From assembly GCF_964213995.1 (NCBI RefSeq), contig NC_135801.1, forward strand, positions 124,372,001-124,436,000: a stretch of 64,000 nt of DNA, written 5' to 3'. The translations under genes and the position numbers were made by a program. The notes under the pieces are model-generated. The model worked only from the letters and a program-made list of their open reading frames with translations. It was not told the origin of the DNA and did no database searches. The stretch comes from Mustelus asterias. Its lineage: Eukaryota. This document shows positions 1-64,000 of this stretch, one piece after another. Positions within the stretch are counted from its first letter, which is position 1; each line of letters starts with the position of its first letter.

Positions 1-1022
1 GAATTGAGAATCAGAAAACAACCAGAAATATGAAAAATTCTGATCATACCGGAAGCAAGGTTTAATCCAACACATGCGTGCCATAATATAATTTATCTTT
101 TCACAAGACACAAGAAATAGGAGGATGACTTAAATCATACAGCCCAACAAGCCCGTCCCACCATCCAAAACAACCATGGCTAATCTTGGGCTTCAACTCC
201 ACTTCTCAATCTTCTTCCCATTTCCCTCGATTCACTGAGAAACAAAAATCTGTCTATCTCAGCTTTAAATGCGATGAATGATGAAGCTTACACAAACCAA
301 TGGATACAGAATTGCAAAGATTCACAACCATGTGACTGAAGAAATTTCTCCTCATCTCAGACCTAAATATTCGCCCCTTTGCCATGAGAATGTGCCCTAT
401 GTTCAAGATTGCCCAGACAGCAGAACAGCACTTCTTTCCCCATCTGCACTGACATTCCACCCATACCAAACACATGACTCAGTATCGATTCCTCATCGCA
501 ATCCATCCTCCATTTCTCACTCTTTGTTCCACTGAACAAAATATTGTTTCACAGGCCTCCTCATGGCAAAAGCACACTGTACTGTTGATGTTTCCTATTT
601 GCACAATATGTAGACAAGGAAATAATATGAACCACATATCCTCATTTGCAACCTGAACAATGACACCAGATTACTGGAATATATCCGGGTGCATTTTTCT
701 GCTTTTGTCATTGCACCGAGAGACAGGTGCAACGCACAAGGGAAAAGGGAACCAAAGGAGTAACATTGGTCTTGTTTGGAAATGTGAAACGGCAGCCTGT
801 TTGACAACATGCTTCACTTTCTTTAACATTGAAATCAATAGAAACATTGTTGGCACAATGAAAATTGCTTTCACCCTGACCATATAAACAATGCAATTCT
901 TTTTACATATAAATAAAAGGCAATATAGAGAGAGATTGTTAATAAAATGACTTTCACAGAAATAATATGAACATCCTAAAACAAAAACTTAACGGGGTTG
1001 GCATCTCATCCTTCTCACTTAC

Positions 1023-1129
1023 AGCTTTGTGTCCTGCACCCTTTCAGGGAATATCCTGACACAACGTTGGGTAAATCATTTTTAACAGTCGGTTCCCCTG
1101 ACGCGGTCATCTTCAAATAACAATAAAAT
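1023..1129 (-). CDS. Apple A3, second half
   Basis: Third copy, splice sites intact. Confidence 0.92.
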
Positions 1130-4100
1130 CTGAAAGAAAACAAAAGGTAGAAGATAGTTAATGTGAAGTTTTGGAATGTAAAGTTAGTGCAGGATAGTTA
1201 AATCTGTGCTGCTGCTTTGGGAAAACATTGAGATTGGTTTTGTGGAGGGATGAGGTCAAAAGGTTATTCCTCATCCAAATCCATCTAATTCAATCCATTG
1301 GTTTGGAAACCACTTGGTCAAATCGCAGGGTAGAGGTTGGGATTTGATCACCAGTTATCTACAGAATGTCTAATCCCGGTCAAAATGTGTTTCTGTTGGT
1401 TGGAGTCATAACCTTGCAGTGATGAGGTGGAAATGATTCTTCATTCATTTTCAATCCAGAAATAGAGTATCACAGGGAAGGAGGTTGTTGCCCTGACCTG
1501 GGTTATCATAATCTCACCAAAGTTTATGAGCACTGCATTTAGATCTTCAAGGGACTGAATCCAAACATTGATTTTTACACTTTGGTTTTGTTCAATGATA
1601 CCTTGTTTACAATACATGTACTTTTTAACCAAATGCTCAAATTTAATTCACAGACCACAAACATTCCTCTGCTGATAACCTCATTCAGAATATCTGTTTA
1701 ATGGTTTAATGGCAACAAATTGTACTGGCATGATTTAGATTTTAATAGCATCAGGACAACAACAACAATCAATGATTGAGGGAATAGAAGAATGTTTGTT
1801 TACTGGACCATTGTGAGGAACTGCTCCAATTCCAATCAGAATGTCTCTTTCAGGATGGGATTTGCCTTGGACTAAACCTGATATAATCACTCCATATTCC
1901 AATTAAACGTCTGAATGAAGCAGTTACAGATTTACCTTCGGTTGTCGGTGTTCCAATCTCTTGTTAAAAAAGTGAAAAATTGACATTGGCTCTTCTCGGT
2001 ACACACTTTTTGACAGTAATTGGCGTCTGGAGCAAGGACCGATTCAATGTCATTTCCAGGAAAATCGATGTTTGATACCAGACCACATACACATCCTGCA
2101 ATAAAACACTTTTGTATCAATAATCTATTTGTCAGAAATGTTTATTAAAGGAGGTTAGGGTGGCTCCAATTCATCCCACTTCTATGTTCATACCCCATAG
2201 CACCGCAAACCTTTCCTTTCCAAGTATCCATCCATTCTGTTGTGAAATTCATTCTTGAATCCACTTCCTCCAAATTGTTAGGCTTTGCGATTCAGGTTGC
2301 AACATTTCACTGCATCATTTGTTTTACTCATGATTCCTCAGGTTCTTTTTACCAATCAGCAGAAATCTATGCCCTGTGGTTACCATCCCTTCTGCCAATG
2401 GACACATCAAAACCATTTCAGCTCCCGCTCACACACAGACACGCAACACATCTCCCCACCTTCTCCCAGGAGAAAAGAATTGCATTCAACTACAATTACG
2501 AAATGTGAAACCAGAAAAGAAATCAAAATGAACTTGCAAAGCAGTTAAATAATGGATCTTATATCTCATTTCAACTTCTCTGCCCCTCCCCATATTACTG
2601 ATCCTGTGACAGACCTAATATCGATCAATCTCCGACATGAATATAATCAATGATGGAGCGTCCACAACTCGATGAGGAAGAGAATTCCAAAAATTCACAA
2701 TTCTAGTTTCCGGGCCAGGAGAATCTTCCTCTGCTCCACTCACATTGTTGTTGGATGTTGACCACCAGAATCATTCAACACCTCCACTCGCTAACATAAA
2801 TAACGGCCAGAAATTATTGTGTGTGCTGTAGTTTCGTCCTCGTGAATTTCATTTAACAAATGTGTAAATTTATTTATAAGCAGTAATTTACACGCATTAC
2901 ACAGAGAAAAAGTCTTTCTCTTTTGAAAAATATGGACATTAATTACCTTGAATGAATTTATCAATTAACTATAATTAGCAATCAATTAGCAAGAAACTAC
3001 AAAGGGTCGTGAATGAAACACAGTCCGTCACGCAAACCGGCCTCCCGTCCGTTGACTCTGTCTACACTTCCCGCTGCCTCGGAAAAATAGCCAGCATAAT
3101 TAAGGACTCCACTTACCCCGAACATACTCTCCTCCATCTTCCGTCGGGAAAACGTTACAAAAGTCTGAGGTCACATACCAACTAACTCAAGAACACTTTC
3201 TTCCCTGCTGCTGTCAAACTTTTGAATGGACCTACCTCGTATTGAGTTGATCTTATTCGACACCCTAGCTATGACTGTAACACTACATTCTGCACTCTCT
3301 CTTTTCCTTTTCCATGAACGGTATGCTTTGTCTGCATAGCACGCCACAAACAATACTTTTCACTGTTTACTAATACATATGACAATAATAAATCAAATCA
3401 AATCAAATCAAATTAGCTCCCCTATCAGGTCACACAGTATCTCCTTTACTGGAGAACTGTTGCCAGAAGCAACAAAGATGGAGGAAAGTATTCTGCTGGA
3501 AATTTGTATTGATTGTCAGCTTCTACATCAAGGTTTTATCAATCAAAAGAAAAAAAACTCATTTTGGATTTACCAGAGTTATTGTGTCCACATTCCCTTA
3601 AAGAAAATCCAGATACAACATTCTGAAGAATATTTATTCTTGGTGGAGTTCCTCTTTCACTCTTTTTGCGGTAGCAGATGTAACTAGAAAGAATCACAGA
3701 AACGAGTGGTTTTGAATTATTTACAAAATCATTAACCGTCCTCTGATTCTGCAGCTATTCCCCATTGCTGATATTGGGTGAATTTAATTCTGAGTTGGTC
3801 CTGTTCACTAAGGAGTTGTATTTATTCCTCGCAGACACCCCCTGAGTTACAATAAACATTGAGACTAAAACAATTACAGATGAAGGATTTTAGGATGCGC
3901 TCATCTATTTGAAAGACTTTATTTCCTTGTCGAAACTAAGTTACTTGAATAACTGACTCACTGCTGTTTTTGATTGTGATATTCTCCTTTTACGAAGGTG
4001 AAAAATTGACAGTCAGGTTCCTCTGTACATTTTCTTTGACAACTGTGTTCATCCTCCACAACAGACTGATGAAAGTCATTTCCCGGAAAGTCCAAACCAT

Positions 4101-7100
4101 CATAAATGCTTTTAAAACAGGCTAAAAAACATGGGAAGAGGAATTGAGAACCAGAAAACAACCAGAAATATGAAAAATTCTGATCATACCGGAAGCAAGG
4201 TTTAATCCAACACATGCGTGCCATAATATAATTTATCTTTTCACAAGAACACAAGAAATAGGAGGATGACTTAAATCATACAGCCCAACAAGCCCGTTCC
4301 ACCATCCAATACAACCATGGCTAATCTTGGGCTTCAACTCCACTTCTCAATCTTCTTCACATTTCCCTCGATTCACTGAGAAACAAAAATCTGTCTATCT
4401 CAGCTTTAAATGCGATGAATGATGAAGCTTACACAAACCAATGGATACAGAATTGCAAAGATTCACAACCATGTGACTGAAGAAATTTCTCCTCATCTCA
4501 GACCTAAATATTCGCCCCTTTGCCCTGAGAATGTGCCCTATGTTCAAGATTGCCCAGACAGCAGAACAGCACTTCTTTCCCCCTCTGCACTGACATTCCA
4601 GCCATACCAAACACATGACTCAGTATCGATTCCTCATCGCAATCCATCCTCCATTTCTCACTCTTTGTTCCACTGAACTGTGAAATATTGTTTCACAGGC
4701 CTCCTCATGGCAAAAGCACACTGTACTGTTGATGTTTCCTATTTGCACAATATGTAGACAAGGAAATAATATGAACCACATCATAGAATCATAGAAACCC
4801 TACAGTGCAGAAGGAGGCCAGTCGGCCCATCGAGTCTGCACCGACCACAATCCCACCCAGGCCCTACCCGCTAACCCCTTTTTTTTTTACCCGCTAATTT
4901 ACCCGCTAATCCCTCTAACCTACGCTTCCCAGGACTCTGAGGGGCAATTTTTAGCCTGGCCAATCAACCTAACCCGCACATCTTTGGACTGTGGGAGGAA
5001 ACCGGAGCACCCGGAGGAAACCCACGCAGACACAAGGAGAATGTGCAAACTCCACACAGACAGTGACCCGAGCCGGGAATCGAACCCGAGACCCTGGAGC
5101 TGTGAAGCAGCAGTGCTAACCACTGTGCTTCCGTGTCGCCCCATATCCTAATTTGCAACCTGGACAATGTCACCAGATTACTGGAATATATTGCACCGAG
5201 AGATAGGTGCAACACACAAGGGAAAATGGAACCAAAGGAGTAACCTTGGTCTTGTTTGGAAATGTGAAACGGCAGCCTGTTTGACAACGTGCTTCACTTT
5301 CTTTAACATTGAAATCAATAGAAACATTGTTGGCACAATGAAAATTGCTCTCACCCTGACCATATAAACAATGCAATTCTTTTTACATATAAATAAAAGG
5401 CAATATAGAGAGGGATTGTTAATAAAATGACTTTCACAGAAATAATATGAACATCCTAAAACAAAAACTTAACGGGGTTGGCAACACATTCTTCTCACTT
5501 ACAGCTTTGTGTCCTGCACCCTTTCAGGGAATATCCTGACACAACGTTGGGTAAATTATTTTTAACAGTCGGTTCCCCTGACGCGGTCATCTTCAAATAA
5601 CAATAAAATCTGAAAGAAAACAAAAGGTAGAAGATAGTTAATGTGAAGTTTTGGAATGTAAAGTCAGTGCAGGATAGTTAAATCTGTGCTGCTGCTTTGG
5701 GAAAACATTGAGATTGGTTTTGTGGAGGGATGAGGTCAAAAGGTTATTCCTCATCCAAATCCATCTAATTCAATCCATTGGTTTGGAAACCACTTGGTCA
5801 AATCGCAGGGTAGAGATTGGGATTTGATCACCAGTTATCTACAGAATGTCTAATCCCGGTCAAAATGTGTTTCTGTTGGTTGGAGTCATAACCTTGCAGT
5901 GATGAGGTGGAAATTATTCTTCATTCATTTTCAATCCAGAAATAGAGTATCACAGGGAAGGATGTTGTTGCCCTGACCTGGGTTATCATAATCTCACCAA
6001 AGTTTATGAATACTGGCATTTAGATCTTCAAGGGACTGAATCCAAACATTGATTTTTACACTTTGGTTTTGTCCAATGATACCTTGTTTACAATACATGT
6101 ACTTTTTAACCAAATGCTCAAATTTAATTCACAGACCACAAACATTCCTCTGCTGATAACCTCATTCAGAATATCTGTTTCATGGTTTAATGGCAACAAA
6201 TTGTACTGGCATGATTTAGATTTTAATAGCATCCGGACAACAACAACAATCAATGATTGAGGGAATAGAAGAATGTTTGTTTACTGGACCATTGTGAAGA
6301 ACTGCTCCAATTCCAATCAGAATGTCTCTTTCAGGATGGGATTTGCCTTGGACTAAACCTGATATAATCACTCCATATTCCAGTTAAACATCTGAATGAA
6401 GCAGTTACAGATTTACCTTCGGTTGTCAGTGTTCCAATCTCTTGTTAAAAAAGTGAAAAATTGACATTGGCTCTTCTCGGTACACACTTTTTGACAGTAA
6501 TTGGCGTCTGGAGCAAGGACCAATTCAATGTCATTTCCAGGAAAATCAATGTTTGATACCAGACCACATACACATCCTGCAATAAAACACTTTTGTATCA
6601 ATAATCTATTTGTCAGAAATGTTTATTAAAGGAGGTTAGGGTGGCTCCAATTCATCCCACTTCTATGTTCATACCCCGTAGCACCGCAAACCTTTCCTTT
6701 CCAAGTATCCATCCATTCTGTTGTGAAATTCATTCTTGAATCCACTTCCTCCAAATTGTTAGGCTTTGCGATTCAGGTTGCAACATTTCACTGCATCATT
6801 AGCTTTACTCATGATTCCTCAGGTTCTTTTTACCAATCAGCAGAAATCTATGCCCTGTGGTTACCATCCCTTCTGCCAATGGGCACATCAAAACCATTTC
6901 AGCTCCCGCTCACACACAGACACACAACACATCTCCCCACCTTCTCCCAGGAGAAAAGAATTGCATTCAACTACAATTACGAAATGTGAAACCAGAAAAG
7001 AAATCAAAATGAACTTGCAAAGCAGTTAAATAATGGATCTTATATCTCATTTCAACTTCTCTGTCCCTCCCCATATTATTGATCCTGTGACAGATCAAAT

Positions 7101-10100
7101 ATCTATCAATCTCCAACATGAATATAATCAATGATGGAGCGTCCACAACTCGATGAGGAAGAAAATTCCAAAAATTCACAATTCTAGTTTCCGGGCCAGG
7201 AGAATCTTCCTCTGCTCCACTCACAATGTTGTTGGATGTTGACCACCAGAATCATTCAACACCTCCACTCGCTAACTTAAAAAACGGCCAGAAATTATTG
7301 TGCGTGCTGTAGTTTCGTCCTCGTGAATTTCATTTAACAAATGTGTAAATTTATTTATAAGCAGTAATTTACACGCATTACACAGAGAAAAAGTCTTTCT
7401 CTTTTGAAAAATATGGACATTATTTACATTGAATGAATTTATCAATTAACTACAATTAGTAATCAATTAGCAAGAAACTACAAAGGGTCGTGAATGAAAC
7501 ACAGTCCGTCACGCAAACCGGCCTCCCGTCCGTTAACTCTGTCTACACTTCCCGCTGCCTCGGAAAAATACCCAGCATAATTAAGGACTCCACTTACCCC
7601 GAACATACTCTCCTCCACCTCCTTCCATCGGGAAAAAGTTACAAAAGTCTGAGGTCACATACCAACTAATTCAAGAACAGTTTCTTCCCTGCTGCTGTCA
7701 AACTTTTGAATGGACCTACCTCGTATTGAGTTGATCTTATTCGACACCCTAGCTATGACTGTAACACTACATTCTGCACTCTCTCTTTTCCTTTTCTATG
7801 AACAGTGTGCTTTGTCTGCATAGTGCGCCACAAATAATACTTTTCACTGTTTACTAATACATATGACAATAATAAATGAAATCAAATCAAATCAAATTAG
7901 CTCCCTATCAGGTCTCACAGTATCTCCTTTACTGGAGAACTTTTGCCAGAAGCAACAAAGATGGAGGAAAGTATTCTGCTGGAAATTTGTATTGATTGTC
8001 AGCTTCTACATCAAGGTTTTATCACTCAAAAGAAAAAAAACTCATTTTGGATTTACCAGAGTTATTGTGTCCACATTCCCTTAAAGAAAATCCAGATACA
8101 ACATTCTGAAGAATATTTATTCTTGATGGAGTTCCTCTTTCACTCTTTTTGCGGTAGCAGATGTAACTAGAAAGAATCACAGAAACGAGTGGTTTTGAAT
8201 TATTTACAAAATCATTAACCGTCCTCGGATTCTGCAGCTATTCCCCATTGCTGATATTGGGTGAATTTAATTCTGAGTTGGTCCTGTTCACTAAGGAGTT
8301 GTATTTATTCCTCGCAGACACCCCCTGAGTTACAATAAACATTGAGACTAAAACGATTACAGGTGAAGGATTTTAGGATGCGCTCATCAATTTGAAAGAC
8401 TTTATTTCCTTGTCGAAACTAAGTTACTTGAATAACTGACTCACTGCTGTTTTTGATTGTGATATTCTCCTTTTACGAAGGTGAAAAATTGACAGTCAGG
8501 TTCCTCTGTACATTTTCTTTGACAACTGTGTTCATCCTCCACAACAGACTGATGAAAGTCATTTCCCGGAAAGTCCAAACCATCATAAATGCTTTTAAAA
8601 CAGGCTAAAAAACATGGGAAGAGGAATTGAGAACCAGAAAACAACCAGAAATATGAAAAATTCCGATCATACCGGAAGCAAGGTTTAATCCAACACATGC
8701 TTGCCAAAATATAATTTATCTTTTCACAAGAACACAAGAAATAGGAGGATGACTTAAATCATACAGCCCAACAAGCCCGTTCCACCATCCAATACAACCA
8801 TGGCTAATCTTGGGCTTCAACTCCACTTCTCAATCTTCTTCCCATTTCCCTCGATTCACTGAGAAACAAAAATCTGTCTATCTCAGCTTTAAATGCAATG
8901 AATGATGAAGCTTACACAAACCAATGGATACAGAATTGCAAAGATTCACAACCATGTGACTGAAGAAATTTCTCCTCATCTCAGACCTAAATATTCGCCC
9001 CTTTGCCCTGAGAATGTGCCCTATGTTCAAGATTGCCCAGACAGCAGAACAGCACTTCTTTCCCCCTCTGCACTGACATTCCAGCCATACCAAACACATG
9101 ACTCAGTATCGATTCCTCATCGCAATCCATCCTCCATTTCTCACTCTTTGTTCCACTGAACTGTGAAATATTGTTTCACAGGCCTCCTCATGGCAAAAGC
9201 ACACTGCACTGTTGATGTTTCCTTTTTGCACAATGTGAAGACAAGGAAATAATATGAACCACATCATAGAATCATAGAAACCCTACAGTGCAGAAGGAGG
9301 CCATTCGGCCCATCGAGTCTGCACCGACCACAATCCCACCCAGGCCCTACCCGCTAATCCCTTTTTTTTTTTACCCGCTAATTTACCCGCTAATCCCTCT
9401 AACCTACGCTTCCCAGGACTCTAAGGAGCAATTTTTAACCTTGCCAATCAACCTAACCCGCACATCTTTGGACTGTGGGAGGAAACCGGAGCACCCGGAG
9501 GAAACCCACGCAGACACGAGGAGAATGTGCAAACTCCACACAGACAGTGACCCGAGCCGGGAATCGAACCCGAGACCCTGGAGCTGTGAAGCAGCAGTGC
9601 TTACCACTGTGCTTCCGTGTCGCCCCATATCCTAATTTGCAACCTGGACAATGTCACCAGATTACTGGAATATATTGCACCGAGAGATAGGTGCAACACA
9701 CAAGGGAAAATGGAACCAAAGGAGTAACCTTGGTCTTGTTTGGAAATGTTAAACGGCAGCCTGTTTGACAACGTGCTTCACTTTCTTTAACATTGAAATC
9801 AATAGAAACATTGTTGGCACAATGAAAATTGCTCTCACCCTGACCATATAAACAATGCAATTCTTTTTACATATAAATAAAAGGCAATATAGAGAGGGAT
9901 TGTTAATAAAGTGTCTTTCACAGAAATAATCTGAACATCCTAAAACAAAAACTTAACAGGGTTGGCAACACATCCTTCTCACTTACAGCTTTGTGTCCTG
10001 CACCCTTTCAGGGAATATCCTGACACAACGTTGGGTAAATCATTTTTAACAGTCGGTTCCCCTGACGCGGTCATCTTCAAATAACAATAAAATCTGAAAG

Positions 10101-13100
10101 AAAACAAAAGGTAGAAGATAGTTAATGTGAAGTTTTGGAATGTAAAGTCAGTGCAGGATAGTTAAATCTGTGCTGCTGCATTGGGAAAACATTGAGATTG
10201 GTTTTGTGGAGGGATGAGGTCAAAAGGTTATTCCTCATCCAAATCCATCTAATTCAATCCATTGGTTTGGAAACCACTTGGTCAAATCGCAGGGTAGAGG
10301 TTGGGATTTGATCACCAGTTATCTACAGAATGTCTAATCCCGGTCAAAATGTGTTTCTGTTGGTTGGAGTCATAACCTTGCAGTGATGAGGTGGAAATTA
10401 TTCTTCATTCATTTTCAATCCAGAAATAGAGTATCACAGGGAAGGATGTTGTTGCCCTGACCTGGGTTATCATAATCTCACCAAAGTTTATGAATACTGG
10501 CATTTAGATCTTCAAGGGACTGAATCCAAACATTGATTTTTACACTTTGGTTTTGTCCAATGATACCTTGTTTACAATACACGTACTTTTTAACCAAATG
10601 CTCAAATTTAATTCACAGACCACAAACATTCCTCTGCTGGTAACCTCATTCAGAATATCTGTTTAATGGTTTAATGGCAACAAATTGTACTGGCATGATT
10701 TAGATTTTAATAGCATCAGGACAACAACAACAATCAATGATTGAGGGAATAGAAGAATGTTTGTTTACTGGACCATTGTGAGGAACTGCTCCAATTCCAA
10801 TCAGAATGTCTCTTTAAGGATGGGATTTGCCTTGGACTAAACAAAGAACAAAGAACAGTACAGCACAGGAAACAGGCCCTTCGGCCCTCCAAGCCTGTGC
10901 CGCTCCTTGGTCCAACTAGACCAATCGTTTGTATCCCTCCATTCCCAGGCTGCTCATGTGACTATCCAGGTAAGTCTTAAACGATGTCAGCGTGCCTGCC
11001 TCCACCACCCTACTTGGCAGCGCATTCCAGGCCCCCACCACCCTCTGTGTAAAAAACATCCCTCTAATATCTGAGTTATACTTCGCCCCTCTCACCTTGA
11101 GCCCGTGACCCTCGTGAACGTCACTTCTGATCTGGGAAAAAGCTTCCCACCGTTCACCCAATCTCTCCCCTTCATAATCTTGTACACCTCTGTTAGATCT
11201 CCCCTCATTCTCCGTCTTTCCAGGGAGAACAAGCCCAGTTTACCCAATCTCTCCTCATAGCTAAGACCCTCTATACCAGGCAACATCCTGGTAAACTTTC
11301 TCTGCACTCTCTCTAACGCCTCCACGTCCTTCTGGTAGTGCGGCGACCAGAACTGGACGCAGTACTCCAAATGTGGCCTAACCAGCATTCTATACAGCTG
11401 CATCATCAGACTCCAGCTTTTATACTCTATACCCCGTCCTATAAAGGCAAGCATACCATATGCCTTCTTCACCACCTTCTCCACCTGTGTTGCCACCTTC
11501 AAGGATTTGTGGACTTGCACACCTAGGTCCCTCTGTGTTTCTATACTCCTGATGACTCTGCCATTTATTGTATAACTCCTCCCTACATTATTTCTTCCAA
11601 AATGCATCACTTCGCATTTATCCGGATTAAACTCCATCTGCCACCTCTCCGCCCAATTTTCCAGCCTATCTATACCCTGCTGTATTGCCCGACAATGCTC
11701 TTCGCTATCCGCAAGTCCAACCTGATATAATCACTCCATATTCCAGTTAAACATCTGAATGAAGCAGTTACAGATTTACCTTCGGTTGTCAGTGTTCCAA
11801 TCTCTTGTTAAAAAGGTGAAAAATTGACATTGGCTCTTCTCGGTACACACTTTTTGACAGTAATTGGCGTCTGGAGCAAGGACCGATTCAATGTCATTTC
11901 CAGGAAAATCGATGTTTGATACCAGATCACATACACATCCTGCAATAAAATTTGATTAATTACTTTTGTTTCAATAATCTATTTATCAATAATGTTTATT
12001 AAAGGTGCTTGGGCCCAATTAGTCCCACATAAAGTTTAAAGTGTAATTATTATTGTCACAAGTAGGCTTGCATTAACACTTCAATGAGGTTACTCTGAAC
12101 ATCCCCTCGTCGCCACAGTCCGGCACCTGTTCGGGTCAATGCACCTAACCAGGACGTCTTTCGGACTGTGGGAGGAAACTGGAGCACCCGGAGGAAACCC
12201 ATCCAGACACGGGGAGAATGTGCAAACTCCACACAGACATTGACCAAAGCCGAAACTGAACCTGAGTCCCTGGCACTGTGAGGCAGCTTTGCTAACCATT
12301 ATGCCACGCCACCAGTGTGCTACCATGCCACCCCAAGTATGTTTCCACCACACTGTCAATTCTTCCTTTTCAAATATTTGTCTAGCTCCCTTTTTTGGAG
12401 GGTATTGTGGAATCTGCTTCCACCACCCAATGCAATCCAGATCACAACTCATTGCGTTATGTTTTTCTTTCTGTGATTCTTCTGTTCCTTTACTTTAATC
12501 CACGTCCTCTGGTTTCTGATCCCTCCGTCACTGGAAACATCAACATTTCCATATTCTCCTCAACACCTTTCAAGATATTAATAAATGATAAAACAAATAC
12601 AAAAATAACAAAATTATATTCTTCAGCTTGTAACAGGATAAAGAACAGGATGAACAGAAATAAATTTATTTGCAAAAACCGGGCTACCTCGGCCTTTACC
12701 TGGTCTGGCATACATGTGACTCCAGATCCACAGCAATGTGGTTGACTCTTAAATGCCCTCTGAAATGGCCTAGGAAGCCACTCAATCATATCAAACCATT
12801 AAAAGGTTTCAAAGGAACGAAACCAGATGGACCAGGGTGAACCTAACTCGAAACGTTGGCTCTATTCTCTCTCCACAGATGCTGTCAGACCTGCTGAGAT
12901 TTTCCAGCATTTTCTGCTTTTGTTACTTATAGTAAGAAGTTTAACAACACCAGGTTAAAGTCCAACAGGTTTATTTGGTAGCAAAAGCCACACAAGCTTT
13001 CGAGGCTCTGAGCCCCTTCTTCAGGTGAGTGGGAATTCTGTTCACAAACAGAACTTATAAGACACAGACTCAATTTACATGAATAATGGTTGGAATGCGA

Positions 13101-16100
13101 ATACTTACAACTAATCCAGTCTTTAAGAAACAAAACAATGGGAGTGGAGAGAGCATCAAGACAGGCTAAAAAGATGTGTATTGTCTCCAGACAAGACAGC
13201 CAGTGAAACTCTGCAGGTCCACGCAACTGTGGGAGTTACAAATAGTGTGACATAAATTCTGATTCTAGGATCGCATGATAAAGACTCAGGAGGAAAAAAG
13301 CAGAAATATTTATGTGAAATAGTGTGACATAAACCCAATATCCCGGTTGAGGCCGTCCTTGTGTGTGCGGAACCTGGCTATCAGTTTCTGCTCCGCGACT
13401 CTGCGCTGTCGTGTGTCGCGAAGGCCGCCTTGGAGAACGCTTACCCGAATATCAGAGGCCGAATGCCCGTGACCGCTGAAGTGCTCCCCAACAGGAAGAG
13501 AACAGTCTTGCCTGGTGATTGTCGAGCGGTGTTCATTCATCCGTTGTCGCAGCGTCTGCATAGTTTCCCCAATGTACCATGCCTCGGGACATCCTTTCTT
13601 GCAGCGTATCAGGTAGACAACGTTGGCCGAGTTGCAAGAGTATGTACCGTGTACCTGGTGGATGGTGTTCTCACGTGAGATGATGGCATCTGTGTCGATG
13701 ATCCGGCACGTCTTGCAGAGGTTGCTGTGGCAGGGTTGTGTGGTGTCTTGGTCACTGTTCTCCTGAAGGCTGGGTAGTTTGCTGCGGACAATGGTCTGTT
13801 TGAGGTTGTGCGGTTGTTTGAAGGCAAGAAGTGGGGGTGTGGGGATGGCCTTGGCGAGATGTTCGTCTTCATCAATGACATGTTGAAGGCTCCGGAGGAG
13901 ATGCCGTAGCTTCTCCGCTCCGGGGAAGTACTGGACAACGAAGGGTACTCTGTCCACTGTGTCCCGTGTTTGTCTTCTGAGGAGGTCGGTGCGGTTTTTC
14001 GCTGTGGCGCGTTGGAACTGTTGATCAATGAGTCTAGCGCCATATCCTGTTCTTATGAGGGCATCTTTCAGCGTCTGGAGGTGTCTGTTGCGATCCTCCT
14101 CATCCGAGCAGATCCTGTGTATACGGAGGGCTTGTCCGTAGGGGATGGCTTCTTTAACGTGTTTAGGGTGGAAGCTGGAGAAGTGGAGCATCGTGAGGTT
14201 ATCCGTGGGCTTGCGGTACAGTGAGGTGCTGAGGTGACCGTCCTTAATGGAGATGCGCGTGTCCAAGAATGCAACCGATTCCGGAGAGTAGTCTATGGTG
14301 AGCCTGATGGTGGGATGGAACTTGTTGATGTCATCATAGAGTTGTTTCAGTGATTGTTCACCATGAGTCCAAAGGAAGAAAATGTCATCGATGTATCTAG
14401 TGTATAGCACCGGTTGAAGGTCCCGTGCGGTGAAGAAGTCTTGTTCGAACCTGTGCATGAAGATGTTGGCATATTGAGGTGCAAATTTGGTCCCCATGGC
14501 TGTTCCGTGTGTCTGGATGAAGAACTGGTTGTTGAAGGTGAAGATATTGTGGTCCAGGATGAAGCGGATGAGATGTAAAATTGCATCTGGAAACTGGCAG
14601 TTGTTGGCGCTGAGCACTGAGGCCGTTGCAGCAATGCCATCGTCATGGGGGATGCTGGTGTAGAGTGCTGAGACATCCATTGTGACGAGGAGCGCTCCTG
14701 GTTCAACTGCTCCATGTGTGCCGAGTTTCTGTAGGAAGTCCGTCGTGTCGCGACAAAAGCTGGGGGTTCTTTGTACAATGGGTTTCAGGATGCCCTCGAC
14801 ATAGCCGGAGAGGTTCTCGCACAGGGTTACTCGCACTTTGTTACTTATACCAGAGATTGTCCAAAATCCTCTGTCCAACTGTTCAAGAGCCTGCAGATCA
14901 AGACATGGATTCTGCAGTCATCAATGATCTGCCATTTGCCTCAGATATAAACCTTTGCTTGACCTTTTCCTGAAACAAACGTGCCATAATCATCATCAAA
15001 ATATTCTTTAAAAATTACAGAAACATATAGGACTGGATTTGCTGCCCACTGCTGGTTTGAAGGCACTGGTGCATGTAAAATCAAGTGAGTGGCCTGATCA
15101 TCACCTAGTGACCCCCTGTGGCATCGGGCAGCCTGCCCAACAATGAGGCTGTTGAGGCCCAATTAAAGGCTTCACTCACTGCCACTGTCACTGCTTCACC
15201 CTGAGGATGTAACCAGGTTGGGAGAGGTCCATGTTGACCAGCCAGCCCAGCAGCTGCTCACCCTTTTGAACCGCTGCAATCCATGTGGTGCAATTACACC
15301 CACATTGCTGTTAGGAAGGAAATTGAAGGGATGTAACCCAGTGAAGGAATGGTAATAATGTCCCAAGTCAGAACGTTATGTGACTTGTATGTGCTGGCCA
15401 TATCCTTCTAGGTCATGGGTTTGGAAAGTGTTGTTAAAGGAGCCTTGGGATTTCCAGCAGTGCAGCACGTAAATGGTACATACTGCTGCGACTGCATTGC
15501 TGGTGGAGAGACTGAATGTTAAAGTTGCTCAATGAAGTGTCAATCAAGTGGGTTGCTTTGTCCTGGATGTTTCCAAGCTTCTTGAGTGTTGGAACTTCAT
15601 TCATCCAGATAAGTGGAGAGTATTCCATCACTCTCCTGACTTGGGCCTTGTCGATGGTGGACAGCTACTCAATGCAGGATTCCCAGTTCTGACCTGCTCT
15701 TGTAGCCACAGTTTTATGTGGCTCGTCCAGTTCAGTATCCGGGATGTTGATCATGAGGGATTTAGCAATTGTAAAGACATTGATTGTCAAGGGAAGATGG
15801 TCTGATGTCCTCTTATTGGAGATGGTCATTCCCTAACACTTGTATGCTGCAAATGTAACTTGTCACTTATCAATACAAGCCCGGACATTTTCCAGGTCTT
15901 CCTGCGTATGGGCAGAGACTACTTTGGTATCTGAGGAGTTATGAACGCTGCTGAAAATCATGCAATCATCAGCAAACATCCCCATTTCCAACCTGATGAT
16001 GAAAGGAAGATGGTTGTGCCTGAGGAACTAATGCAGCAATGTCCAGGGATTGAGATGATTGATCTTCAACAACTACAACCATCTTCCTTTGTGCGAGGTA

Positions 16101-17788
16101 TGACTCCAATCAGAAGAGAGTTTCCTCCTTGCTTCCTTCTGATATTACTACACTCCATCAAATGCTGCCTTGATGTCAAGAACAGTCACTCTCACTTTGC
16201 CTCGAGTTCAGCTCTTTTGTCCATATTTGGACCAAGGCTGCAATGAGGTCAGAAGCTGAATGGACCTGGTGGAACCCAAACTAAACATCAGTGAGCAGGT
16301 TATTGTGGAGTGAGGGCCACTTGGTAGCACGCGCAACAACTCTTCTAATCACTTTGTTGATAATCAACTGTGAACTGATGGGACGGTAACTGACTGGGTT
16401 GAATTTATCCTGCTTTTTGTGGACGTGCATTACATGTCTTATTTTATTAAATTATTATGGGGGTTAATAGCCAAATAGTCTCTGGAAGAGCCAAGAATTC
16501 TTTGAAGTGATGGTCCTCCCAGCAACATTATCAATTATGAATGCATTAACAGAGCTAATCCTTTTATGAGTCTATGCTCTCAGCCAAGTTTCATTTTGCT
16601 TTGTTGACAAAACTGGGGAAAAGGGAATACTTTGCCCGAATAACAGCTTTATGATGCTATAATAAGTTACTTATCTGTGATTTTTTTTGCCAATAGCACA
16701 ATATTGAGTTGCGCAAGATAAAGATATGTCAAGTGCTTATAGCTTCTGTTACTGGCACTTTTATTGGGTTGCAACAGTAGCAGTGTTAAGAAAGTTATGA
16801 ATGGGTGGTTTATTAGCAGTTCGACACATGCCATTGTTACTGTAATGTTCATTGGTTATGCACAGGATGCATTTTCATGTATTTTCATGAAAGTGCCATG
16901 ACTTGACATGAAGGTTAAGAGGGGCTCTTGGGGGTGGGTGGAAGGCATGAGTTGGAACAGAACTGGCATAGGAGTGAATGGGAATTTGAGGCAATGCAAA
17001 GGGTGAGAGCTGGGAAACCTAATATATAAATATAAACAGCTGGGACAAAATCTCAGAGTACCAAGACAGCCTTTTACATAGTTCACCTCGGCACTCAGCT
17101 ACCCCGTAGCCACCTTTGATCTGTTTCCAGGGCTGGTAGGCCTGGCTCCAAACATCATCCACCTCCATTCCCTCTGCCCCACCATCTGGAGCCAAAATTA
17201 GGTCTGGTGGGGCACTTCTTACCAAGCCAGGTCTGCCGAGTCAGGAAATACCCTGACTTGAGCTACCCACCTCAGTACTGAAAACCTCTCCGATAGGATG
17301 AAATATATTTAGGACAGAGCAAGTACAATTTTTTATTTTTACTCAGAATTTTTGATGTACCACCAGAATTAGTGCTTGTCAACTTTTAAGATAAGGTTAT
17401 GCAGCTTGTTGAAGGAAAGTGAAATAAAGCACGCAGGACAAGGCCAGGCAGTGAAGGACTGAACTGCTGTTCATGTGAATCATTATGGACTGATTGGGTA
17501 GAATGGAATTCTCCATGTAATTCTATGAAATTATGATCACTAAGTATATATGTCATGCTCAGTGCCAAACCCCTACTAAAGTTTGATGGTCATCAAATTT
17601 CATGAACAGTCAAACCAGTTTCTAAAATGCTCAATGTTGAATTAATCAGTTCTGCTGTTTTATATATATATATATAGAATCTTAATACACAAAATAAAAG
17701 CAGAGAAAAGGACCTTACCATCACTATTCTGTGAAAGAAATTCAGGTATGCAGCCCACAAAGCAAACAAGATATAGAACTTTCTTCAT
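1023..17788 (-). CDS. Multi-apple (PAN) domain secreted protein, KLKB1/F11-like, 3'-partial: join(17719-17788,11780-11939,9987-10093,8445-8604,8057-8166,6417-6576,5503-5609,3962-4121,3574-3683,1936-2095,1023-1129); continues beyond left edge
   Basis: 11 exons, all GT-AG, splice into one uninterrupted frame. Apple motifs C..DFPGND..C-x3-C-x5-CQFFTF..CY(L/R)K..VSG(Y/F)SL..C. Each apple is split over two exons (160 + 107/110 bp) as in KLKB1/F11. Directly downstream of CYP4V2 on the same strand. Confidence 0.9.
1936..2095 (-). CDS. Apple A3, first half
   Basis: Third copy; inside ORF 1932..2120. Confidence 0.92.
2988..3412 (+). mobile_element. Rex1/Babar-like 3'-end fragment (duplicated with the unit at about 7471-7896)
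   Basis: Homologous to 47140-47556, same (AATCA)n tail. Confidence 0.8.
3574..3683 (-). CDS. Apple B2, second half
   Basis: Copy of 8057-8166 (TPPR instead of TPSR), splice sites intact. Confidence 0.9.
3962..4121 (-). CDS. Apple B2, first half
   Basis: Copy of 8445-8604; inside ORF 3958..4254. Confidence 0.92.
4781..5142 (-). mobile_element. tRNA-derived HE1/V-SINE-type SINE
   Basis: A/B-box head GGCACAGTGGTTAGC..GGTTCGATTCC, V-core GTGGGTTTCCTCCGGGTGCTCCGGTTTCCTCCCACAGTCCAAAGA, CR1-like tail. Confidence 0.9.
5503..5609 (-). CDS. Apple A2, second half
   Basis: Copy of 9987-10093 (KNNL instead of KNDL), splice sites intact. Confidence 0.92.
6417..6576 (-). CDS. Apple A2, first half (GCVCGL...IELVLAPD...)
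   Basis: Near-identical copy of 11780-11939; inside ORF 6413..6601. Confidence 0.92.
8057..8166 (-). CDS. Apple B1, second half: HYICYRKKSERGTPSRINILQNVVSGFSLRECGHNNS
   Basis: 110 bp, ttctag acceptor, G|GTAAAT donor, VSGFSL..C motif. Confidence 0.9.
8445..8604 (-). CDS. Apple B1, first half: SCFKSIYDGLDFPGNDFHQSVVEDEHSCQRKCTEEPDCQFFTFVKGEYHNQKQ
   Basis: 160 bp, ttttag acceptor, GTGAGT donor; inside ORF 8441..8737. Confidence 0.92.
9264..9626 (-). mobile_element. HE1/V-SINE-type SINE at the equivalent site in the neighbouring repeat unit
   Basis: Same insertion point as 4781-5142. Confidence 0.9.
9987..10093 (-). CDS. Apple A1, second half: RFYCYLKMTASGEPTVKNDLPNVVSGYSLKGCRTQS
   Basis: 107 bp, tttcag acceptor, GTAAGT donor, CYLK and VSGYSL..C motifs. 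Confidence 0.92.
10843..11718 (-). mobile_element. CR1 LINE 3' fragment present only in the first repeat unit
   Basis: ORFs ..LVRPHLEYCVQFWSP..LERVQR..; (GTTCTTT)n tail; empty site GGACTAAACCTG in the other two units. Confidence 0.92.
11780..11939 (-). CDS. Apple A1, first half: GCVCDLVSNIDFPGNDIESVLAPDANYCQKVCTEKSQCQFFTFLTRDWNTDNR
   Basis: 160 bp, ttgcag acceptor, AG|GTAAAT donor, apple Cys pattern. Confidence 0.92.
12031..12333 (-). mobile_element. V-SINE variant with a different tail
   Basis: tRNA-like head and V-core; tail shared with the fragment at about 52650-52800. Confidence 0.8.
12932..14836 (-). mobile_element. Penelope-like retroelement, 5'-truncated, in intron 1 of the apple gene
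   Basis: ORF 13310..14878 identical to the other copies from TLCENLSG onward; 13-bp TSD TTTGTTACTTATA at 12919-12931 and 14837-14849. Confidence 0.95.
15265..16430 (-). mobile_element. Old LINE (CR1/L2-like) fragment
   Basis: MEYSPLIWM..TLKKLGNIQDKA..LI; heavily decayed. Confidence 0.7.
17719..17788 (-). CDS. Apple gene first coding exon (signal peptide) MKKVLYLVCFVGCIPEFLSQNSD-G
   Basis: ATG in AGGATGA context, basic N-terminus plus short hydrophobic core, ends G|GTAAGG (phase 1), in frame with the next exon. Below the ORF-track length cutoff. Confidence 0.75.
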
Positions 17789-18175
17789 CCTTTAGCTGAT
17801 CAATGCTTTTGTTCAATTACTGTGGAAATAAATGTTCTGTGAATTGCAGGATTTATTCAGAATGAGTTAAGATTTTATTACTTGTCACCTAATATTATTC
17901 AAATATACCTCCATGTTACTGTCTTCAAAAATGCATCAACACATTTGCACTTGGGTATTCACTCTGCACAAAGCTACCAATAAAAATTCGCATTAAACGG
18001 AACATGCATCAATTATTTATTATCTGACACAATACGAGGTAACTGAAAAACTGTGATGTAACATACACAGAAGCACAAAAGCTTGTATCCATTGGCATTC
18101 TTAAAGGTCGAATCCACTTTTAAACCAGCATAAAAGACAATCGAAACTAGAGTATAAGTATTTATGGGTATAACT

Positions 18176-18506
18176 TGTGGTGAACCATCGTTGGTTCCCA
18201 CCAGGTAGTACTGAGCCAGGGTCTGGCCAGTACTATGAGTCTGTATATATGTTGCTGTTGGGGTTAGGGTTGGGTTGTTCTACTTGTTACTGTTGGGGTT
18301 AGGGTTGGGCTGTTCTACCTGTATTATAGTTATTATGGTACATCCCAGTCGGGCTCCGCCTCCTGGGAGAGGTATAAAGATCACTGCTCTGTCTGGGACC
18401 CCTCAGTCTGGGATCGTGTACTATATATGGTAGCTCCATTGTAATAGTAAATAAAAGCCTTTATTTCCTTGAGCATCTCTAGCCTCGTGAGTTATATCGC
18501 GCATCA
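18176..18506 (+). mobile_element. Solo LTR (331 bp)
   Basis: TG...CA ends, 5-bp TSD TAACT (18171-18175 and 18507-18511), TATAAA at 18373, AATAAA at 18450, 35-bp direct repeat in the U3-like part. Confidence 0.85.
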
Positions 18507-18533
18507 TAACTCACAAATTAAACTCTACAATCT

Positions 18534-19737
18534 TAGAACATAGAACATAGAACAGTACAGCAAAGAACAGGCCCTTCGGCCCACGGTGTTGTGCCGAGCT
18601 TTATCTGAAACCAAGATCAAGCTATCCCACTCCCTATCATCCTGGTGTGCTCCATGTGCCTATCCAATAACCGCTTAAATGTTCCTAAAGTGTCTGACTC
18701 CACTATCACTGCAGGCAGTTCATTCCACACCCCAACCACTCTCTGCGTAAAGAACCTACCTCTAATATCCTTCCTATATCTCCCACCATGAACCCTATAG
18801 TTATGCCCCCTTGTAATAGCTCCATCCACCCGAGGAAATAGTCTTTGAACGTTCACTCTATCTATCCCCTTCATCATTTTATAAACCTCTATTAAGTCTC
18901 CCCTCAGCCTCCTCCGCTCCAGACAGAACAGCCCTAGCTCCCTCAACCTTTCCTCATAAGACCTACCCTCCAAACCAGGCAGCATCCTGGTAAATCTCCT
19001 CTGCACTCTTTCCAGTGCTTCCACATCCTTCTTATAGTGAGGTGACTAGAACTGCACACAATATTCCAAATGTGGTCTCACCCAAGGTCCTGTACAGTTG
19101 CAGCATAACCCCACGGCTCTTGAACTCCAACCCCCTGTTAATAAAAGCCAGCACACTATAGGCCTTCTTCACAGCTCTATCCACTTGAGTGGCAACCTTT
19201 AGAGATCTGTGGATATGGACCCCAAGATCTCTCTGTTCCTCCACAGTCTTCAGAACCCTATCTTTGACCCTGTAATCCACATTTAAATTGTCCTACCAAA
19301 ACGAATCACCTCACATTTATCAGGGTTAAACTCCATTTGCCATTTTTCAGCCCAGCTTTGCATCCTATCTATGTCTCTTTGCAGCCTACAACAGCCCTCC
19401 ACCTCATCCACTACTCCACCAATCTTGGTGTCATCAGCAAATTTACTGATCTACCCTTCAGCCCCCTCCTCTAAGTCATTAATAAAAATCACAAAGAGCA
19501 GAGGATCAAGCACTGATCCCTGTGGCACTCTGCTCGCAACCTGCCTCCAATCCGAAAATTTTCCATCCACCACCACCCTCTGTCTTCGATCAGATAGCCA
19601 GTTACCTATCCAATCGGCCAACTTTCCCTCTATCCCACACCTCCTTACTTTCATCATAAGCCGACCATGGGGGACCTTATCAAACGCCTTACTAAAATCC
19701 ATGTATATGACATCAACTGCCCTACCTTCATCAACAC
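18534..19737 (-). mobile_element. CR1 LINE, 3' part
   Basis: [29 protein letters not shown]; (TTCTATG)n tail; frameshift and stop present. Confidence 0.92.
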
Positions 19738-21964
19738 ACTAATGTTAATACAATCAATTCAGTGCAGATTGCACCGATACCTGGGCAGAATACATGCAGG
19801 AACCCCACGCCAGGCTAACTTTGGACCAGGGCTGCATGCTACATTGATCCAAAATAAGATTGTTGGAAATTCCTGTAAATATTGCATTAAGAATTGTGTA
19901 CTAACTATACCAACATGCCATTACAAAAAATGTAATTACCTGATTTTGGCTCATGCCAGGTCTTCATCAGATTCTAGTAAAGGAATTATTTTCTCCAGCA
20001 ATGTTTCCAGGATGCATTTATACAGTGGATAAACTTTGTGATCTGGCAAATAGACCCATTGTGCAAAATGCTTATCTTTGACCCAGGCAGTGGGATGCAT
20101 GGAACAGTATTAAACTTTAACTAGCACTTATGATGAAATATTTACAATTACCAAAGGCCTGAATGTTTGAAACTAATTTCGCTTCACAGGTTCCTGAAAA
20201 GTGAAGGTTTGAAATGCAGAGGAATTCAATCGAATTTACTCGATTTCTGTTTGCAAGGTGGTGGAACATTCAAATCAGCTGCAGCTCGAGAGGCACTGCT
20301 GAAAAATGCACTCAGTGTCAAGTGACAGCAGGAGTAGGCCGCGATGCCCACTGCAGTTGAGTGAACTGATGCCACTCTCAGTCCATGAATGATGGTCATT
20401 TAGAAAATGAGTGAAGAAAAGCAATTTGACAAAATCCTATCCCAGCATGAGCCAATGTCTTTAGAGGAGGAGGGGGAAGATATTCAGGGCTAAAATTTAA
20501 AACTGAACAAATCAATCGTGGGTACAAATGAGATAATAATGAAGAGCTCAGGCTGCTATAAATCACACAAAAGATGGCTATAATATCTTGAGCCTAAAAT
20601 TTGACCAATTTATCTGCTTTTTGCCATAAATAACCTCAGTCTTAAGCTGTGATTGGGATTTAGTCAACTTGGAATCAGAGAATCTTACAACACAGAATGA
20701 GTCCTATTGGACGACCTTGTCTGGCCAATTCTTTGAAAGAGCTTTTCAATTAGCCTTACTCCATTGCTCTTTACCCCATAGTCCTTAATTTGTTTTCTCA
20801 TATATCCAATTCAGCTTTGCAAGTTACTGTTTAGTCGGTTTCATTACCTTTTAGGTTGTGCATTCTACTAGTGCATTCAGTAATGTGTTAAAAAATATTG
20901 CCACTTCTTTGATTTCTTTGCCAATAAGCTCAAGTCTGCATCATGTGATTACCAACCCTCCTGTCACTGGAACAGATTTCTCCTTATTCTATTAAAATTC
21001 ATCAGAATTGTTAAAGCCTCTGTAAAATCTCATCTTAAATTTCCCTGCTCTAAAAGACAGCAACACAGATTTCTCTAATCCCTCTACATAACTGACATCT
21101 AAAAGGAATCATTCTGCTAAATTTCTTCAGCACCTAGACCTGGATATTCTTCGTAAAATGTTGTGGTCAGAATTGGACACAAGACCAGGTCAGTGATTTA
21201 TAGAGGTTTAGCTAAACTGTCTTGCTTCTATGTATTCAATGGGGGGAATCTTGCCAAAAAATGGCAGTGTCTCCAGTGGGAAAACTAGCATGGTTTTCTC
21301 CAGTTTCACATTGTCCGGGGGGGGGGGGGGCGGGCACTGAACACACCAGCAAAACCCAGCTGCAGTGGGATTGGGGCACCATCTTTAAGGGCCATCCCAA
21401 TAACAACAGGAATAAACTCCTCCCCAAGCCCACCATGGAGTTAAAGAAAAAAGAACAGTACAGCACAGGAAACAGGCCCTTCGGCCCTCCAAGCCTGTGC
21501 CACTCCTTGGTCCAACTCGACCAATCATTTGTATCCTTCCATTCCCAGGCTGCTCATGTGACTATCCAGGTAAGTCTTAAACGATGTCAGCGTGTCTGCC
21601 TCCACCACCCTACTTGGCAGCGCATTCCAGGCCCCCACCACCCTCTGGGTAAAAAACATCCCTCTAATATCTGAGTTATACTTTGCCCCTCTCGCCTTGA
21701 GCCCATGACCCCGCGTGATCGTCACTTCTGATCTGGGAAAAAGCTTCCCACCGTTCACCCTATCTATCCCCTTCATAATCTTGTACACCTCTATTAGATC
21801 TCCCCTCATTCTCCGTCTTTCCAGGGAGAACAAGCCCAGTTTACCCAATCTCTCCTCATAGCTAAGACCCTCCATACCAGGCAACATCCTGGTAAACATT
21901 CTCTGCACTCTCTCCAATGCCTCCACATCCTTCTGGTAGTGCGGCGACCAGAACTGGACACAAA

Positions 21965-22093
21965 AACTGTGCCCTGTTTGAGAGCAGATTTCCATTCCAT
22001 CTGACGAAGGAGCAGTGCTCCGAAAGCTAGTGGTGTTTGCTACCAAATAAACCTGTTGGACTTTAACCTGGTGTTGTTAGACTCCTTACTGTG
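21965..22093 (+). mobile_element. Short Penelope 3'-end fragment embedded in a CR1
   Basis: Ends ...CTACCAAATAAACCTGTTGGACTTTAACCTGGTGTTGTTAGACTCCTTACTGTG like the other PLE ends; contains hammerhead core. Confidence 0.8.
21997..22033 (+). ncRNA. Hammerhead ribozyme motif (variant)
   Basis: CCAU-CUGACGA-A-[GGAGC agu GCUCC]-GAAA-GC-UA-GUGG. Confidence 0.7.
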
Positions 22094-22509
22094 AACACCA
22101 TTGGTCACAGACCTCCAGCCGGAAAAAGACCCTTCGACCGCTACCCTCTGTCTCCTGTGGCCAAGCTAGTTCTCCACCCATCTAGCCACTTCTCCTTGTA
22201 TCCCATGAGCCTTAACCTTCTTAACCAACCTGCCATGTGGGACTTTGTCAAATGCCTTACTGAAATCCATATAGATGACATCCACGGCCCTTCCTTCGTC
22301 AACCGTTTTTGTCACTTCCTCAAAAAACTCCACCAAATTTGTAAGGCACGACCTCCCTCTTACAAAACCATGCTGCCTGTCACTTATGAGATTGTTCCGT
22401 TCTAAATGCACATACATCCTGTCTCCAAGAATCCTCTCCAACAACTTCCCTACCACGGACATCAAGCTCACCGGCCTATAATTTCCCGGGTTATCCCTGC
22501 TACCCTTCT

Positions 22510-24919
22510 TAAACACAGTAAGAAGTTTAACAACACCAGGTTAAAGTCCAACAGGTTTATTTGGTAGCAAAAGCCACACAAGCTTTCGAGGCTCTGAGCC
22601 CCTTCTTCAGGTGAGTGGGAATTCTGTTCACAAACAGAACTTATAAGACACAGACTCAATTTACATGAATAATGGTTGGAATGCGAATACTTACAACTAA
22701 TCCAGTCTTTAAGAAACAAAACAATGGGAGTGGAGAGAGCATCAAGACAGGCTAAAAAGATGTGTATTGTCTCCAGACAAGACAGCCAGTGAAACTCTGC
22801 AGGTCCACGCAACTGTGGGAGTTACAAATAGTGTGACATAAATTCTGATTCTAGGATCGCATGATAAAGACTCAGGAGGAAAAAAGCAGAAATATTTATG
22901 TGAAATAGTGTGACATAAACCCAATATCCCGGTTGAGGCCGTCCTTGTGTGTGCGGAACCTGGCTATCAGTTTCTGCTCCGCGACTCTGCGCTGTCGTGT
23001 GTCGCGAAGGCCGCCTTGGAGAACGCTTACCCGAATATCAGAGGCCGAATGCCCGTGACCGCTGAAGTGCTCCCCAACAGGAAGAGAACAGTCTTGCCTG
23101 GTGATTGTCGAGCGGTGTTCATTCATCCGTTGTCGCAGCGTCTGCATAGTTTCCCCAATGTACCATGCCTCGGGACATCCTTTCTTGCAGCGTATCAGGT
23201 AGACAACGTTGGCCGAGTTGCAAGAGTATGTACCGTGTACCTGGTGGATGGTGTTCTCACGTGAGATGATGGCATCTGTGTCGATGATCCGGCACGTCTT
23301 GCAGAGGTTGCTGTGGCAGGGTTGTGTGGTGTCTTGGTCACTGTTCTCCTGAAGGCTGGGTAGTTTGCTGCGGACAATGGTCTGTTTGAGGTTGTGCGGT
23401 TGTTTGAAGGCAAGAAGTGGGGGTGTGGGGATGGCCTTGGCGAGATGTTCGTCTTCATCAATGACATGTTGAAGGCTCCGGAGGAGATGCCGTAGCTTCT
23501 CCGCTCCGGGGAAGTACTGGACAACGAAGGGTACTCTGTCCACTGTGTCCCGTGTTTGTCTTCTGAGGAGGTCGGTGCGGTTTTTCGCTGTGGCGCGTTG
23601 GAACTGTTGATCAATGAGTCTAGCGCCATATCCTGTTCTTATGAGGGCATCTTTCAGCGTCTGGAGGTGTCTGTTGCGATCCTCCTCATCCGAGCAGATC
23701 CTGTGTATACGGAGGGCTTGTCCGTAGGGGATGGCTTCTTTAACGTGTTTAGGGTGGAAGCTGGAGAAGTGGAGCATCGTGAGGTTATCCGTGGGCTTGC
23801 GGTACAGTGAGGTGCTGAGGTGACCGTCCTTAATGGAGATGCGCGTGTCCAAGAATGCAACCGATTCCGGAGAGTAGTCTATGGTGAGCCTGATGGTGGG
23901 ATGGAACTTGTTGATGTCATCATAGAGTTGTTTCAGTGATTGTTCACCATGAGTCCAAAGGAAGAAAATGTCATCGATGTATCTAGTGTATAGCACCGGT
24001 TGAAGGTCCCGTGCGGTGAAGAAGTCTTGTTCGAACCTGTGCATGAAGATGTTGGCATATTGAGGTGCAAATTTGGTCCCCATGGCTGTTCCGTGTGTCT
24101 GGATGAAGAACTGGTTGTTGAAGGTGAAGATATTGTGGTCCAGGATGAAGCGGATGAGATGTAAAATTGCATCTGGAAACTGGCAGTTGTTGGCGCTGAG
24201 CACTGAGGCCGTTGCAGCAATGCCATCGTCATGGGGGATGCTGGTGTAGAGTGCTGAGACATCCATTGTGACGAGGAGCGCTCCTGGTTCAACTGCTCCA
24301 TGTGTGCCGAGTTTCTGTAGGAAGTCCGTCGTGTCGCGACAAAAGCTGGGGGTTCTTTGTACAATGGGTTTCAGGATGCCCTCGACATAGCCGGAGAGGT
24401 TCTCGCACAGGGTCCCATTGCCCGATACGATGGGACGGCCGGGTGTGTTTGCCTTGTGTATCTTCGGGAGGCAGTAGAGATCTCCAACGCGGGGAGTACG
24501 TGGGATGAGAGCACGGAGGGTGTTCTGAAGGTCCGGATCAAAGGTCTTGATCAGAGTGTTGAGTTGACGGGTGTGTTCTTTGGTCGGATCTGCAGGTAAC
24601 TGTCTGTAGTGTTCCTCGTTGTTGAGTTGTCGGTACACTTCTTTGCAGTAATCCGTTCTGTTCAGTATGACGATGGCCCCTCCTTTGTCTGCTGGTTTGA
24701 TGACAATGTTGCGGTTGGTCTTGAGAGCGTGGATGGCGTTACGTTGTGCTTGGGTGATGTTCGGGGCTGTCTTGTGAGTGCGGCTGATGAATTTGGTGTT
24801 GACGCACCTCCTGACGGCTTGGGCATACATGTCAAGTCGAGGGCAGCGGCCTTCCGGAGGAGTCCAATTCGACTCTTTCCTCTTCGGATGCACTGCGGAT
24901 CTCTCTGTCGGCTGTTCCA
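22510..24919 (-). mobile_element. Penelope-like retroelement (RT + GIY-YIG), 5'-truncated; left arm of palindrome
   Basis: ORF 22896..24893 with IKPADKGG, PGRPIVS, MDVSALYTSIP, GTAMG, RYIDD and C-terminal VVYLIRC..WYIGET..R (GIY-YIG). Confidence 0.95.
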
Positions 24920-25126
24920 GTCTCGTTGTTGAGTTGTCGGTACACTTCTTTGCAGTAATCCGTTCTGTTCAGTATGACGATGGCCCCTCCTTTGTCTGCT
25001 GGTTTGATGACAATGTTGCGGTTGGTCTTGAGAGCGTGGATGGCGTTACGTTGTGCTTGGGTGATGTTCGGGGCTGTCTTGTGAGTGCGGCTGATGAATT
25101 TGGTGTTGACGCACCTCCTGACGGCT

Positions 25127-27562
25127 TGGAACAGCCGACAGAGAGATCCGCAGTGCATCCGAAGAGGAAAGAGTCGAATTGGACTCCTCCGGAAGGCCGC
25201 TGCCCTCGACTTGACATGTATGCCCAAGCCGTCAGGAGGTGCGTCAACACCAAATTCATCAGCCGCACTCACAAGACAGCCCCGAACATCACCCAAGCAC
25301 AACGTAACGCCATCCACGCTCTCAAGACCAACCGCAACATTGTCATCAAACCAGCAGACAAAGGAGGGGCCATCGTCATACTGAACAGAACGGATTACTG
25401 CAAAGAAGTGTACCGACAACTCAACAACGAGGAACACTACAGACAGTTACCTGCAGATCCGACCAAAGAACACACCCGTCAACTCAACACTCTGATCAAG
25501 ACCTTTGATCCGGACCTTCAGAACACCCTCCGTGCTCTCATCCCACGTACTCCCCGCGTTGGAGATCTCTACTGCCTCCCGAAGATACACAAGGCAAACA
25601 CACCCGGCCGTCCCATCGTATCGGGCAATGGGACCCTGTGCGAGAACCTCTCCGGCTATGTCGAGGGCATCCTGAAACCCATTGTACAAAGAACCCCCAG
25701 CTTTTGTCGCGACACGACGGACTTCCTACAGAAACTCGGCACACATGGAGCAGTTGAACCAGGAGCGCTCCTCGTCACAATGGATGTCTCAGCACTCTAC
25801 ACCAGCATCCCCCATGACGATGGCATTGCTGCAACGGCCTCAGTGCTCAGCGCCAACAACTGCCAGTTTCCAGATGCAATTTTACATCTCATCCGCTTCA
25901 TCCTGGACCACAATATCTTCACCTTCAACAACCAGTTCTTCATCCAGACACACGGAACAGCCATGGGGACCAAATTTGCACCTCAATATGCCAACATCTT
26001 CATGCACAGGTTCGAACAAGACTTCTTCACCGCACGGGACCTTCAACCGGTGCTATACACTAGATACATCGATGACATTTTCTTCCTTTGGACTCATGGT
26101 GAACAATCACTGAAACAACTCTATGATGACATCAACAAGTTCCATCCCACCATCAGGCTCACCATAGACTACTCTCCGGAATCGGTTGCATTCTTGGACA
26201 CGCGCATCTCCATTAAGGACGGTCACCTCAGCACCTCACTGTACCGCAAGCCCACGGATAACCTCACGATGCTCCACTTCTCCAGCTTCCACCCTAAACA
26301 CGTTAAAGAAGCCATCCCCTACGGACAAGCCCTCCGTATACACAGGATCTGCTCGGATGAGGAGGATCGCAACAGACACCTCCAGACGCTGAAAGATGCC
26401 CTCATAAGAACAGGATATGGCGCTAGACTCATTGATCAACAGTTCCAACGCGCCACAGCGAAAAACCGCACCGACCTCCTCAGAAGACAAACACGGGACA
26501 CAGTGGACAGAGTACCCTTCGTTGTCCAGTACTTCCCCGGAGCGGAGAAGCTACGGCATCTCCTCCGGAGCCTTCAACATGTCATTGATGAAGACGAACA
26601 TCTCGCCAAGGCCATCCCCACACCCCCACTTCTTGCCTTCAAACAACCGCACAACCTCAAACAGACCATTGTCCGCAGCAAACTACCCAGCCTTCAGGAG
26701 AACAGTGACCAAGACACCACACAACCCTGCCACAGCAACCTCTGCAAGACGTGCCGGATCATCGACACAGATGCCATCATCTCACGTGAGAACACCATCC
26801 ACCAGGTACACGGTACATACTCTTGCAACTCGGCCAACGTTGTCTACCTGATACGCTGCAAGAAAGGATGTCCCGAGGCATGGTACATTGGGGAAACTAT
26901 GCAGACGCTGCGACAACGGATGAATGAACACCGCTCGACAATCACCAGGCAAGACTGTTCTCTTCCTGTTGGGGAGCACTTCAGCGGTCACGGGCATTCG
27001 GCCTCTGATATTCGGGTAAGCGTTCTCCAAGGCGGCCTTCGCGACACACGACAGCGCAGAGTCGCGGAGCAGAAACTGATAGCCAGGTTCCGCACACACA
27101 AGGACGGCCTCAACCGGGATATTGGGTTTATGTCACACTATTTCACATAAATATTTCTGCTTTTTTCCTCCTGAGTCTTTATCATGCGATCCTAGAATCA
27201 GAATTTATGTCACACTATTTGTAACTCCCACAGTTGCGTGGACCTGCAGAGTTTCACTGGCTGTCTTGTCTGGAGACAATACACATCTTTTTAGCCTGTC
27301 TTGATGCTCTCTCCACTCCCATTGTTTTGTTTCTTAAAGACTGGATTAGTTGTAAGTATTCGCATTCCAACCATTATTCATGTAAATTGAGTCTGTGTCT
27401 TATAAGTTCTGTTTGTGAACAGAATTCCCACTCACCTGAAGAAGGGGCTCAGAGCCTCGAAAGCTTGTGTGGCTTTTGCTACCAAATAAACCTGTTGGAC
27501 TTTAACCTGGTGTTGTTAAACTTCTTACTGTGTTTACCCCAGTCCAACGCCGGCATCTCCAC
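25127..27562 (+). mobile_element. Penelope-like retroelement, 5'-truncated; right arm of palindrome, with extra 3' tail (27537-27562)
   Basis: Same protein as the left arm (ORF ends 27150); 14-bp TSD ACCCTTCTTAAACA at 22502-22515 and 27563-27576. Confidence 0.95.
27433..27469 (+). ncRNA. Minimal type-I hammerhead ribozyme motif in the PLE 3' UTR
   Basis: CAC-CUGAAGA-A-[GGGGCU cag AGCCUC]-GAAA-GC-UU-GUG: catalytic core, stem II, palindromic AAGCUU stem III, CAC/GUG stem I. Identical minus-strand copies at about 12990-13030, 22577-22613 and 43445-43482. Confidence 0.75.
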
Positions 27563-27724
27563 ACCCTTCTTAAACAACAGGACCACATTCACTATCCTCC
27601 AATCCTCAGGGACCTCACCTGTGTCCAAAGAAGCGACAAAGATTTCCGTCAGAGGCCCAGCAATTTCATCTCTCGTCTCTTAGAACATAATAGAACATGC
27701 CTTGTTCTATTAATCTTGGGATCT

Positions 27725-28081
27725 TGGGTTCATGTCACACTATCTGTAACCCCCACGACTTGCCTGGGCTTGCAAAACCTCACTAACTGTCCTGGCTGGA
27801 GACAATACACATCTCTTTAACCTGTGCTTAACCCTCTCTCCACTCACATTGTTTGTACCTTTAAGGCTCGATTACCTGTAAAGACTCACATTCCAACGAT
27901 TATCTTGTAAATTGAGTCTGTGTCTATATATGCCCTGTTTGAGAACACAACTCCTCACTCACCTGAAGAAGGAGCGACACTCCGAAAGCTTGTGCTACCA
28001 AATAAGCCTGTTGGACTTTAACCTGGTGTTGTGAGACTTCTTACTGTGCTTACCCCAGTCCAATGCTGGCATCTCCACATC
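27725..28081 (+). mobile_element. Penelope 3' end / pseudo-LTR of a related, more diverged subfamily
   Basis: Homologous to 27120-27562, including the hammerhead motif and tail CCCCAGTCCAATGCTGGCATCTCCAC. Confidence 0.8.
27960..27994 (+). ncRNA. Hammerhead ribozyme motif (variant)
   Basis: CAC-CUGAAGA-A-[GGAG cgaca CUCC]-GAAA-GC-UU-GUG. Confidence 0.7.
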
Positions 28082-28084
28082 ACT

Positions 28085-28590
28085 CCTTCATTGGCACAGG
28101 TATGCAATATAAAAATAGGGATATAATGTTGGAATTGTATAAAATACTGGTGAAGCCACAACTGGAGTACTGTGTGCAATTCTGGTCGCCATATTACAGG
28201 AAGGATGTAATTGCTCTGGAGAGAGTGTACAGAGGAGGTTTACAAGAATGTTACGAGGACTAGACAAGAGTAGCTATGAAGAGAGATTGGATAGGTTGGG
28301 GTTCTTTTCCTTGGAACAAAGAAGGCTGAGGGGTGACTTAATTAAGGTGTACAAAAGTATGAGGGGAAGAGATGGAGTGGACCAGATAGAATTGTTTCCC
28401 TTGGCAGAGAATTCTAGAAACAGGGGACATAGATTCAAGATAAATGGCAGGTGGTGTAATGAGAACATGAGGAAGAACATTTTTACACAGAGGATAGTGG
28501 GTGTCTGGAATTCACTGCTTCAGTTTGTGGTGGAGACAGAGACCCTAAACTGGTTTAAGTAGTACCTGGATCTGCACCTTAAGTGCTGTA
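28085..28590 (+). mobile_element. Degraded CR1 3' fragment
   Basis: [26 protein letters not shown]. Confidence 0.85.
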
Positions 28591-28640
28591 AGATTTTGTT
28601 TTAAATGAGGTGGAATTAAATGTACCATTTGTATTGGTTA

Positions 28641-28971
28641 TCATAGAATCATAGAAATCTACAGTACAGAAGGAGGCCACTCGGCCTGTCAAGTCTGCAC
28701 CGACCACAATCCCACCCAGGCCCCATCCCCATAACCCCATGTATTTATCATAGCTAGTCCCTCTGACACTAAGGGGCAATTTAGCATGGCCCACCCACCT
28801 AACCCACACATCTTTGGACCGTGGGAGGAAACCGGAGAACTCGGAGGAAACCCACGCAGACACGGGGAGAACGTGCAAACTCCACACAGACAATGACCCA
28901 AGCCGGGAATTGAACCCGGGTCCCTGGCGCTGCGAGGCAGCACTGCTGACCACTGTGCCACCGTGTTGTCC
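28641..28971 (-). mobile_element. HE1/V-SINE-type SINE
   Basis: Head, core and tail present. Confidence 0.9.
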
Positions 28972-29640
28972 AACAGGTTATATTTATTTTAAATGATGAT
29001 CTATTCCATTATTACCAAGTTTTAATTAATAGCTTTCTCATTTTAAAGATTCAGTGGTTTAAACTGTTTTCTGAAAGACAATGGTGGAAAAGCTGATCCG
29101 TTTCTCAGATTTTATCTTCATACAACGTGATCACACTATGTTGCAATGTCAATCAGCCATTCAAAGTCAATAATTCACTGTAGAGACAAGAGACCATTCT
29201 CTGACCACACCCACTGTCAAATATTTTTAAAATCTTGGATAAACTATTTTTGTGCTCAAGGATAAATTTGTTGATATTTTTTCAGTTGCGATTTCACAAA
29301 AGGTTTTTTCCAAATTCAAAATATTTGGAAGGAAAGGTTTTAAAATTTGTAAAACCTTCCTCCATTGACACTTCAATTCCTGAAATGTCAGACTTGGACA
29401 CTTGCTGAACAAAGAACAAAGAAAATTACAGCACAGGAACAAGCCCTTTGGCCCTCCAAGCCTGCACCGACCATGCTGCCCAACTGAACTTACAGGAAAC
29501 AGAGCCAAATATTTTTTTAAATAATTTGATCAGGGCCATTTTATTGAGAACCAATACCCATCTGCCTATTGTTTTCTCAACATATTCCTCGAAGGAAAAA
29601 AACACAATTAGACTCGTATATGTGCATGACATTTTGTACC

Positions 29641-29646
29641 TTTATT
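29641..29646 (-). terminator. Candidate polyadenylation signal (AATAAA) of CYP4V2
   Basis: AATAAA on the minus strand about 1.5 kb past the stop, in AT-rich UTR-like sequence; no transcript evidence. Confidence 0.3.
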
Positions 29647-31153
29647 AAAAATACAGCTGGTAAGAAAGCTCGGTTTGGTCATTACATTGTCCACAGATTT
29701 GACAAATGTTTAAACTAACTTAATATTACAGAAAAAACAAAAGTGAAGTAATTGAAAAAATATATATATTTAAACTGATAAATTGAAACCGCGACCTCTG
29801 AATTTATATTTTCGCAATCTGCGCTTAATTTGAAATTTGCTCAGACATCTTAAGAGCATTCAACAGCAGGACAAATAGTCAAATAAGCAAAATGCTGCGG
29901 ATGCTGGCATCTGAAACAAGAACCGAGGATGCTGGAATAACTCAGCAGGTCTGTCGGCATCTATCAAGAGAGAAACAGGATGAATGGTTTGAGTGCCTTC
30001 AGTTCTGACGGAGGGAGAATGTGTCATAGCAAAATAAACTGCAGCTAAAAGTAGCAACTTTAGGAACAAGTGACGGAGTGTTTGGTGTGAAAGAGGGAGG
30101 GGCTTTTTAGCATTTAGGCAATACATGTGTGAATTTTTTTTTTTAAAAGTGGGAGTTTAAGATGGAGGAGAAAGGTCAAAATCTAAAGTTGCCGAACTCA
30201 ACGTTGAGTCCAGAGGGCTGCAACGCGCCCAGCTGGAAGATGAGATGCTGCTCCTCCAGCTTGCACCGGGCTTCACTGGAGCCTTGCAGTAGGCCAAGGA
30301 GGGGCATGTGGGCATGACAGCAAGGTGATGAGTTATAACAAATACTCAGTTCCTTTCATTATGCCAGCTCCAAGTTACAGCACCAACTGCTCCATTTATC
30401 TGCTGTATTTACTTACAAATAACTATTTCCCCAACTCAGTTCTGCAGCAAATTTAAACATCCAAGTCAAAATCAACTATCTGAAAACAAGGCACTTGAGA
30501 ATATATATTCACCTCAGGAGCTTGCAATTTGGTTGTCCATTTTGTTCTCCAACCAATTTTGATTTTTACTTTGTTTCAATGAAAAAGAAAATTGGTGGAC
30601 TGTAGGTCGGACAGGTTCCCGATTTGATAACTCCCAAGAAAAGTTTTTTTTTAATGTTCTAATTTGTTTCTTATAAAGAACCAGTTGCATTATGGAACTG
30701 CCTACTTGCCACAAATACAAAAGAAAGAGTTGGGAATAAAGTTCAAACTGTAATAATTTAATCAGGGCCATGATTATAGCATCAATCTCAGTCTGTAACC
30801 AATACCAGCTGGTAACAATGCCTTAGAGCACAATGATATATCAGAAAATTAACAGCAATACCATTCTTTCCTACAGAGGTTCTATTGGCATGCATGTAGA
30901 ACTTACAAATCAAAAGCATACAAGATTCCAGTCTTACAACAATGTAATTACCTTGTGCTAAATGTTGTAATGCTCATGAGTACATAAGCAGCTTGAGAAT
31001 GATCTAAGGTTGTCATACAAATTATGATATTAACAAAATAGAGATATTTTTGGATTCATTAAATGATTCTCCATCAGCTTGGGAGAGGAAAATTATACAA
31101 GCAAAGTGCATCGTTTTATCTGGTACTTTGGTCATTGGACATATTGAAGATAT

Positions 31154-31317
31154 TTACTGTGCTCTGTGGTGAAGTTCTATCCAGATGCCACCCTGTGGAC
31201 GCAGAATCAATTCACCCACAATGTGGAGCTCTTCGCGACTTTGCTTTGCTTCTACGTGGAATCGCCGAAGAATGGAGGACAACATTACCTTCTCCTCCAT
31301 TATTGCATATTTTTGAC
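31154..31317 (-). CDS. CYP4V2: CYP4V2 exon 11, coding part to TAA: [19 protein letters not shown]...[19 protein letters not shown]
   Basis: ttag acceptor; typical CYP4V C-terminus. Confidence 0.93.
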
Positions 31318-34300
31318 CTAAATGAAATTTTTTAAAAATTTACTTATTTTCAAATCATCACTGAAACCCGCACAATTATGGTGGACTGGGTTTTCAATCT
31401 TTGAGGCAGGAATCAGGAGTCAGAGGAATTTCCTGATGATGTGATCCTGCCTCCTATCCTGCAGTGCCCACTGCTGCTATTTCCATCCAGGGGAGACAAT
31501 GATAACCTGGAGTTGCCTCTCACAGTAGACTTGAGGCAAAGATGGAAGCAGGTCAATGCTGAGGCAGCCAGGTCAAAGGGCTCATCATGGTCGAGTTCTG
31601 CAGATCGGTATGAGGCCTCCTAACCCACACCCCCTACCCTCTCACCCCCTCACATCCCCAAATCACCCATCCAGTATCCACAAAAAACAACACTCACAAG
31701 CCCTATAATATGAAGTCATTGAGAAGCTCATAAATCTGTCAAAATAAATAAGCTCACACATCCTCTTGACACCTATGTCAACAACCTCTGCTGAGCAGAA
31801 TTCATTGATAGGTTGGAAGTCAGCCAGGCATTCATAATGACATTGCATTAAATAATTGTGTAAACAGAGCTGTTATGTGAAACCTACATAACTTGTGCTA
31901 TTTTCATACATAACATGGGAAGCTTTTTCCCAGGTCAGAGGTGATGATCACGAGGGGTCACGGGCAGAAGGTGAGAGGGGCGAGGTATAACTCAGATATC
32001 AGAGAGACGTTTTTTTACACAGAGAGTGGTGGGGGCCTGGAATGCGCTGCCAAGTAGGGTGGTGGAGACAGACACGCTGGCATCGTTTTAAGACTTACCT
32101 GGATAGTCACATGAGCAGTCTGGGAATGGAGGGATACAAACGAATGGTCTAGTTGGACCAATGAGCGGCACAGGCTTGGAGGGCCGAAGGGCCTGTTTCC
32201 TGTGCTGAACTGTTCTTTGTTCTTTGTATGACATCATATTTCATCATGATATATGAAATAGTATCTTTTGTACTTAGATTGTACATGGTTCCAGCCACAA
32301 AACCATGGTCATTGACATCTCTGAGCAAGTATAATTCATGTTGCCAAGCAACACTGGTCCAATTCCATCAGAATCGCAAAACGTCTAAAATATCCATCTC
32401 GGCAATGGTGTCAGAAACATTGTGAAACCAGTCTGCAATCCACCCCCTTAATCTACCCTGCTGGAAATTACCAGCACCAGAAATGGAGGCAAAAATACCA
32501 GCTTCGGATCCCATCCACCATTTCTAAAGCCCTCCTGGCTCCAAGGAAAATCTGATCGAGTGTCCTTAATATCATAAAGCATCCTAAAGCACTTTACAGG
32601 ACTGTGAGGAGAGATGGGATGAGGAGAGATGGGACAAGTATCAAAGAAGTGACTGTCAGCCTGGTTAATGACTGAGGAGGGAAAGCAGCTAGTGTTCCAG
32701 CGCATGCCACTTCAGTAGGTGAAGGTTTTATGTCTGATGGCGGAGCTGATGGGAAGGACTTAAAAAGAGGCCAGAGTGAGAACAGAGAGGGCACACACGG
32801 AAGGAGGCTGCAGTGATGGGAAGGAGTGAGGCCAATAAATAACTCTTGGACAAACAGCACCATTTTGATTGTTACGTAATCTCTGGTGGAGGTTCCCAGG
32901 GCAGAGGAGCAGGATTTAGATCAGGTTAAGATGTAGATGCCAACATTTGGATAGGATTCAGCAAATGGAGGGTAGGGCTTGGAAAGCCATCGAGCAGTGG
33001 AAAGGCCCAGCCAGGAGCTCACTACATTCTAGGCTTCAGTGGCACGGGGAGAAGAAATGGGGAATCTTGGTGGTGGCTGGAATGTGGAGTTTGAAGCTCA
33101 GCTCAGAATCAAAAGGGACACTGTGATTGTACACCATTTCATTCCAACCTCAGCCAGATAAGAGAGGGAGGCGGATGGACATATATAACAGCAAAGAGTT
33201 GGACGTGGGGGTGTTGTGCAGGGGCAGAGGAGGGAGGTGCTACAGAGCATCAGATTCAAGAGGGAAGGAAGAAGGATCTAAGAGGAGGGTGCAGGTTGCA
33301 AGCCCAGAAGTGATGTCGGTGGTTTTGTGTTTCGAGTGAAAGGATCATTGTGGGCTCTCCGAGTGGGTGCATAATATGTTGGTGCTTTCAATCAGTTACA
33401 TGGGTTTACTCATCATGAGGACTGGCAGAGTTCCCAATATGCAGATTCTGTTTCTGATTTAAGCTGAATCAGAACTAAGGAAAGCAGCTGATGTGCCAAT
33501 CCTGTAACCTCTGCCACTGCTTAAAACTCAGACATCTGGTCTTCATAAGTACAGTGTTACCTCGATTTAGGAATAGGCCGGCTGTCAACCTTAAAGGAGG
33601 GGATTGGGGGAAGCAGCAGCAGGAAGATTAAGCTATTTAACAGAGTCGGAGACACCAGAGCAATGGTACCACAGTGAGAGGTTGGTGTGTGAAGGCTGAG
33701 GCTAGAGTCCAGGATACAGACTGGTGAATGGTTATGATGAACTAAGCCACAGGCCTCTTTAAGTAACAAGTGTTTGCTCATTATTTTCTTTTCAAAGTGG
33801 CATATGACAGGGCAGAAATTTTTCCAAACAAACATTTAGAAAATTTACTCTGAGATGCAATTAGTCCAAACAAAACATAATCACCCAACCCATCGAACAC
33901 AAAAATCACCCACAGCCGTTAAGACTTACTGACAAAAAGATTATTATAGGGAGATGTATTGAACTGGTGAAAATTCTGGCCTAAAGTTTGCACTGGAGTT
34001 AACACAATCCAGTCAAACATCAGGCAAAGTATTGCAGAATTTGAGATGCAAATGTCATCAAGCGTAAGTGGACAGTTTACTAAATTTAATGCTGTTCTAA
34101 ATTTAATGCTGAAACATTTCACTGGAACCCCTCCCCCCACCTGCCATGCCCCAGATTGATACAGAAAATATGTCCAGTTTTTGTCAGTTGTGTCATTTTT
34201 GGCCATTCAACGAGGTTTATCACAACTCAAAAATCTGAGGCAGGAGTAGGCCACTCAGCCTCTGGAGCCTGCTCCATCATTCAATAAAATCATGGCTAAT

Positions 34301-37300
34301 CTGACTGTGGCCTCAATTCCACTTCCCTGATTCACCTTCCTTCCAGGTCAAAACTGGGTTCACTTCTCTTTGCCACTCAGGCACCAGTCAGGACATTTTA
34401 CATATTTTACACGTGACACATTTTACACATGTTGCGTATTTTACTTACTAAGAGACTGACTGGTGTTGACCAGTGAAACTAATAAATAATTCTGTATAGT
34501 CATTTTCAGTGATCTAAACTCAGGCTACTCACAGGTGGGAGTCCAGACAGTTTTCAAAGATGTTTGTTTTTTGTAATAAACCTTTTTTTTGGTTGGATGA
34601 ATAAAATACCATCATGTTGCCACTCTTTAATAGAATTAATCGTTTTTAATGCAACAAATAACAGGCTGCCCGATTGTTGCCCTGATCCATCTAGGATTTT
34701 ACACTTGTGACTATGTAAACCAAAGTGGGTGGAAACCTAAACCGTAACTTTACTTTGGAAGAAGAGCACAATTTCAATGACAATTTGCATCCAGATTCCT
34801 GATTACATCCAAAGCAGAAACACTGGCCACATGGCTTTAAAAAATTAAAATAAAAGCGATGTGGTTATGTTAAAAACTTGGTTTATACTTATTCACATAT
34901 AGCTGCACTGGGTTTCCAAATGTACTGTACTCCAACTATACAGGCACTGTACACTAGCCGGGTGTCTATTCTACTGTGGGGCATACATACCTATGCAGTT
35001 TCTGACTCCAGCGGAAAATGGAATAAATGCATATGGATTCATTTTAGTTGAATTCTCTGGTAAAAATCGCTCTGGTCTAAACTCTTCAGGATCTGGGAAA
35101 TACTTGGGATCCCTGTGTAGAGCGTAAGGAATGATCATGGCGTTGACTCCTTTGGGTATTTTAAAACCTCCTGAAAGACAGAAGTTGAATAACGTAGCAC
35201 TGATTGATAACTTTAAAATATTGACTAATGAGCTACCCTTAACAAAAAGTCACAGAAAAATTAAAATCATTACAGGGTGGTAGTAAGTTTTAGGTAAGAA
35301 AAATGACAATGTAAGATGCTATCTTGAGGCTAGCAAAAGGAGTCTTACTGAACGATCATGATATATATGCAGTATGACCACATTTTCCCCCTTTTCAGAT
35401 TATGGCTATTTTCTTGGAAAAAAGTGGAGGAAAAATTTTCAGGCAGATCGATAATCTGACAAGTTGCAATGTGACTGCTCCTACCATTGGCCTAGCCACC
35501 TTTACACAACAAATAGGATGGTTAGTCTTACGTGTTGAAAGAGTTTTATAAACTAGGGGAGCCGCAGATGGATTGGAGGGGTGGTTTGGGTACACCAGTC
35601 AGACAGACTCCTGGACATAATCCAGAATTCAGTCACAAATGGCTGGAGAACTGTTCAAACCTTGCAACATCTGACACACAAACAAGACTGCTACCAGTTA
35701 ACCAAGGGTTCATTGCCATCAAGCAGTTCATAACAGCAATGTCAATTTGGGCAGTATATGATCCCATTTCATGCGCCTGAGCCCTCCAATATACCACAGC
35801 TTTGTAACACATCTTCACGTGTTCATTTATCGATGGCGACATTATTAATCTGCAAATCATTTTTTCCAGAAACCATTGATAAGACAATTTGGTAGCTCTC
35901 ATGCTTAATGATACCTACTACCAGTATTAACAAATTTAACTCCTTGTGTCTGCAGACGTAATCCTTGGCAAGGTTTAAAATAACTTTGTTTGAACAGACT
36001 GACTGGAGCCCTGTGTGTTGTGACACATGGCATCACCATGTCATTACTGCCAAAATGAGACAGGTGCTAAAGCCAGCGGGATCTAATGCAGCAGACACTT
36101 ACCCACTTCCCAAAAGATATGGAAGTCAAGGCTTGGGTATCTCTCACTATGCTCTACCCTAGCTGCAGTTCACTGCTTCTTGACAATACAACTTGACAGA
36201 AAATTTCAGAAAAGGAAATTAAAAACACAATTAAAAAGACACAGTCGAGTATCAGAGTAGGAGACATTTTAATCTATACTTCACTTATCGGCTATAGTTT
36301 CGTAACTTCAACAAAACAGTTCAACTGCATTACTCAACAGAACAAATATTGACCTCAGGAAAAGTTAAAGTTCTGTTCAACTCTTTATCCCAACGTGAAA
36401 TCAGTATTCGCTCAGGACTTATGGAGTGTATGAAATAAAGGAACTTCTTCAGCACAGACATATATAAAAAACATGTGCAAATCATTTTCTTAGAAGAGAT
36501 TGGATGTCACTTATAAAGTGATCTTGAAATGTAGCTGCTCCTTTTTACTATTTTATTCATGGTCAACCAATCCTAGTCACCCACTACCTTTGCCCTCCTC
36601 ATGTCCCATTGGCTCCTGTGTATGAACAAGTTCAACTTCAAAATCTTTGTCCTTATTTTCAAATCTGTCCATGGCCTCACTCCACTCCATCTGAGTAAAC
36701 TGCCCTCGTCAGATGTCTCCGCCAGCAACCCTCTGCTCCCCAAGTCTTGGCAAAAACACTTCTTGCTCATAATTTTCCAGTTACATGGAGCGGTGAATTT
36801 CTTGGGACTTCTCCTGCTCCATCATCATTGGCAGAACGTGTAAATGGGGCTTCTGCTATCTTCCTATTGAAGTTGAGGTGGTGCCACAGGGAGCATTCTA
36901 AGTTCACCGCTATTCTTCCAAGCCCATTAAATATATTCAGGTTGTATTTTACCCATTGAATCACACCAGCAATATGTGACTGTTTGCTGTATGAGAGGTT
37001 CTCAAACTCTTTTGGTTGAAGCGACTATTTTCAAATGGATCAGTAACCATGAACTTCTCATCCCACTCCTAGATTATAATATTCATAATCTGAAAAGTCT
37101 CATACGTAAAAATATTTAAATAATGCTTTGAAACAAATGGATGAACAGATTCACCGACAGATATCGGTGAGATGGTTGTACCTGCTTCTCACTGCAGAGT
37201 CTGTCGACCCTTGACAGGAGAATGAAGAGGGCAAAAGAGGTTTCATGAGCATGGAGAGAGCACCAGGGGAGCACAGGACACTTCCACTCACGACTCACTT

Positions 37301-40300
37301 CCTAACTCTTGACCACAGTGTCTGAGATGGCTGCCCACAACAGCCAGCTGTATGGCCAGCCATGTGTTACAGACCCCTTGAAAGGTCTCTGTGGACCCTC
37401 CGGTGTTCATGGACCCAGTTAGGGAAGCACTGTACTAAACTATAATGAAGAACACAAGCATTTAAAGGCATTTTTGCTATTTTGCTTGGAAATAAGGCCT
37501 GCCCTGCTCTTTCAAGGAACTATTGACCAGTCAACTTATTATAGGCAGTCAGAAAAATAATGGAATTCCTATTACGAATGATAAATTACACCTACTTTCC
37601 ATTACATGAAAAAAGTAAAAGGATTAAAAACTGCTGCACGTACCCACATAGCATTCCTCAAGCAAAGTACGGCCAAAAATTGGAACAGAAGGGAACAATC
37701 GCAGAGATTCCTTCATAACACAGTGAAGAAACTGCAGCTTCTTCAGATCGTCCATAGTCGCAGGACGATCAGAATTACCTGACGAAAAGTAGAGTCAAAT
37801 CACAAAAGGTAAATTTTCAGACAAAAATGAATTACAGAAGTATTTGCAGAAGCAGATCAACATTATCAATAATATACTGCTTTTCTATTCTATTCTATAA
37901 TTAATATTGCCCTTGGTGGAGAATGAAACGATTGCGTGGGGAGAGACACTAGGGCACCAAACGTGGGACAGGAGGAGAGGAGAGAGGAAAAGGCATGTCA
38001 CATTTTCAAAGATCACTCAAGGTGGCCAGGTAAAATCCTCCCTTTCTGAATCCATCTTATTATTTACCAGGTTTATTATTGTACCTATAAACTTCAAGTT
38101 TATTCAATATAATAGATATGTTACAATTATCTCAATGAAGTTTACTGGAGGTGTAAAGATCTATGACCTGCAAAACTATATTAACTACTTACTTTCATCT
38201 ATTTTTCCTGGAGTCACATGACTCTCTTTCAAAATGCTTCCTATTCCAGACATTCCTAATGTCATATTCATTAGGAGCAGGAGTAGGCCATTCGGCCCCT
38301 CGAGCCTGCTCCACCATTTGATAAGATCATGGCTGATCTTATTGTGGCTTCAACTCTACTACCCATCCTTCTATACATTTGACTCCCTTGTCAATCAAGA
38401 ATCTATCTAGCTCAGCCTTAGAAATACTCAATGACCACCCCCAAATTTTATATTTCATTTTCCTTGCAGCAAACAACAACATTCTATTTGCTTTCCTAAT
38501 CGCTTGCTGTACCTACGTAACTTTTATACTTCATTTACCAAAACATCTCTTAAATAATATACTGCTTTTCTATCCCAACCATTATTCAGTGTTAAACCAC
38601 CCAGGAACATACGAAGGTGTTACATGACTGTAAGGTGTTTACTTTGGAGGTATATTAGCATCTCTAGATATCTTTGGATGTGTGCCCTGCCAAACTGAAA
38701 AGTTTTTTAAAAACTTCCTTCTGGATATGAGCATCACCAGCATTTATTGTCCATTCCTAATTTGGTGACAATGAGCCTTTTTCTTTGCTGCACTCCATGT
38801 ACAACCATGGTGATGTTAGGAAGGGAGTTCCAGGATTTTGGCCCAGTGACAGTGAAGGAACGATGATATAGTTCCAAGTCAAGACTGGTGTGCAGTTTTG
38901 AGGGGAACTTTCATGTGGTGTTCCCATGCAGCTGCTGCCCTTGTCCATCTAGGTGGTAAAAGGTCAATAGTTTGGAAAGTGCAGTCAAAGGAGTCTTGGT
39001 GAGTTGCAGCAGTACATCTTGTAAATGGCACACACTGCTGCCACTGTGTATTGGTGATGGATAGGTACAAGTCACAATGGTGTGCATCTTGGAGGAGAAC
39101 TTCCAAGTGGCTGTGTTCTCATATGGCTGCTGTTCTTCTCCTTCTGGGGTTAGAAATCACAGGTTTGGAAGTTTCTCTTGAAGGAACCTTAGCAAGTTGT
39201 TGCACTGCATCTTGTAGATGGTACACACTGCTGCCACTGTGCAAAGGGAGTGGATCTGGAAGGTGGTGGAAGGGGTACCAATCAACCAGGCTGCTTTGGC
39301 CTGGATGGTGTCGAGCTTCTTGAGTGGTGTTGGAGCTGCACTCATCCAGGCAAGTGGAGAGTATTCCATTGCACTCCTGATTTGTGCCTTGTAGACAGTG
39401 GACAAATTTGGAGACGTCAGGAGGTGAGTTACTCGCTACAGGATTCCCAGCCTTTCATCTGTTCTGGTGGCCACAGTATTTAAATCATCGGTCCAGTTCA
39501 TTATCTGGTCAATGGTAGTAACCCTGAAGGATGTTGATGGTGGGGGATTTAGCGATGATAATGTCAATGAGTGTGAAGGGAAAATTGAGAGATTCTTCCT
39601 TGTTGGAGATGGTCATTGTCTGGCAGTTTTGTGGTGTGAATGTTACTTGCCACTTATCAGTCCAAGCCCCAATGGTGTTCAGGGCTTGCTGCATTTGGAC
39701 ATGGACTACTTCAATATCTGAGGAGTGGTGAAATCATCAGCAAACATCCCCCCTTCTGACCTAATGATGGAAGGAAGGTCATTATGAAGCAGCTGAAGAT
39801 GTTTGGGCATGGGACACCACCCTGAAGAACTCCTGCAGTGATGTTTCAGCATTAAAATGATTGACTTCCAACCACCATATAATCTTCATTGGTGCTAGTT
39901 ATGACACCAACCAGCAGAGAGTTTCCCCCTGATTCCCAATAGCTTCAATCTTGCTCGGACTCCTTATTTCTGCACTCAAGCAAATGCTGTATTGATGTCA
40001 GGGGTAGTCACTTGCATCTCACCTCTGGAATTCATCACAGAGTCATCGAATCCCTACAGTGCAGAAGGAGGCCATTCAGCCCATCGAGTCTGCACCGACC
40101 ACAATCCCACCCAGGCCCTATTCCCGTAACCCCTCATATTTACCCTGCTAATCCCCATGACATTAGGTTTAATTTAGCATGGCCAATCAACCTAACCTGC
40201 AAACCTTCGGACTATGGGAGGAAACTGGAGCACCCGGAGAAAATCCATGCAGACACAGGGAGAATGTGCTAAGTCCACACAGACAATGGCCCAAGGCCGG

Positions 40301-43300
40301 AATTGAACCCAGGTCTCTGGCGCTGTGAGGCAGCAGTGCTAACCACTGTGCCGCCCACATCATGTCTGGGCTAAGACTGAAAATGGTGGCTCCAGTGGAA
40401 CCCAAACTGATCATCGGTGAGCGAGTTATCACTGAATAAGTGCAGCATGAAAGAACTTTCAATGGTACCTTCCACCACTTTGCTGATGAATAAGTAGACT
40501 AATGGAGATTTGTCCTGCTTTTTGTAGACAGGACAAATCTGGGCAATCCTCCGGAGTGTTGCAAGATTCCCAGCCTTTCATCTGTTCTGGTGGCCACAGT
40601 ATTTAAATCATCGGTCCAGTTCATTATCTGGTCAATGGTAGTAACCCTGAAGGATGTTGATGGTGGGGGATTTAGCGATGATAATGTCAATGAATGTGAA
40701 GGGAAAATTGAGAGATTCTTCCTTGTTGGAAATAGCTTGCTTCGGGGTGTGGTTGGTTTTGGGGCACAAGTCTTCAGTATTACAGCTGAGATTTTGCTCT
40801 GCCCCCAAATATCCAGTGCCTTCAACCATTTCTTGATATCACATGGAATCAGCTACTAATACAGCAACATTTTAGATGCTTACATTACCAGGATGCATTT
40901 TAATTGTAAATACTTTGGTGAAGTAAATGAAGGAGTTTAAGTCCCTTAAAACCTTACCAAAAACATCATCCAGCTCTTCGTGAACTTTTTTCAGTGCATC
41001 AGGATGGGACCCCAAGAGGTAAAGGGCCCAGTTTATTGCAGCGGCTGTAGTATCATGGCCCTGATGGCAAAAACAGCGCAACATGTTTAAAGATATATAC
41101 ATTTGCAGTTACTCATTTTTCCACAGACTGAATCCAATGTTTCAGCACAATCATCGGAACAAACTAATACAATGCAGATGCTCCCACTGTTGAGATCAAA
41201 CAGAGGAGCCATCTGGTGTATTAACATGGTTTTATTTCACAACTGCGACTAAAAACTAAGATAATTATTGTCACTAAAGTAAAACAGGTCTGCTCATGAT
41301 CTGAATGGTTTATTTCCTTTATTAAAAAATCTCCTACTTTAACTCAAAAATCCTCTGACCTTTTGTTGCAGTTATATTGAAATGATATGCTGAGGTAAAG
41401 CTATACCTCAGGATCTACTTACAACTCAAAAGTACCTTATAAAATATCATAGAATCACAGAATACAAAAGCGCAGAAGAGTCCCTTTGGCCCATCGAGTC
41501 TGCGCCCACGCATGAAATGCCCTGACCTGCCCATCGAATCCCACTTGCCAGCACTTGGCCCACAGTCTTGAATGTTATGGGTGCCAAGTACTCATCCAGG
41601 TACTTATTAAAGGCATCCCGCCTCCACCATCCTCCCAGGCAGCGCACTCCAGATCGTCACTACCCTCTGAGTAAAAATGCTTTTCCTCAAACCACCCCCC
41701 CCAAACCTCCCACCCTTCACTTTTAATCAGATATTTCATGACCATCAATGAAAAGACCTTTCTTAACAGAAAAACACATTGCAATCATGTTCAAAATGGG
41801 TATCAGAACCAGGACAGCAGAAAGTATAGAAAAGATAAAGGTTTTAAATTTTATGACGCAAAGAGTTAGACGTTTGTTGTTAATATAACAAAGAGAGGAA
41901 TATGTTGCCTTCACATCACAGGGCCCGATTTTACCATTGTGTCGCGTCTGTTTTTGGGCACAAAAGCTTGGTAAAGTCGGGCGTGAGGTGATTAACGCGA
42001 TCCGCGCCTGTGTCCGCGCAGATGCCCACTTTACCAAGGCCCGAAAATGGCCGCGATCAGAATCGCGCCCGAAATGGGCGCAACGGCGATTTAAATGCAT
42101 TTGCATGCATTTATATTGAATCAATGGGCGGCCCACCCAACTTTACCAGCATGTCCCCCTTTACCATCGTGTTCACCCGTCCAGATTTGGCATGAAGCAG
42201 ACATGCTCGGCAAAGGTCTATTACGGGCGCTCCAGCTTCTGCAGAGATAAGTTCAAAGCTTCCAATGGCTCTCTGACTCAGATCAGTGGTGAAGGGAGGG
42301 GGGTATCGAGGGAGGCGGGTCAGATTATTCTCTGGTGAGGGGGGGAGGGAGGAGGAGGCGGGTCAGATGTATCTTGGTGGTGGGGGGAGGAGGGAGGCCC
42401 GATCATTCTTTGGTGAGGGGGGGGGGGGGGGGGGGGGGGAGGAGGTCCAACATTCTCTGGTGGGAGGGAGGAGGGAGGGCAGATCATTCTCTAGTTGGGG
42501 ATGGGGGGGGGGGGGCGCGATCATTCTCTGGTGGGAGGGAGGGGGACCGCTGCCACTCTGTGGGCGATCGGTGGGGGGGACGGGGGACAGGGGGTCGTGA
42601 TTGGTCCGAGTAGCAGGGGGTGGGTAGATAAGGGGGACAGTTATTTTGTGGGGGTGGGGCGATGTCAGTGGGGGCCATCGCTCCCGCTTTTCGCTCCCGG
42701 GCCTCTTTATCCACTTTTTGCGGCCCGGAGCGATGTGATAGGGGCACGATTTTTCAAATTTTGTTCTCACTGCGCATGCGCAGTTCAAAGCTCCATTCGC
42801 AGCTGCAGCGTTTCAGGCGCGATAAGCCCCACCCACAGCGCAATTCAGACTCGTGATTTTTTTTTCAGGCTGAGTGTGTAAACAGCCTGGAAGCAGATTT
42901 CCAAGTCGGATCAGATTCAGCACTTAGAATCAAAATGGTAAAATCGGGCCCACAGAGTCAAAGAATTGTTTCAGCATAAGAGAAGGCCATTAGTCCATCA
43001 AATACGTGCTGGCTCCTTGAAGAATTATTTCCAATTTACCAATCCTTCACCCTTTCCCCATAGTCCTGCATGTTCTTCCTTTTCAGAATTCGTTTCTCCC
43101 TATTTAGTCTTTTCAGGACCCTTATGATTTTGAATCTTCTCTCAACTTGTTCTTCTCCAAGGAGAACAGTCCCAACTTCTCCAATCTATCTTCATAACTG
43201 ATGTGCCTCATCCCTGGCACCTTTCACCAGGGAGAGAATCCCTGGCATTCTCTCTATTGCTTGCACATACTGTTTAAAGTGAGGCACGCAGAACTGGACA

Positions 43301-46300
43301 CAATACTCCAACTGAAGGTGAATTAGTATTGATACAAGTTTACCATAATGTCCTTGCTTTTATACTCTATGTCTCTATTAATAAAGTAAGAAGTTTAACA
43401 ACACCAGGTTAAAGTCCAACAGGTTTATTTGGTAGCAAAAGCCACACAAGCTTTCGAGGCTCTGAGCCCCTTCTTCAGGTGAGTGGGAATTCTGTTCACA
43501 AACAGAACTTATAAGACACAGACTCAATTTACATGGTTGGAATGCGAATACTTACAACTAATCCAGTCTTTAAGAAACAAAACAATGGGAGTGGAGAGAG
43601 CATCAAGACAGGCTAAAAAGATGTGTATTGTCTCCAGACAAGACAGCCAGTGAAACTGGCTGTCTTGTCTGGAGACAATACACATCTTTTTAGCCTGTCT
43701 TGATGCTCTCTCCACTCCCATTGTTTTGTTTCTTAAAGACTGGATTAGTTGTAAGTATTCGCTTTTTTAACTGCTCTTTCAACTTTCCCTGCTACTTTCA
43801 ATGACTTATGCACATATATAGCCTGGTCCTTCTGCTCCTGCACTCCCTTTAAAATTGTCCCCTTTATTTTATGTTGTCGCTCCATATACTTCCTACCAAA
43901 ATGAATCATTTCACACTTCTCTTTATTAAATTTCATCAGTCACCTCTCCGCCAATTCCACCAAGCTATATCCTTTTGAACTTCTATTCTATCCTCTTCAC
44001 AGTTTGATACCATCCACAAATTTTGCAATTGCATCCCATACACCAAGGTGCAGGTCATTAATATATCACTCAAACCAACCTCCCAGCCATTGACAGTATC
44101 TACACTTCTCGCTGCCTCGGAAAAGCAGCCAGCATAATTAAGGACCCCACGCACCCTGCACATAATCTCTTCCACCTTCTTCCGTCGGGAAAAAACGTGG
44201 AAAAGTCTGAGGTCACGTACCAATCAACACAAAAACAGCTTCTTCCCTGCTGCCATCAGGGAATGGACCTACCTTATATTAAGCTGATCTTTCTCTACAC
44301 CCTAGCTATGACTGTAACACTACATTCTGCACTCTCTCCTTTCCTTCTCTATGTACGGTAATGCTTTATCTGTATAGCGCGCAAGAAACATTACTTTTCA
44401 CTGTCTACTAATACATGTAACAATAATAAATCAAATCAAAATCAACACTGACTCCAAGGGAACTATACTAGAAACCTTCCTCCAGTCCAAAAAACATGCA
44501 CTGATCACTACTCTCTTTGTCCTATCATTCAGCCAATTTTGTACCTGTGTTGCTACTGTTCCTTTTATTCCATGAGCTCTAACTTTGCTCACAGTTTTGT
44601 TGTGCTACAGCTAATAAGATGCCTTTTGAAAGCTCATGTACATCACATTAACATCATTACCCTCATCAACCCTCTGTGTTACCTCTTCAGAAATCTCCAG
44701 CTAGGTTAGTTAAACACAATTTGTCCTTCACAAATTCATGTTAGCTTTCCTTAATGGATGGCATTTGCTCAGGAGACTATTCATTTTGTCTTGAATTGTT
44801 GCTAATAACACAACTGATGTAAAAGCTGAAAAACTGAGACTGACTGAAAATTTGACAAAAAATATTTAATAATCTGTGCTCAACCAGGGATATGATAAGA
44901 ACCAGAACACCAATTTTAAGAAAAGCTTTTATAGCAAATTTATTGATTCTTCTGGTGAAATAAGGGAAATTGAATCACTGACCAAAGTTAGCACAATATA
45001 AAAAACCACTAGATGGAGGTATATCTTAAGCCATGATAATGCCCAAGCGAGATTTTATTATGGCGAATCAGCTTTTTCTACTTCAATAATTATCAAGTTG
45101 TTTATAAGTAAGCATCTGCTTAACTCAGATCAACAACTAATGAGACCACACTCCATCACAAATCTGCTTCCATTAGAAGAATCCACATGCTGTACATGCA
45201 CCAAATCACAGACTAATACTTTGTAAAATACTACTGAAATTAAAATGAAAATTAATCAGCATTGATAGAGTTGCGGAGGTCTTGCGACACAGTGGAAGCA
45301 TCCCCACCTCTGGACCAGAAGCTCTGGGTTCAAGTCCCACATTAGGACTTGATGGCCACAGAAGGTGTGTTTAGAACATGACCAAAGAATGTGATTATTG
45401 GCCTGTAAATCTTTCCATCATCCCTGATGGCAGGTGTAAGAGCAGGTGAGCTTCCTGACCAAAGTACCGCAGTACTTTGCCAAGTATAATCCATAGAATC
45501 CCTACAATGCAGAAGGAAGCCATTCCTTGTAACTCCATGTTTTTACCCTGCTAATCCCCCTGACACTAAGCGGCAATTTAGCAACTGAACCCGCACATTT
45601 TTGGAGTGTTGGGTGAAACCACAGCACCCGAAGGAAATCCACCCAGACACGGGAAAATGTGCAAACTCCACACAAACAGTGATCTGAGGCCAGAATTGAA
45701 CCTGGGTCTCTGGCACTGTGAGGCAGCAATGCTAACCATTGTGCCACCGTGCCACCCTAATCCTGAGATCCAAGGTCGCCAATGCCAAGTTAGGTCATGG
45801 TACCTGAAGGAGGAGGGTAAAGTATAATTATAGCAATGATCACAACATATTAACATCATCTTATGTAAGTACATGTATTGAATTATACTGGAGTTCATAT
45901 GACATTAGTATGTATTGTTCTGAATTAGAATTAGAAGGCTTCCTCAAGGGGCGGCACGGTAGCACAGTGGTTAGCACTGCTGCTTCACAGCTCCAGGGAC
46001 CTGGGTTCGATTCCCGGCTTGGGTCACTGTCTGCGTGGAGTTTGCACATTCTCCTCGTGTCTGCGTGGGTTTCCTCGGGGTACTCCGGTTTCCTCCCACA
46101 GTCCAAAGATGTGCGGGTTAGGTTGATTGGCCAGGTTAAAAATTGCCCCTTAGAGTCCTGAGATGCGTAGGTTAGAGGGATTAGCAGGTAAATATGTGGG
46201 GGTAGGGCCTGGGTGGGATTGTGGTCAGTGCAGACTCGATGGGCCGAATGGCCTCCTTCTGCACTGTAGGGTTTCTATGATTTCTAATTAGATATTTTTG

Positions 46301-49300
46301 ATTCTGATGAAAAGTGACACATTGAAATTTTACCTTCATTTCCCTCTCCACAGATGCTGCCAGAGCAACAACACGTCCACAGCAGATGTCATCTCCCTGG
46401 CCCTACACTCAACCCTAGAACACTTAGACAACATGTCTGACTCCTATTTGTTGACTACAGCTCGGCCTTCAACACCATTATTCCTACAAAACTCATCTCC
46501 AGACTCTGTGGCCTGGGGCTTGGCGCCTCCCTCTGCAACTGGATCCTGAACTTCATAATCCATAGACCACAATCAGCAAGGATAGGCAACAACACCTCCT
46601 CCATGATCATCCTCAACACCGGTGCCCCGCAAGGCTGTGCCCTCAGCCCCTTACTATGCTCCTTATACACCTATGACTGTGTGACCAAATTCCCCTCCAA
46701 CTTGATTTTCAAGTTTGTTGACGACACCACCGTAGCAGGTCAGATCTCAAACAATGACGAGACAGAGTACAGGAAAAAGATAGAGAATCTGGTGAACTGG
46801 TGCAACGACAATAATCTCTCCCTCAATGTCAACAAAATGAAGGAGATTGTCATTGACTTCACAAAGTGGAGTGGTGGACATGCCCCAGTCTACATTAACG
46901 GGGACAAAGTGGAACTGGTCAAGAGCTTCAAATTTCTAGGTGTCCAGATCACCAACAACCTGTCCTGGTCCCTCCACGCCGATGCTATAGTTAAGAAAGC
47001 CTACCAACGCCTCTACTTTCTCAGGAGGTGAAGGAATTTGGCATATCCATGACAACTCTCACCAGCTTCTACAGATGCAGCATAGAAAGCATTCTTTCTG
47101 GTTGTATTACAGCTTGGTATGGCTCCTGCTCCACCCAAAACCGCAAAAAACTACAAAGGGTCATAAACGAAGCCCGGTCCATCATGCAAACCAGCCTCCC
47201 ATTCATTGACTCTGCTTATACTTCCCGCTGCCTCAGAAAACCAGCCAGCATAATCAAGGACCCCACGCACCACGGGCATACTCTCTTCCACCTTCTTCCG
47301 TCAGGAAAAACATAGAAAAGTCTGAGGACACGTACCAACCGACTCAAGAACAGTTTCTTCCCTGCTGCCATCAGTCTTTTGAATGGTTCTACCTCGTTAT
47401 AAGTTGATCTTTCTCTACACCCTAGCTATGGCTGTAACACTACATTATGCACTCTCTCCTTTCCTTCTCTATGATATGCCTTGTCTAAATAGCACGCAAG
47501 AAACAATACTTTTCACTGTATGCTAATATATGTGACAATAATAAATCAAATCAAATATTTCCAGCATTCTTATTTTTAAATCATATTCTAATCCTTGTTA
47601 CCTGGGGCACGGTTTTTCCTGATCCAAAGTAGCGTGTGGATAAACAAGAAACAACTTTGAACACAAGAGGAAATAATCAATCAATCCTTACACTAAAAGC
47701 ACTCAAAAGATTAATGGTGGGATGGGGGAGGAGTAGGGCAATAATTCAATTTAGCTTCTTGGAAGCCTTTTGTTCTTTATTGAGCTCCAGCTTTGCACAT
47801 TCTGAAAGTACCGAAAACCTGTCTAGCAAGTAGAAAAGCAGGCACTATGATGACTTATAAACCATGTGCTACATACTTTAAGCTTGAAAGCTGAAGAGTA
47901 AAATGGCATTGCCCAAACTCTCACTTGTTTTGTTGAACAAAGAAGTGTGTTTAAGAATATTAAATATGTTCGTATGTCGATTAATGATCAGGAATTGATT
48001 TTAAAAGAATGTTTAATAATAAATAAATATAAGCGGCTATCAGTATTTACACAGCTGAAAGACACCAGGGCTATTTATTCTGTAGTTCCCCTTTACACCA
48101 GAAGGTAGCAATAGTACTGTGCTGTGATTTCATTGTTTGACACAACAGCCGGTATTTTATGACCTCGCTCGGGCGAGGCTTGTAAAATCTCCCCCAAGCC
48201 CAATGGAGAATTCTGTTCTGCGAGCCTCGCCCACCCTGGGGCGGGCATGTCGGTAAACCTCCGGCCATTGGGTTACTCAGTTCTCCCACCACCAACACCA
48301 ACCCCCCACCCCACCCCCACCTAGACTTCCCAACCCTGCAGATTTTTTTCAAAGCATTTCTAAAATGGCAACCTGTAATTTAAAAATGCGATGATCAAGT
48401 GTTCTGCTTGACCTTTGTTGTGAAAACAACAATGCCACTGTTTTGATTCTAAACAAATCTTTTTTTCCAATGCTCATGTGACCATTTGAGGCTGAAGTAT
48501 TTTGAACAGTTTTCCTTTCCCAAATGTACATTGGGTATCTGATCTGCTACTGACTGTTTTGCAATGTCAGGGGGATTAGCAGGGTAAATATGTGGGGTTA
48601 CGGGGATAGGACCTGGGTGGGATTGTTGTCGGTGCAGGCTCGATGGGCCAGATGGCCTCCTTCTGCACTGTAGGTTCTATGATTCCATATTTCAATCTTG
48701 CTGAAGTTCATTTTTACCCCCGACAGCATTTGGCCTCACCCTAATTTGAGTTCTGTCAAAAAAACACTGAAAATTTCCGATTATCAGTTGAGTTTTTTGA
48801 TAATTAGAAATTGCAAACATTCTAATTCCTGGCATTTTGGGGATGCCAGAGGAGTGATGAAATGGACACAAGAGGTCGGCAGACAGCGTGTCTTTCCTCA
48901 TCCTAATAGGAATTATTTTGAGAAAAGTGCAAGAAATGTTTCTTAAAACTCTAAAAACAAACAAAACATCTCCAATTATGACCTGATCCAATCTGTATTT
49001 TGTTAACTGCAAAGAACAGCTTTTGCCTAATGACATCTGAGAATCAGGAAAAGGCATACACACTGAACTGAAGAAAAGAGACAAAGACACTTCCATGAAC
49101 AAGTTACTAATCATAGATACCAAATTTGATATTTTCTGTAACTTTTTAGCAAGTTGAAAAACAGTACTGAGAGGCCAGATGTCTCCCTATCCTCCAGCCC
49201 CTTGTTTATCAGGCAGATTCACCCGAGGTGAAAAGGCAACCAGCACTGATCCATCACATGACAATCATTTTCAAAATTCAAGCAGTTTCAGACAAAATCC

Positions 49301-52300
49301 TTCAAAAGAATCAAAATCACAAAAAAACTCAGGCCATTCAGCACATTGTGCCTGGACTGAATTCCTCCTATGGACCTATCTCCTCGCATATCAGTAGCTT
49401 CTTCTCTCATTCATAATAAAGATCTTTATCTAATGTTTTACTTGCATAGAATTTGAGGTCAGACATTTCATTTTCCAATAATCCTTTGCTTTTTTTCTAT
49501 TGTTGTAAACTTGCGTCCGCCTGTTGCTTATTCAATGCCCACCAAGAATAATCAGTCACAATATACCCTTTCAAACCTTGCAAAAACATCAGACTCTTCA
49601 ATTAGTTCCCCTTTAACCTTCTCTGCTTTAGTGAATGCAGTGGAGGTTTTTGCATGGCTTTAGAAAATTGTTGTGGCAAGAAATTGGAAAGGTTAGGATT
49701 GCACTCATTGGAGCAGATATTTTCTAGCAAATCCGCACCGAACCTTTTCTGAGGCTTCATTATTCATTAATGACCTGCACACATTAATCCAACTGTGGTC
49801 TGGCCAATAATCTGGGCTGGGTCACCATCAGCTTTTTTACGTAGTCACTGACCGCACATTTAAAATCCAGAATTCAATTTGCCCTTTTTTTCTAAATAGA
49901 CAACCTTTAAATTAACTTTGCAACATTAGTAAGACCATTTTAAAATATCTGAAACGTTTTCTTTACTGTATTGAAGCATCTCAGAATGTTACTTGATGTA
50001 TGTAAAGGGCCTGAACATTATTGCTTTTTGTGTGATGGTCATTTTAGAATTTTGTAATGTTTTCACAGATTTATGAGTAAAGTATATTTTGAAAAAAAAA
50101 ATCAATTTGCCCATCTTTCCACCGGAGATCCTGCTTATAAAACCTGTATCTCTAACTAACTCCATTTCTCTAACCCGGTGAGAATGTTTGAGCTGTGTGT
50201 TTTAGTCACTTTTCCCAACCAACACTTACCATTTCGCTTTTATCTATACTGAAATTCGATTGCCACTTACCTGGTCACTTCCATCACAATCATTTATCTT
50301 CCTAGTTACTCGTAATCTTCTGCGCTTTAAGATGTTCTTTTTACTTGAAACAAAGTCAGTAAAAAACAGTAGAAACAGACAATAGAAATTGGACTTATGC
50401 TCGAGTGAGGGACAGAATCCCATCTCCAGCCAATTAGCACTCCTCGGTGGGTTTAAGAGTTGCAGAGCTGCTCTAATTGGCAGGGTTGTATTCTCTGTCG
50501 ACTCTTCGGGTGGTCGGGTGGTGAAACCTCACTTTCGGAAAAGTCCAACCTGATGTTTTTTTCAAAAGACTAAGTTAACTTCTCTTTGTCTCTCCACAAT
50601 GAAGCTATTGAACCAATCTGTAAATGCAATGGTATAAGTGGCCTTTCAGAGTGTTTTAAAGCAATGTCAATGCTATTGACAGCCTGGAAACGGCAGTGGG
50701 GTTAATATCAGCAGATGATTTGACCAACTATTTTAATGGAGGCACGAACTGATTAATTTTAATGAGGTTAACATCTCCACTAAAAATGGACTGGAGAATA
50801 TCAGAATGTGTTAATTGTCCATCCACCAGCAATAATTTCAACCCTTATATCATTATTTGGTTCAATAAACCAATTGAAGTATAAAACTGCTTTGAACCTT
50901 TCAGATTATGGGTGGGTTTCTGCCCCCACTCCTGCGGTATGTTTTACAGTGACGGAGGCGGCCTGTCATTGGCCAGTGGCGGGGTCTTCCAGTTCCACCG
51001 CTATCAATAGGGTTTCCCATTGTTCGGACCCTGTGTCGGCAGGGAACACGTGGCGGCGGTCGCTGTCGGCAGGACCGGAAGATCCTGCCAGGAGCAGCTG
51101 GAAAATCCCACCCTACATCTTACCTCAAATATGAATGTGTCCACTTCTTCTCTTATGTCTTGCTGACTCAACTTGTTCCCATTTTCATCAATTGCGCTGA
51201 GAAGCAGGTCAAGGAAGGCCTTGCGCTTATTTTTCCCCAATGAATTGGAGTCTGAATCAGAGTGGTTGACTTCCTCAGAATCCTCCGTTTTACAAAACCT
51301 CTCAGCAATTACCTAATAAGAAACAACAAATTAATTTTCTAAGAAGTAGCCTTACCAAGTGATTGGATTTGATAATAATTGTAGTTCTCACAAATCCACA
51401 GACTGTCTTCCTATTGCTTCCAGCTAGCAGCTATTTGACGCCAAGGTATTATTGCCTAATGCTGCAGATCCCAGCACCCCCTCAACACCTCAGCTTCGAC
51501 AATGCTCCCACAGCAGTCAGCACCTCCAGGAGAGAGGGGGAAACAGGTGTCTTGTTAAAGGGGCATTTTATACGGCAACCCAAGAAGGGAGGAATCTAGA
51601 AATACATAATGACTTATGATCAGCAGAGGTTTGTTTTGAATGGCGAGCTGTCAGCTTTTGTTGTCATTAATCCTCTGAAGCTCACTGCAGCCTCATGTTT
51701 TAGCACCAGTGCAGATTAAAACAGGAATCCTGAAATTGTGGTCTGTCACTCACAGCTCAACCACAGGCGGTGCTGTGGAGCACCCGGGACCACCAGGGAC
51801 CCATCGCTGTTAGCAACCCAATAAAAATCTGCTCCCAGTTCAATCAGGTGTAACTGAGGTATCAACAGTGACCCAAAGTAATAGTCATTGATGAACAACA
51901 GACCTGGCGCTGAAAAATTAATTTTCTATTTGTGGAGCATTGTTAAATATCTCCTATTTTCATTTTTAAAAAATTATTTCAGCTTCTGCTTTCACCCATG
52001 TGTGAATCCCAGTTTTTATTTTACTTTATATAAGTTTTTTTAAAAAGTGATTTGATTTTAGTGCTTTTCATTTTTTTTTGAATCATAGAATCCCTACAGT
52101 ACAGAAAGAGGCCATTTAGCCCATCGGGTCTGCACCGACCACAATCCCACCCAGGCCCTACCCCATATCCCTACATATTTTACCCACTAATCCCTCTAAC
52201 CTACGCAACCCAGGACACTAAGGGGCAATTTTTAGCATGGCCAATCAACCTAACCCTCACATCTTTGGACTGTGGGAGGAAACCAGAGCACCCGGAGGAA

Positions 52301-55300
52301 ACCCACGCAGACACGAGGAGAATGTGCAAACTCCACACAGACAGTGACCCAAGCCAGAAATCGAACCCAGATCCCTGGAGCTGTGAAGCAGCAGTGCTAA
52401 CCACTGTACAATTCTTGGTTGGCATCTGTGAGAAGCCTTTAATGTGACTGGCTGTTTGTTGATATGGCTTCAGCTCCACATGGGAAATCCTTACTCAATG
52501 ACGCTGTAATCTGCTGCATAGCGAGAGGTAAAGTTCTCCACACAGAGATCACAAGATCACTCTGTGAGACTTTCTTCATGGTCAACGGCAAGTACCCTTG
52601 CTTCACTGCTGACGGCAGAATTCAGATCATTGAGAGTCTAAATTCAATGTTAAAGTTTATTTATTAGTCACAAGTAGGATTGCAGTAACACTGCAATGAA
52701 GTTACTGTGAAAATCCTCCAGTTGCCACACTCCGACGCCTGTTCGGGTACAGAGGGGGAATTTAGCACGGCCAATGCACCTAACCAGCACGTCCTTCAGA
52801 CCTTCAATGTCTGCAGACTGAGAATGAATTAACGTCAAAGACCAAGGCATCCAGAAGCATCAAATTCCCCACTGTGTCAAAAGAAATCTTTATTCATTAA
52901 AGTTAGCACATTTAATGTTCACATGCCAATATGTGGTTTTCAGCACCTCTACAGTCTGCCTCACTCTTTCTATTTTTATGAGATATTTATTTTCATTAAT
53001 TGCCTCTTCCTTTCTTTTCAATCAATTTGATCATTTAACAAAAACAAAGAAAGCAATCAGAAAAGCAACTGCAGATCCTGATAAAATACAAAATGTTGGA
53101 AACACCCTGCAGGTGAGGCAGCATCTGTGAAGAGCAAGAATTAGCAGTGTGAGTGCAGAACAGCAATATTCAAACAGTGCTCATCTATAACAATTCCAGT
53201 GTTTCCACTCAAAATGTTGGATCTTCTGCTGGCTCCACAGACACTGCCTCAGCTACTGAGGGCTTCCATCATTTTATGCATTTGTCTAAAAAAAAAAGAC
53301 TATAAATCTACCTTTTCTGTGAAGGCATGCAAGGTTTTGAGAGCTTTGTCATGTTCCCTTCCTTCTCCAAACGTATTGAACAGAAAATCAGGCCAAAACC
53401 AAGGCATCTTCTGCCTGCGGTGAACCAAATCACTCATCCTAATCAAAGAGAAATCATTATCTTCATTACAGCGTACTCACGCTCCACCCTACTCACTTAT
53501 TCATAACTGCAAAAGAAGACTTCTGTTTTACAGAGGGCTTGAACAAAATTCAATGCTCACTAAAAGCTTATTTACATCATGCATATTAGCATTTAATTTT
53601 AATTTATTCATGGAACTTGGGCGTCGCTGGCTGACCAGCATTTATTTCCATCCCTTGTTGCCCAAGGGCAGTTGAGAGTCAACCACATTGTTGTGGCTCT
53701 GGAGTCACATGCAGGCCAGACCAGGTAACGATGGCAGATTTCCTTCCATAAAGGACATTAGTGAACCAGATGGGTTTTATTGTGGCTATAACAAAGGGCA
53801 GGGCTCACTGATCTGCACCAAGCAACTCGCCTATTGCCCTTTCAAGGTCTGCTTGCCATCTACAAGATCCAAGCGCTCCTTTGGTCCTGATCTACGTCAG
53901 ATCAGCCATGATCTTATTGAATGGCGGGGCAGGCTCGAGGGGCTTGATGGCCTACTCCTGCTCCTATTTCTTATGTTCTTATGTTCTTATCTTCTGACCA
54001 GCTTTGTTGCCATCACTGACCTCAATTTGCTTATTAAAAAGAATGTCCTCACTGGCTTACATAGGGTGTAGTTCTGTTTAAAGAATCACAGAATTGTTAT
54101 GGCACAGGAGTGGGACATGTGGTGGTGGTGGCATAGTGGTATTATCAACGGATTAGTCATCCAGAGACTCTGGGGAGCCAGATTCAAATTCCAACATGGC
54201 AGATGGTGAAATTTGAATTCAACAAAAATCTGGAATTACAAGTCTGAAGATGACCATGAAACCATTTTTGATTGTTGTAAAAAAAAATCTAGTTCACTAA
54301 CGTCCTTTAGGTGGGGAAATCTGTCAGCTTCACCCAGTCTGCCCTATATGTGAATCCAGATCCACAGCAATGTGCTTATCGCTTAACTCAGTTAAGGATC
54401 AGCAATAAATGCTGGCCTTGCCAGTGATGCCCACATTTGGTCCATCGTGTTTGTACTGACTCTCCAAATGAGTATTATGACTTAGCCTCCCCCTTGTACA
54501 TTGTTTCTATTCAAATACTCATCGAATCCCCTCTTGAATGCCTAGATTGAACCTGCCACCACCACACTTCCAGGCTGTACATTCCAGCCCCAAACAACTT
54601 GTTGTGCTAAAGGTTTTTGCTCACATCACATTTGCTTCTTTTGCAAATCAGTTTTAATCTCTGCCCTCTCATTCTTGGTCCTTTTAGGAGTTAAAATCAA
54701 GTTCAATGCAAAGCAGGCAGATAAAATGACACAGGTGTTCCCCACCAAATTAACTACTCACTGCCTGGTGGAAGTCAGGTGGGTAGAGTTAAAATCCACT
54801 CCATGGCCGGGATTCTCCCAGCCCGCTGCACTACCGTTTCGGGGATTCACGCTGAGTGCCCGGGCCTCCACGTGTCTCTGAGGCTAAGTTTTTTAGCGTC
54901 ATCGGCCATGCTGGCACTGCCCACTGGGTACTGGGCACCGCCAAGGGGACGGGGCCCACTGGGGGGTAGGGACCCACTGCCACTCTGCAAGAGGATTGGT
55001 GGAAGAGGGAGGGAGTGTGGGCTATCGGGGCTGGCCATCGTGGGGGGGGCGGTGGGGGGCTAGCCCAGGTGGATCCAGGAAGCCAGCGATCGGGGGATGG
55101 GGGCCGGAATGTCAACGATCAGGAGGGCTGCAGAGCTGGCCAGCAATCAGGAGGCCGGCGATGGGGGGGGAAGAAAAATAAATAGCTATCCATCCGCACT
55201 GTTAAAATGCACCCAGTAATCAGCAGTACCTGTCAGTCCTTAAATTTACTTTGTATCCAGTATAAGGAGACATTTATTTCTTTAAACTATTATTGAATTT

Positions 55301-58300
55301 GGAACATAGTGTTTTCAAAAGATCAAATTAAAAGCAATAAAAAGTATGGCAACTAACATTAATGGCAGAAATGTATGGACGATCCTGCCACCATTCAATT
55401 CTTCCGTGTGGACTTTATCATGAAGGATCATCTCCTACTTCACATCAGAAGACACAGACAATATAAATGACAAACAGAAAAAGCTATTCATGGAATAAAA
55501 GAAACTCACTTGTAAATTGCAAGTATATATTCCGAGTCACTGTTACTCTGCGCATAGACCTTCTTAGCCATAGCAGTTTCTGGAATAAAAGAATCCTAGT
55601 GGTAAGTAGCATATTCATGCTTATCAAAACATTTAACCTTAATATAAAAAATACCCAAATAAGTTTAAGTTTATAAACACTGATGCTATTTCTCTAGCAT
55701 ATCAAAGGCAGACTAAATATGTCAACACAAAAATTACCAAAGCCACTGACCCAAAAATTCACACATCATTACTCTCCGTGAGAATACATGGGGAGCAGCT
55801 CTGAGTTATGGACTATATCTCAGTCATGGGTAGTGACTGTAACTATAATTAACAACTGGGAACAAGTTACATTATTCATCGATTCTTCATTGTACACTAC
55901 TTCCAAAGTTATTTATAAAAGAGATATATAACATACACTCTAGTCTGATAAACATTTGAAGTTGAGTTTTGAAGCTTATAATTTAGCTTCAATTTACTTA
56001 ATGGAAGTTTAATTATTTCAGCTGTAAAAAAATTTATTTGGCTGAAAATTCAAGGCATCAAATATTAAACATTGTTCAACATTTAAACTCCAATTTTAAC
56101 CCAGATAGGAATCAGGTGGGTAGCAAGCCCCTATGGCCCTCTGTTAAATTTGATGGATTTAAAGGCGGCATGGTGGCACAATGATTAGCACTGCTGCCTC
56201 ACAGTACCAGGGACCCGGGTTCGATTCCTGGCTTGGATCACTGTCTGCGTGGAGTTTGCACGTTCTTCCTGTGTCTGCGTTGCTTTTCTCTGGGTGCTCC
56301 GGTTTCCTCCCACAGTCCAAAGATGTGCAGGTTAGATTGATTGGCCATGTTAAATTGCCCCTTAGTGTCAGGAGGATTTGGAGGGTAAATATGTGGGGTT
56401 TTGAGGGATAAGATCTGGGTGGCATTGTTGTCGGTGCAGGCTCGATGGGCCAAATGGCCTCCTTCTGCACTGTAGATTCTATGATAGGCTGTCCTTATAA
56501 TCAGTCACAGAATTAAGCAGCACCCATGTGACTGCGTGCAATTTATAGCACAAGTCTCAAGGCCAGCTTAATGCTAAGTTGCATTCTCAGTCTGCGTGCT
56601 TTTCATTCTATAATTTCTTTGAGAGTTGTTGGCAAGACTGGGCAAGCCTGCTCCCTCCACCCCACCTCACATTTCTGATAGATACTTGCAGGTCTGTGGT
56701 GAAAGTGAGGATCACTTCAGAAAGCAATACTTCTCCAGAAACACACAAGTGCCAGGATGAAGCAGACCTAAATAAATTTGGCTGATAGGGCCAATGGTAG
56801 CAGAATGCCTCCAAGATCCAGCATTCAATACAAGAAGATATCCAATGACCTTAGAGTGGCAAGGGCAAGTACAGTTTTTCATTTCTCAACAGCAACTCTC
56901 AACACTACTTTCAACCTCTTCCCCACATCCTTCAACCTACACCCACAAAGGCACAGCTCTTTCTCATTTCAAAACACACTCCCCCCTTCCTCTCTTTATA
57001 CTGTATGTATACTTACATCATTCTCTTCTGACATACTCCCACTACTCCTTTTGATGTTACCCAAATAAGTTGAGCCAGGCCTTTCAGGAGTGAAATTAGG
57101 AAATTTCTCTTCCTGCAAAGGGTGGCAGAAGTTTGGAACTCTCTTCTGAAAACACCAATTGATGCTGTTAATTTTAGAACTGAGATTGATAGATTTTTGT
57201 TAGCCAAAGGTAGTAAAGGATTATAGGCTTGGGTGTGTTTACAGAGGCAGGTCACTGATCAGTCATAGAACCATAGAAAAATTACAACACAGGAGGCGGC
57301 TGTTTGGCCCATCTTGTCCATGCCAGCCCGAGGACAACCTGGTGCCCTTTCTAATCCTACTTTCCTGCACCTGGCCCATGGTCCTGTAGCTTACAACACT
57401 GAAAATGCAGATCCAGGTATTTTTTAAAAAGAGTTTAGGGTCTCTGCCCCCACCATCAACTCAGGTCGTGAATTCCAGGCACCCACTACCCTCTGCATAA
57501 AAAGTTCTTCCTCATGTCCCCTCTACACCTACTGCCACTTATTTTGAATCCATGTACCCTGGTTCCAGAATTCTCCACCAAGGAAAACTATTTTATTCTG
57601 TCCATTCTATCTCTTCCCCTCATGATCTCATTGAATGGTGGAAGGGGCTGAAGGGCCTACTCTTTTTCCTATGTTCCTGCCCTTGCAACTGCAATCACTT
57701 CCTTCCTGTAATGTGGGGGCTAGAACTGTATGTAGTATTCTAGCTGTGGCCCCACTTGTGTTTACACAGGTCTAGCATGGCTTTCCTGCTCTTACATTAG
57801 AGGGTCAATAGCATAGTGGACTGGACTGATAATCCAGGGGCCCTGGGTAATGCTTTAGAGACAGGAGTTCAAATCCTGGATGTGGAATTTAAATCCAATT
57901 AAAAATCTGGAGTAAAATGCAAAATTGATGACCATGAAATTACCAGATCATAAAATCCCATCTGGTTCTTTAATGTCCTTCAAGGGAGGAAATCTGCTAT
58001 GCTCGAGTTTATTTTATCTTCTTTGTTGCTCCTTAACATCCATGAGGCTCTAGATTAGGGAGGCCCACTCTTTTTCTGATCCCTGCTGCCATTTTCTTCA
58101 ATGCTTCCTCCTGCCCAGCCTCTGATTTTCACCCAAGTAACTGATTCCAGTCCACTTTTGCCAAATCACACCTCAACAGGGTAAATCTCTCCCGAATTGA
58201 GAACTTCCACTCCTACTACAATTATCGATGTGCGGGCCAGGTCACCAAGGCATTAAGTTGTAACAGAGGAGCCAGTCTACAGACAACATAGAAAGGTATA

Positions 58301-61300
58301 CAAGAACAAGATTGAAATAATGAAGAAGTAGGTAAAACACTTCAGGAAGCCAGGTTAGCAGCATGGTCAGACAAGTGGAAGATACAATTTAACACAAAGA
58401 AACAGGAGGCATTCACTTTGAGTGGCGTGTACAGTACTCACAACAGAAAAATACCCAACACTGTGAATGAAGAGACTCTTAGGGATTTAAATATATAATT
58501 TCCCAATTGCGTCAATGCAGATGGTTAAGTCATTAAATGAGGCCTTAGAGTAAAATTATACAAGTCATTAATAACGCCAATTAGTAAACTGCAGACAGAT
58601 ATTCATGACCCCTTAGAGAATAATATTAAAACCATGGATTCACCAGGAAGATGCCAGTGATGGGAAATTATCGTTACAAGGAGACAAGACAAATATTTCT
58701 ACTTGAGCAGAGAAGCCAATGAGGAGGCCAAATGGTTTTTCTAAAATTCCGAAAGCCTTTGATATAATAAATAGGCAAAGTGTTCCCTCAAGCTAACCCA
58801 TCAGTGACCAGGGTTCATCAACTTAATACTATCACTAAAACAACAAGGAAAAAGAGTTCAGGGGCAAAGTTTCTGATGCAGCAGATTATTGCTTTGTCAC
58901 TGATAATGCTTGAGGTAGGGACCACTGCATGTTTTAAAGAATAAAAATCAAACATTTGAAACGAAAGATATGTCACTACAGAGGAAAAGGGATTAATTTT
59001 GAATTGCTCTAGTGAAGGGCCAACACTCAACTGAATACCCTCCTCTGAGCTGTGAACTCTTATTTGTCCATATATGTTTCCCATTCTAAGTTTGTCCCAA
59101 CTCACCACAGATTACGTCCAAAGCACAGAGAGTGATATCATTGAAGCAGTTAAAAGGTCCCTTTCCCACTTTCTTCTCCCATTTTTCCAGTAAAACATTG
59201 CTCTGCTCATTCATAACCTCTAGAAATTCCGCCAGAATTGTGAAATGAAATGTTGGAGTTATCGATTTTCTCCTCGCGCGCCATTTATTTCCTGTACTGT
59301 AAAGCAAAGAGTAGGAAATTATTTCTACACAATCAGGCTTTATTTGATAGCAGTTTAAGAAAGTAACTATAAAGAGAGAAGGCCAACCTCACACCAGAAG
59401 CTGTAATAAAAATATTAATGCCCCCAAGTGTCCGCTGAACTGGTACTGGCCAACGTGACAATTTATCATACTAATCCCCCTGACACTAAGGGGCAATTTA
59501 TCATTGCAATCCACCAAACCCACACATAGTGTGTGTGTGTGTGGGAGGAAACCAGATTATTTATGGCTGACCGAGAGATTAGGCCATACTTCAAAATTAA
59601 ACAAATGAGATCATTTGCATTTATTGATTTTGATGATGTGAAGTAACTCAGATGCCTAGCGCTGAACATAGACTAAAAATTACCATCAATTATGTTATTG
59701 AACAATATTTTGAGGAAATATCAAATTCTTCAGAATTTTGAAAAAACATTTTTAAATTAAACTGGACAACACTTCCAGTATACCAACAGAGAGAGTTATG
59801 TGTAAGTAAATTAAGCATTTGTGCAAACTTACATCATGGAGCAGTACTTATAAAAAATCAGCTGTTTGTGTCTTAATCTGATATTGAACAATGATACATT
59901 GAACAATGCTACCATATGTGGTAGCATAGAATTATACAGCATGTAAAGAGGCTATTCGGCCAACTCTGTCTTTACTGGCTCTTTGAAAGAGCTATCCAGT
60001 TAATCCCATTTTTCATTTTATTCATTCATAAAGTGTGGGCATTGGTGGCAGGGCCAGCATTTATTCCCTATGTCCGATGGCCCTTGTGAAGGTGGTGATG
60101 AACTGTTGCCTTCTACTACTGCATTGCATGTGGTTCAAATACACCCACAGTACTGTTGGAGAGGGAGTTATATGATTTTGATCCAAAGACAGTGAAGGAA
60201 TGGCAATATAATTGGCCAAATAAAGATGCATATGTGACTTGGAGAAGAATTTGGAAGTGGTTGTATTTCTATGTATTTGCTGCCTTTGTCCTTCAAGGTA
60301 ACAGAGGTTGTGAGTTTAGAAAGTGCTGGCAAAGAAGCTTTGCTGAGTATCTGCAGTGCATCCTGTAATATAGTAACACTGCTGCCACTGTGAGTTGGTG
60401 GTGGAGGGAGTGAATGTTTATTATGGTAGATGAGGTTCCAATCAAGCTCAAACATCATATTGCTGAAGTTCTGTCTTGTAGATGCTGAAAAGGCTCTCAG
60501 GGAGTCAGGAGGTGTATAATGCATCGCAGAATACCTAGCCTCTGACCAACTCTTCCTGTCACAGTATTATGAGGTTGGTCCAGTTAAATTTCTGATTATT
60601 CGTCTAATTATTCTCCAAAGCCCTGCTATTTTTTTCCCGATACGAGTATGTAACCATCTCAAGGGCAGTTAGGGATGGGTAATAAACGCAGGCCGAACCA
60701 GTGACACCTACATTCCATAATGATTTTTTTTCTAATTAATTTCTTTTTAAAAATCAACTGACTTGATTTATGTTAACTGAAATTTATGGCACTTTCCTCA
60801 ACCTTATCAGAGAGAGGATGTTGCAATATGTTGTCTTATCATATTGAGCATGTATAAAGTATTATTCATGCTACAGGGCAAAGTTCTACACCCTTTCTGA
60901 TATTAATATCAGAATTCACGTTAATTCTATATTAACGTGGCATGTTACAGTTCACTCAGGAAGTCCAAGTCACTGTGGCAACTTGCACTTTTTACAAGCA
61001 TGTTGTAGTCTGGAACTATGGATAGTGAAGGTAAAGGCTCCACCTTTCTTTTTATCACCGGCTGGCCAGGCTTCTATCCTGCTCTTCCGCCTGCTATTGC
61101 TGTGTGTTGGAGGGATTTGCGGGTTGATATGCAATCTGCTTGGCCACATTATGAACACACCTTCCTTGCCCATCAAGTCCTGGGATGGTACTAAAGCCCA
61201 GAGCTTCTGGCACAGAGGCAGGGGCACTACCCACTGCACCACAACACCTTCCTCATTTCTATATTTTTCCAGCTTAAATGAAAATTAATGGGGTGCAGTA

Positions 61301-63500
61301 ACGTAGTAATCCAAACGCCTGATCTGATGATACTGAGATACAAGTTCAAGTCTAATCTCGGGAGTCGGGAATTTAAATTAAATTCGTCCAATAAATCTGG
61401 ACAAAAAAACTAGTGTCAGTAAAAGTGATGATGAAATTACTGGATTGTCACTAATTTCCTTTCCATCCTTATTCTATATGTGACTCCAGACCAAAGCAAT
61501 GTGGTTGACTCTTAAATGCCGTCTATTTAAGGTGAGAGTTCACCATCACCTTCTTGATGGCAATTAGGAATGGGTAACAAACAGTGGCCTTGTTAACAAC
61601 ATCCATATCCTGTGAATAAAAGTCAAATGTTCACCACAAAGAAAAAAAATACACACATTACTGGATAAAAGAAAGGCCTTCATATGGACAGGATGGAAAT
61701 TAATCATGATAGTTAACATCGGAGAGAAATACCAACAAGTAATAGTGTATGTTCACGAATAGGGTAACCTGCCAACATAGCTGAACTTTCATTTCATTTT
61801 ATTCCCTAATTGTACAGCACAGCAATTAACTCATTTATGACAGTTCACTTTATGTAATCTAAAATAACTGAACACAAAGTGCAGTTTTGCTGACATAATA
61901 AACTGTATCTTTGCATGCTTAAATAAAGTAAAGGTTTATTTTTTACGCATAAATACAGATTTAGTTCCTTGATCATTGATGAATGGAACAAAGTTCAGAT
62001 AATTAATCCTGCTTCTATTTCATTGCAAACACATTGGGAAACAGTGTGAACTATTTTATTCCCCCGTTATACATTTCTTCTGATTTTCATTGACTTCAAT
62101 GGAAATGAAAATCAGCAGAGATGAGGAACAGACAACTGAACTGCCAACACCTGCTTCACAAAGTCAAATCGACTCCCCGATTGGATCTTCAGTCCCTTTG
62201 AGAAGGTAGATGTGCTGAATTCTAGTGACTGCATAATTGAGCCTTGTGATAACATAAGGGATCATAGTGAAAGGTCAGTAACAAGCTCTCTCAACATTTC
62301 TGAGATCAAACAGATTTAAATGCACAAACTCATGATCCAACAGTTGCATTGTAGACAATTTTAGCACAACGAAATGCAGCTCCACTGTACTTCAGAAAAC
62401 TCTGTCTATACTTATCACTTCCCATGTGCCAGGGTTCCCACAAAAAGACAAAGCAGCAAATAATATACTTCTGGATAGGAACATAATTTTTTTATATATC
62501 AGAATATTTGTCTCTTACCTTTGTGCATGCACCAGTTAAAGAGTTAGTGCAAGGGAAGCCACATATTCAGTAAATTTTAATAAATGTTTGTTCTAAGTAG
62601 TCTAGTTCAAGTGAACCATCCAATCTTTTAATTATTTAGTATATAATGCAATAATCTAATCCACTTGTTCGTTGAGATGGATGCATCTATTTCCCTGGTG
62701 GTGTTAACATAATAAATTGAAGATGGGTAGCTTGAATTTCAGATCCCAAAAGTCAGTGATATTTTATCACATATAACTTCACACCCAGCTTTGAGCACAT
62801 ATGGCCAAATGTAATGGGACTCTAACCATAATTAATGGCTTTTAATAAAGAAATCTGTCACTCAAGATTAGTAAAAGCAGCAGCAGATGCAACATGACCC
62901 TTCTCAGTGAGCACAAGTTGCCGGACAATTCCCCACCTCATAAATCTAACACCATAGTGAGGTGAACAAAGTTCAGGTGATACCTGACAGAGAAAAGCTG
63001 ATGAAAACTGTTCAGTAACTCCCTGGTGAAACAGAACACCACTAAAATGGCAGCAAGACCTCTGCTTGACATCTTCTCAGCAAAAGATGGACAGAGGAAC
63101 TGAAGCAGAGGAGGAAGGTAACAAAACATTTAAAATATATTCACATTACCAAACTAAGACAATCTAAATATACTTTTAAAATATCTCGCACTATTACTGC
63201 AGTCCTACTGAAGATGACAGCTAACAATGACTTTAATTATGATGACAGTGAACAAAGACACTCCTTTTTTGCATTAGTAAGAAATCTAATCATCAAAGAT
63301 TATCTTTATATTATGATGACAACTTTGCAGAAAATTACTCTCGTATAAATCATTTCATTGTGATCTGACCAGAGCAAAGGTTCTATCAGATATATGTAGA
63401 TGCAATAACCATACCTCGTCAATAGTCCTGTGCCAAGCCAGGGATGAAGAAACTTGTATGCATAGGATTTATCAAGATGCTTGGAACTGCGCAGTATCAC
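31154..63500 (-). CDS. CYP4V2: Cytochrome P450 4V2-like, 5'-partial: join(63415-63500,59106-59296,55510-55579,53312-53438,51124-51312,40958-41060,37644-37778,34991-35170,31154-31317)
   Basis: Nine GT-AG exons in one frame. Motifs [23 protein letters not shown]-helix [14 protein letters not shown], ExxR (ESLR), PERF and heme loop [10 protein letters not shown]. Exon sizes 86/191/70/127/189/103/135/180 fit the CYP4V2 layout as recalled. Confidence 0.93.
31915..32227 (+). mobile_element. CR1 3'-end fragment
   Basis: Reverse complement of the CR1 end at 10843-11150; (GTTCTTT)n tail. Confidence 0.85.
34991..35170 (-). CDS. CYP4V2: CYP4V2 exon 10: GFKIPKGV...FRPERF...[10 protein letters not shown]
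   Basis: 180 bp; PERF and heme-ligand Cys. Confidence 0.95.
37644..37778 (-). CDS. CYP4V2: CYP4V2 exon 9: [44 protein letters not shown]
   Basis: 135 bp; ExxR motif. Confidence 0.94.
38720..40730 (-). mobile_element. Old LINE (same family as 15265-16430) with nested SINE and internal duplications
   Basis: [35 protein letters not shown]; W.DKWQVTF.PQNCQ. Confidence 0.75.
40035..40356 (-). mobile_element. HE1/V-SINE-type SINE nested in a LINE
   Basis: Head, core and tail present. Confidence 0.85.
40958..41060 (-). CDS. CYP4V2: CYP4V2 exon 8: [34 protein letters not shown]
   Basis: 103 bp; GHDTT motif. Confidence 0.95.
41921..42951. mobile_element. Non-autonomous DNA transposon (PIF/Harbinger-like MITE)
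   Basis: Perfect 18-bp TIR GGGCCCGATTTTACCATT, 3-bp TSD ACA, GC-rich interior, no transposase. Confidence 0.82.
43120..44760 (-). mobile_element. Old CR1 interrupted by a Penelope fragment and by a Rex/Babar-like 3' end (about 44065-44440)
   Basis: [22 protein letters not shown] and flanking CR1-like sequence. Confidence 0.75.
43385..43762 (-). mobile_element. Penelope 3'-end fragment with 108-bp fold-back, in CYP4V2 intron 7
   Basis: Same sequence as the 3' UTR of the larger copies (7-nt deletion); inverted arms 43544-43651 and 43655-43762. Confidence 0.9.
45491..45757 (-). mobile_element. Diverged HE1/V-SINE-type SINE
   Basis: Head and core present, internal deletions. Confidence 0.8.
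45948..46286 (+). mobile_element. HE1/V-SINE-type SINE, full length
   Basis: GGGGCGGCACGGTAGCACAGTGG..GGTTCGATTCC..TTCTATGA. Confidence 0.92.
46365..47556 (+). mobile_element. Rex1/Babar-like non-LTR retrotransposon, 3' part
   Basis: [39 protein letters not shown]; (AATCA)n tail. Confidence 0.85.
48147..48267. mobile_element. Possible small MITE
   Basis: Imperfect TIR GCCGGTATTTTA / TAAACCTCCGGC; GC-rich island in an AT-rich intron. Confidence 0.4.
50910..51113. mobile_element. Short Harbinger-like MITE next to the exon 7 donor
   Basis: Imperfect TIR GGGTGGGTTTC / GAAAATCCCACCC, GC-rich interior. Confidence 0.55.
51124..51312 (-). CDS. CYP4V2: CYP4V2 exon 7: VIAER...KAFLDLLL...[12 protein letters not shown]
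   Basis: 189 bp; start of the CYP4 I-helix signature. Confidence 0.94.
52081..52407 (-). mobile_element. HE1/V-SINE-type SINE
   Basis: Core and tail present, head slightly truncated. Confidence 0.88.
53312..53438 (-). CDS. CYP4V2: CYP4V2 exon 6: [42 protein letters not shown]
   Basis: 127 bp, in frame with both neighbours. Confidence 0.92.
55510..55579 (-). CDS. CYP4V2: CYP4V2 exon 5: [23 protein letters not shown]
   Basis: 70 bp, ttccag acceptor, GTGAGT donor. Confidence 0.9.
56164..56485 (+). mobile_element. HE1/V-SINE-type SINE
   Basis: Head, core and tail present. Confidence 0.88.
59106..59296 (-). CDS. CYP4V2: CYP4V2 exon 4: [19 protein letters not shown]...TLCALDVIC
   Basis: 191 bp; WxxxR C-helix motif. 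Confidence 0.94.
60025..60600 (-). mobile_element. Old LINE 3' fragment, same family
   Basis: Nucleotide similarity to 38720-39500 and 15265-15740. Confidence 0.55.
63415..63500 (-). CDS. CYP4V2: CYP4V2 exon 3: [28 protein letters not shown]
   Basis: 86 bp, tag acceptor, AG|GTATGG donor. Confidence 0.92.
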
Positions 63501-64000
63501 CTATAGGATAACAAGACGAGATACACTCGAGTCTGCATTTTTAATAGAACCTCAATTAATGTTTATATACTTGTAAGAAATGATAAACTGCTCTTATGTT
63601 CCAATCTAGCAGTTCAAAACAAAATAATCAAAAACACTCTTTGCCAACATTGCAGTTTTGGTCATTCACACTGACCTATGCAGTGCGCCGACTCCACTGT
63701 TGTACAACAAGGTGAAAATTTACAAATTTCTGATCTGCTTTAAAATCTGAACAGTTTATTTTCAGTTCAAAATATTTTAAATCCTATTCATGCAAATATT
63801 GTCCAAAAAGGTTATCTATATCAGCACTCCGGCAGGACAGATTGTATAATTTACATTACATTGCAGGCCTAGTGAAGTACAAAAGCAGAGAGTGCACCAA
63901 TCATTTATTTTTCTCCAATACAGCTGATAGATGGTCCAGTCCCCAATATTTGTCCCAGTCCCATAGGCAGCAACACTCTTCCAGAGTCTTCCAGAGCCTG

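Follow-up and report, generated by a model that had tools for sequence, protein, structure and literature searches.

Gene structure at the locus

The window, a 64,000-nt stretch of contig NC_135801.1 of the shark Mustelus asterias (positions 124,372,001 to 124,436,000), holds on its minus strand a CYP4V2-like cytochrome P450 gene and the first exons of a gene that encodes tandem apple domains (Table 1). The first-pass annotation had spliced a signal-peptide exon and ten apple exons in frame, in the order signal peptide-A-B-A-B-A. This reading holds: the 11 joined exons give 1,411 nt, or 470 stop-free codons, identical to residues 1–470 of the RefSeq model (P0009). Window bases 1–20 do match, as had been noticed, intron sequence of unit 2 that lies 20 bases ahead of the B1 exon, a match from which a sixth domain was predicted just outside. 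The next B1 exon indeed starts 20 bases to the left of base 1, but the total is 18 apples, not six; the undercount arose because the window ends within the array.

Table 1. Features of the apple-protease gene and its upstream neighbour (two-dot ranges are window positions; the last three rows are contig positions)
Feature	Location	Strand	Evidence
CYP4V2-like cytochrome P450 gene, upstream neighbour	31160..~63500	-	exons by tblastn; 5' end not mapped
Signal-peptide exon, first coding exon	17719..17788	-	similarity match
Unit 1 apple A exon 1 (A1)	11780..11939	-	splice sites, frame
Unit 1 apple A exon 2 (A2)	9987..10093	-	splice sites, frame
Unit 1 apple B exon 1 (B1)	8445..8604	-	splice sites, frame
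Unit 1 apple B exon 2 (B2)	8057..8166	-	splice sites, frame
Unit 2 apple A exon 1	6417..6576	-	splice sites, frame
Unit 2 apple A exon 2	5503..5609	-	splice sites, frame
Unit 2 apple B exon 1	3962..4121	-	splice sites, frame; also spliced contig
Unit 2 apple B exon 2	3574..3683	-	splice sites, frame; also spliced contig
Unit 3 apple A exon 1	1936..2095	-	splice sites, frame; also spliced contig
Unit 3 apple A exon 2	1023..1129	-	splice sites, frame; also spliced contig
Unit 3 intron, leaving the window at its left edge (gene continues outside)	1..1022	-	
Rest of array, 18 exons	NC_135801.1, 124371981 down to 124349414	-	
Core apples C-F, 8 exons	NC_135801.1, 124335988 down to 124310925	-	
Activation site, trypsin domain, last coding exon; 6 exons	NC_135801.1, 124309625 down to 124301288	-	

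Continued leftward past the window, as the first-pass annotation had advised, the reading yields a gene of 88.5 kb and 43 exons. The signal peptide is followed by seven A-B apple pairs in tandem (~35 kb) and these by four core apples; after them come an activation site, Arg-Val, and the trypsin domain with its His, Asp and Ser. Of the two options that the annotation had left, a poly-apple protease and a protease-less poly-apple plasma protein, the first stands and the second does not. The cysteine pattern gives 18 apples in total, 14 in the array and four in the core, while Pfam passes 17 PAN_1 stretches and one trypsin domain. An AG acceptor and a GT donor flank each of the 28 array exons, and every A apple carries an unpaired seventh cysteine. 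An identical protein of 1,885 aa, mapping to 43 exons, is held in RefSeq as XP_078074106.1 ('uncharacterized protein LOC144497169'; P0009). This is an automatic model without a name, and a second isoform (P0001; 1,794 aa) omits two core exons.

For the full-length 18-apple product we rely on the RefSeq model and on splice sites. One contig of run X15, by our guess an RNA run, covers A1-A2-B1-B2 over 515 nt, spliced where predicted and with 5 letters differing. The B2-to-A1 joint, which leads from one unit to the next, was not among the 15 of 37 joints listed, and an array-to-core link was not seen in the reads and contigs examined; coverage in runs X16 and X17 fell on repeats only. No second prekallikrein-type apple locus was detected, all apple-region matches to coelacanth prekallikrein among 70 scored candidates (a floor) lying in this same gene.

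Orthology with KLKB1 and F11

The first line of evidence on the identity of the gene is its neighbourhood, which the first-pass annotation had proposed for checking. The upstream neighbour, on the same strand, is the CYP4V2-like gene; downstream, on the opposite strand, come MTNR1A at ~430 kb and a FAT-type cadherin at ~620–750 kb, the cadherin being classed as FAT-type (not as FAT1) by two long exons. In the human genome, KLKB1/F11 lies between CYP4V2 and MTNR1A/FAT1.

The second line of evidence is the protease tree, which was rooted with TMPRSS9-like domains only. All nine shark and ray rows fall into one clade (support 100/99), sister to the prekallikrein/factor XI of lobe-finned fish and tetrapods with support of 99/97, or 90/88 after two catfish rows were added. 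The best PDB matches, aligned over approximately residues 1279–1883, are likewise human plasma kallikrein and factor XI, whose domains rank above those of TMPRSS2, enteropeptidase and hepsin.

The four core apples follow the order of the prekallikrein heavy chain, C being nearest to A1, D to A2, E to A3 and F to A4 of gibbon and coelacanth prekallikrein. Thus, the KLKB1/F11 family features of locus, protease grouping and A1–A4 core order are all present. In the array and the first half of the core, A and C resemble A1/A3, and B and D resemble A2. The trypsin domain looks intact: it retains the His57/Asp102/Ser195 triad and Asp189, has Val-Phe-Gly-Gly after the cut and is accompanied by the cysteines that link heavy and light chains in canonical prekallikrein. 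The last apple has the extra Cys321–Cys326 pair at the prekallikrein spacing. The triad, Asp189, activation Arg and this cysteine pair are kept in all five shark rows that have a protease. By synteny and trees, the gene is the elasmobranch orthologue of KLKB1/F11. A syntenic chondrichthyan relative of non-canonical architecture, as first suggested, is what the locus, the protease tree and the 18 apples describe.

Apple number and protease state among relatives

Apple counts in relatives come from automatic models; those of Heterodontus (P0022) and Mobula (P0008, P0021) look mis-spliced and were left out of the ancestral counts. Six apples appears to be the ordinary elasmobranch state and, judging from sevengill shark, basking shark, sawfish and skates, is likely to be the ancestral form. 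The models of sevengill and basking shark retain one extra pair. It is this first pair that has been amplified, to give 16 apples in catshark and 18 in Mustelus asterias. From trees and models, duplication of the first apple pair in an elasmobranch ancestor would have given six apples; the two-domain A-B cassette, with phase-1 introns at both ends, would later have been multiplied and homogenised, most likely via unequal crossing-over and gene conversion. A copies within Mustelus asterias are 98% identical, as against 85% to catshark and 77% to bamboo shark. Two further models, P0025 (8 apples and a protease) and P0179 (16 and a protease), were not used, since each probably fuses neighbouring genes.

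The protease is less constant. All five whole orectolobiform (carpet-shark) models examined are without one, and four of the five end one residue past a B apple. Orectolobiform or chimaera proteins with apples 3–4 and a protease were absent from the best 120 of 8,000 scored and the best 120 of 270 hits; short protease-only fragments would rank below those lists, so that loss may be only apparent. All seven skate and ray rows examined differ from sharks at the activation site, the triad or the S1 pocket, with Ser195 replaced by Leu in three near-identical skate rows. On these sequences, the protease is decaying in skates and rays, the binding part outlasting it. Amblyraja has Glu for Asp189, a change that alone need not inactivate a protease.

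Proposed function and alternative explanations

We consider it probable, with reservations, that this single 43-exon prekallikrein/factor XI orthologue encodes a secreted zymogen of a predicted ~213 kDa, made of a signal peptide, 18 apples and a complete-triad trypsin domain, in which the apple pairs bind sugars of microbes or cells with high avidity and bring the protease to the surface. By analogy, the extra modules likely make the protein a sensor that grips sugars with many hands, and not a clotting factor. Relatives provide the model for each step: the array would act as a lectin, as in teleost kalliklectins; activation would follow cleavage after Arg1645 by some trypsin-like protease; and this would take place outside the contact system of factor XII and high-molecular-weight kininogen. 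A four-apple kalliklectin binds mannose in a calcium-dependent manner, and human kallikrein agglutinates red cells (PMC3219417). Channel catfish has an eight-apple kalliklectin and a prekallikrein/factor XI-like plasma protein with lectin activity (PMC10499198). In an AlphaFold model of a six-apple bamboo-shark array, six apple folds take no settled arrangement (mean pLDDT 65, pTM 0.32; one model).

The protein might instead be an ordinary kinin-releasing or clotting protease whose extra pairs are exosites where an inhibitor, kininogen or factor IX would bind, which we regard as improbable but worth weighing. The conservation of triad, Asp189, activation Arg and cysteine pair in the shark rows is what one would expect of it, and the amplified B domain resembles A2, which in mammals binds kininogen. 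A last exon found in the parts of the cystatin clusters read, which by its motifs we take to be kininogen-like, has an Arg directly before a kinin-like stretch; however, it spans only ~80 residues and is without a His-rich D5. Kininogen D5 and D6 are as defined in PMC3835742. Moreover, surveys of whale shark report neither factor XII nor high-molecular-weight kininogen (PMC10499198), bullhead shark plasma gives no aPTT-type response (bioRxiv 10.64898/2026.10.23.761479), and a core role in clotting fits poorly with a protease that is decaying in rays and skates. Kallikrein and factor XI go unmentioned in the parts consulted of the main text on the nurse-shark plasma proteome (PMC9207270), which may bear on presence in plasma, and of the report on a shark skin-mucus proteome (PMC10707392).

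Another reading, to which we give rather little weight, is that a cassette prone to unequal crossing-over has drifted neutrally in copy number, a six-apple protease carrying the surplus apples as tolerated passengers. The units are young: no two of the seven are identical, yet exons of units 1–6 are ~99% identical (2–7 of 537 nt differ) and their introns differ by 0–3.7%. The units are also mosaic. Codon differences among units 1–6 are about equally silent (35) and amino-acid-changing (34) over 15 non-independent pairs, and so few differences are compatible with recent drift as well as with selection. The single extra pair in basking and sevengill shark also suits passengers. On the other hand, the array exons are intact (28/28), with transposons confined to introns, and long arrays recur in three other shark genera (catshark, bamboo shark and zebra shark) and, built from other apples, in catfish and conger.

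It is quite unlikely that array and core yield separate products, a poly-apple lectin without a protease and a shorter apple-protease, which annotation has fused into an 18-apple model. Array and core are separated by a 13.4-kb intron, orectolobiform models are apple-only, and the catfish model P0179 has the length of two adjacent genes in another annotation (P0024 + P0175), with a second N-terminus-like stretch inside. Nevertheless, the exon given in Table 1 is the sole signal-peptide-like match at E<=0.001 in the 264 kb searched. A second gene start between array and core was thus rejected, since no signal-peptide-like exon was found there. The end of the B exon in unit 7 resembles that of the single B in six-apple relatives, and its splice to C is in phase. 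This type of B-to-C junction is used in skates, as two Logan skate contigs (2,710 and 2,711 nt) each carry the entire 821-aa signal-A-B-C-D-E-F-protease frame.

That one or two units were written several times in assembly is scarcely credible, despite the near-identity of units 1–6, given the private substitutions in units 2, 3, 4 and 5 (7, 10, 21 and 13; units 1 and 6, inflated by misaligned insertions, are omitted), the unit-specific insertions (a LINE of 4.1 kb in unit 6, an ~880-bp insertion in unit 1 and, in units 1, 2 and 4, an intron-2 insertion of ~340 bp), the unrelated introns 2 and 3 of unit 7, contigs of run X3, possibly from the assembled animal itself, that match the unit 2/4 type at 288/288 and unit 3 at 502/502, the zero N across 264 kb, and the long arrays of other sharks.

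Returning to the sugar-binding protease, we offer a wider account more tentatively, the balance being somewhat against it as a whole: the prekallikrein/factor XI gene may be as old as jawed vertebrates and may have begun as a lectin-protease pathogen sensor, with the first apple pair of sharks, present in 1 to 8 or more copies, evolving in concert as a cassette by which avidity can be tuned, and with the protease lost in carpet sharks and decaying in skates and rays. Such loss, which would include the whale shark of the standard survey, and such decay would account for earlier statements that cartilaginous fish lack the gene.

Comparison with known systems

In surveys of 2013 to 2022, prekallikrein first appears in lobe-finned fish, and its four apples are taken to be invariable (PMC3835742, PMC9643190, PMC10499198). 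The premise of the first-pass annotation that cartilaginous fish lack the gene agrees with them, but not with RefSeq, where the titles of several models from sharks and rays read 'plasma kallikrein-like' or 'coagulation factor XI-like', nor with Tsutsui et al. 2023, who, as the review PMC10499198 relates, described apple-plus-protease genes in channel catfish and a few cartilaginous fish. The presence of such a gene in cartilaginous fish is therefore not in itself new, and their cartilaginous-fish set probably includes orthologues of ours. Their catfish protein, which has lectin activity, is by the same account ~70 kDa; the catfish model P0175 has four apples, as against 18 here. An architecture of six to eighteen apples was not found in the literature searched.

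An orthologue in sharks and rays at the same locus would place the origin of prekallikrein in the first jawed vertebrates, earlier than that of high-molecular-weight kininogen and factor XII. What the protease did at first then becomes a question. With 6, 16 or 18 apples, and with proteases that look active, have decayed or are missing, these species form, in our opinion, a natural series in which the lectin-first idea can be put directly to the test.

Plasma prekallikrein (KLKB1) of lobe-finned fish and tetrapods shares with the shark gene the locus between CYP4V2 and MTNR1A/FAT, and human KLKB1 likewise has two exons per apple. Its structure (PDB 6o1g) aligns end to end with the last four apples and trypsin domain of the shark protein (9e-167), and activation Arg, triad, Asp189 and the spacing of the last-apple cysteine pair are common to both. 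That pair, described as a feature of tetrapods and lungfish (PMC10499198), thus extends to sharks. Canonical prekallikrein has exactly four apples and one trypsin domain (PMC3835742, PMC9643190), from which the shark protein departs with 18 (6 in most relatives). It further differs in having Val-Phe-Gly-Gly, not Ile-Val-Gly-Gly, after the cut and in the unpaired seventh cysteine of its A apples. Canonical prekallikrein is activated by factor XIIa, releases bradykinin and has as its partner a high-molecular-weight kininogen with D5 and D6; no His-rich kininogen was found in the parts of the shark cystatin clusters read.

Factor XI (F11; PDB 5i25) has the same core architecture (4e-165 to 5e-164). 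It is a mammalian duplicate with its own clade in the protease tree. Both cysteines of the last apple are present in the shark protein; in F11 the second is Gly (Gly326, with free Cys321 and a dimer), and the residue before the activation Arg is Ala in the shark and Pro (P2) in F11.

Teleost kalliklectins, of four apples in flathead (FHL) and eight in channel catfish, are, like the shark array, secreted apple arrays related to the prekallikrein/factor XI heavy chain. Their unit number also varies by tandem repeat (8–12 in catfish models, 6–10 in conger), although these repeats and the A and B domains of sharks do not cluster together. Mannose binding, calcium-dependent in flathead FHL, has been demonstrated for kalliklectins and, by analogy, suggests a lectin role for the shark array. 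Kalliklectins are without a protease, as are the orectolobiform models, whereas the Mustelus asterias protein has one.

Gene structure

The gene is an elasmobranch orthologue of KLKB1/F11 with 18 apple domains; taken alone, this gene structure and orthology are, in our opinion, very probably correct. The window (contig C1, 124,372,001-124,436,000) contains, on the minus strand, a 70-nt signal-peptide exon and ten apple exons that join into 470 codons with no stop, which bears out the signal-A-B-A-B-A order proposed in the first-pass annotation. The B exon predicted 20 bp beyond base 1 indeed begins 20 bases to the left. In the 200 kb fetched left of the window, which contain zero N, tblastn located seven A and seven B apples, followed by four diverged ones, C-F.

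The first A exon is 100% identical to a RefSeq uncharacterized protein of Mustelus asterias, the longer isoform of which (XP_078074106.1, 1,885 residues) maps as 43 exons across 88.5 kb. Its cysteine pattern defines 18 apples, and in Pfam 17 PAN_1 stretches pass together with one trypsin domain. The activation site is Arg1645, followed by Val-Phe-Gly-Gly. His57, Asp102, Ser195, Asp189, Gly216, and Gly226 are all present, the cysteines for the heavy-light chain bond are kept, one N-glycosylation sequon follows each B apple, and the computed mass of the mature protein is ~213 kDa. No second signal-peptide exon was found in the 264 kb searched. The other isoform (P0001) lacks exon 2 of D and exon 1 of E, giving a hybrid apple and 17 domains.

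Location of features in and around the window
Feature	Location	Strand
Gene, all 43 exons	17788 to ~70.7 kb left of window	minus
Signal-peptide exon	17788-17719	minus
A1 exon with seventh cysteine (example)	11939-11780	minus
Tandem repeat, period ~4.1-4.5 kb, 92-98% identity (self-comparison)	1-12000	
Upstream P450 exons	~63500 to 31160	minus
Penelope-like copies	12931-14827, 22517-24413, 25633-27529	
Inverted repeat	22510-24919 / 25127-27536	
Unit 6 LINE	contig C1, ~124,353,100-124,358,700 (left flank, L002)	
Kininogen-like last exon	contig C3, ~26,728,700-26,728,960 (L037)	plus

Reality of the array

None of the 28 array exons contains a stop, and all are flanked by AG/GT sites. Across 537 nt of exon, units 1-6 show 2-7 differences, and unit 7 shows 20-23. 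Intron divergence among units 1-6 is 0-3.7%; in unit 7, introns 2 and 3 bear no relation to those of other units. The units bear their own insertions, such as the LINE in unit 6, and units 2, 3, 4, and 5 carry 7, 10, 21, and 13 private substitutions, a count that leaves out units 1 and 6, which misalign at insertions. Variants common to several units fall into incompatible patterns, as expected from recombination between units. Contigs from run X3, possibly from the assembled animal, match two different unit types exactly. One 515-nt contig from X15, presumably an RNA run, spans A1-A2-B1-B2 with the exons spliced as predicted and five letters different; no contig among those listed (15/37 joints) connects successive units or runs from the array into the core.

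The unit 6 LINE, in the last intron of that unit, has open frames of 335 and 964 codons and is likely a young member of the CR1 type. Within the window, a Penelope-like stretch matching reverse transcriptase and, weakly, GIY-YIG occurs in three 100% identical copies, two of which form a perfect 2,410-bp inverted repeat with an open frame of 790 codons; they were inserted very recently or are a feature of the assembly.

In this gene, the A apples all carry a seventh cysteine that has no partner, located two residues past the first; it is absent in most relatives and could cross-link units or chains.

Orthology to KLKB1/F11

In the PDB, the 1,885-residue protein matches human plasma kallikrein (9e-167) and factor XI (4e-165) best, with alignments that cover its last four apples and its protease. 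In a 42-row protease-domain tree, nine shark/ray rows form one clade (100/99), sister to 13 prekallikrein and four F11 rows (99/97) against a narrow outgroup of 16 TMPRSS9-like rows. With two catfish rows added, shark plus lobe-fin/tetrapod sequences group at 90/88, with a weak root.

In human, the gene order is CYP4V2-KLKB1-F11-MTNR1A-FAT1. The upstream neighbor here, on the same strand, is a P450 with CYP4V2 among its closest named relatives (two of the four named, of ten looked up). Downstream, in the opposite orientation, lie MTNR1A (MT1 as best PDB match, 2e-163) and a cadherin of FAT type, which has open frames of 1,107 and 1,428 codons. For the core apples, the nearest prekallikrein apple is 1 for C, 2 for D, 3 for E, and 4 for F. 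Apple A is nearest to C (61%) and B to D (55%); thus, it is the first apple pair that was copied and multiplied to form the array.

Array expansion and protease decay in relatives

By automatic models, six apples with a protease are found in Heptranchias, Cetorhinus, Pristis, Leucoraja, Rhinoraja, and Amblyraja isoform X2 (seven apples in X1), and 16 with a protease in Scyliorhinus torazame. Chiloscyllium punctatum and Stegostoma have 14-17 apples without a protease, Stegostoma also a separate 7-apple model, and C. plagiosum six without a protease. The entire six-apple frame is contained in each of two 2.7-kb Logan contigs from skate, a finding that implies spliced transcripts. Apple copies are more alike within than between species and cluster mostly by species, so either the arrays of carpet sharks and ground sharks arose by separate expansion, or they have been homogenized since. 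Two long models, P0179 (catfish, 1,754 aa, 16 apples and a protease) and P0025 (caecilian, 1,053 aa, eight apples and a protease), look like fusions of two adjacent genes.

Four carpet-shark models stop one residue past the last B apple. In the M. asterias gene, the B exons and the last coding exon share phase 1, and we infer from this that losing the core and protease by deletion would yield such an end. The protease is intact in all five shark rows that have one. Among seven skate/ray rows, three near-identical skate ones (P0018, P0007, P0020; six-apple pseudo-proteases) have Ser195 replaced by Leu and are missing both Cys122 and Cys191; Asp102 is Asn in one row, the activation Arg is His in two, and Asp189 is Glu in five. 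Both extra apple 4 cysteines are present in sharks, skates, and lungfish and neither in P0027 (coelacanth), P0023 (sawfish), or P0021 (devil ray); the pair is likely ancestral and was lost several times.

Prior knowledge and significance

Earlier reports name coelacanth as the earliest vertebrate with klkb1 (PMC3835742), place klkb1 in coelacanth and lungfish (PMC9368803), state from a sample of one chimaera that cartilaginous fish lack prekallikrein and factor XI (PMC9643190), and mark whale shark as lacking prekallikrein in a table from Ponczek et al. 2020 (PMC10499198). According to the review PMC10499198, however, Tsutsui et al. 2023 described genes combining apples and a protease in a few cartilaginous fish. 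Our full-text literature search, a weak one with subscription papers mostly outside its reach, found no description of six-apple or amplified shark forms. The presence of the gene in sharks is partly in print, and the model is already in RefSeq; what appears to be undescribed is the six-apple ground state, the ability of the pair to expand, and the recurrent decay of the protease. Together, these make an old question testable.

Proposed function and comparison with known systems

The shark protein has the layout of a secreted-type zymogen, in which the apple pairs form a long array with potential for glycosylation. The AlphaFold model of a six-apple array displays the apple folds and not their arrangement. 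The last exon on contig C3, putatively kininogen-like by its motifs, is short, as is its acidic tail, and lacks a His-rich domain; its kinin-like stretch is unusual in missing the closing Arg. Given this exon (kininogen D5/D6 as defined in PMC3835742) and the lack of response of bullhead shark plasma to aPTT reagent (bioRxiv 10.64898/2026.10.23.761479), a mammal-type contact role seems less likely.

By analogy, the apple pairs probably bind sugars: flathead kalliklectin, a four-apple protein that lacks a protease, shows calcium-dependent mannose binding, and red cells are agglutinated by human kallikrein (PMC3219417); PMC10499198 describes a catfish eight-apple kalliklectin and a prekallikrein/FXI-like plasma protein with lectin activity. 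Seven copies of the pair would increase avidity for sugars repeated on a surface, and the sugar-bound array would hold the protease at that surface. We regard this mechanism as a whole as moderately probable.

Factor XI and kalliklectin were each rejected as the identity of the shark gene. Unlike canonical prekallikrein, it does not follow the four-apple rule; its product probably functions in the manner of a kalliklectin coupled to a kallikrein.

Follow-up and report, generated by a model that had tools for sequence, protein, structure and literature searches.

A central question raised by the 64,000-nucleotide stretch of Mustelus asterias DNA analyzed here (the window) is which gene carries its near-identical tandem coding units, and whether these units evolve by a process like that seen in apo(a). 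We interpret the locus, with a probability of about 0.65, as the 5' part of a shark gene of the prekallikrein (PK)/factor XI (FXI) family, in which an array homogenized by recombination would encode a zymogen with ligand-binding apple domains.

The gene (RefSeq LOC144497169) is on the minus strand with its 5' part inside the window, which contains a signal-peptide exon and then 2.5 copies of a 4480-4484-bp unit; by self-comparison the array occupies positions 1..12013 (minus strand), and the window is cut in the intron between exons B and C of unit 3. The first coding exon (17719..17788, minus strand; 70 nt) begins with ATG, has a GT donor and a phase-1 end, leaves the frame open into exon A of unit 1, and is identical to the N-terminus of XP_078074106.1; its hydrophobic N-terminus suggests a signal peptide. 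The span 1..12050 given in the original prediction omits this exon. Each unit has four exons (A to D) of 160, 107, 160 and 110 nt, which sum to 537 nt or 179 codons, with cumulative phases of 1-2-1-2-1. On the minus strand, these exons are located at 11780..11939 (A), 9987..10093 (B), 8445..8604 (C), and 8057..8166 (D, with a phase-1 end) in unit 1, at 6417..6576, 5503..5609, 3962..4121, and 3574..3683 in unit 2, and at 1936..2095 (A) and 1023..1129 (B) in unit 3; AG/GT ends are present on each of the ten exons in the span 1023-11939. The frame-preserving 537-nt, approximately 4.5-kb unit described from the sequence initially was thus recovered in full and, as units start and end in phase 1, gain or loss of whole units leaves the reading frame intact. 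Two apple (PAN) domains are encoded per unit, a1 by exons A and B and a2 by exons C and D, and Pfam PAN_1/PAN_4 matched exons A and C (for unit 1, PAN_1 E=2.8e-07 and E=2.4e-07, respectively), in agreement with the apple domains predicted earlier. A self-BLAST of the window showed 97.6% identity over 5732 columns, far above chance, and tblastn across the window found no apple exons beyond these ten. Tandem Repeats Finder, with a period limit of 500, did not detect the 4.5-kb unit. Homology of unit 1 to the other units stops approximately 65-75 nt upstream of its exon A.

Comparison of the units identified both small and large differences. The exon copies in the window vary at exactly seven sites, namely the four replacement (D/G, S/L, D/N, S/P) and three silent sites that had been counted by eye. 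Between units 1 and 2, 6/537 exon positions (1.1%) and 72/3943 intron positions (1.8%) differ (Fisher p=0.29); the proposal that introns are as similar as exons hence stands for substitutions, but not for large indels. A dispersed-repeat insert of approximately 879 bp (10841..11718, ends approximate, no strand assigned), evident as an alignment gap in intron A-B of unit 1 only, accounts for the 5363-bp spacing between exons A of units 1 and 2; it matches positions 21443-21962 at 95.8%, and a Pfam search with an ORF within it gave no match. A SINE-like insert of 363-364 bp is located in intron B-C of unit 1 (9263..9626) and of unit 2 (4780..5142; ends approximate and no strand assigned for either). 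This insert, common to units 1 and 2 and absent from unit 3, was counted in favor of homogenization. Finally, the units differ by a 27-bp indel. Unit-specific DNA differences are clustered (24 runs versus 35 expected, p=0.0009 raw; p=0.02 and p=0.22 after merging neighboring sites within 10 and 20 nt, respectively), a pattern that weakly supports mosaic tracts.

These differences also bear on whether there are fewer real units than assembled, or whether separate genes were fused in the gene model. Gene models at this locus are fragile, since the Stegostoma array is divided over two models (with 7 and 17 apples) and carpet-shark models, which may be kalliklectin-like, end without a protease. 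However, the copies differ by the 879-bp and 364-bp inserts and the 27-bp indel, and the 69 substitutions in 3673 bp, including 41 transitions of which 16 are at CpG, represent a real mutation pattern rather than consensus error. Moreover, each of the three units in the window has private sites (24, 9, and 28), amplification of the two-apple unit recurs in several sharks whose assemblies are independent, and the window has a single signal exon ahead of the array. Given the structured copy differences, private sites, and independent assemblies, artefact was rejected as the main explanation and appears very improbable.

The spliced translation of the window is identical, with 0 differences, to the first 470 aa of an "uncharacterized" M. 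asterias RefSeq model; the remainder of unit 3 and all of units 4-7, together with a3-a6 and the protease, fall outside the window past base 1 and are taken from this predicted model only. The model, with architecture (1-2)x7-3-4-5-6 (i.e., seven units followed by four unique apples and then a trypsin domain), shows the four-exon, phase-1 a1-a2 block multiplied to seven near-identical copies. The 18 apples give a protein of approximately 212 kDa before glycosylation, each unit contributing 20.4 kDa. Units 1-6 differ from each other at 0-4/179 aa, and unit 7, at the array edge, differs from the other units at 9-11 aa. Apple domains contain 6-8 Cys; the frame, splice sites, and six apple cysteines are kept in all Mustelus copies seen, and a1 has a seventh Cys in 7/7 Mustelus copies, whereas none of the species checked that have a single copy shows it. 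The His/Asp/Ser triad and the Arg activation site, both outside the window, are intact, such that the modeled protease looks active; the last apple has 8 Cys, and P2 is Ala. Size diversity could also arise through skipping of units or apples in splicing instead of through DNA copy number. Phase-1 symmetry permits such skipping, and in RefSeq the Mustelus isoforms are one apple apart (1885 versus 1794 aa), those of C. punctatum one unit apart (1428 versus 1253 aa), and those of Hemitrygon several apples apart. These isoforms are predicted, however, and short reads on near-identical exons may yield false skips; splicing furthermore leaves DNA homogenization unexplained and is compatible with copy number variation (CNV). 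We thus regard it as an improbable sole source of size diversity.

On sequence evidence, the gene is a member of the PK/FXI family. The best PDB matches of the 6-apple basking-shark (Cetorhinus) relative are PK and FXI (top 39 of 60 matches shown), consistent with the contact-pathway-like gene first proposed; for the Cetorhinus protease alone, PK/FXI matched with E about 1e-76 and enteropeptidase with 1e-60, and the Mustelus and Cetorhinus proteases are 72% identical. In apple trees, which used 84 columns only, shark a5 grouped with tetrapod A3 (100/94) and a6 with A4 (100/99), while the pairings a3/A1 and a4/A2 were without resolution. Judged by these groupings, a3-a6 plus the protease are shown to correspond, in part, to the usual four-apple prekallikrein, with a1-a2 as an additional N-terminal pair; with 18 apples, the Mustelus model is a variant architecture that breaks the four-apple rule of the family. 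For a Scyliorhinus fragment spanning two units, a structure predicted from a 33-row alignment (mean pLDDT 64.9, pTM 0.37) gave approximately 17 A rmsd to PK/FXI heavy chains, with PK/FXI apple domains as the best fold matches; the model supports apple folds and carries no information on disc packing of two units. FXI proper is distinguished by a free Cys321 (Gly326) for the dimer and Pro at P2 (PMC10499198). It was rejected as an identity for the Mustelus gene, as the last apple has both extra cysteines and P2 is Ala not Pro; the 8-Cys last apple is shared with rat and Xenopus prekallikrein, while rat FXI has 7. With regard to the neighborhood, nine exon-like segments of a cytochrome P450 gene (31154..63500, minus strand; Pfam p450 in 5/8 segments scanned) lie upstream on the same strand, with the 3' end approximately 13.4 kb before the ATG of the array gene. 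Based on its motifs, this gene may belong to the CYP4V subfamily; its best PDB matches are CYP3A/4B1 and unrelated P450s. KLKB1 is likewise downstream of a P450 gene, CYP4V2 (PMC3774739), and the shark gene is probably syntenic with KLKB1.

The ground plan across 16 elasmobranch species comprises a signal peptide, six apples (a1-a6), and a trypsin-type protease, and the first apple pair is repeated in 6 sharks; the basking shark, the sharpnose sevengill shark, and skates have a single unit only. Unit number differs between species models, ranging from 1 to 8 or more; a single M. asterias model was present in the cluster searched, and of the two S. torazame records one is partial. Recent homogenization, as originally suggested, was borne out by several comparisons. 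Domains were closer to a paralogue of their own than to every domain in the nearest other genus in 14/14 cases in Mustelus, 12/12 in Scyliorhinus, 16/16 in C. punctatum, and 23/24 in Stegostoma; the Mustelus units formed one clade (100/97), and positional orthology was rejected (p-AU of 5e-05 for a first-unit clade and 4e-04 for a last-unit clade). Grouping of units by genus and rejection of positional orthology, in the four genera tested, point to concerted evolution. For the seven Mustelus units, 2/3 informative site pairs showed all four combinations, as compared to 0/3 in Scyliorhinus and 0/6 in C. punctatum. Because homogenization erases the signal, the trees are compatible both with one ancestral expansion followed by loss in the basking shark and with two independent expansions.

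A homogenized array need not vary in length, and the seven units may represent a lineage-specific duplication burst that continues to be homogenized but became fixed in number, with no apo(a)-like polymorphism. The stingrays Hemitrygon and Hypanus have 23 apples each in the same order, with 21/23 domains position-orthologous, indicating that such arrays can be stable, and the unit 1 inserts and divergence of unit 7 may reflect stabilizing edges. On the other hand, the stingray repeats are looser (best internal identity 79-95%) than Mustelus units 1-6, with their few amino acid differences and DNA divergence of approximately 2% over 4.5 kb, and bamboo sharks of one genus were modeled with 8 and 3 units, a gap that assembly collapse may explain. 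A fixed number is a possibility that we consider unlikely but the most serious of the alternatives.

A related question is whether selection for avidity is needed, as an easily recombining, phase-symmetric block could expand neutrally, with extra apples simply tolerated. The 4 replacement versus 3 silent sites among copies and an exon divergence not significantly below that of introns are consistent with this, although 7 variable sites are too few to gauge selection. While an odd extra Cys is usually harmful in a disulfide-rich domain, the odd seventh Cys reached all copies, and one unit suffices in the single-unit species; by contrast, the conservation of frame, splice sites, and six apple cysteines and the recurrence of apple expansion, which is seen in sharks, rays, eels, and catfishes and suggests repeated benefit, argue against this reading. 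We consider purely neutral expansion somewhat less likely still than a fixed unit number.

Under our preferred reading of a recombination-homogenized array, recombination between misaligned 4.5-kb units of 98% identity, through unequal crossing-over and gene conversion, would homogenize units and alter their number without a frame break; such a recombination-prone array makes segregating length alleles moderately probable. The product would be secreted as a zymogen that, like prekallikrein, is monomeric, and would be cleaved after the Arg of Arg-Val-Phe-Gly-Gly; its long apple array would bind repeated ligands, with glycans of microbes or of the host as the likeliest candidates, at high avidity and concentrate the protease on surfaces with no route via factor XII and high-molecular-weight kininogen (HK). 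A multivalent glycan- or surface-binding array independent of factor XII/HK is the likeliest function, at slightly less than even odds; a sugar-binding site was found in neither a1 nor a2, and the main text of a shark skin-mucus proteomics paper (PMC10707392) has no kallikrein/factor XI entry. The fullest version, in which the N-terminal apple pair of a syntenic shark prekallikrein orthologue with an active protease forms a coding CNV with multiple alleles, by convergence with apo(a) KIV-2, is tentative, and we doubt that it will hold in all parts. In that version, alleles would yield plasma zymogens differing in size by steps of 20 kDa, unit number would tune glycan or surface avidity in a contact-type defense without factor XII or HK, and the free Cys in each Mustelus unit could cross-link the array or tether a carrier. 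Carpet sharks may have retained the array and lost the protease; this would account for the absence of prekallikrein from cartilaginous fish in a survey based on the whale shark.

In published surveys, prekallikrein originates in lobe-finned fish and is recorded as missing from cartilaginous fish (PMC9643190; PMC10499198 Table 1), and the whale shark is listed without factor XII and HK (PMC10499198 Table 1). The presence in many elasmobranchs of a probably syntenic gene with an intact protease supports the view that prekallikrein arose at the base of jawed vertebrates, and raises the question of what ligands apples had before HK and factor XII existed. The natural range of 6 to 23 apples offers ready material for the avidity idea and, if unit count varies between individuals, the locus would add an independent example, in a plasma protease, of coding CNV of the apo(a) kind.

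Among known systems, KLKB1/F11 proteins have 4 apples, which are 34-40% alike within a tetrapod protein, as compared to 18 in Mustelus with seven near-identical two-apple units; binding to HK and activation by factor XIIa are characteristic of the PK/FXI family. Closer to sharks, a review (PMC10499198) attributes to Tsutsui et al. 2023 PK/FXI-like genes in catfish and "a few cartilaginous fish", which combine apple and serine protease domains, as in Mustelus, and describes the catfish proteins, second-hand, as lectins; these genes and the Mustelus gene are probably of the same lineage. The review gives approximately 70 kDa for these proteins and, in its account, mentions no homogenized tandem array. 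An amplified apple array of the Mustelus type was not found in the literature searched, although Tsutsui et al. 2023, known via the review, may contain shark proteins having additional apples. Kalliklectins (4 apples in flathead FHL, 8 in channel catfish) also are apple arrays, sometimes above four, and Ca2+-dependent binding of mannose is characteristic of them; the flathead kalliklectin has affinity for mannose, and human kallikrein causes haemagglutination (PMC3219417). While this lectin activity underlies the lectin hypothesis for the Mustelus array, kalliklectins lack a protease, and this identity was rejected for Mustelus because its model has a trypsin domain.

The apo(a) analogy proposed originally is supported with regard to the multi-kb, in-frame, near-identical unit, while the intact protease triad and activation site and the stingray arrays, with 23 apples in both genera, argue against a simple form of it. 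KIV-2 of LPA is likewise a multi-kb intragenic unit (5.55 kb versus 4.48 kb), with 98-100% identical exons (98.5-98.9% in Mustelus) and, as in Mustelus, homologous introns (benchmark PMC7613587), and both proteins have diverged flanking domains as well as a protease domain at the C-terminus. By contrast, apo(a) multiplied kringles from a plasminogen duplicate, with one domain per unit, whereas Mustelus multiplied apples, with two, and no separate parent gene was seen; apo(a) has an inactivated protease and about 40 proven alleles (PMC7613587), while the Mustelus triad and activation motifs are intact and its length alleles are a prediction. Pfam matches included PAN and no kringle families, and LPA membership was rejected as the gene has no kringles and its protease is not inactivated. 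Other intragenic repeats under concerted evolution include DMBT1, CR1, and filaggrin. Spidroins reportedly show within-gene homogenization of coding repeats (PMC3933166), as in Mustelus. Intragenic concerted evolution is thus a common process, and the particular point here is the host gene.

Self-BLAST of the window identified a direct repeat (632-6358 versus 5139-10842, 97.6% identity over 5732 columns), with additional repeat pieces extending to base 1 and base 12013. On the minus strand, ten exons with AG/GT ends are found in the order A-B-C-D, A-B-C-D, A-B, with lengths of 160, 107, 160, and 110 nt for exons A, B, C, and D, respectively; splicing of these exons and of a 70-nt exon that starts with ATG and lies ahead of them (17719-17788, minus strand) yielded an uninterrupted frame of 470 codons. 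All units begin and end in phase 1. Seven sites vary among the exon copies, four of them replacement (D/G, S/L, D/N, and S/P) and three silent, in full agreement with the original observation. The units recur every 4480-4484 bp, apart from a first A-to-A step of 5363 bp. Between units 1 and 2, mismatches occupy 6 of 537 exon positions and 72 of 3943 intron positions (p=0.29); large differences between units include an 879-bp insert specific to unit 1, a SINE-like insert of 363-364 bp present in units 1 and 2 and absent from unit 3, and a 27-bp indel.

Pfam PAN_1/PAN_4 matched exons A and C singly (2 of 4 exons), and exons B and D, each scanned alone, had no Pfam match; A+B and C+D each encode one apple domain (a1 and a2, respectively). 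Exon A as a query retrieved eight proteins among nine candidates, with the top match being Mustelus asterias RefSeq model LOC144497169, labelled 'uncharacterized'; residues 1-470 of both of its isoforms show zero differences from the window translation. Beyond residue 470 the model lies outside the window and is known from the RefSeq gene prediction, in which the 1885-aa isoform XP_078074106.1, the longer of the two, comprises 18 apples arranged as (a1-a2)x7-a3-a4-a5-a6 and then a trypsin domain that carries the His, Asp, and Ser motifs together with an activation site, Arg|VFGG. With a six-apple relative from basking shark, whose protease is 72% identical to that of Mustelus, prekallikrein/factor XI made up the first 39 of the 60 PDB rows listed. 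An apple tree built on 84 columns and 158 distinct rows (185 domains of 19 named proteins) grouped tetrapod A3 with shark a5 (100/94) and tetrapod A4 with shark a6 (100/99), while placement of a3 and a4 was not firm. The last apple has eight cysteines, as in rat and Xenopus prekallikrein, versus seven in rat factor XI, a contrast described in PMC10499198.

A multi-exon cytochrome P450 gene (31154-63500, minus strand, with its first exons past the window end; 5 of 8 segments matched Pfam p450) lies upstream of the apple gene on the same strand. From its motifs, we take this gene to be probably CYP4V2. CYP4V2 is likewise upstream of KLKB1 and F11, according to PMC3774739. A P450 intron contains a 172-bp local duplication (39439-39610 and 40562-40733, 98% identical). 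A retroelement with reverse transcriptase (RT) and a GIY-YIG match below cut-off occurs at 22510-27536 as a 2410-bp perfect inverted pair; a 1897-bp copy (12931-14827, 100% identical) lies in the first coding intron of the apple gene and a 280-bp piece at 43385-43657. Presumably Penelope-like, given its RT and GIY-YIG layout, this family is suggested to have been active very recently.

Our survey covered named models from 16 elasmobranch species surfaced by homologue, representative, and cluster searches; it is no census, and some counts may stem from assembly collapse or split models. The a1-a2 pair is repeated in six species, namely Mustelus (7 repeats), Scyliorhinus torazame (6), Chiloscyllium punctatum (8), C. 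plagiosum (3), Stegostoma (two models, with 7 and 17 apples), and whale shark (a fragment with two partial units). Seven species have a single pair or less (Cetorhinus, Heptranchias, Leucoraja, Rhinoraja, Amblyraja, Pristis, and Heterodontus, the last with an incomplete model); Amblyraja and Pristis have one isoform with one extra a2-like apple. The other three, all myliobatiform rays, show different expansions, with 23 apples each in Hemitrygon and Hypanus. In all four carpet sharks (both Chiloscyllium species, Stegostoma, and Rhincodon), where internal units are 175 rather than 179 aa, the last model stops directly after an a2 apple and lacks both a3-a6 and a protease; no separate a3-a6-protease model was found among the best 120 of 315 matches. 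The protease half may have been lost throughout the lineage, or the annotation may be split. Batoid proteases look degenerate from their sequences: the stingray model has neither the Arg activation site nor the usual Ser motif, and in little skate (Leucoraja) the catalytic Ser position is Leu. Expanded arrays also occur in eels and catfishes, with best internal identities of 81-100% for most domains; catfishes reach 16 apples with a protease (Pangasianodon), eels reach 18, and a caecilian model has a doubled four-apple block. These expansions are independent, and some may be annotation fusions.

In Mustelus (14 of 14), Scyliorhinus (12 of 12), C. punctatum (16 of 16), and Stegostoma (23 of 24), repeated domains resembled a paralogue of their own species more closely than any domain from the nearest other genus. 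When 40 two-apple units were placed in a tree, single-genus clades were recovered for Mustelus (100/97), Scyliorhinus (98/90), and Stegostoma (100/99), with weak support for Chiloscyllium (53/34); trees constrained to place first units together (p-AU 5e-05) or last units together (p-AU 4e-04) were rejected. A seventh cysteine is present in all seven Mustelus a1 copies (C-V-C, versus C-V-R in relatives; first codons of exon A at 11930-11939, 6567-6576, and 2086-2095), in a single a1 copy of Scyliorhinus, and in no single-copy species among those checked; every Mustelus unit thus has an odd number of cysteines, and inter-unit or inter-chain disulfides could result. Among the seven Mustelus units, all four combinations occur in 2 of 3 informative site pairs (0 of 3 in Scyliorhinus, 0 of 6 in C. 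punctatum), a pattern that calls for either inter-unit exchange or recurrent mutation. Differences amount to 0-4 residues among units 1-6 and to 9-11 for unit 7, where most fall in the last part; unequal crossing-over predicts such divergence at an array edge. Unit-private DNA differences are clustered in position (p=0.0009), a signal that drops to p=0.02 and p=0.22 once neighbouring sites are merged. An assembly artefact is unlikely to have generated the array, because the 69 substitutions in 3673 bp among units show transition and CpG bias, structured inserts distinguish the units, and the a1-a2 unit is amplified in assemblies of other species too. The shark expansion may have had a single origin, followed by loss in the basking shark, or two origins; both relevant orders fall within Galeoidea. 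Stingrays, in which 21 of 23 domains correspond by position across genera, show that apple arrays can be stable, though their repeats are far more diverged.

The Mustelus product would be a zymogen of the prekallikrein type, secreted and about 212 kDa in mass; each unit carries one N-glycosylation sequon. Mannose binding by fish apple proteins and fetuin-sensitive red-cell agglutination by human kallikrein are reported in PMC3219417; PMC10499198 describes catfish PK/FXI-like proteins as lectins and lists whale shark without factor XII and high-molecular-weight kininogen. The simplest reading, advanced tentatively and at somewhat under even odds, is that the 14 extra apples would increase the avidity of the protein for repeated glycans or surfaces and hold the protease at those sites; the rivals are neutral expansion, a fixed unit count, and size diversity made by splicing. 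The structure model was not good enough to show how the units pack, and the main text of a shark skin-mucus proteomics paper, as available, has no kallikrein/factor XI entry (PMC10707392).

Previous studies placed the origin of prekallikrein in lobe-finned fish (PMC9643190, with one cartilaginous fish sampled; PMC3835742). Apple-plus-protease genes in a few cartilaginous fish (Tsutsui 2023) and a catfish lectin with eight apples (Tsutsui 2021) have already been reported, as cited in PMC10499198. No description of a homogenised apple array was found in the literature searched, which leaves out most subscription papers. That the array is real is well supported, and it joins a prekallikrein-family gene with a concertedly evolving intragenic repeat.

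In LPA, KIV-2 units are about 5550 bp, with exons 98-100% identical and about 40 alleles (PMC7613587). The predicted KIV-2-like repeat held at the level of DNA anatomy but did not extend to LPA membership, which is ruled out because apo(a) is built of kringles and its protease is dead, whereas the Mustelus gene has apples and, judging from its motifs, an apparently intact and live protease. Between-individual variation in unit number is the defining point of the KIV-2 comparison; we predict such variation within species with a probability of roughly 0.6. This most striking claim is plausible rather than established. Rays, in turn, may combine a 23-apple array with an apo(a)-like dead protease.
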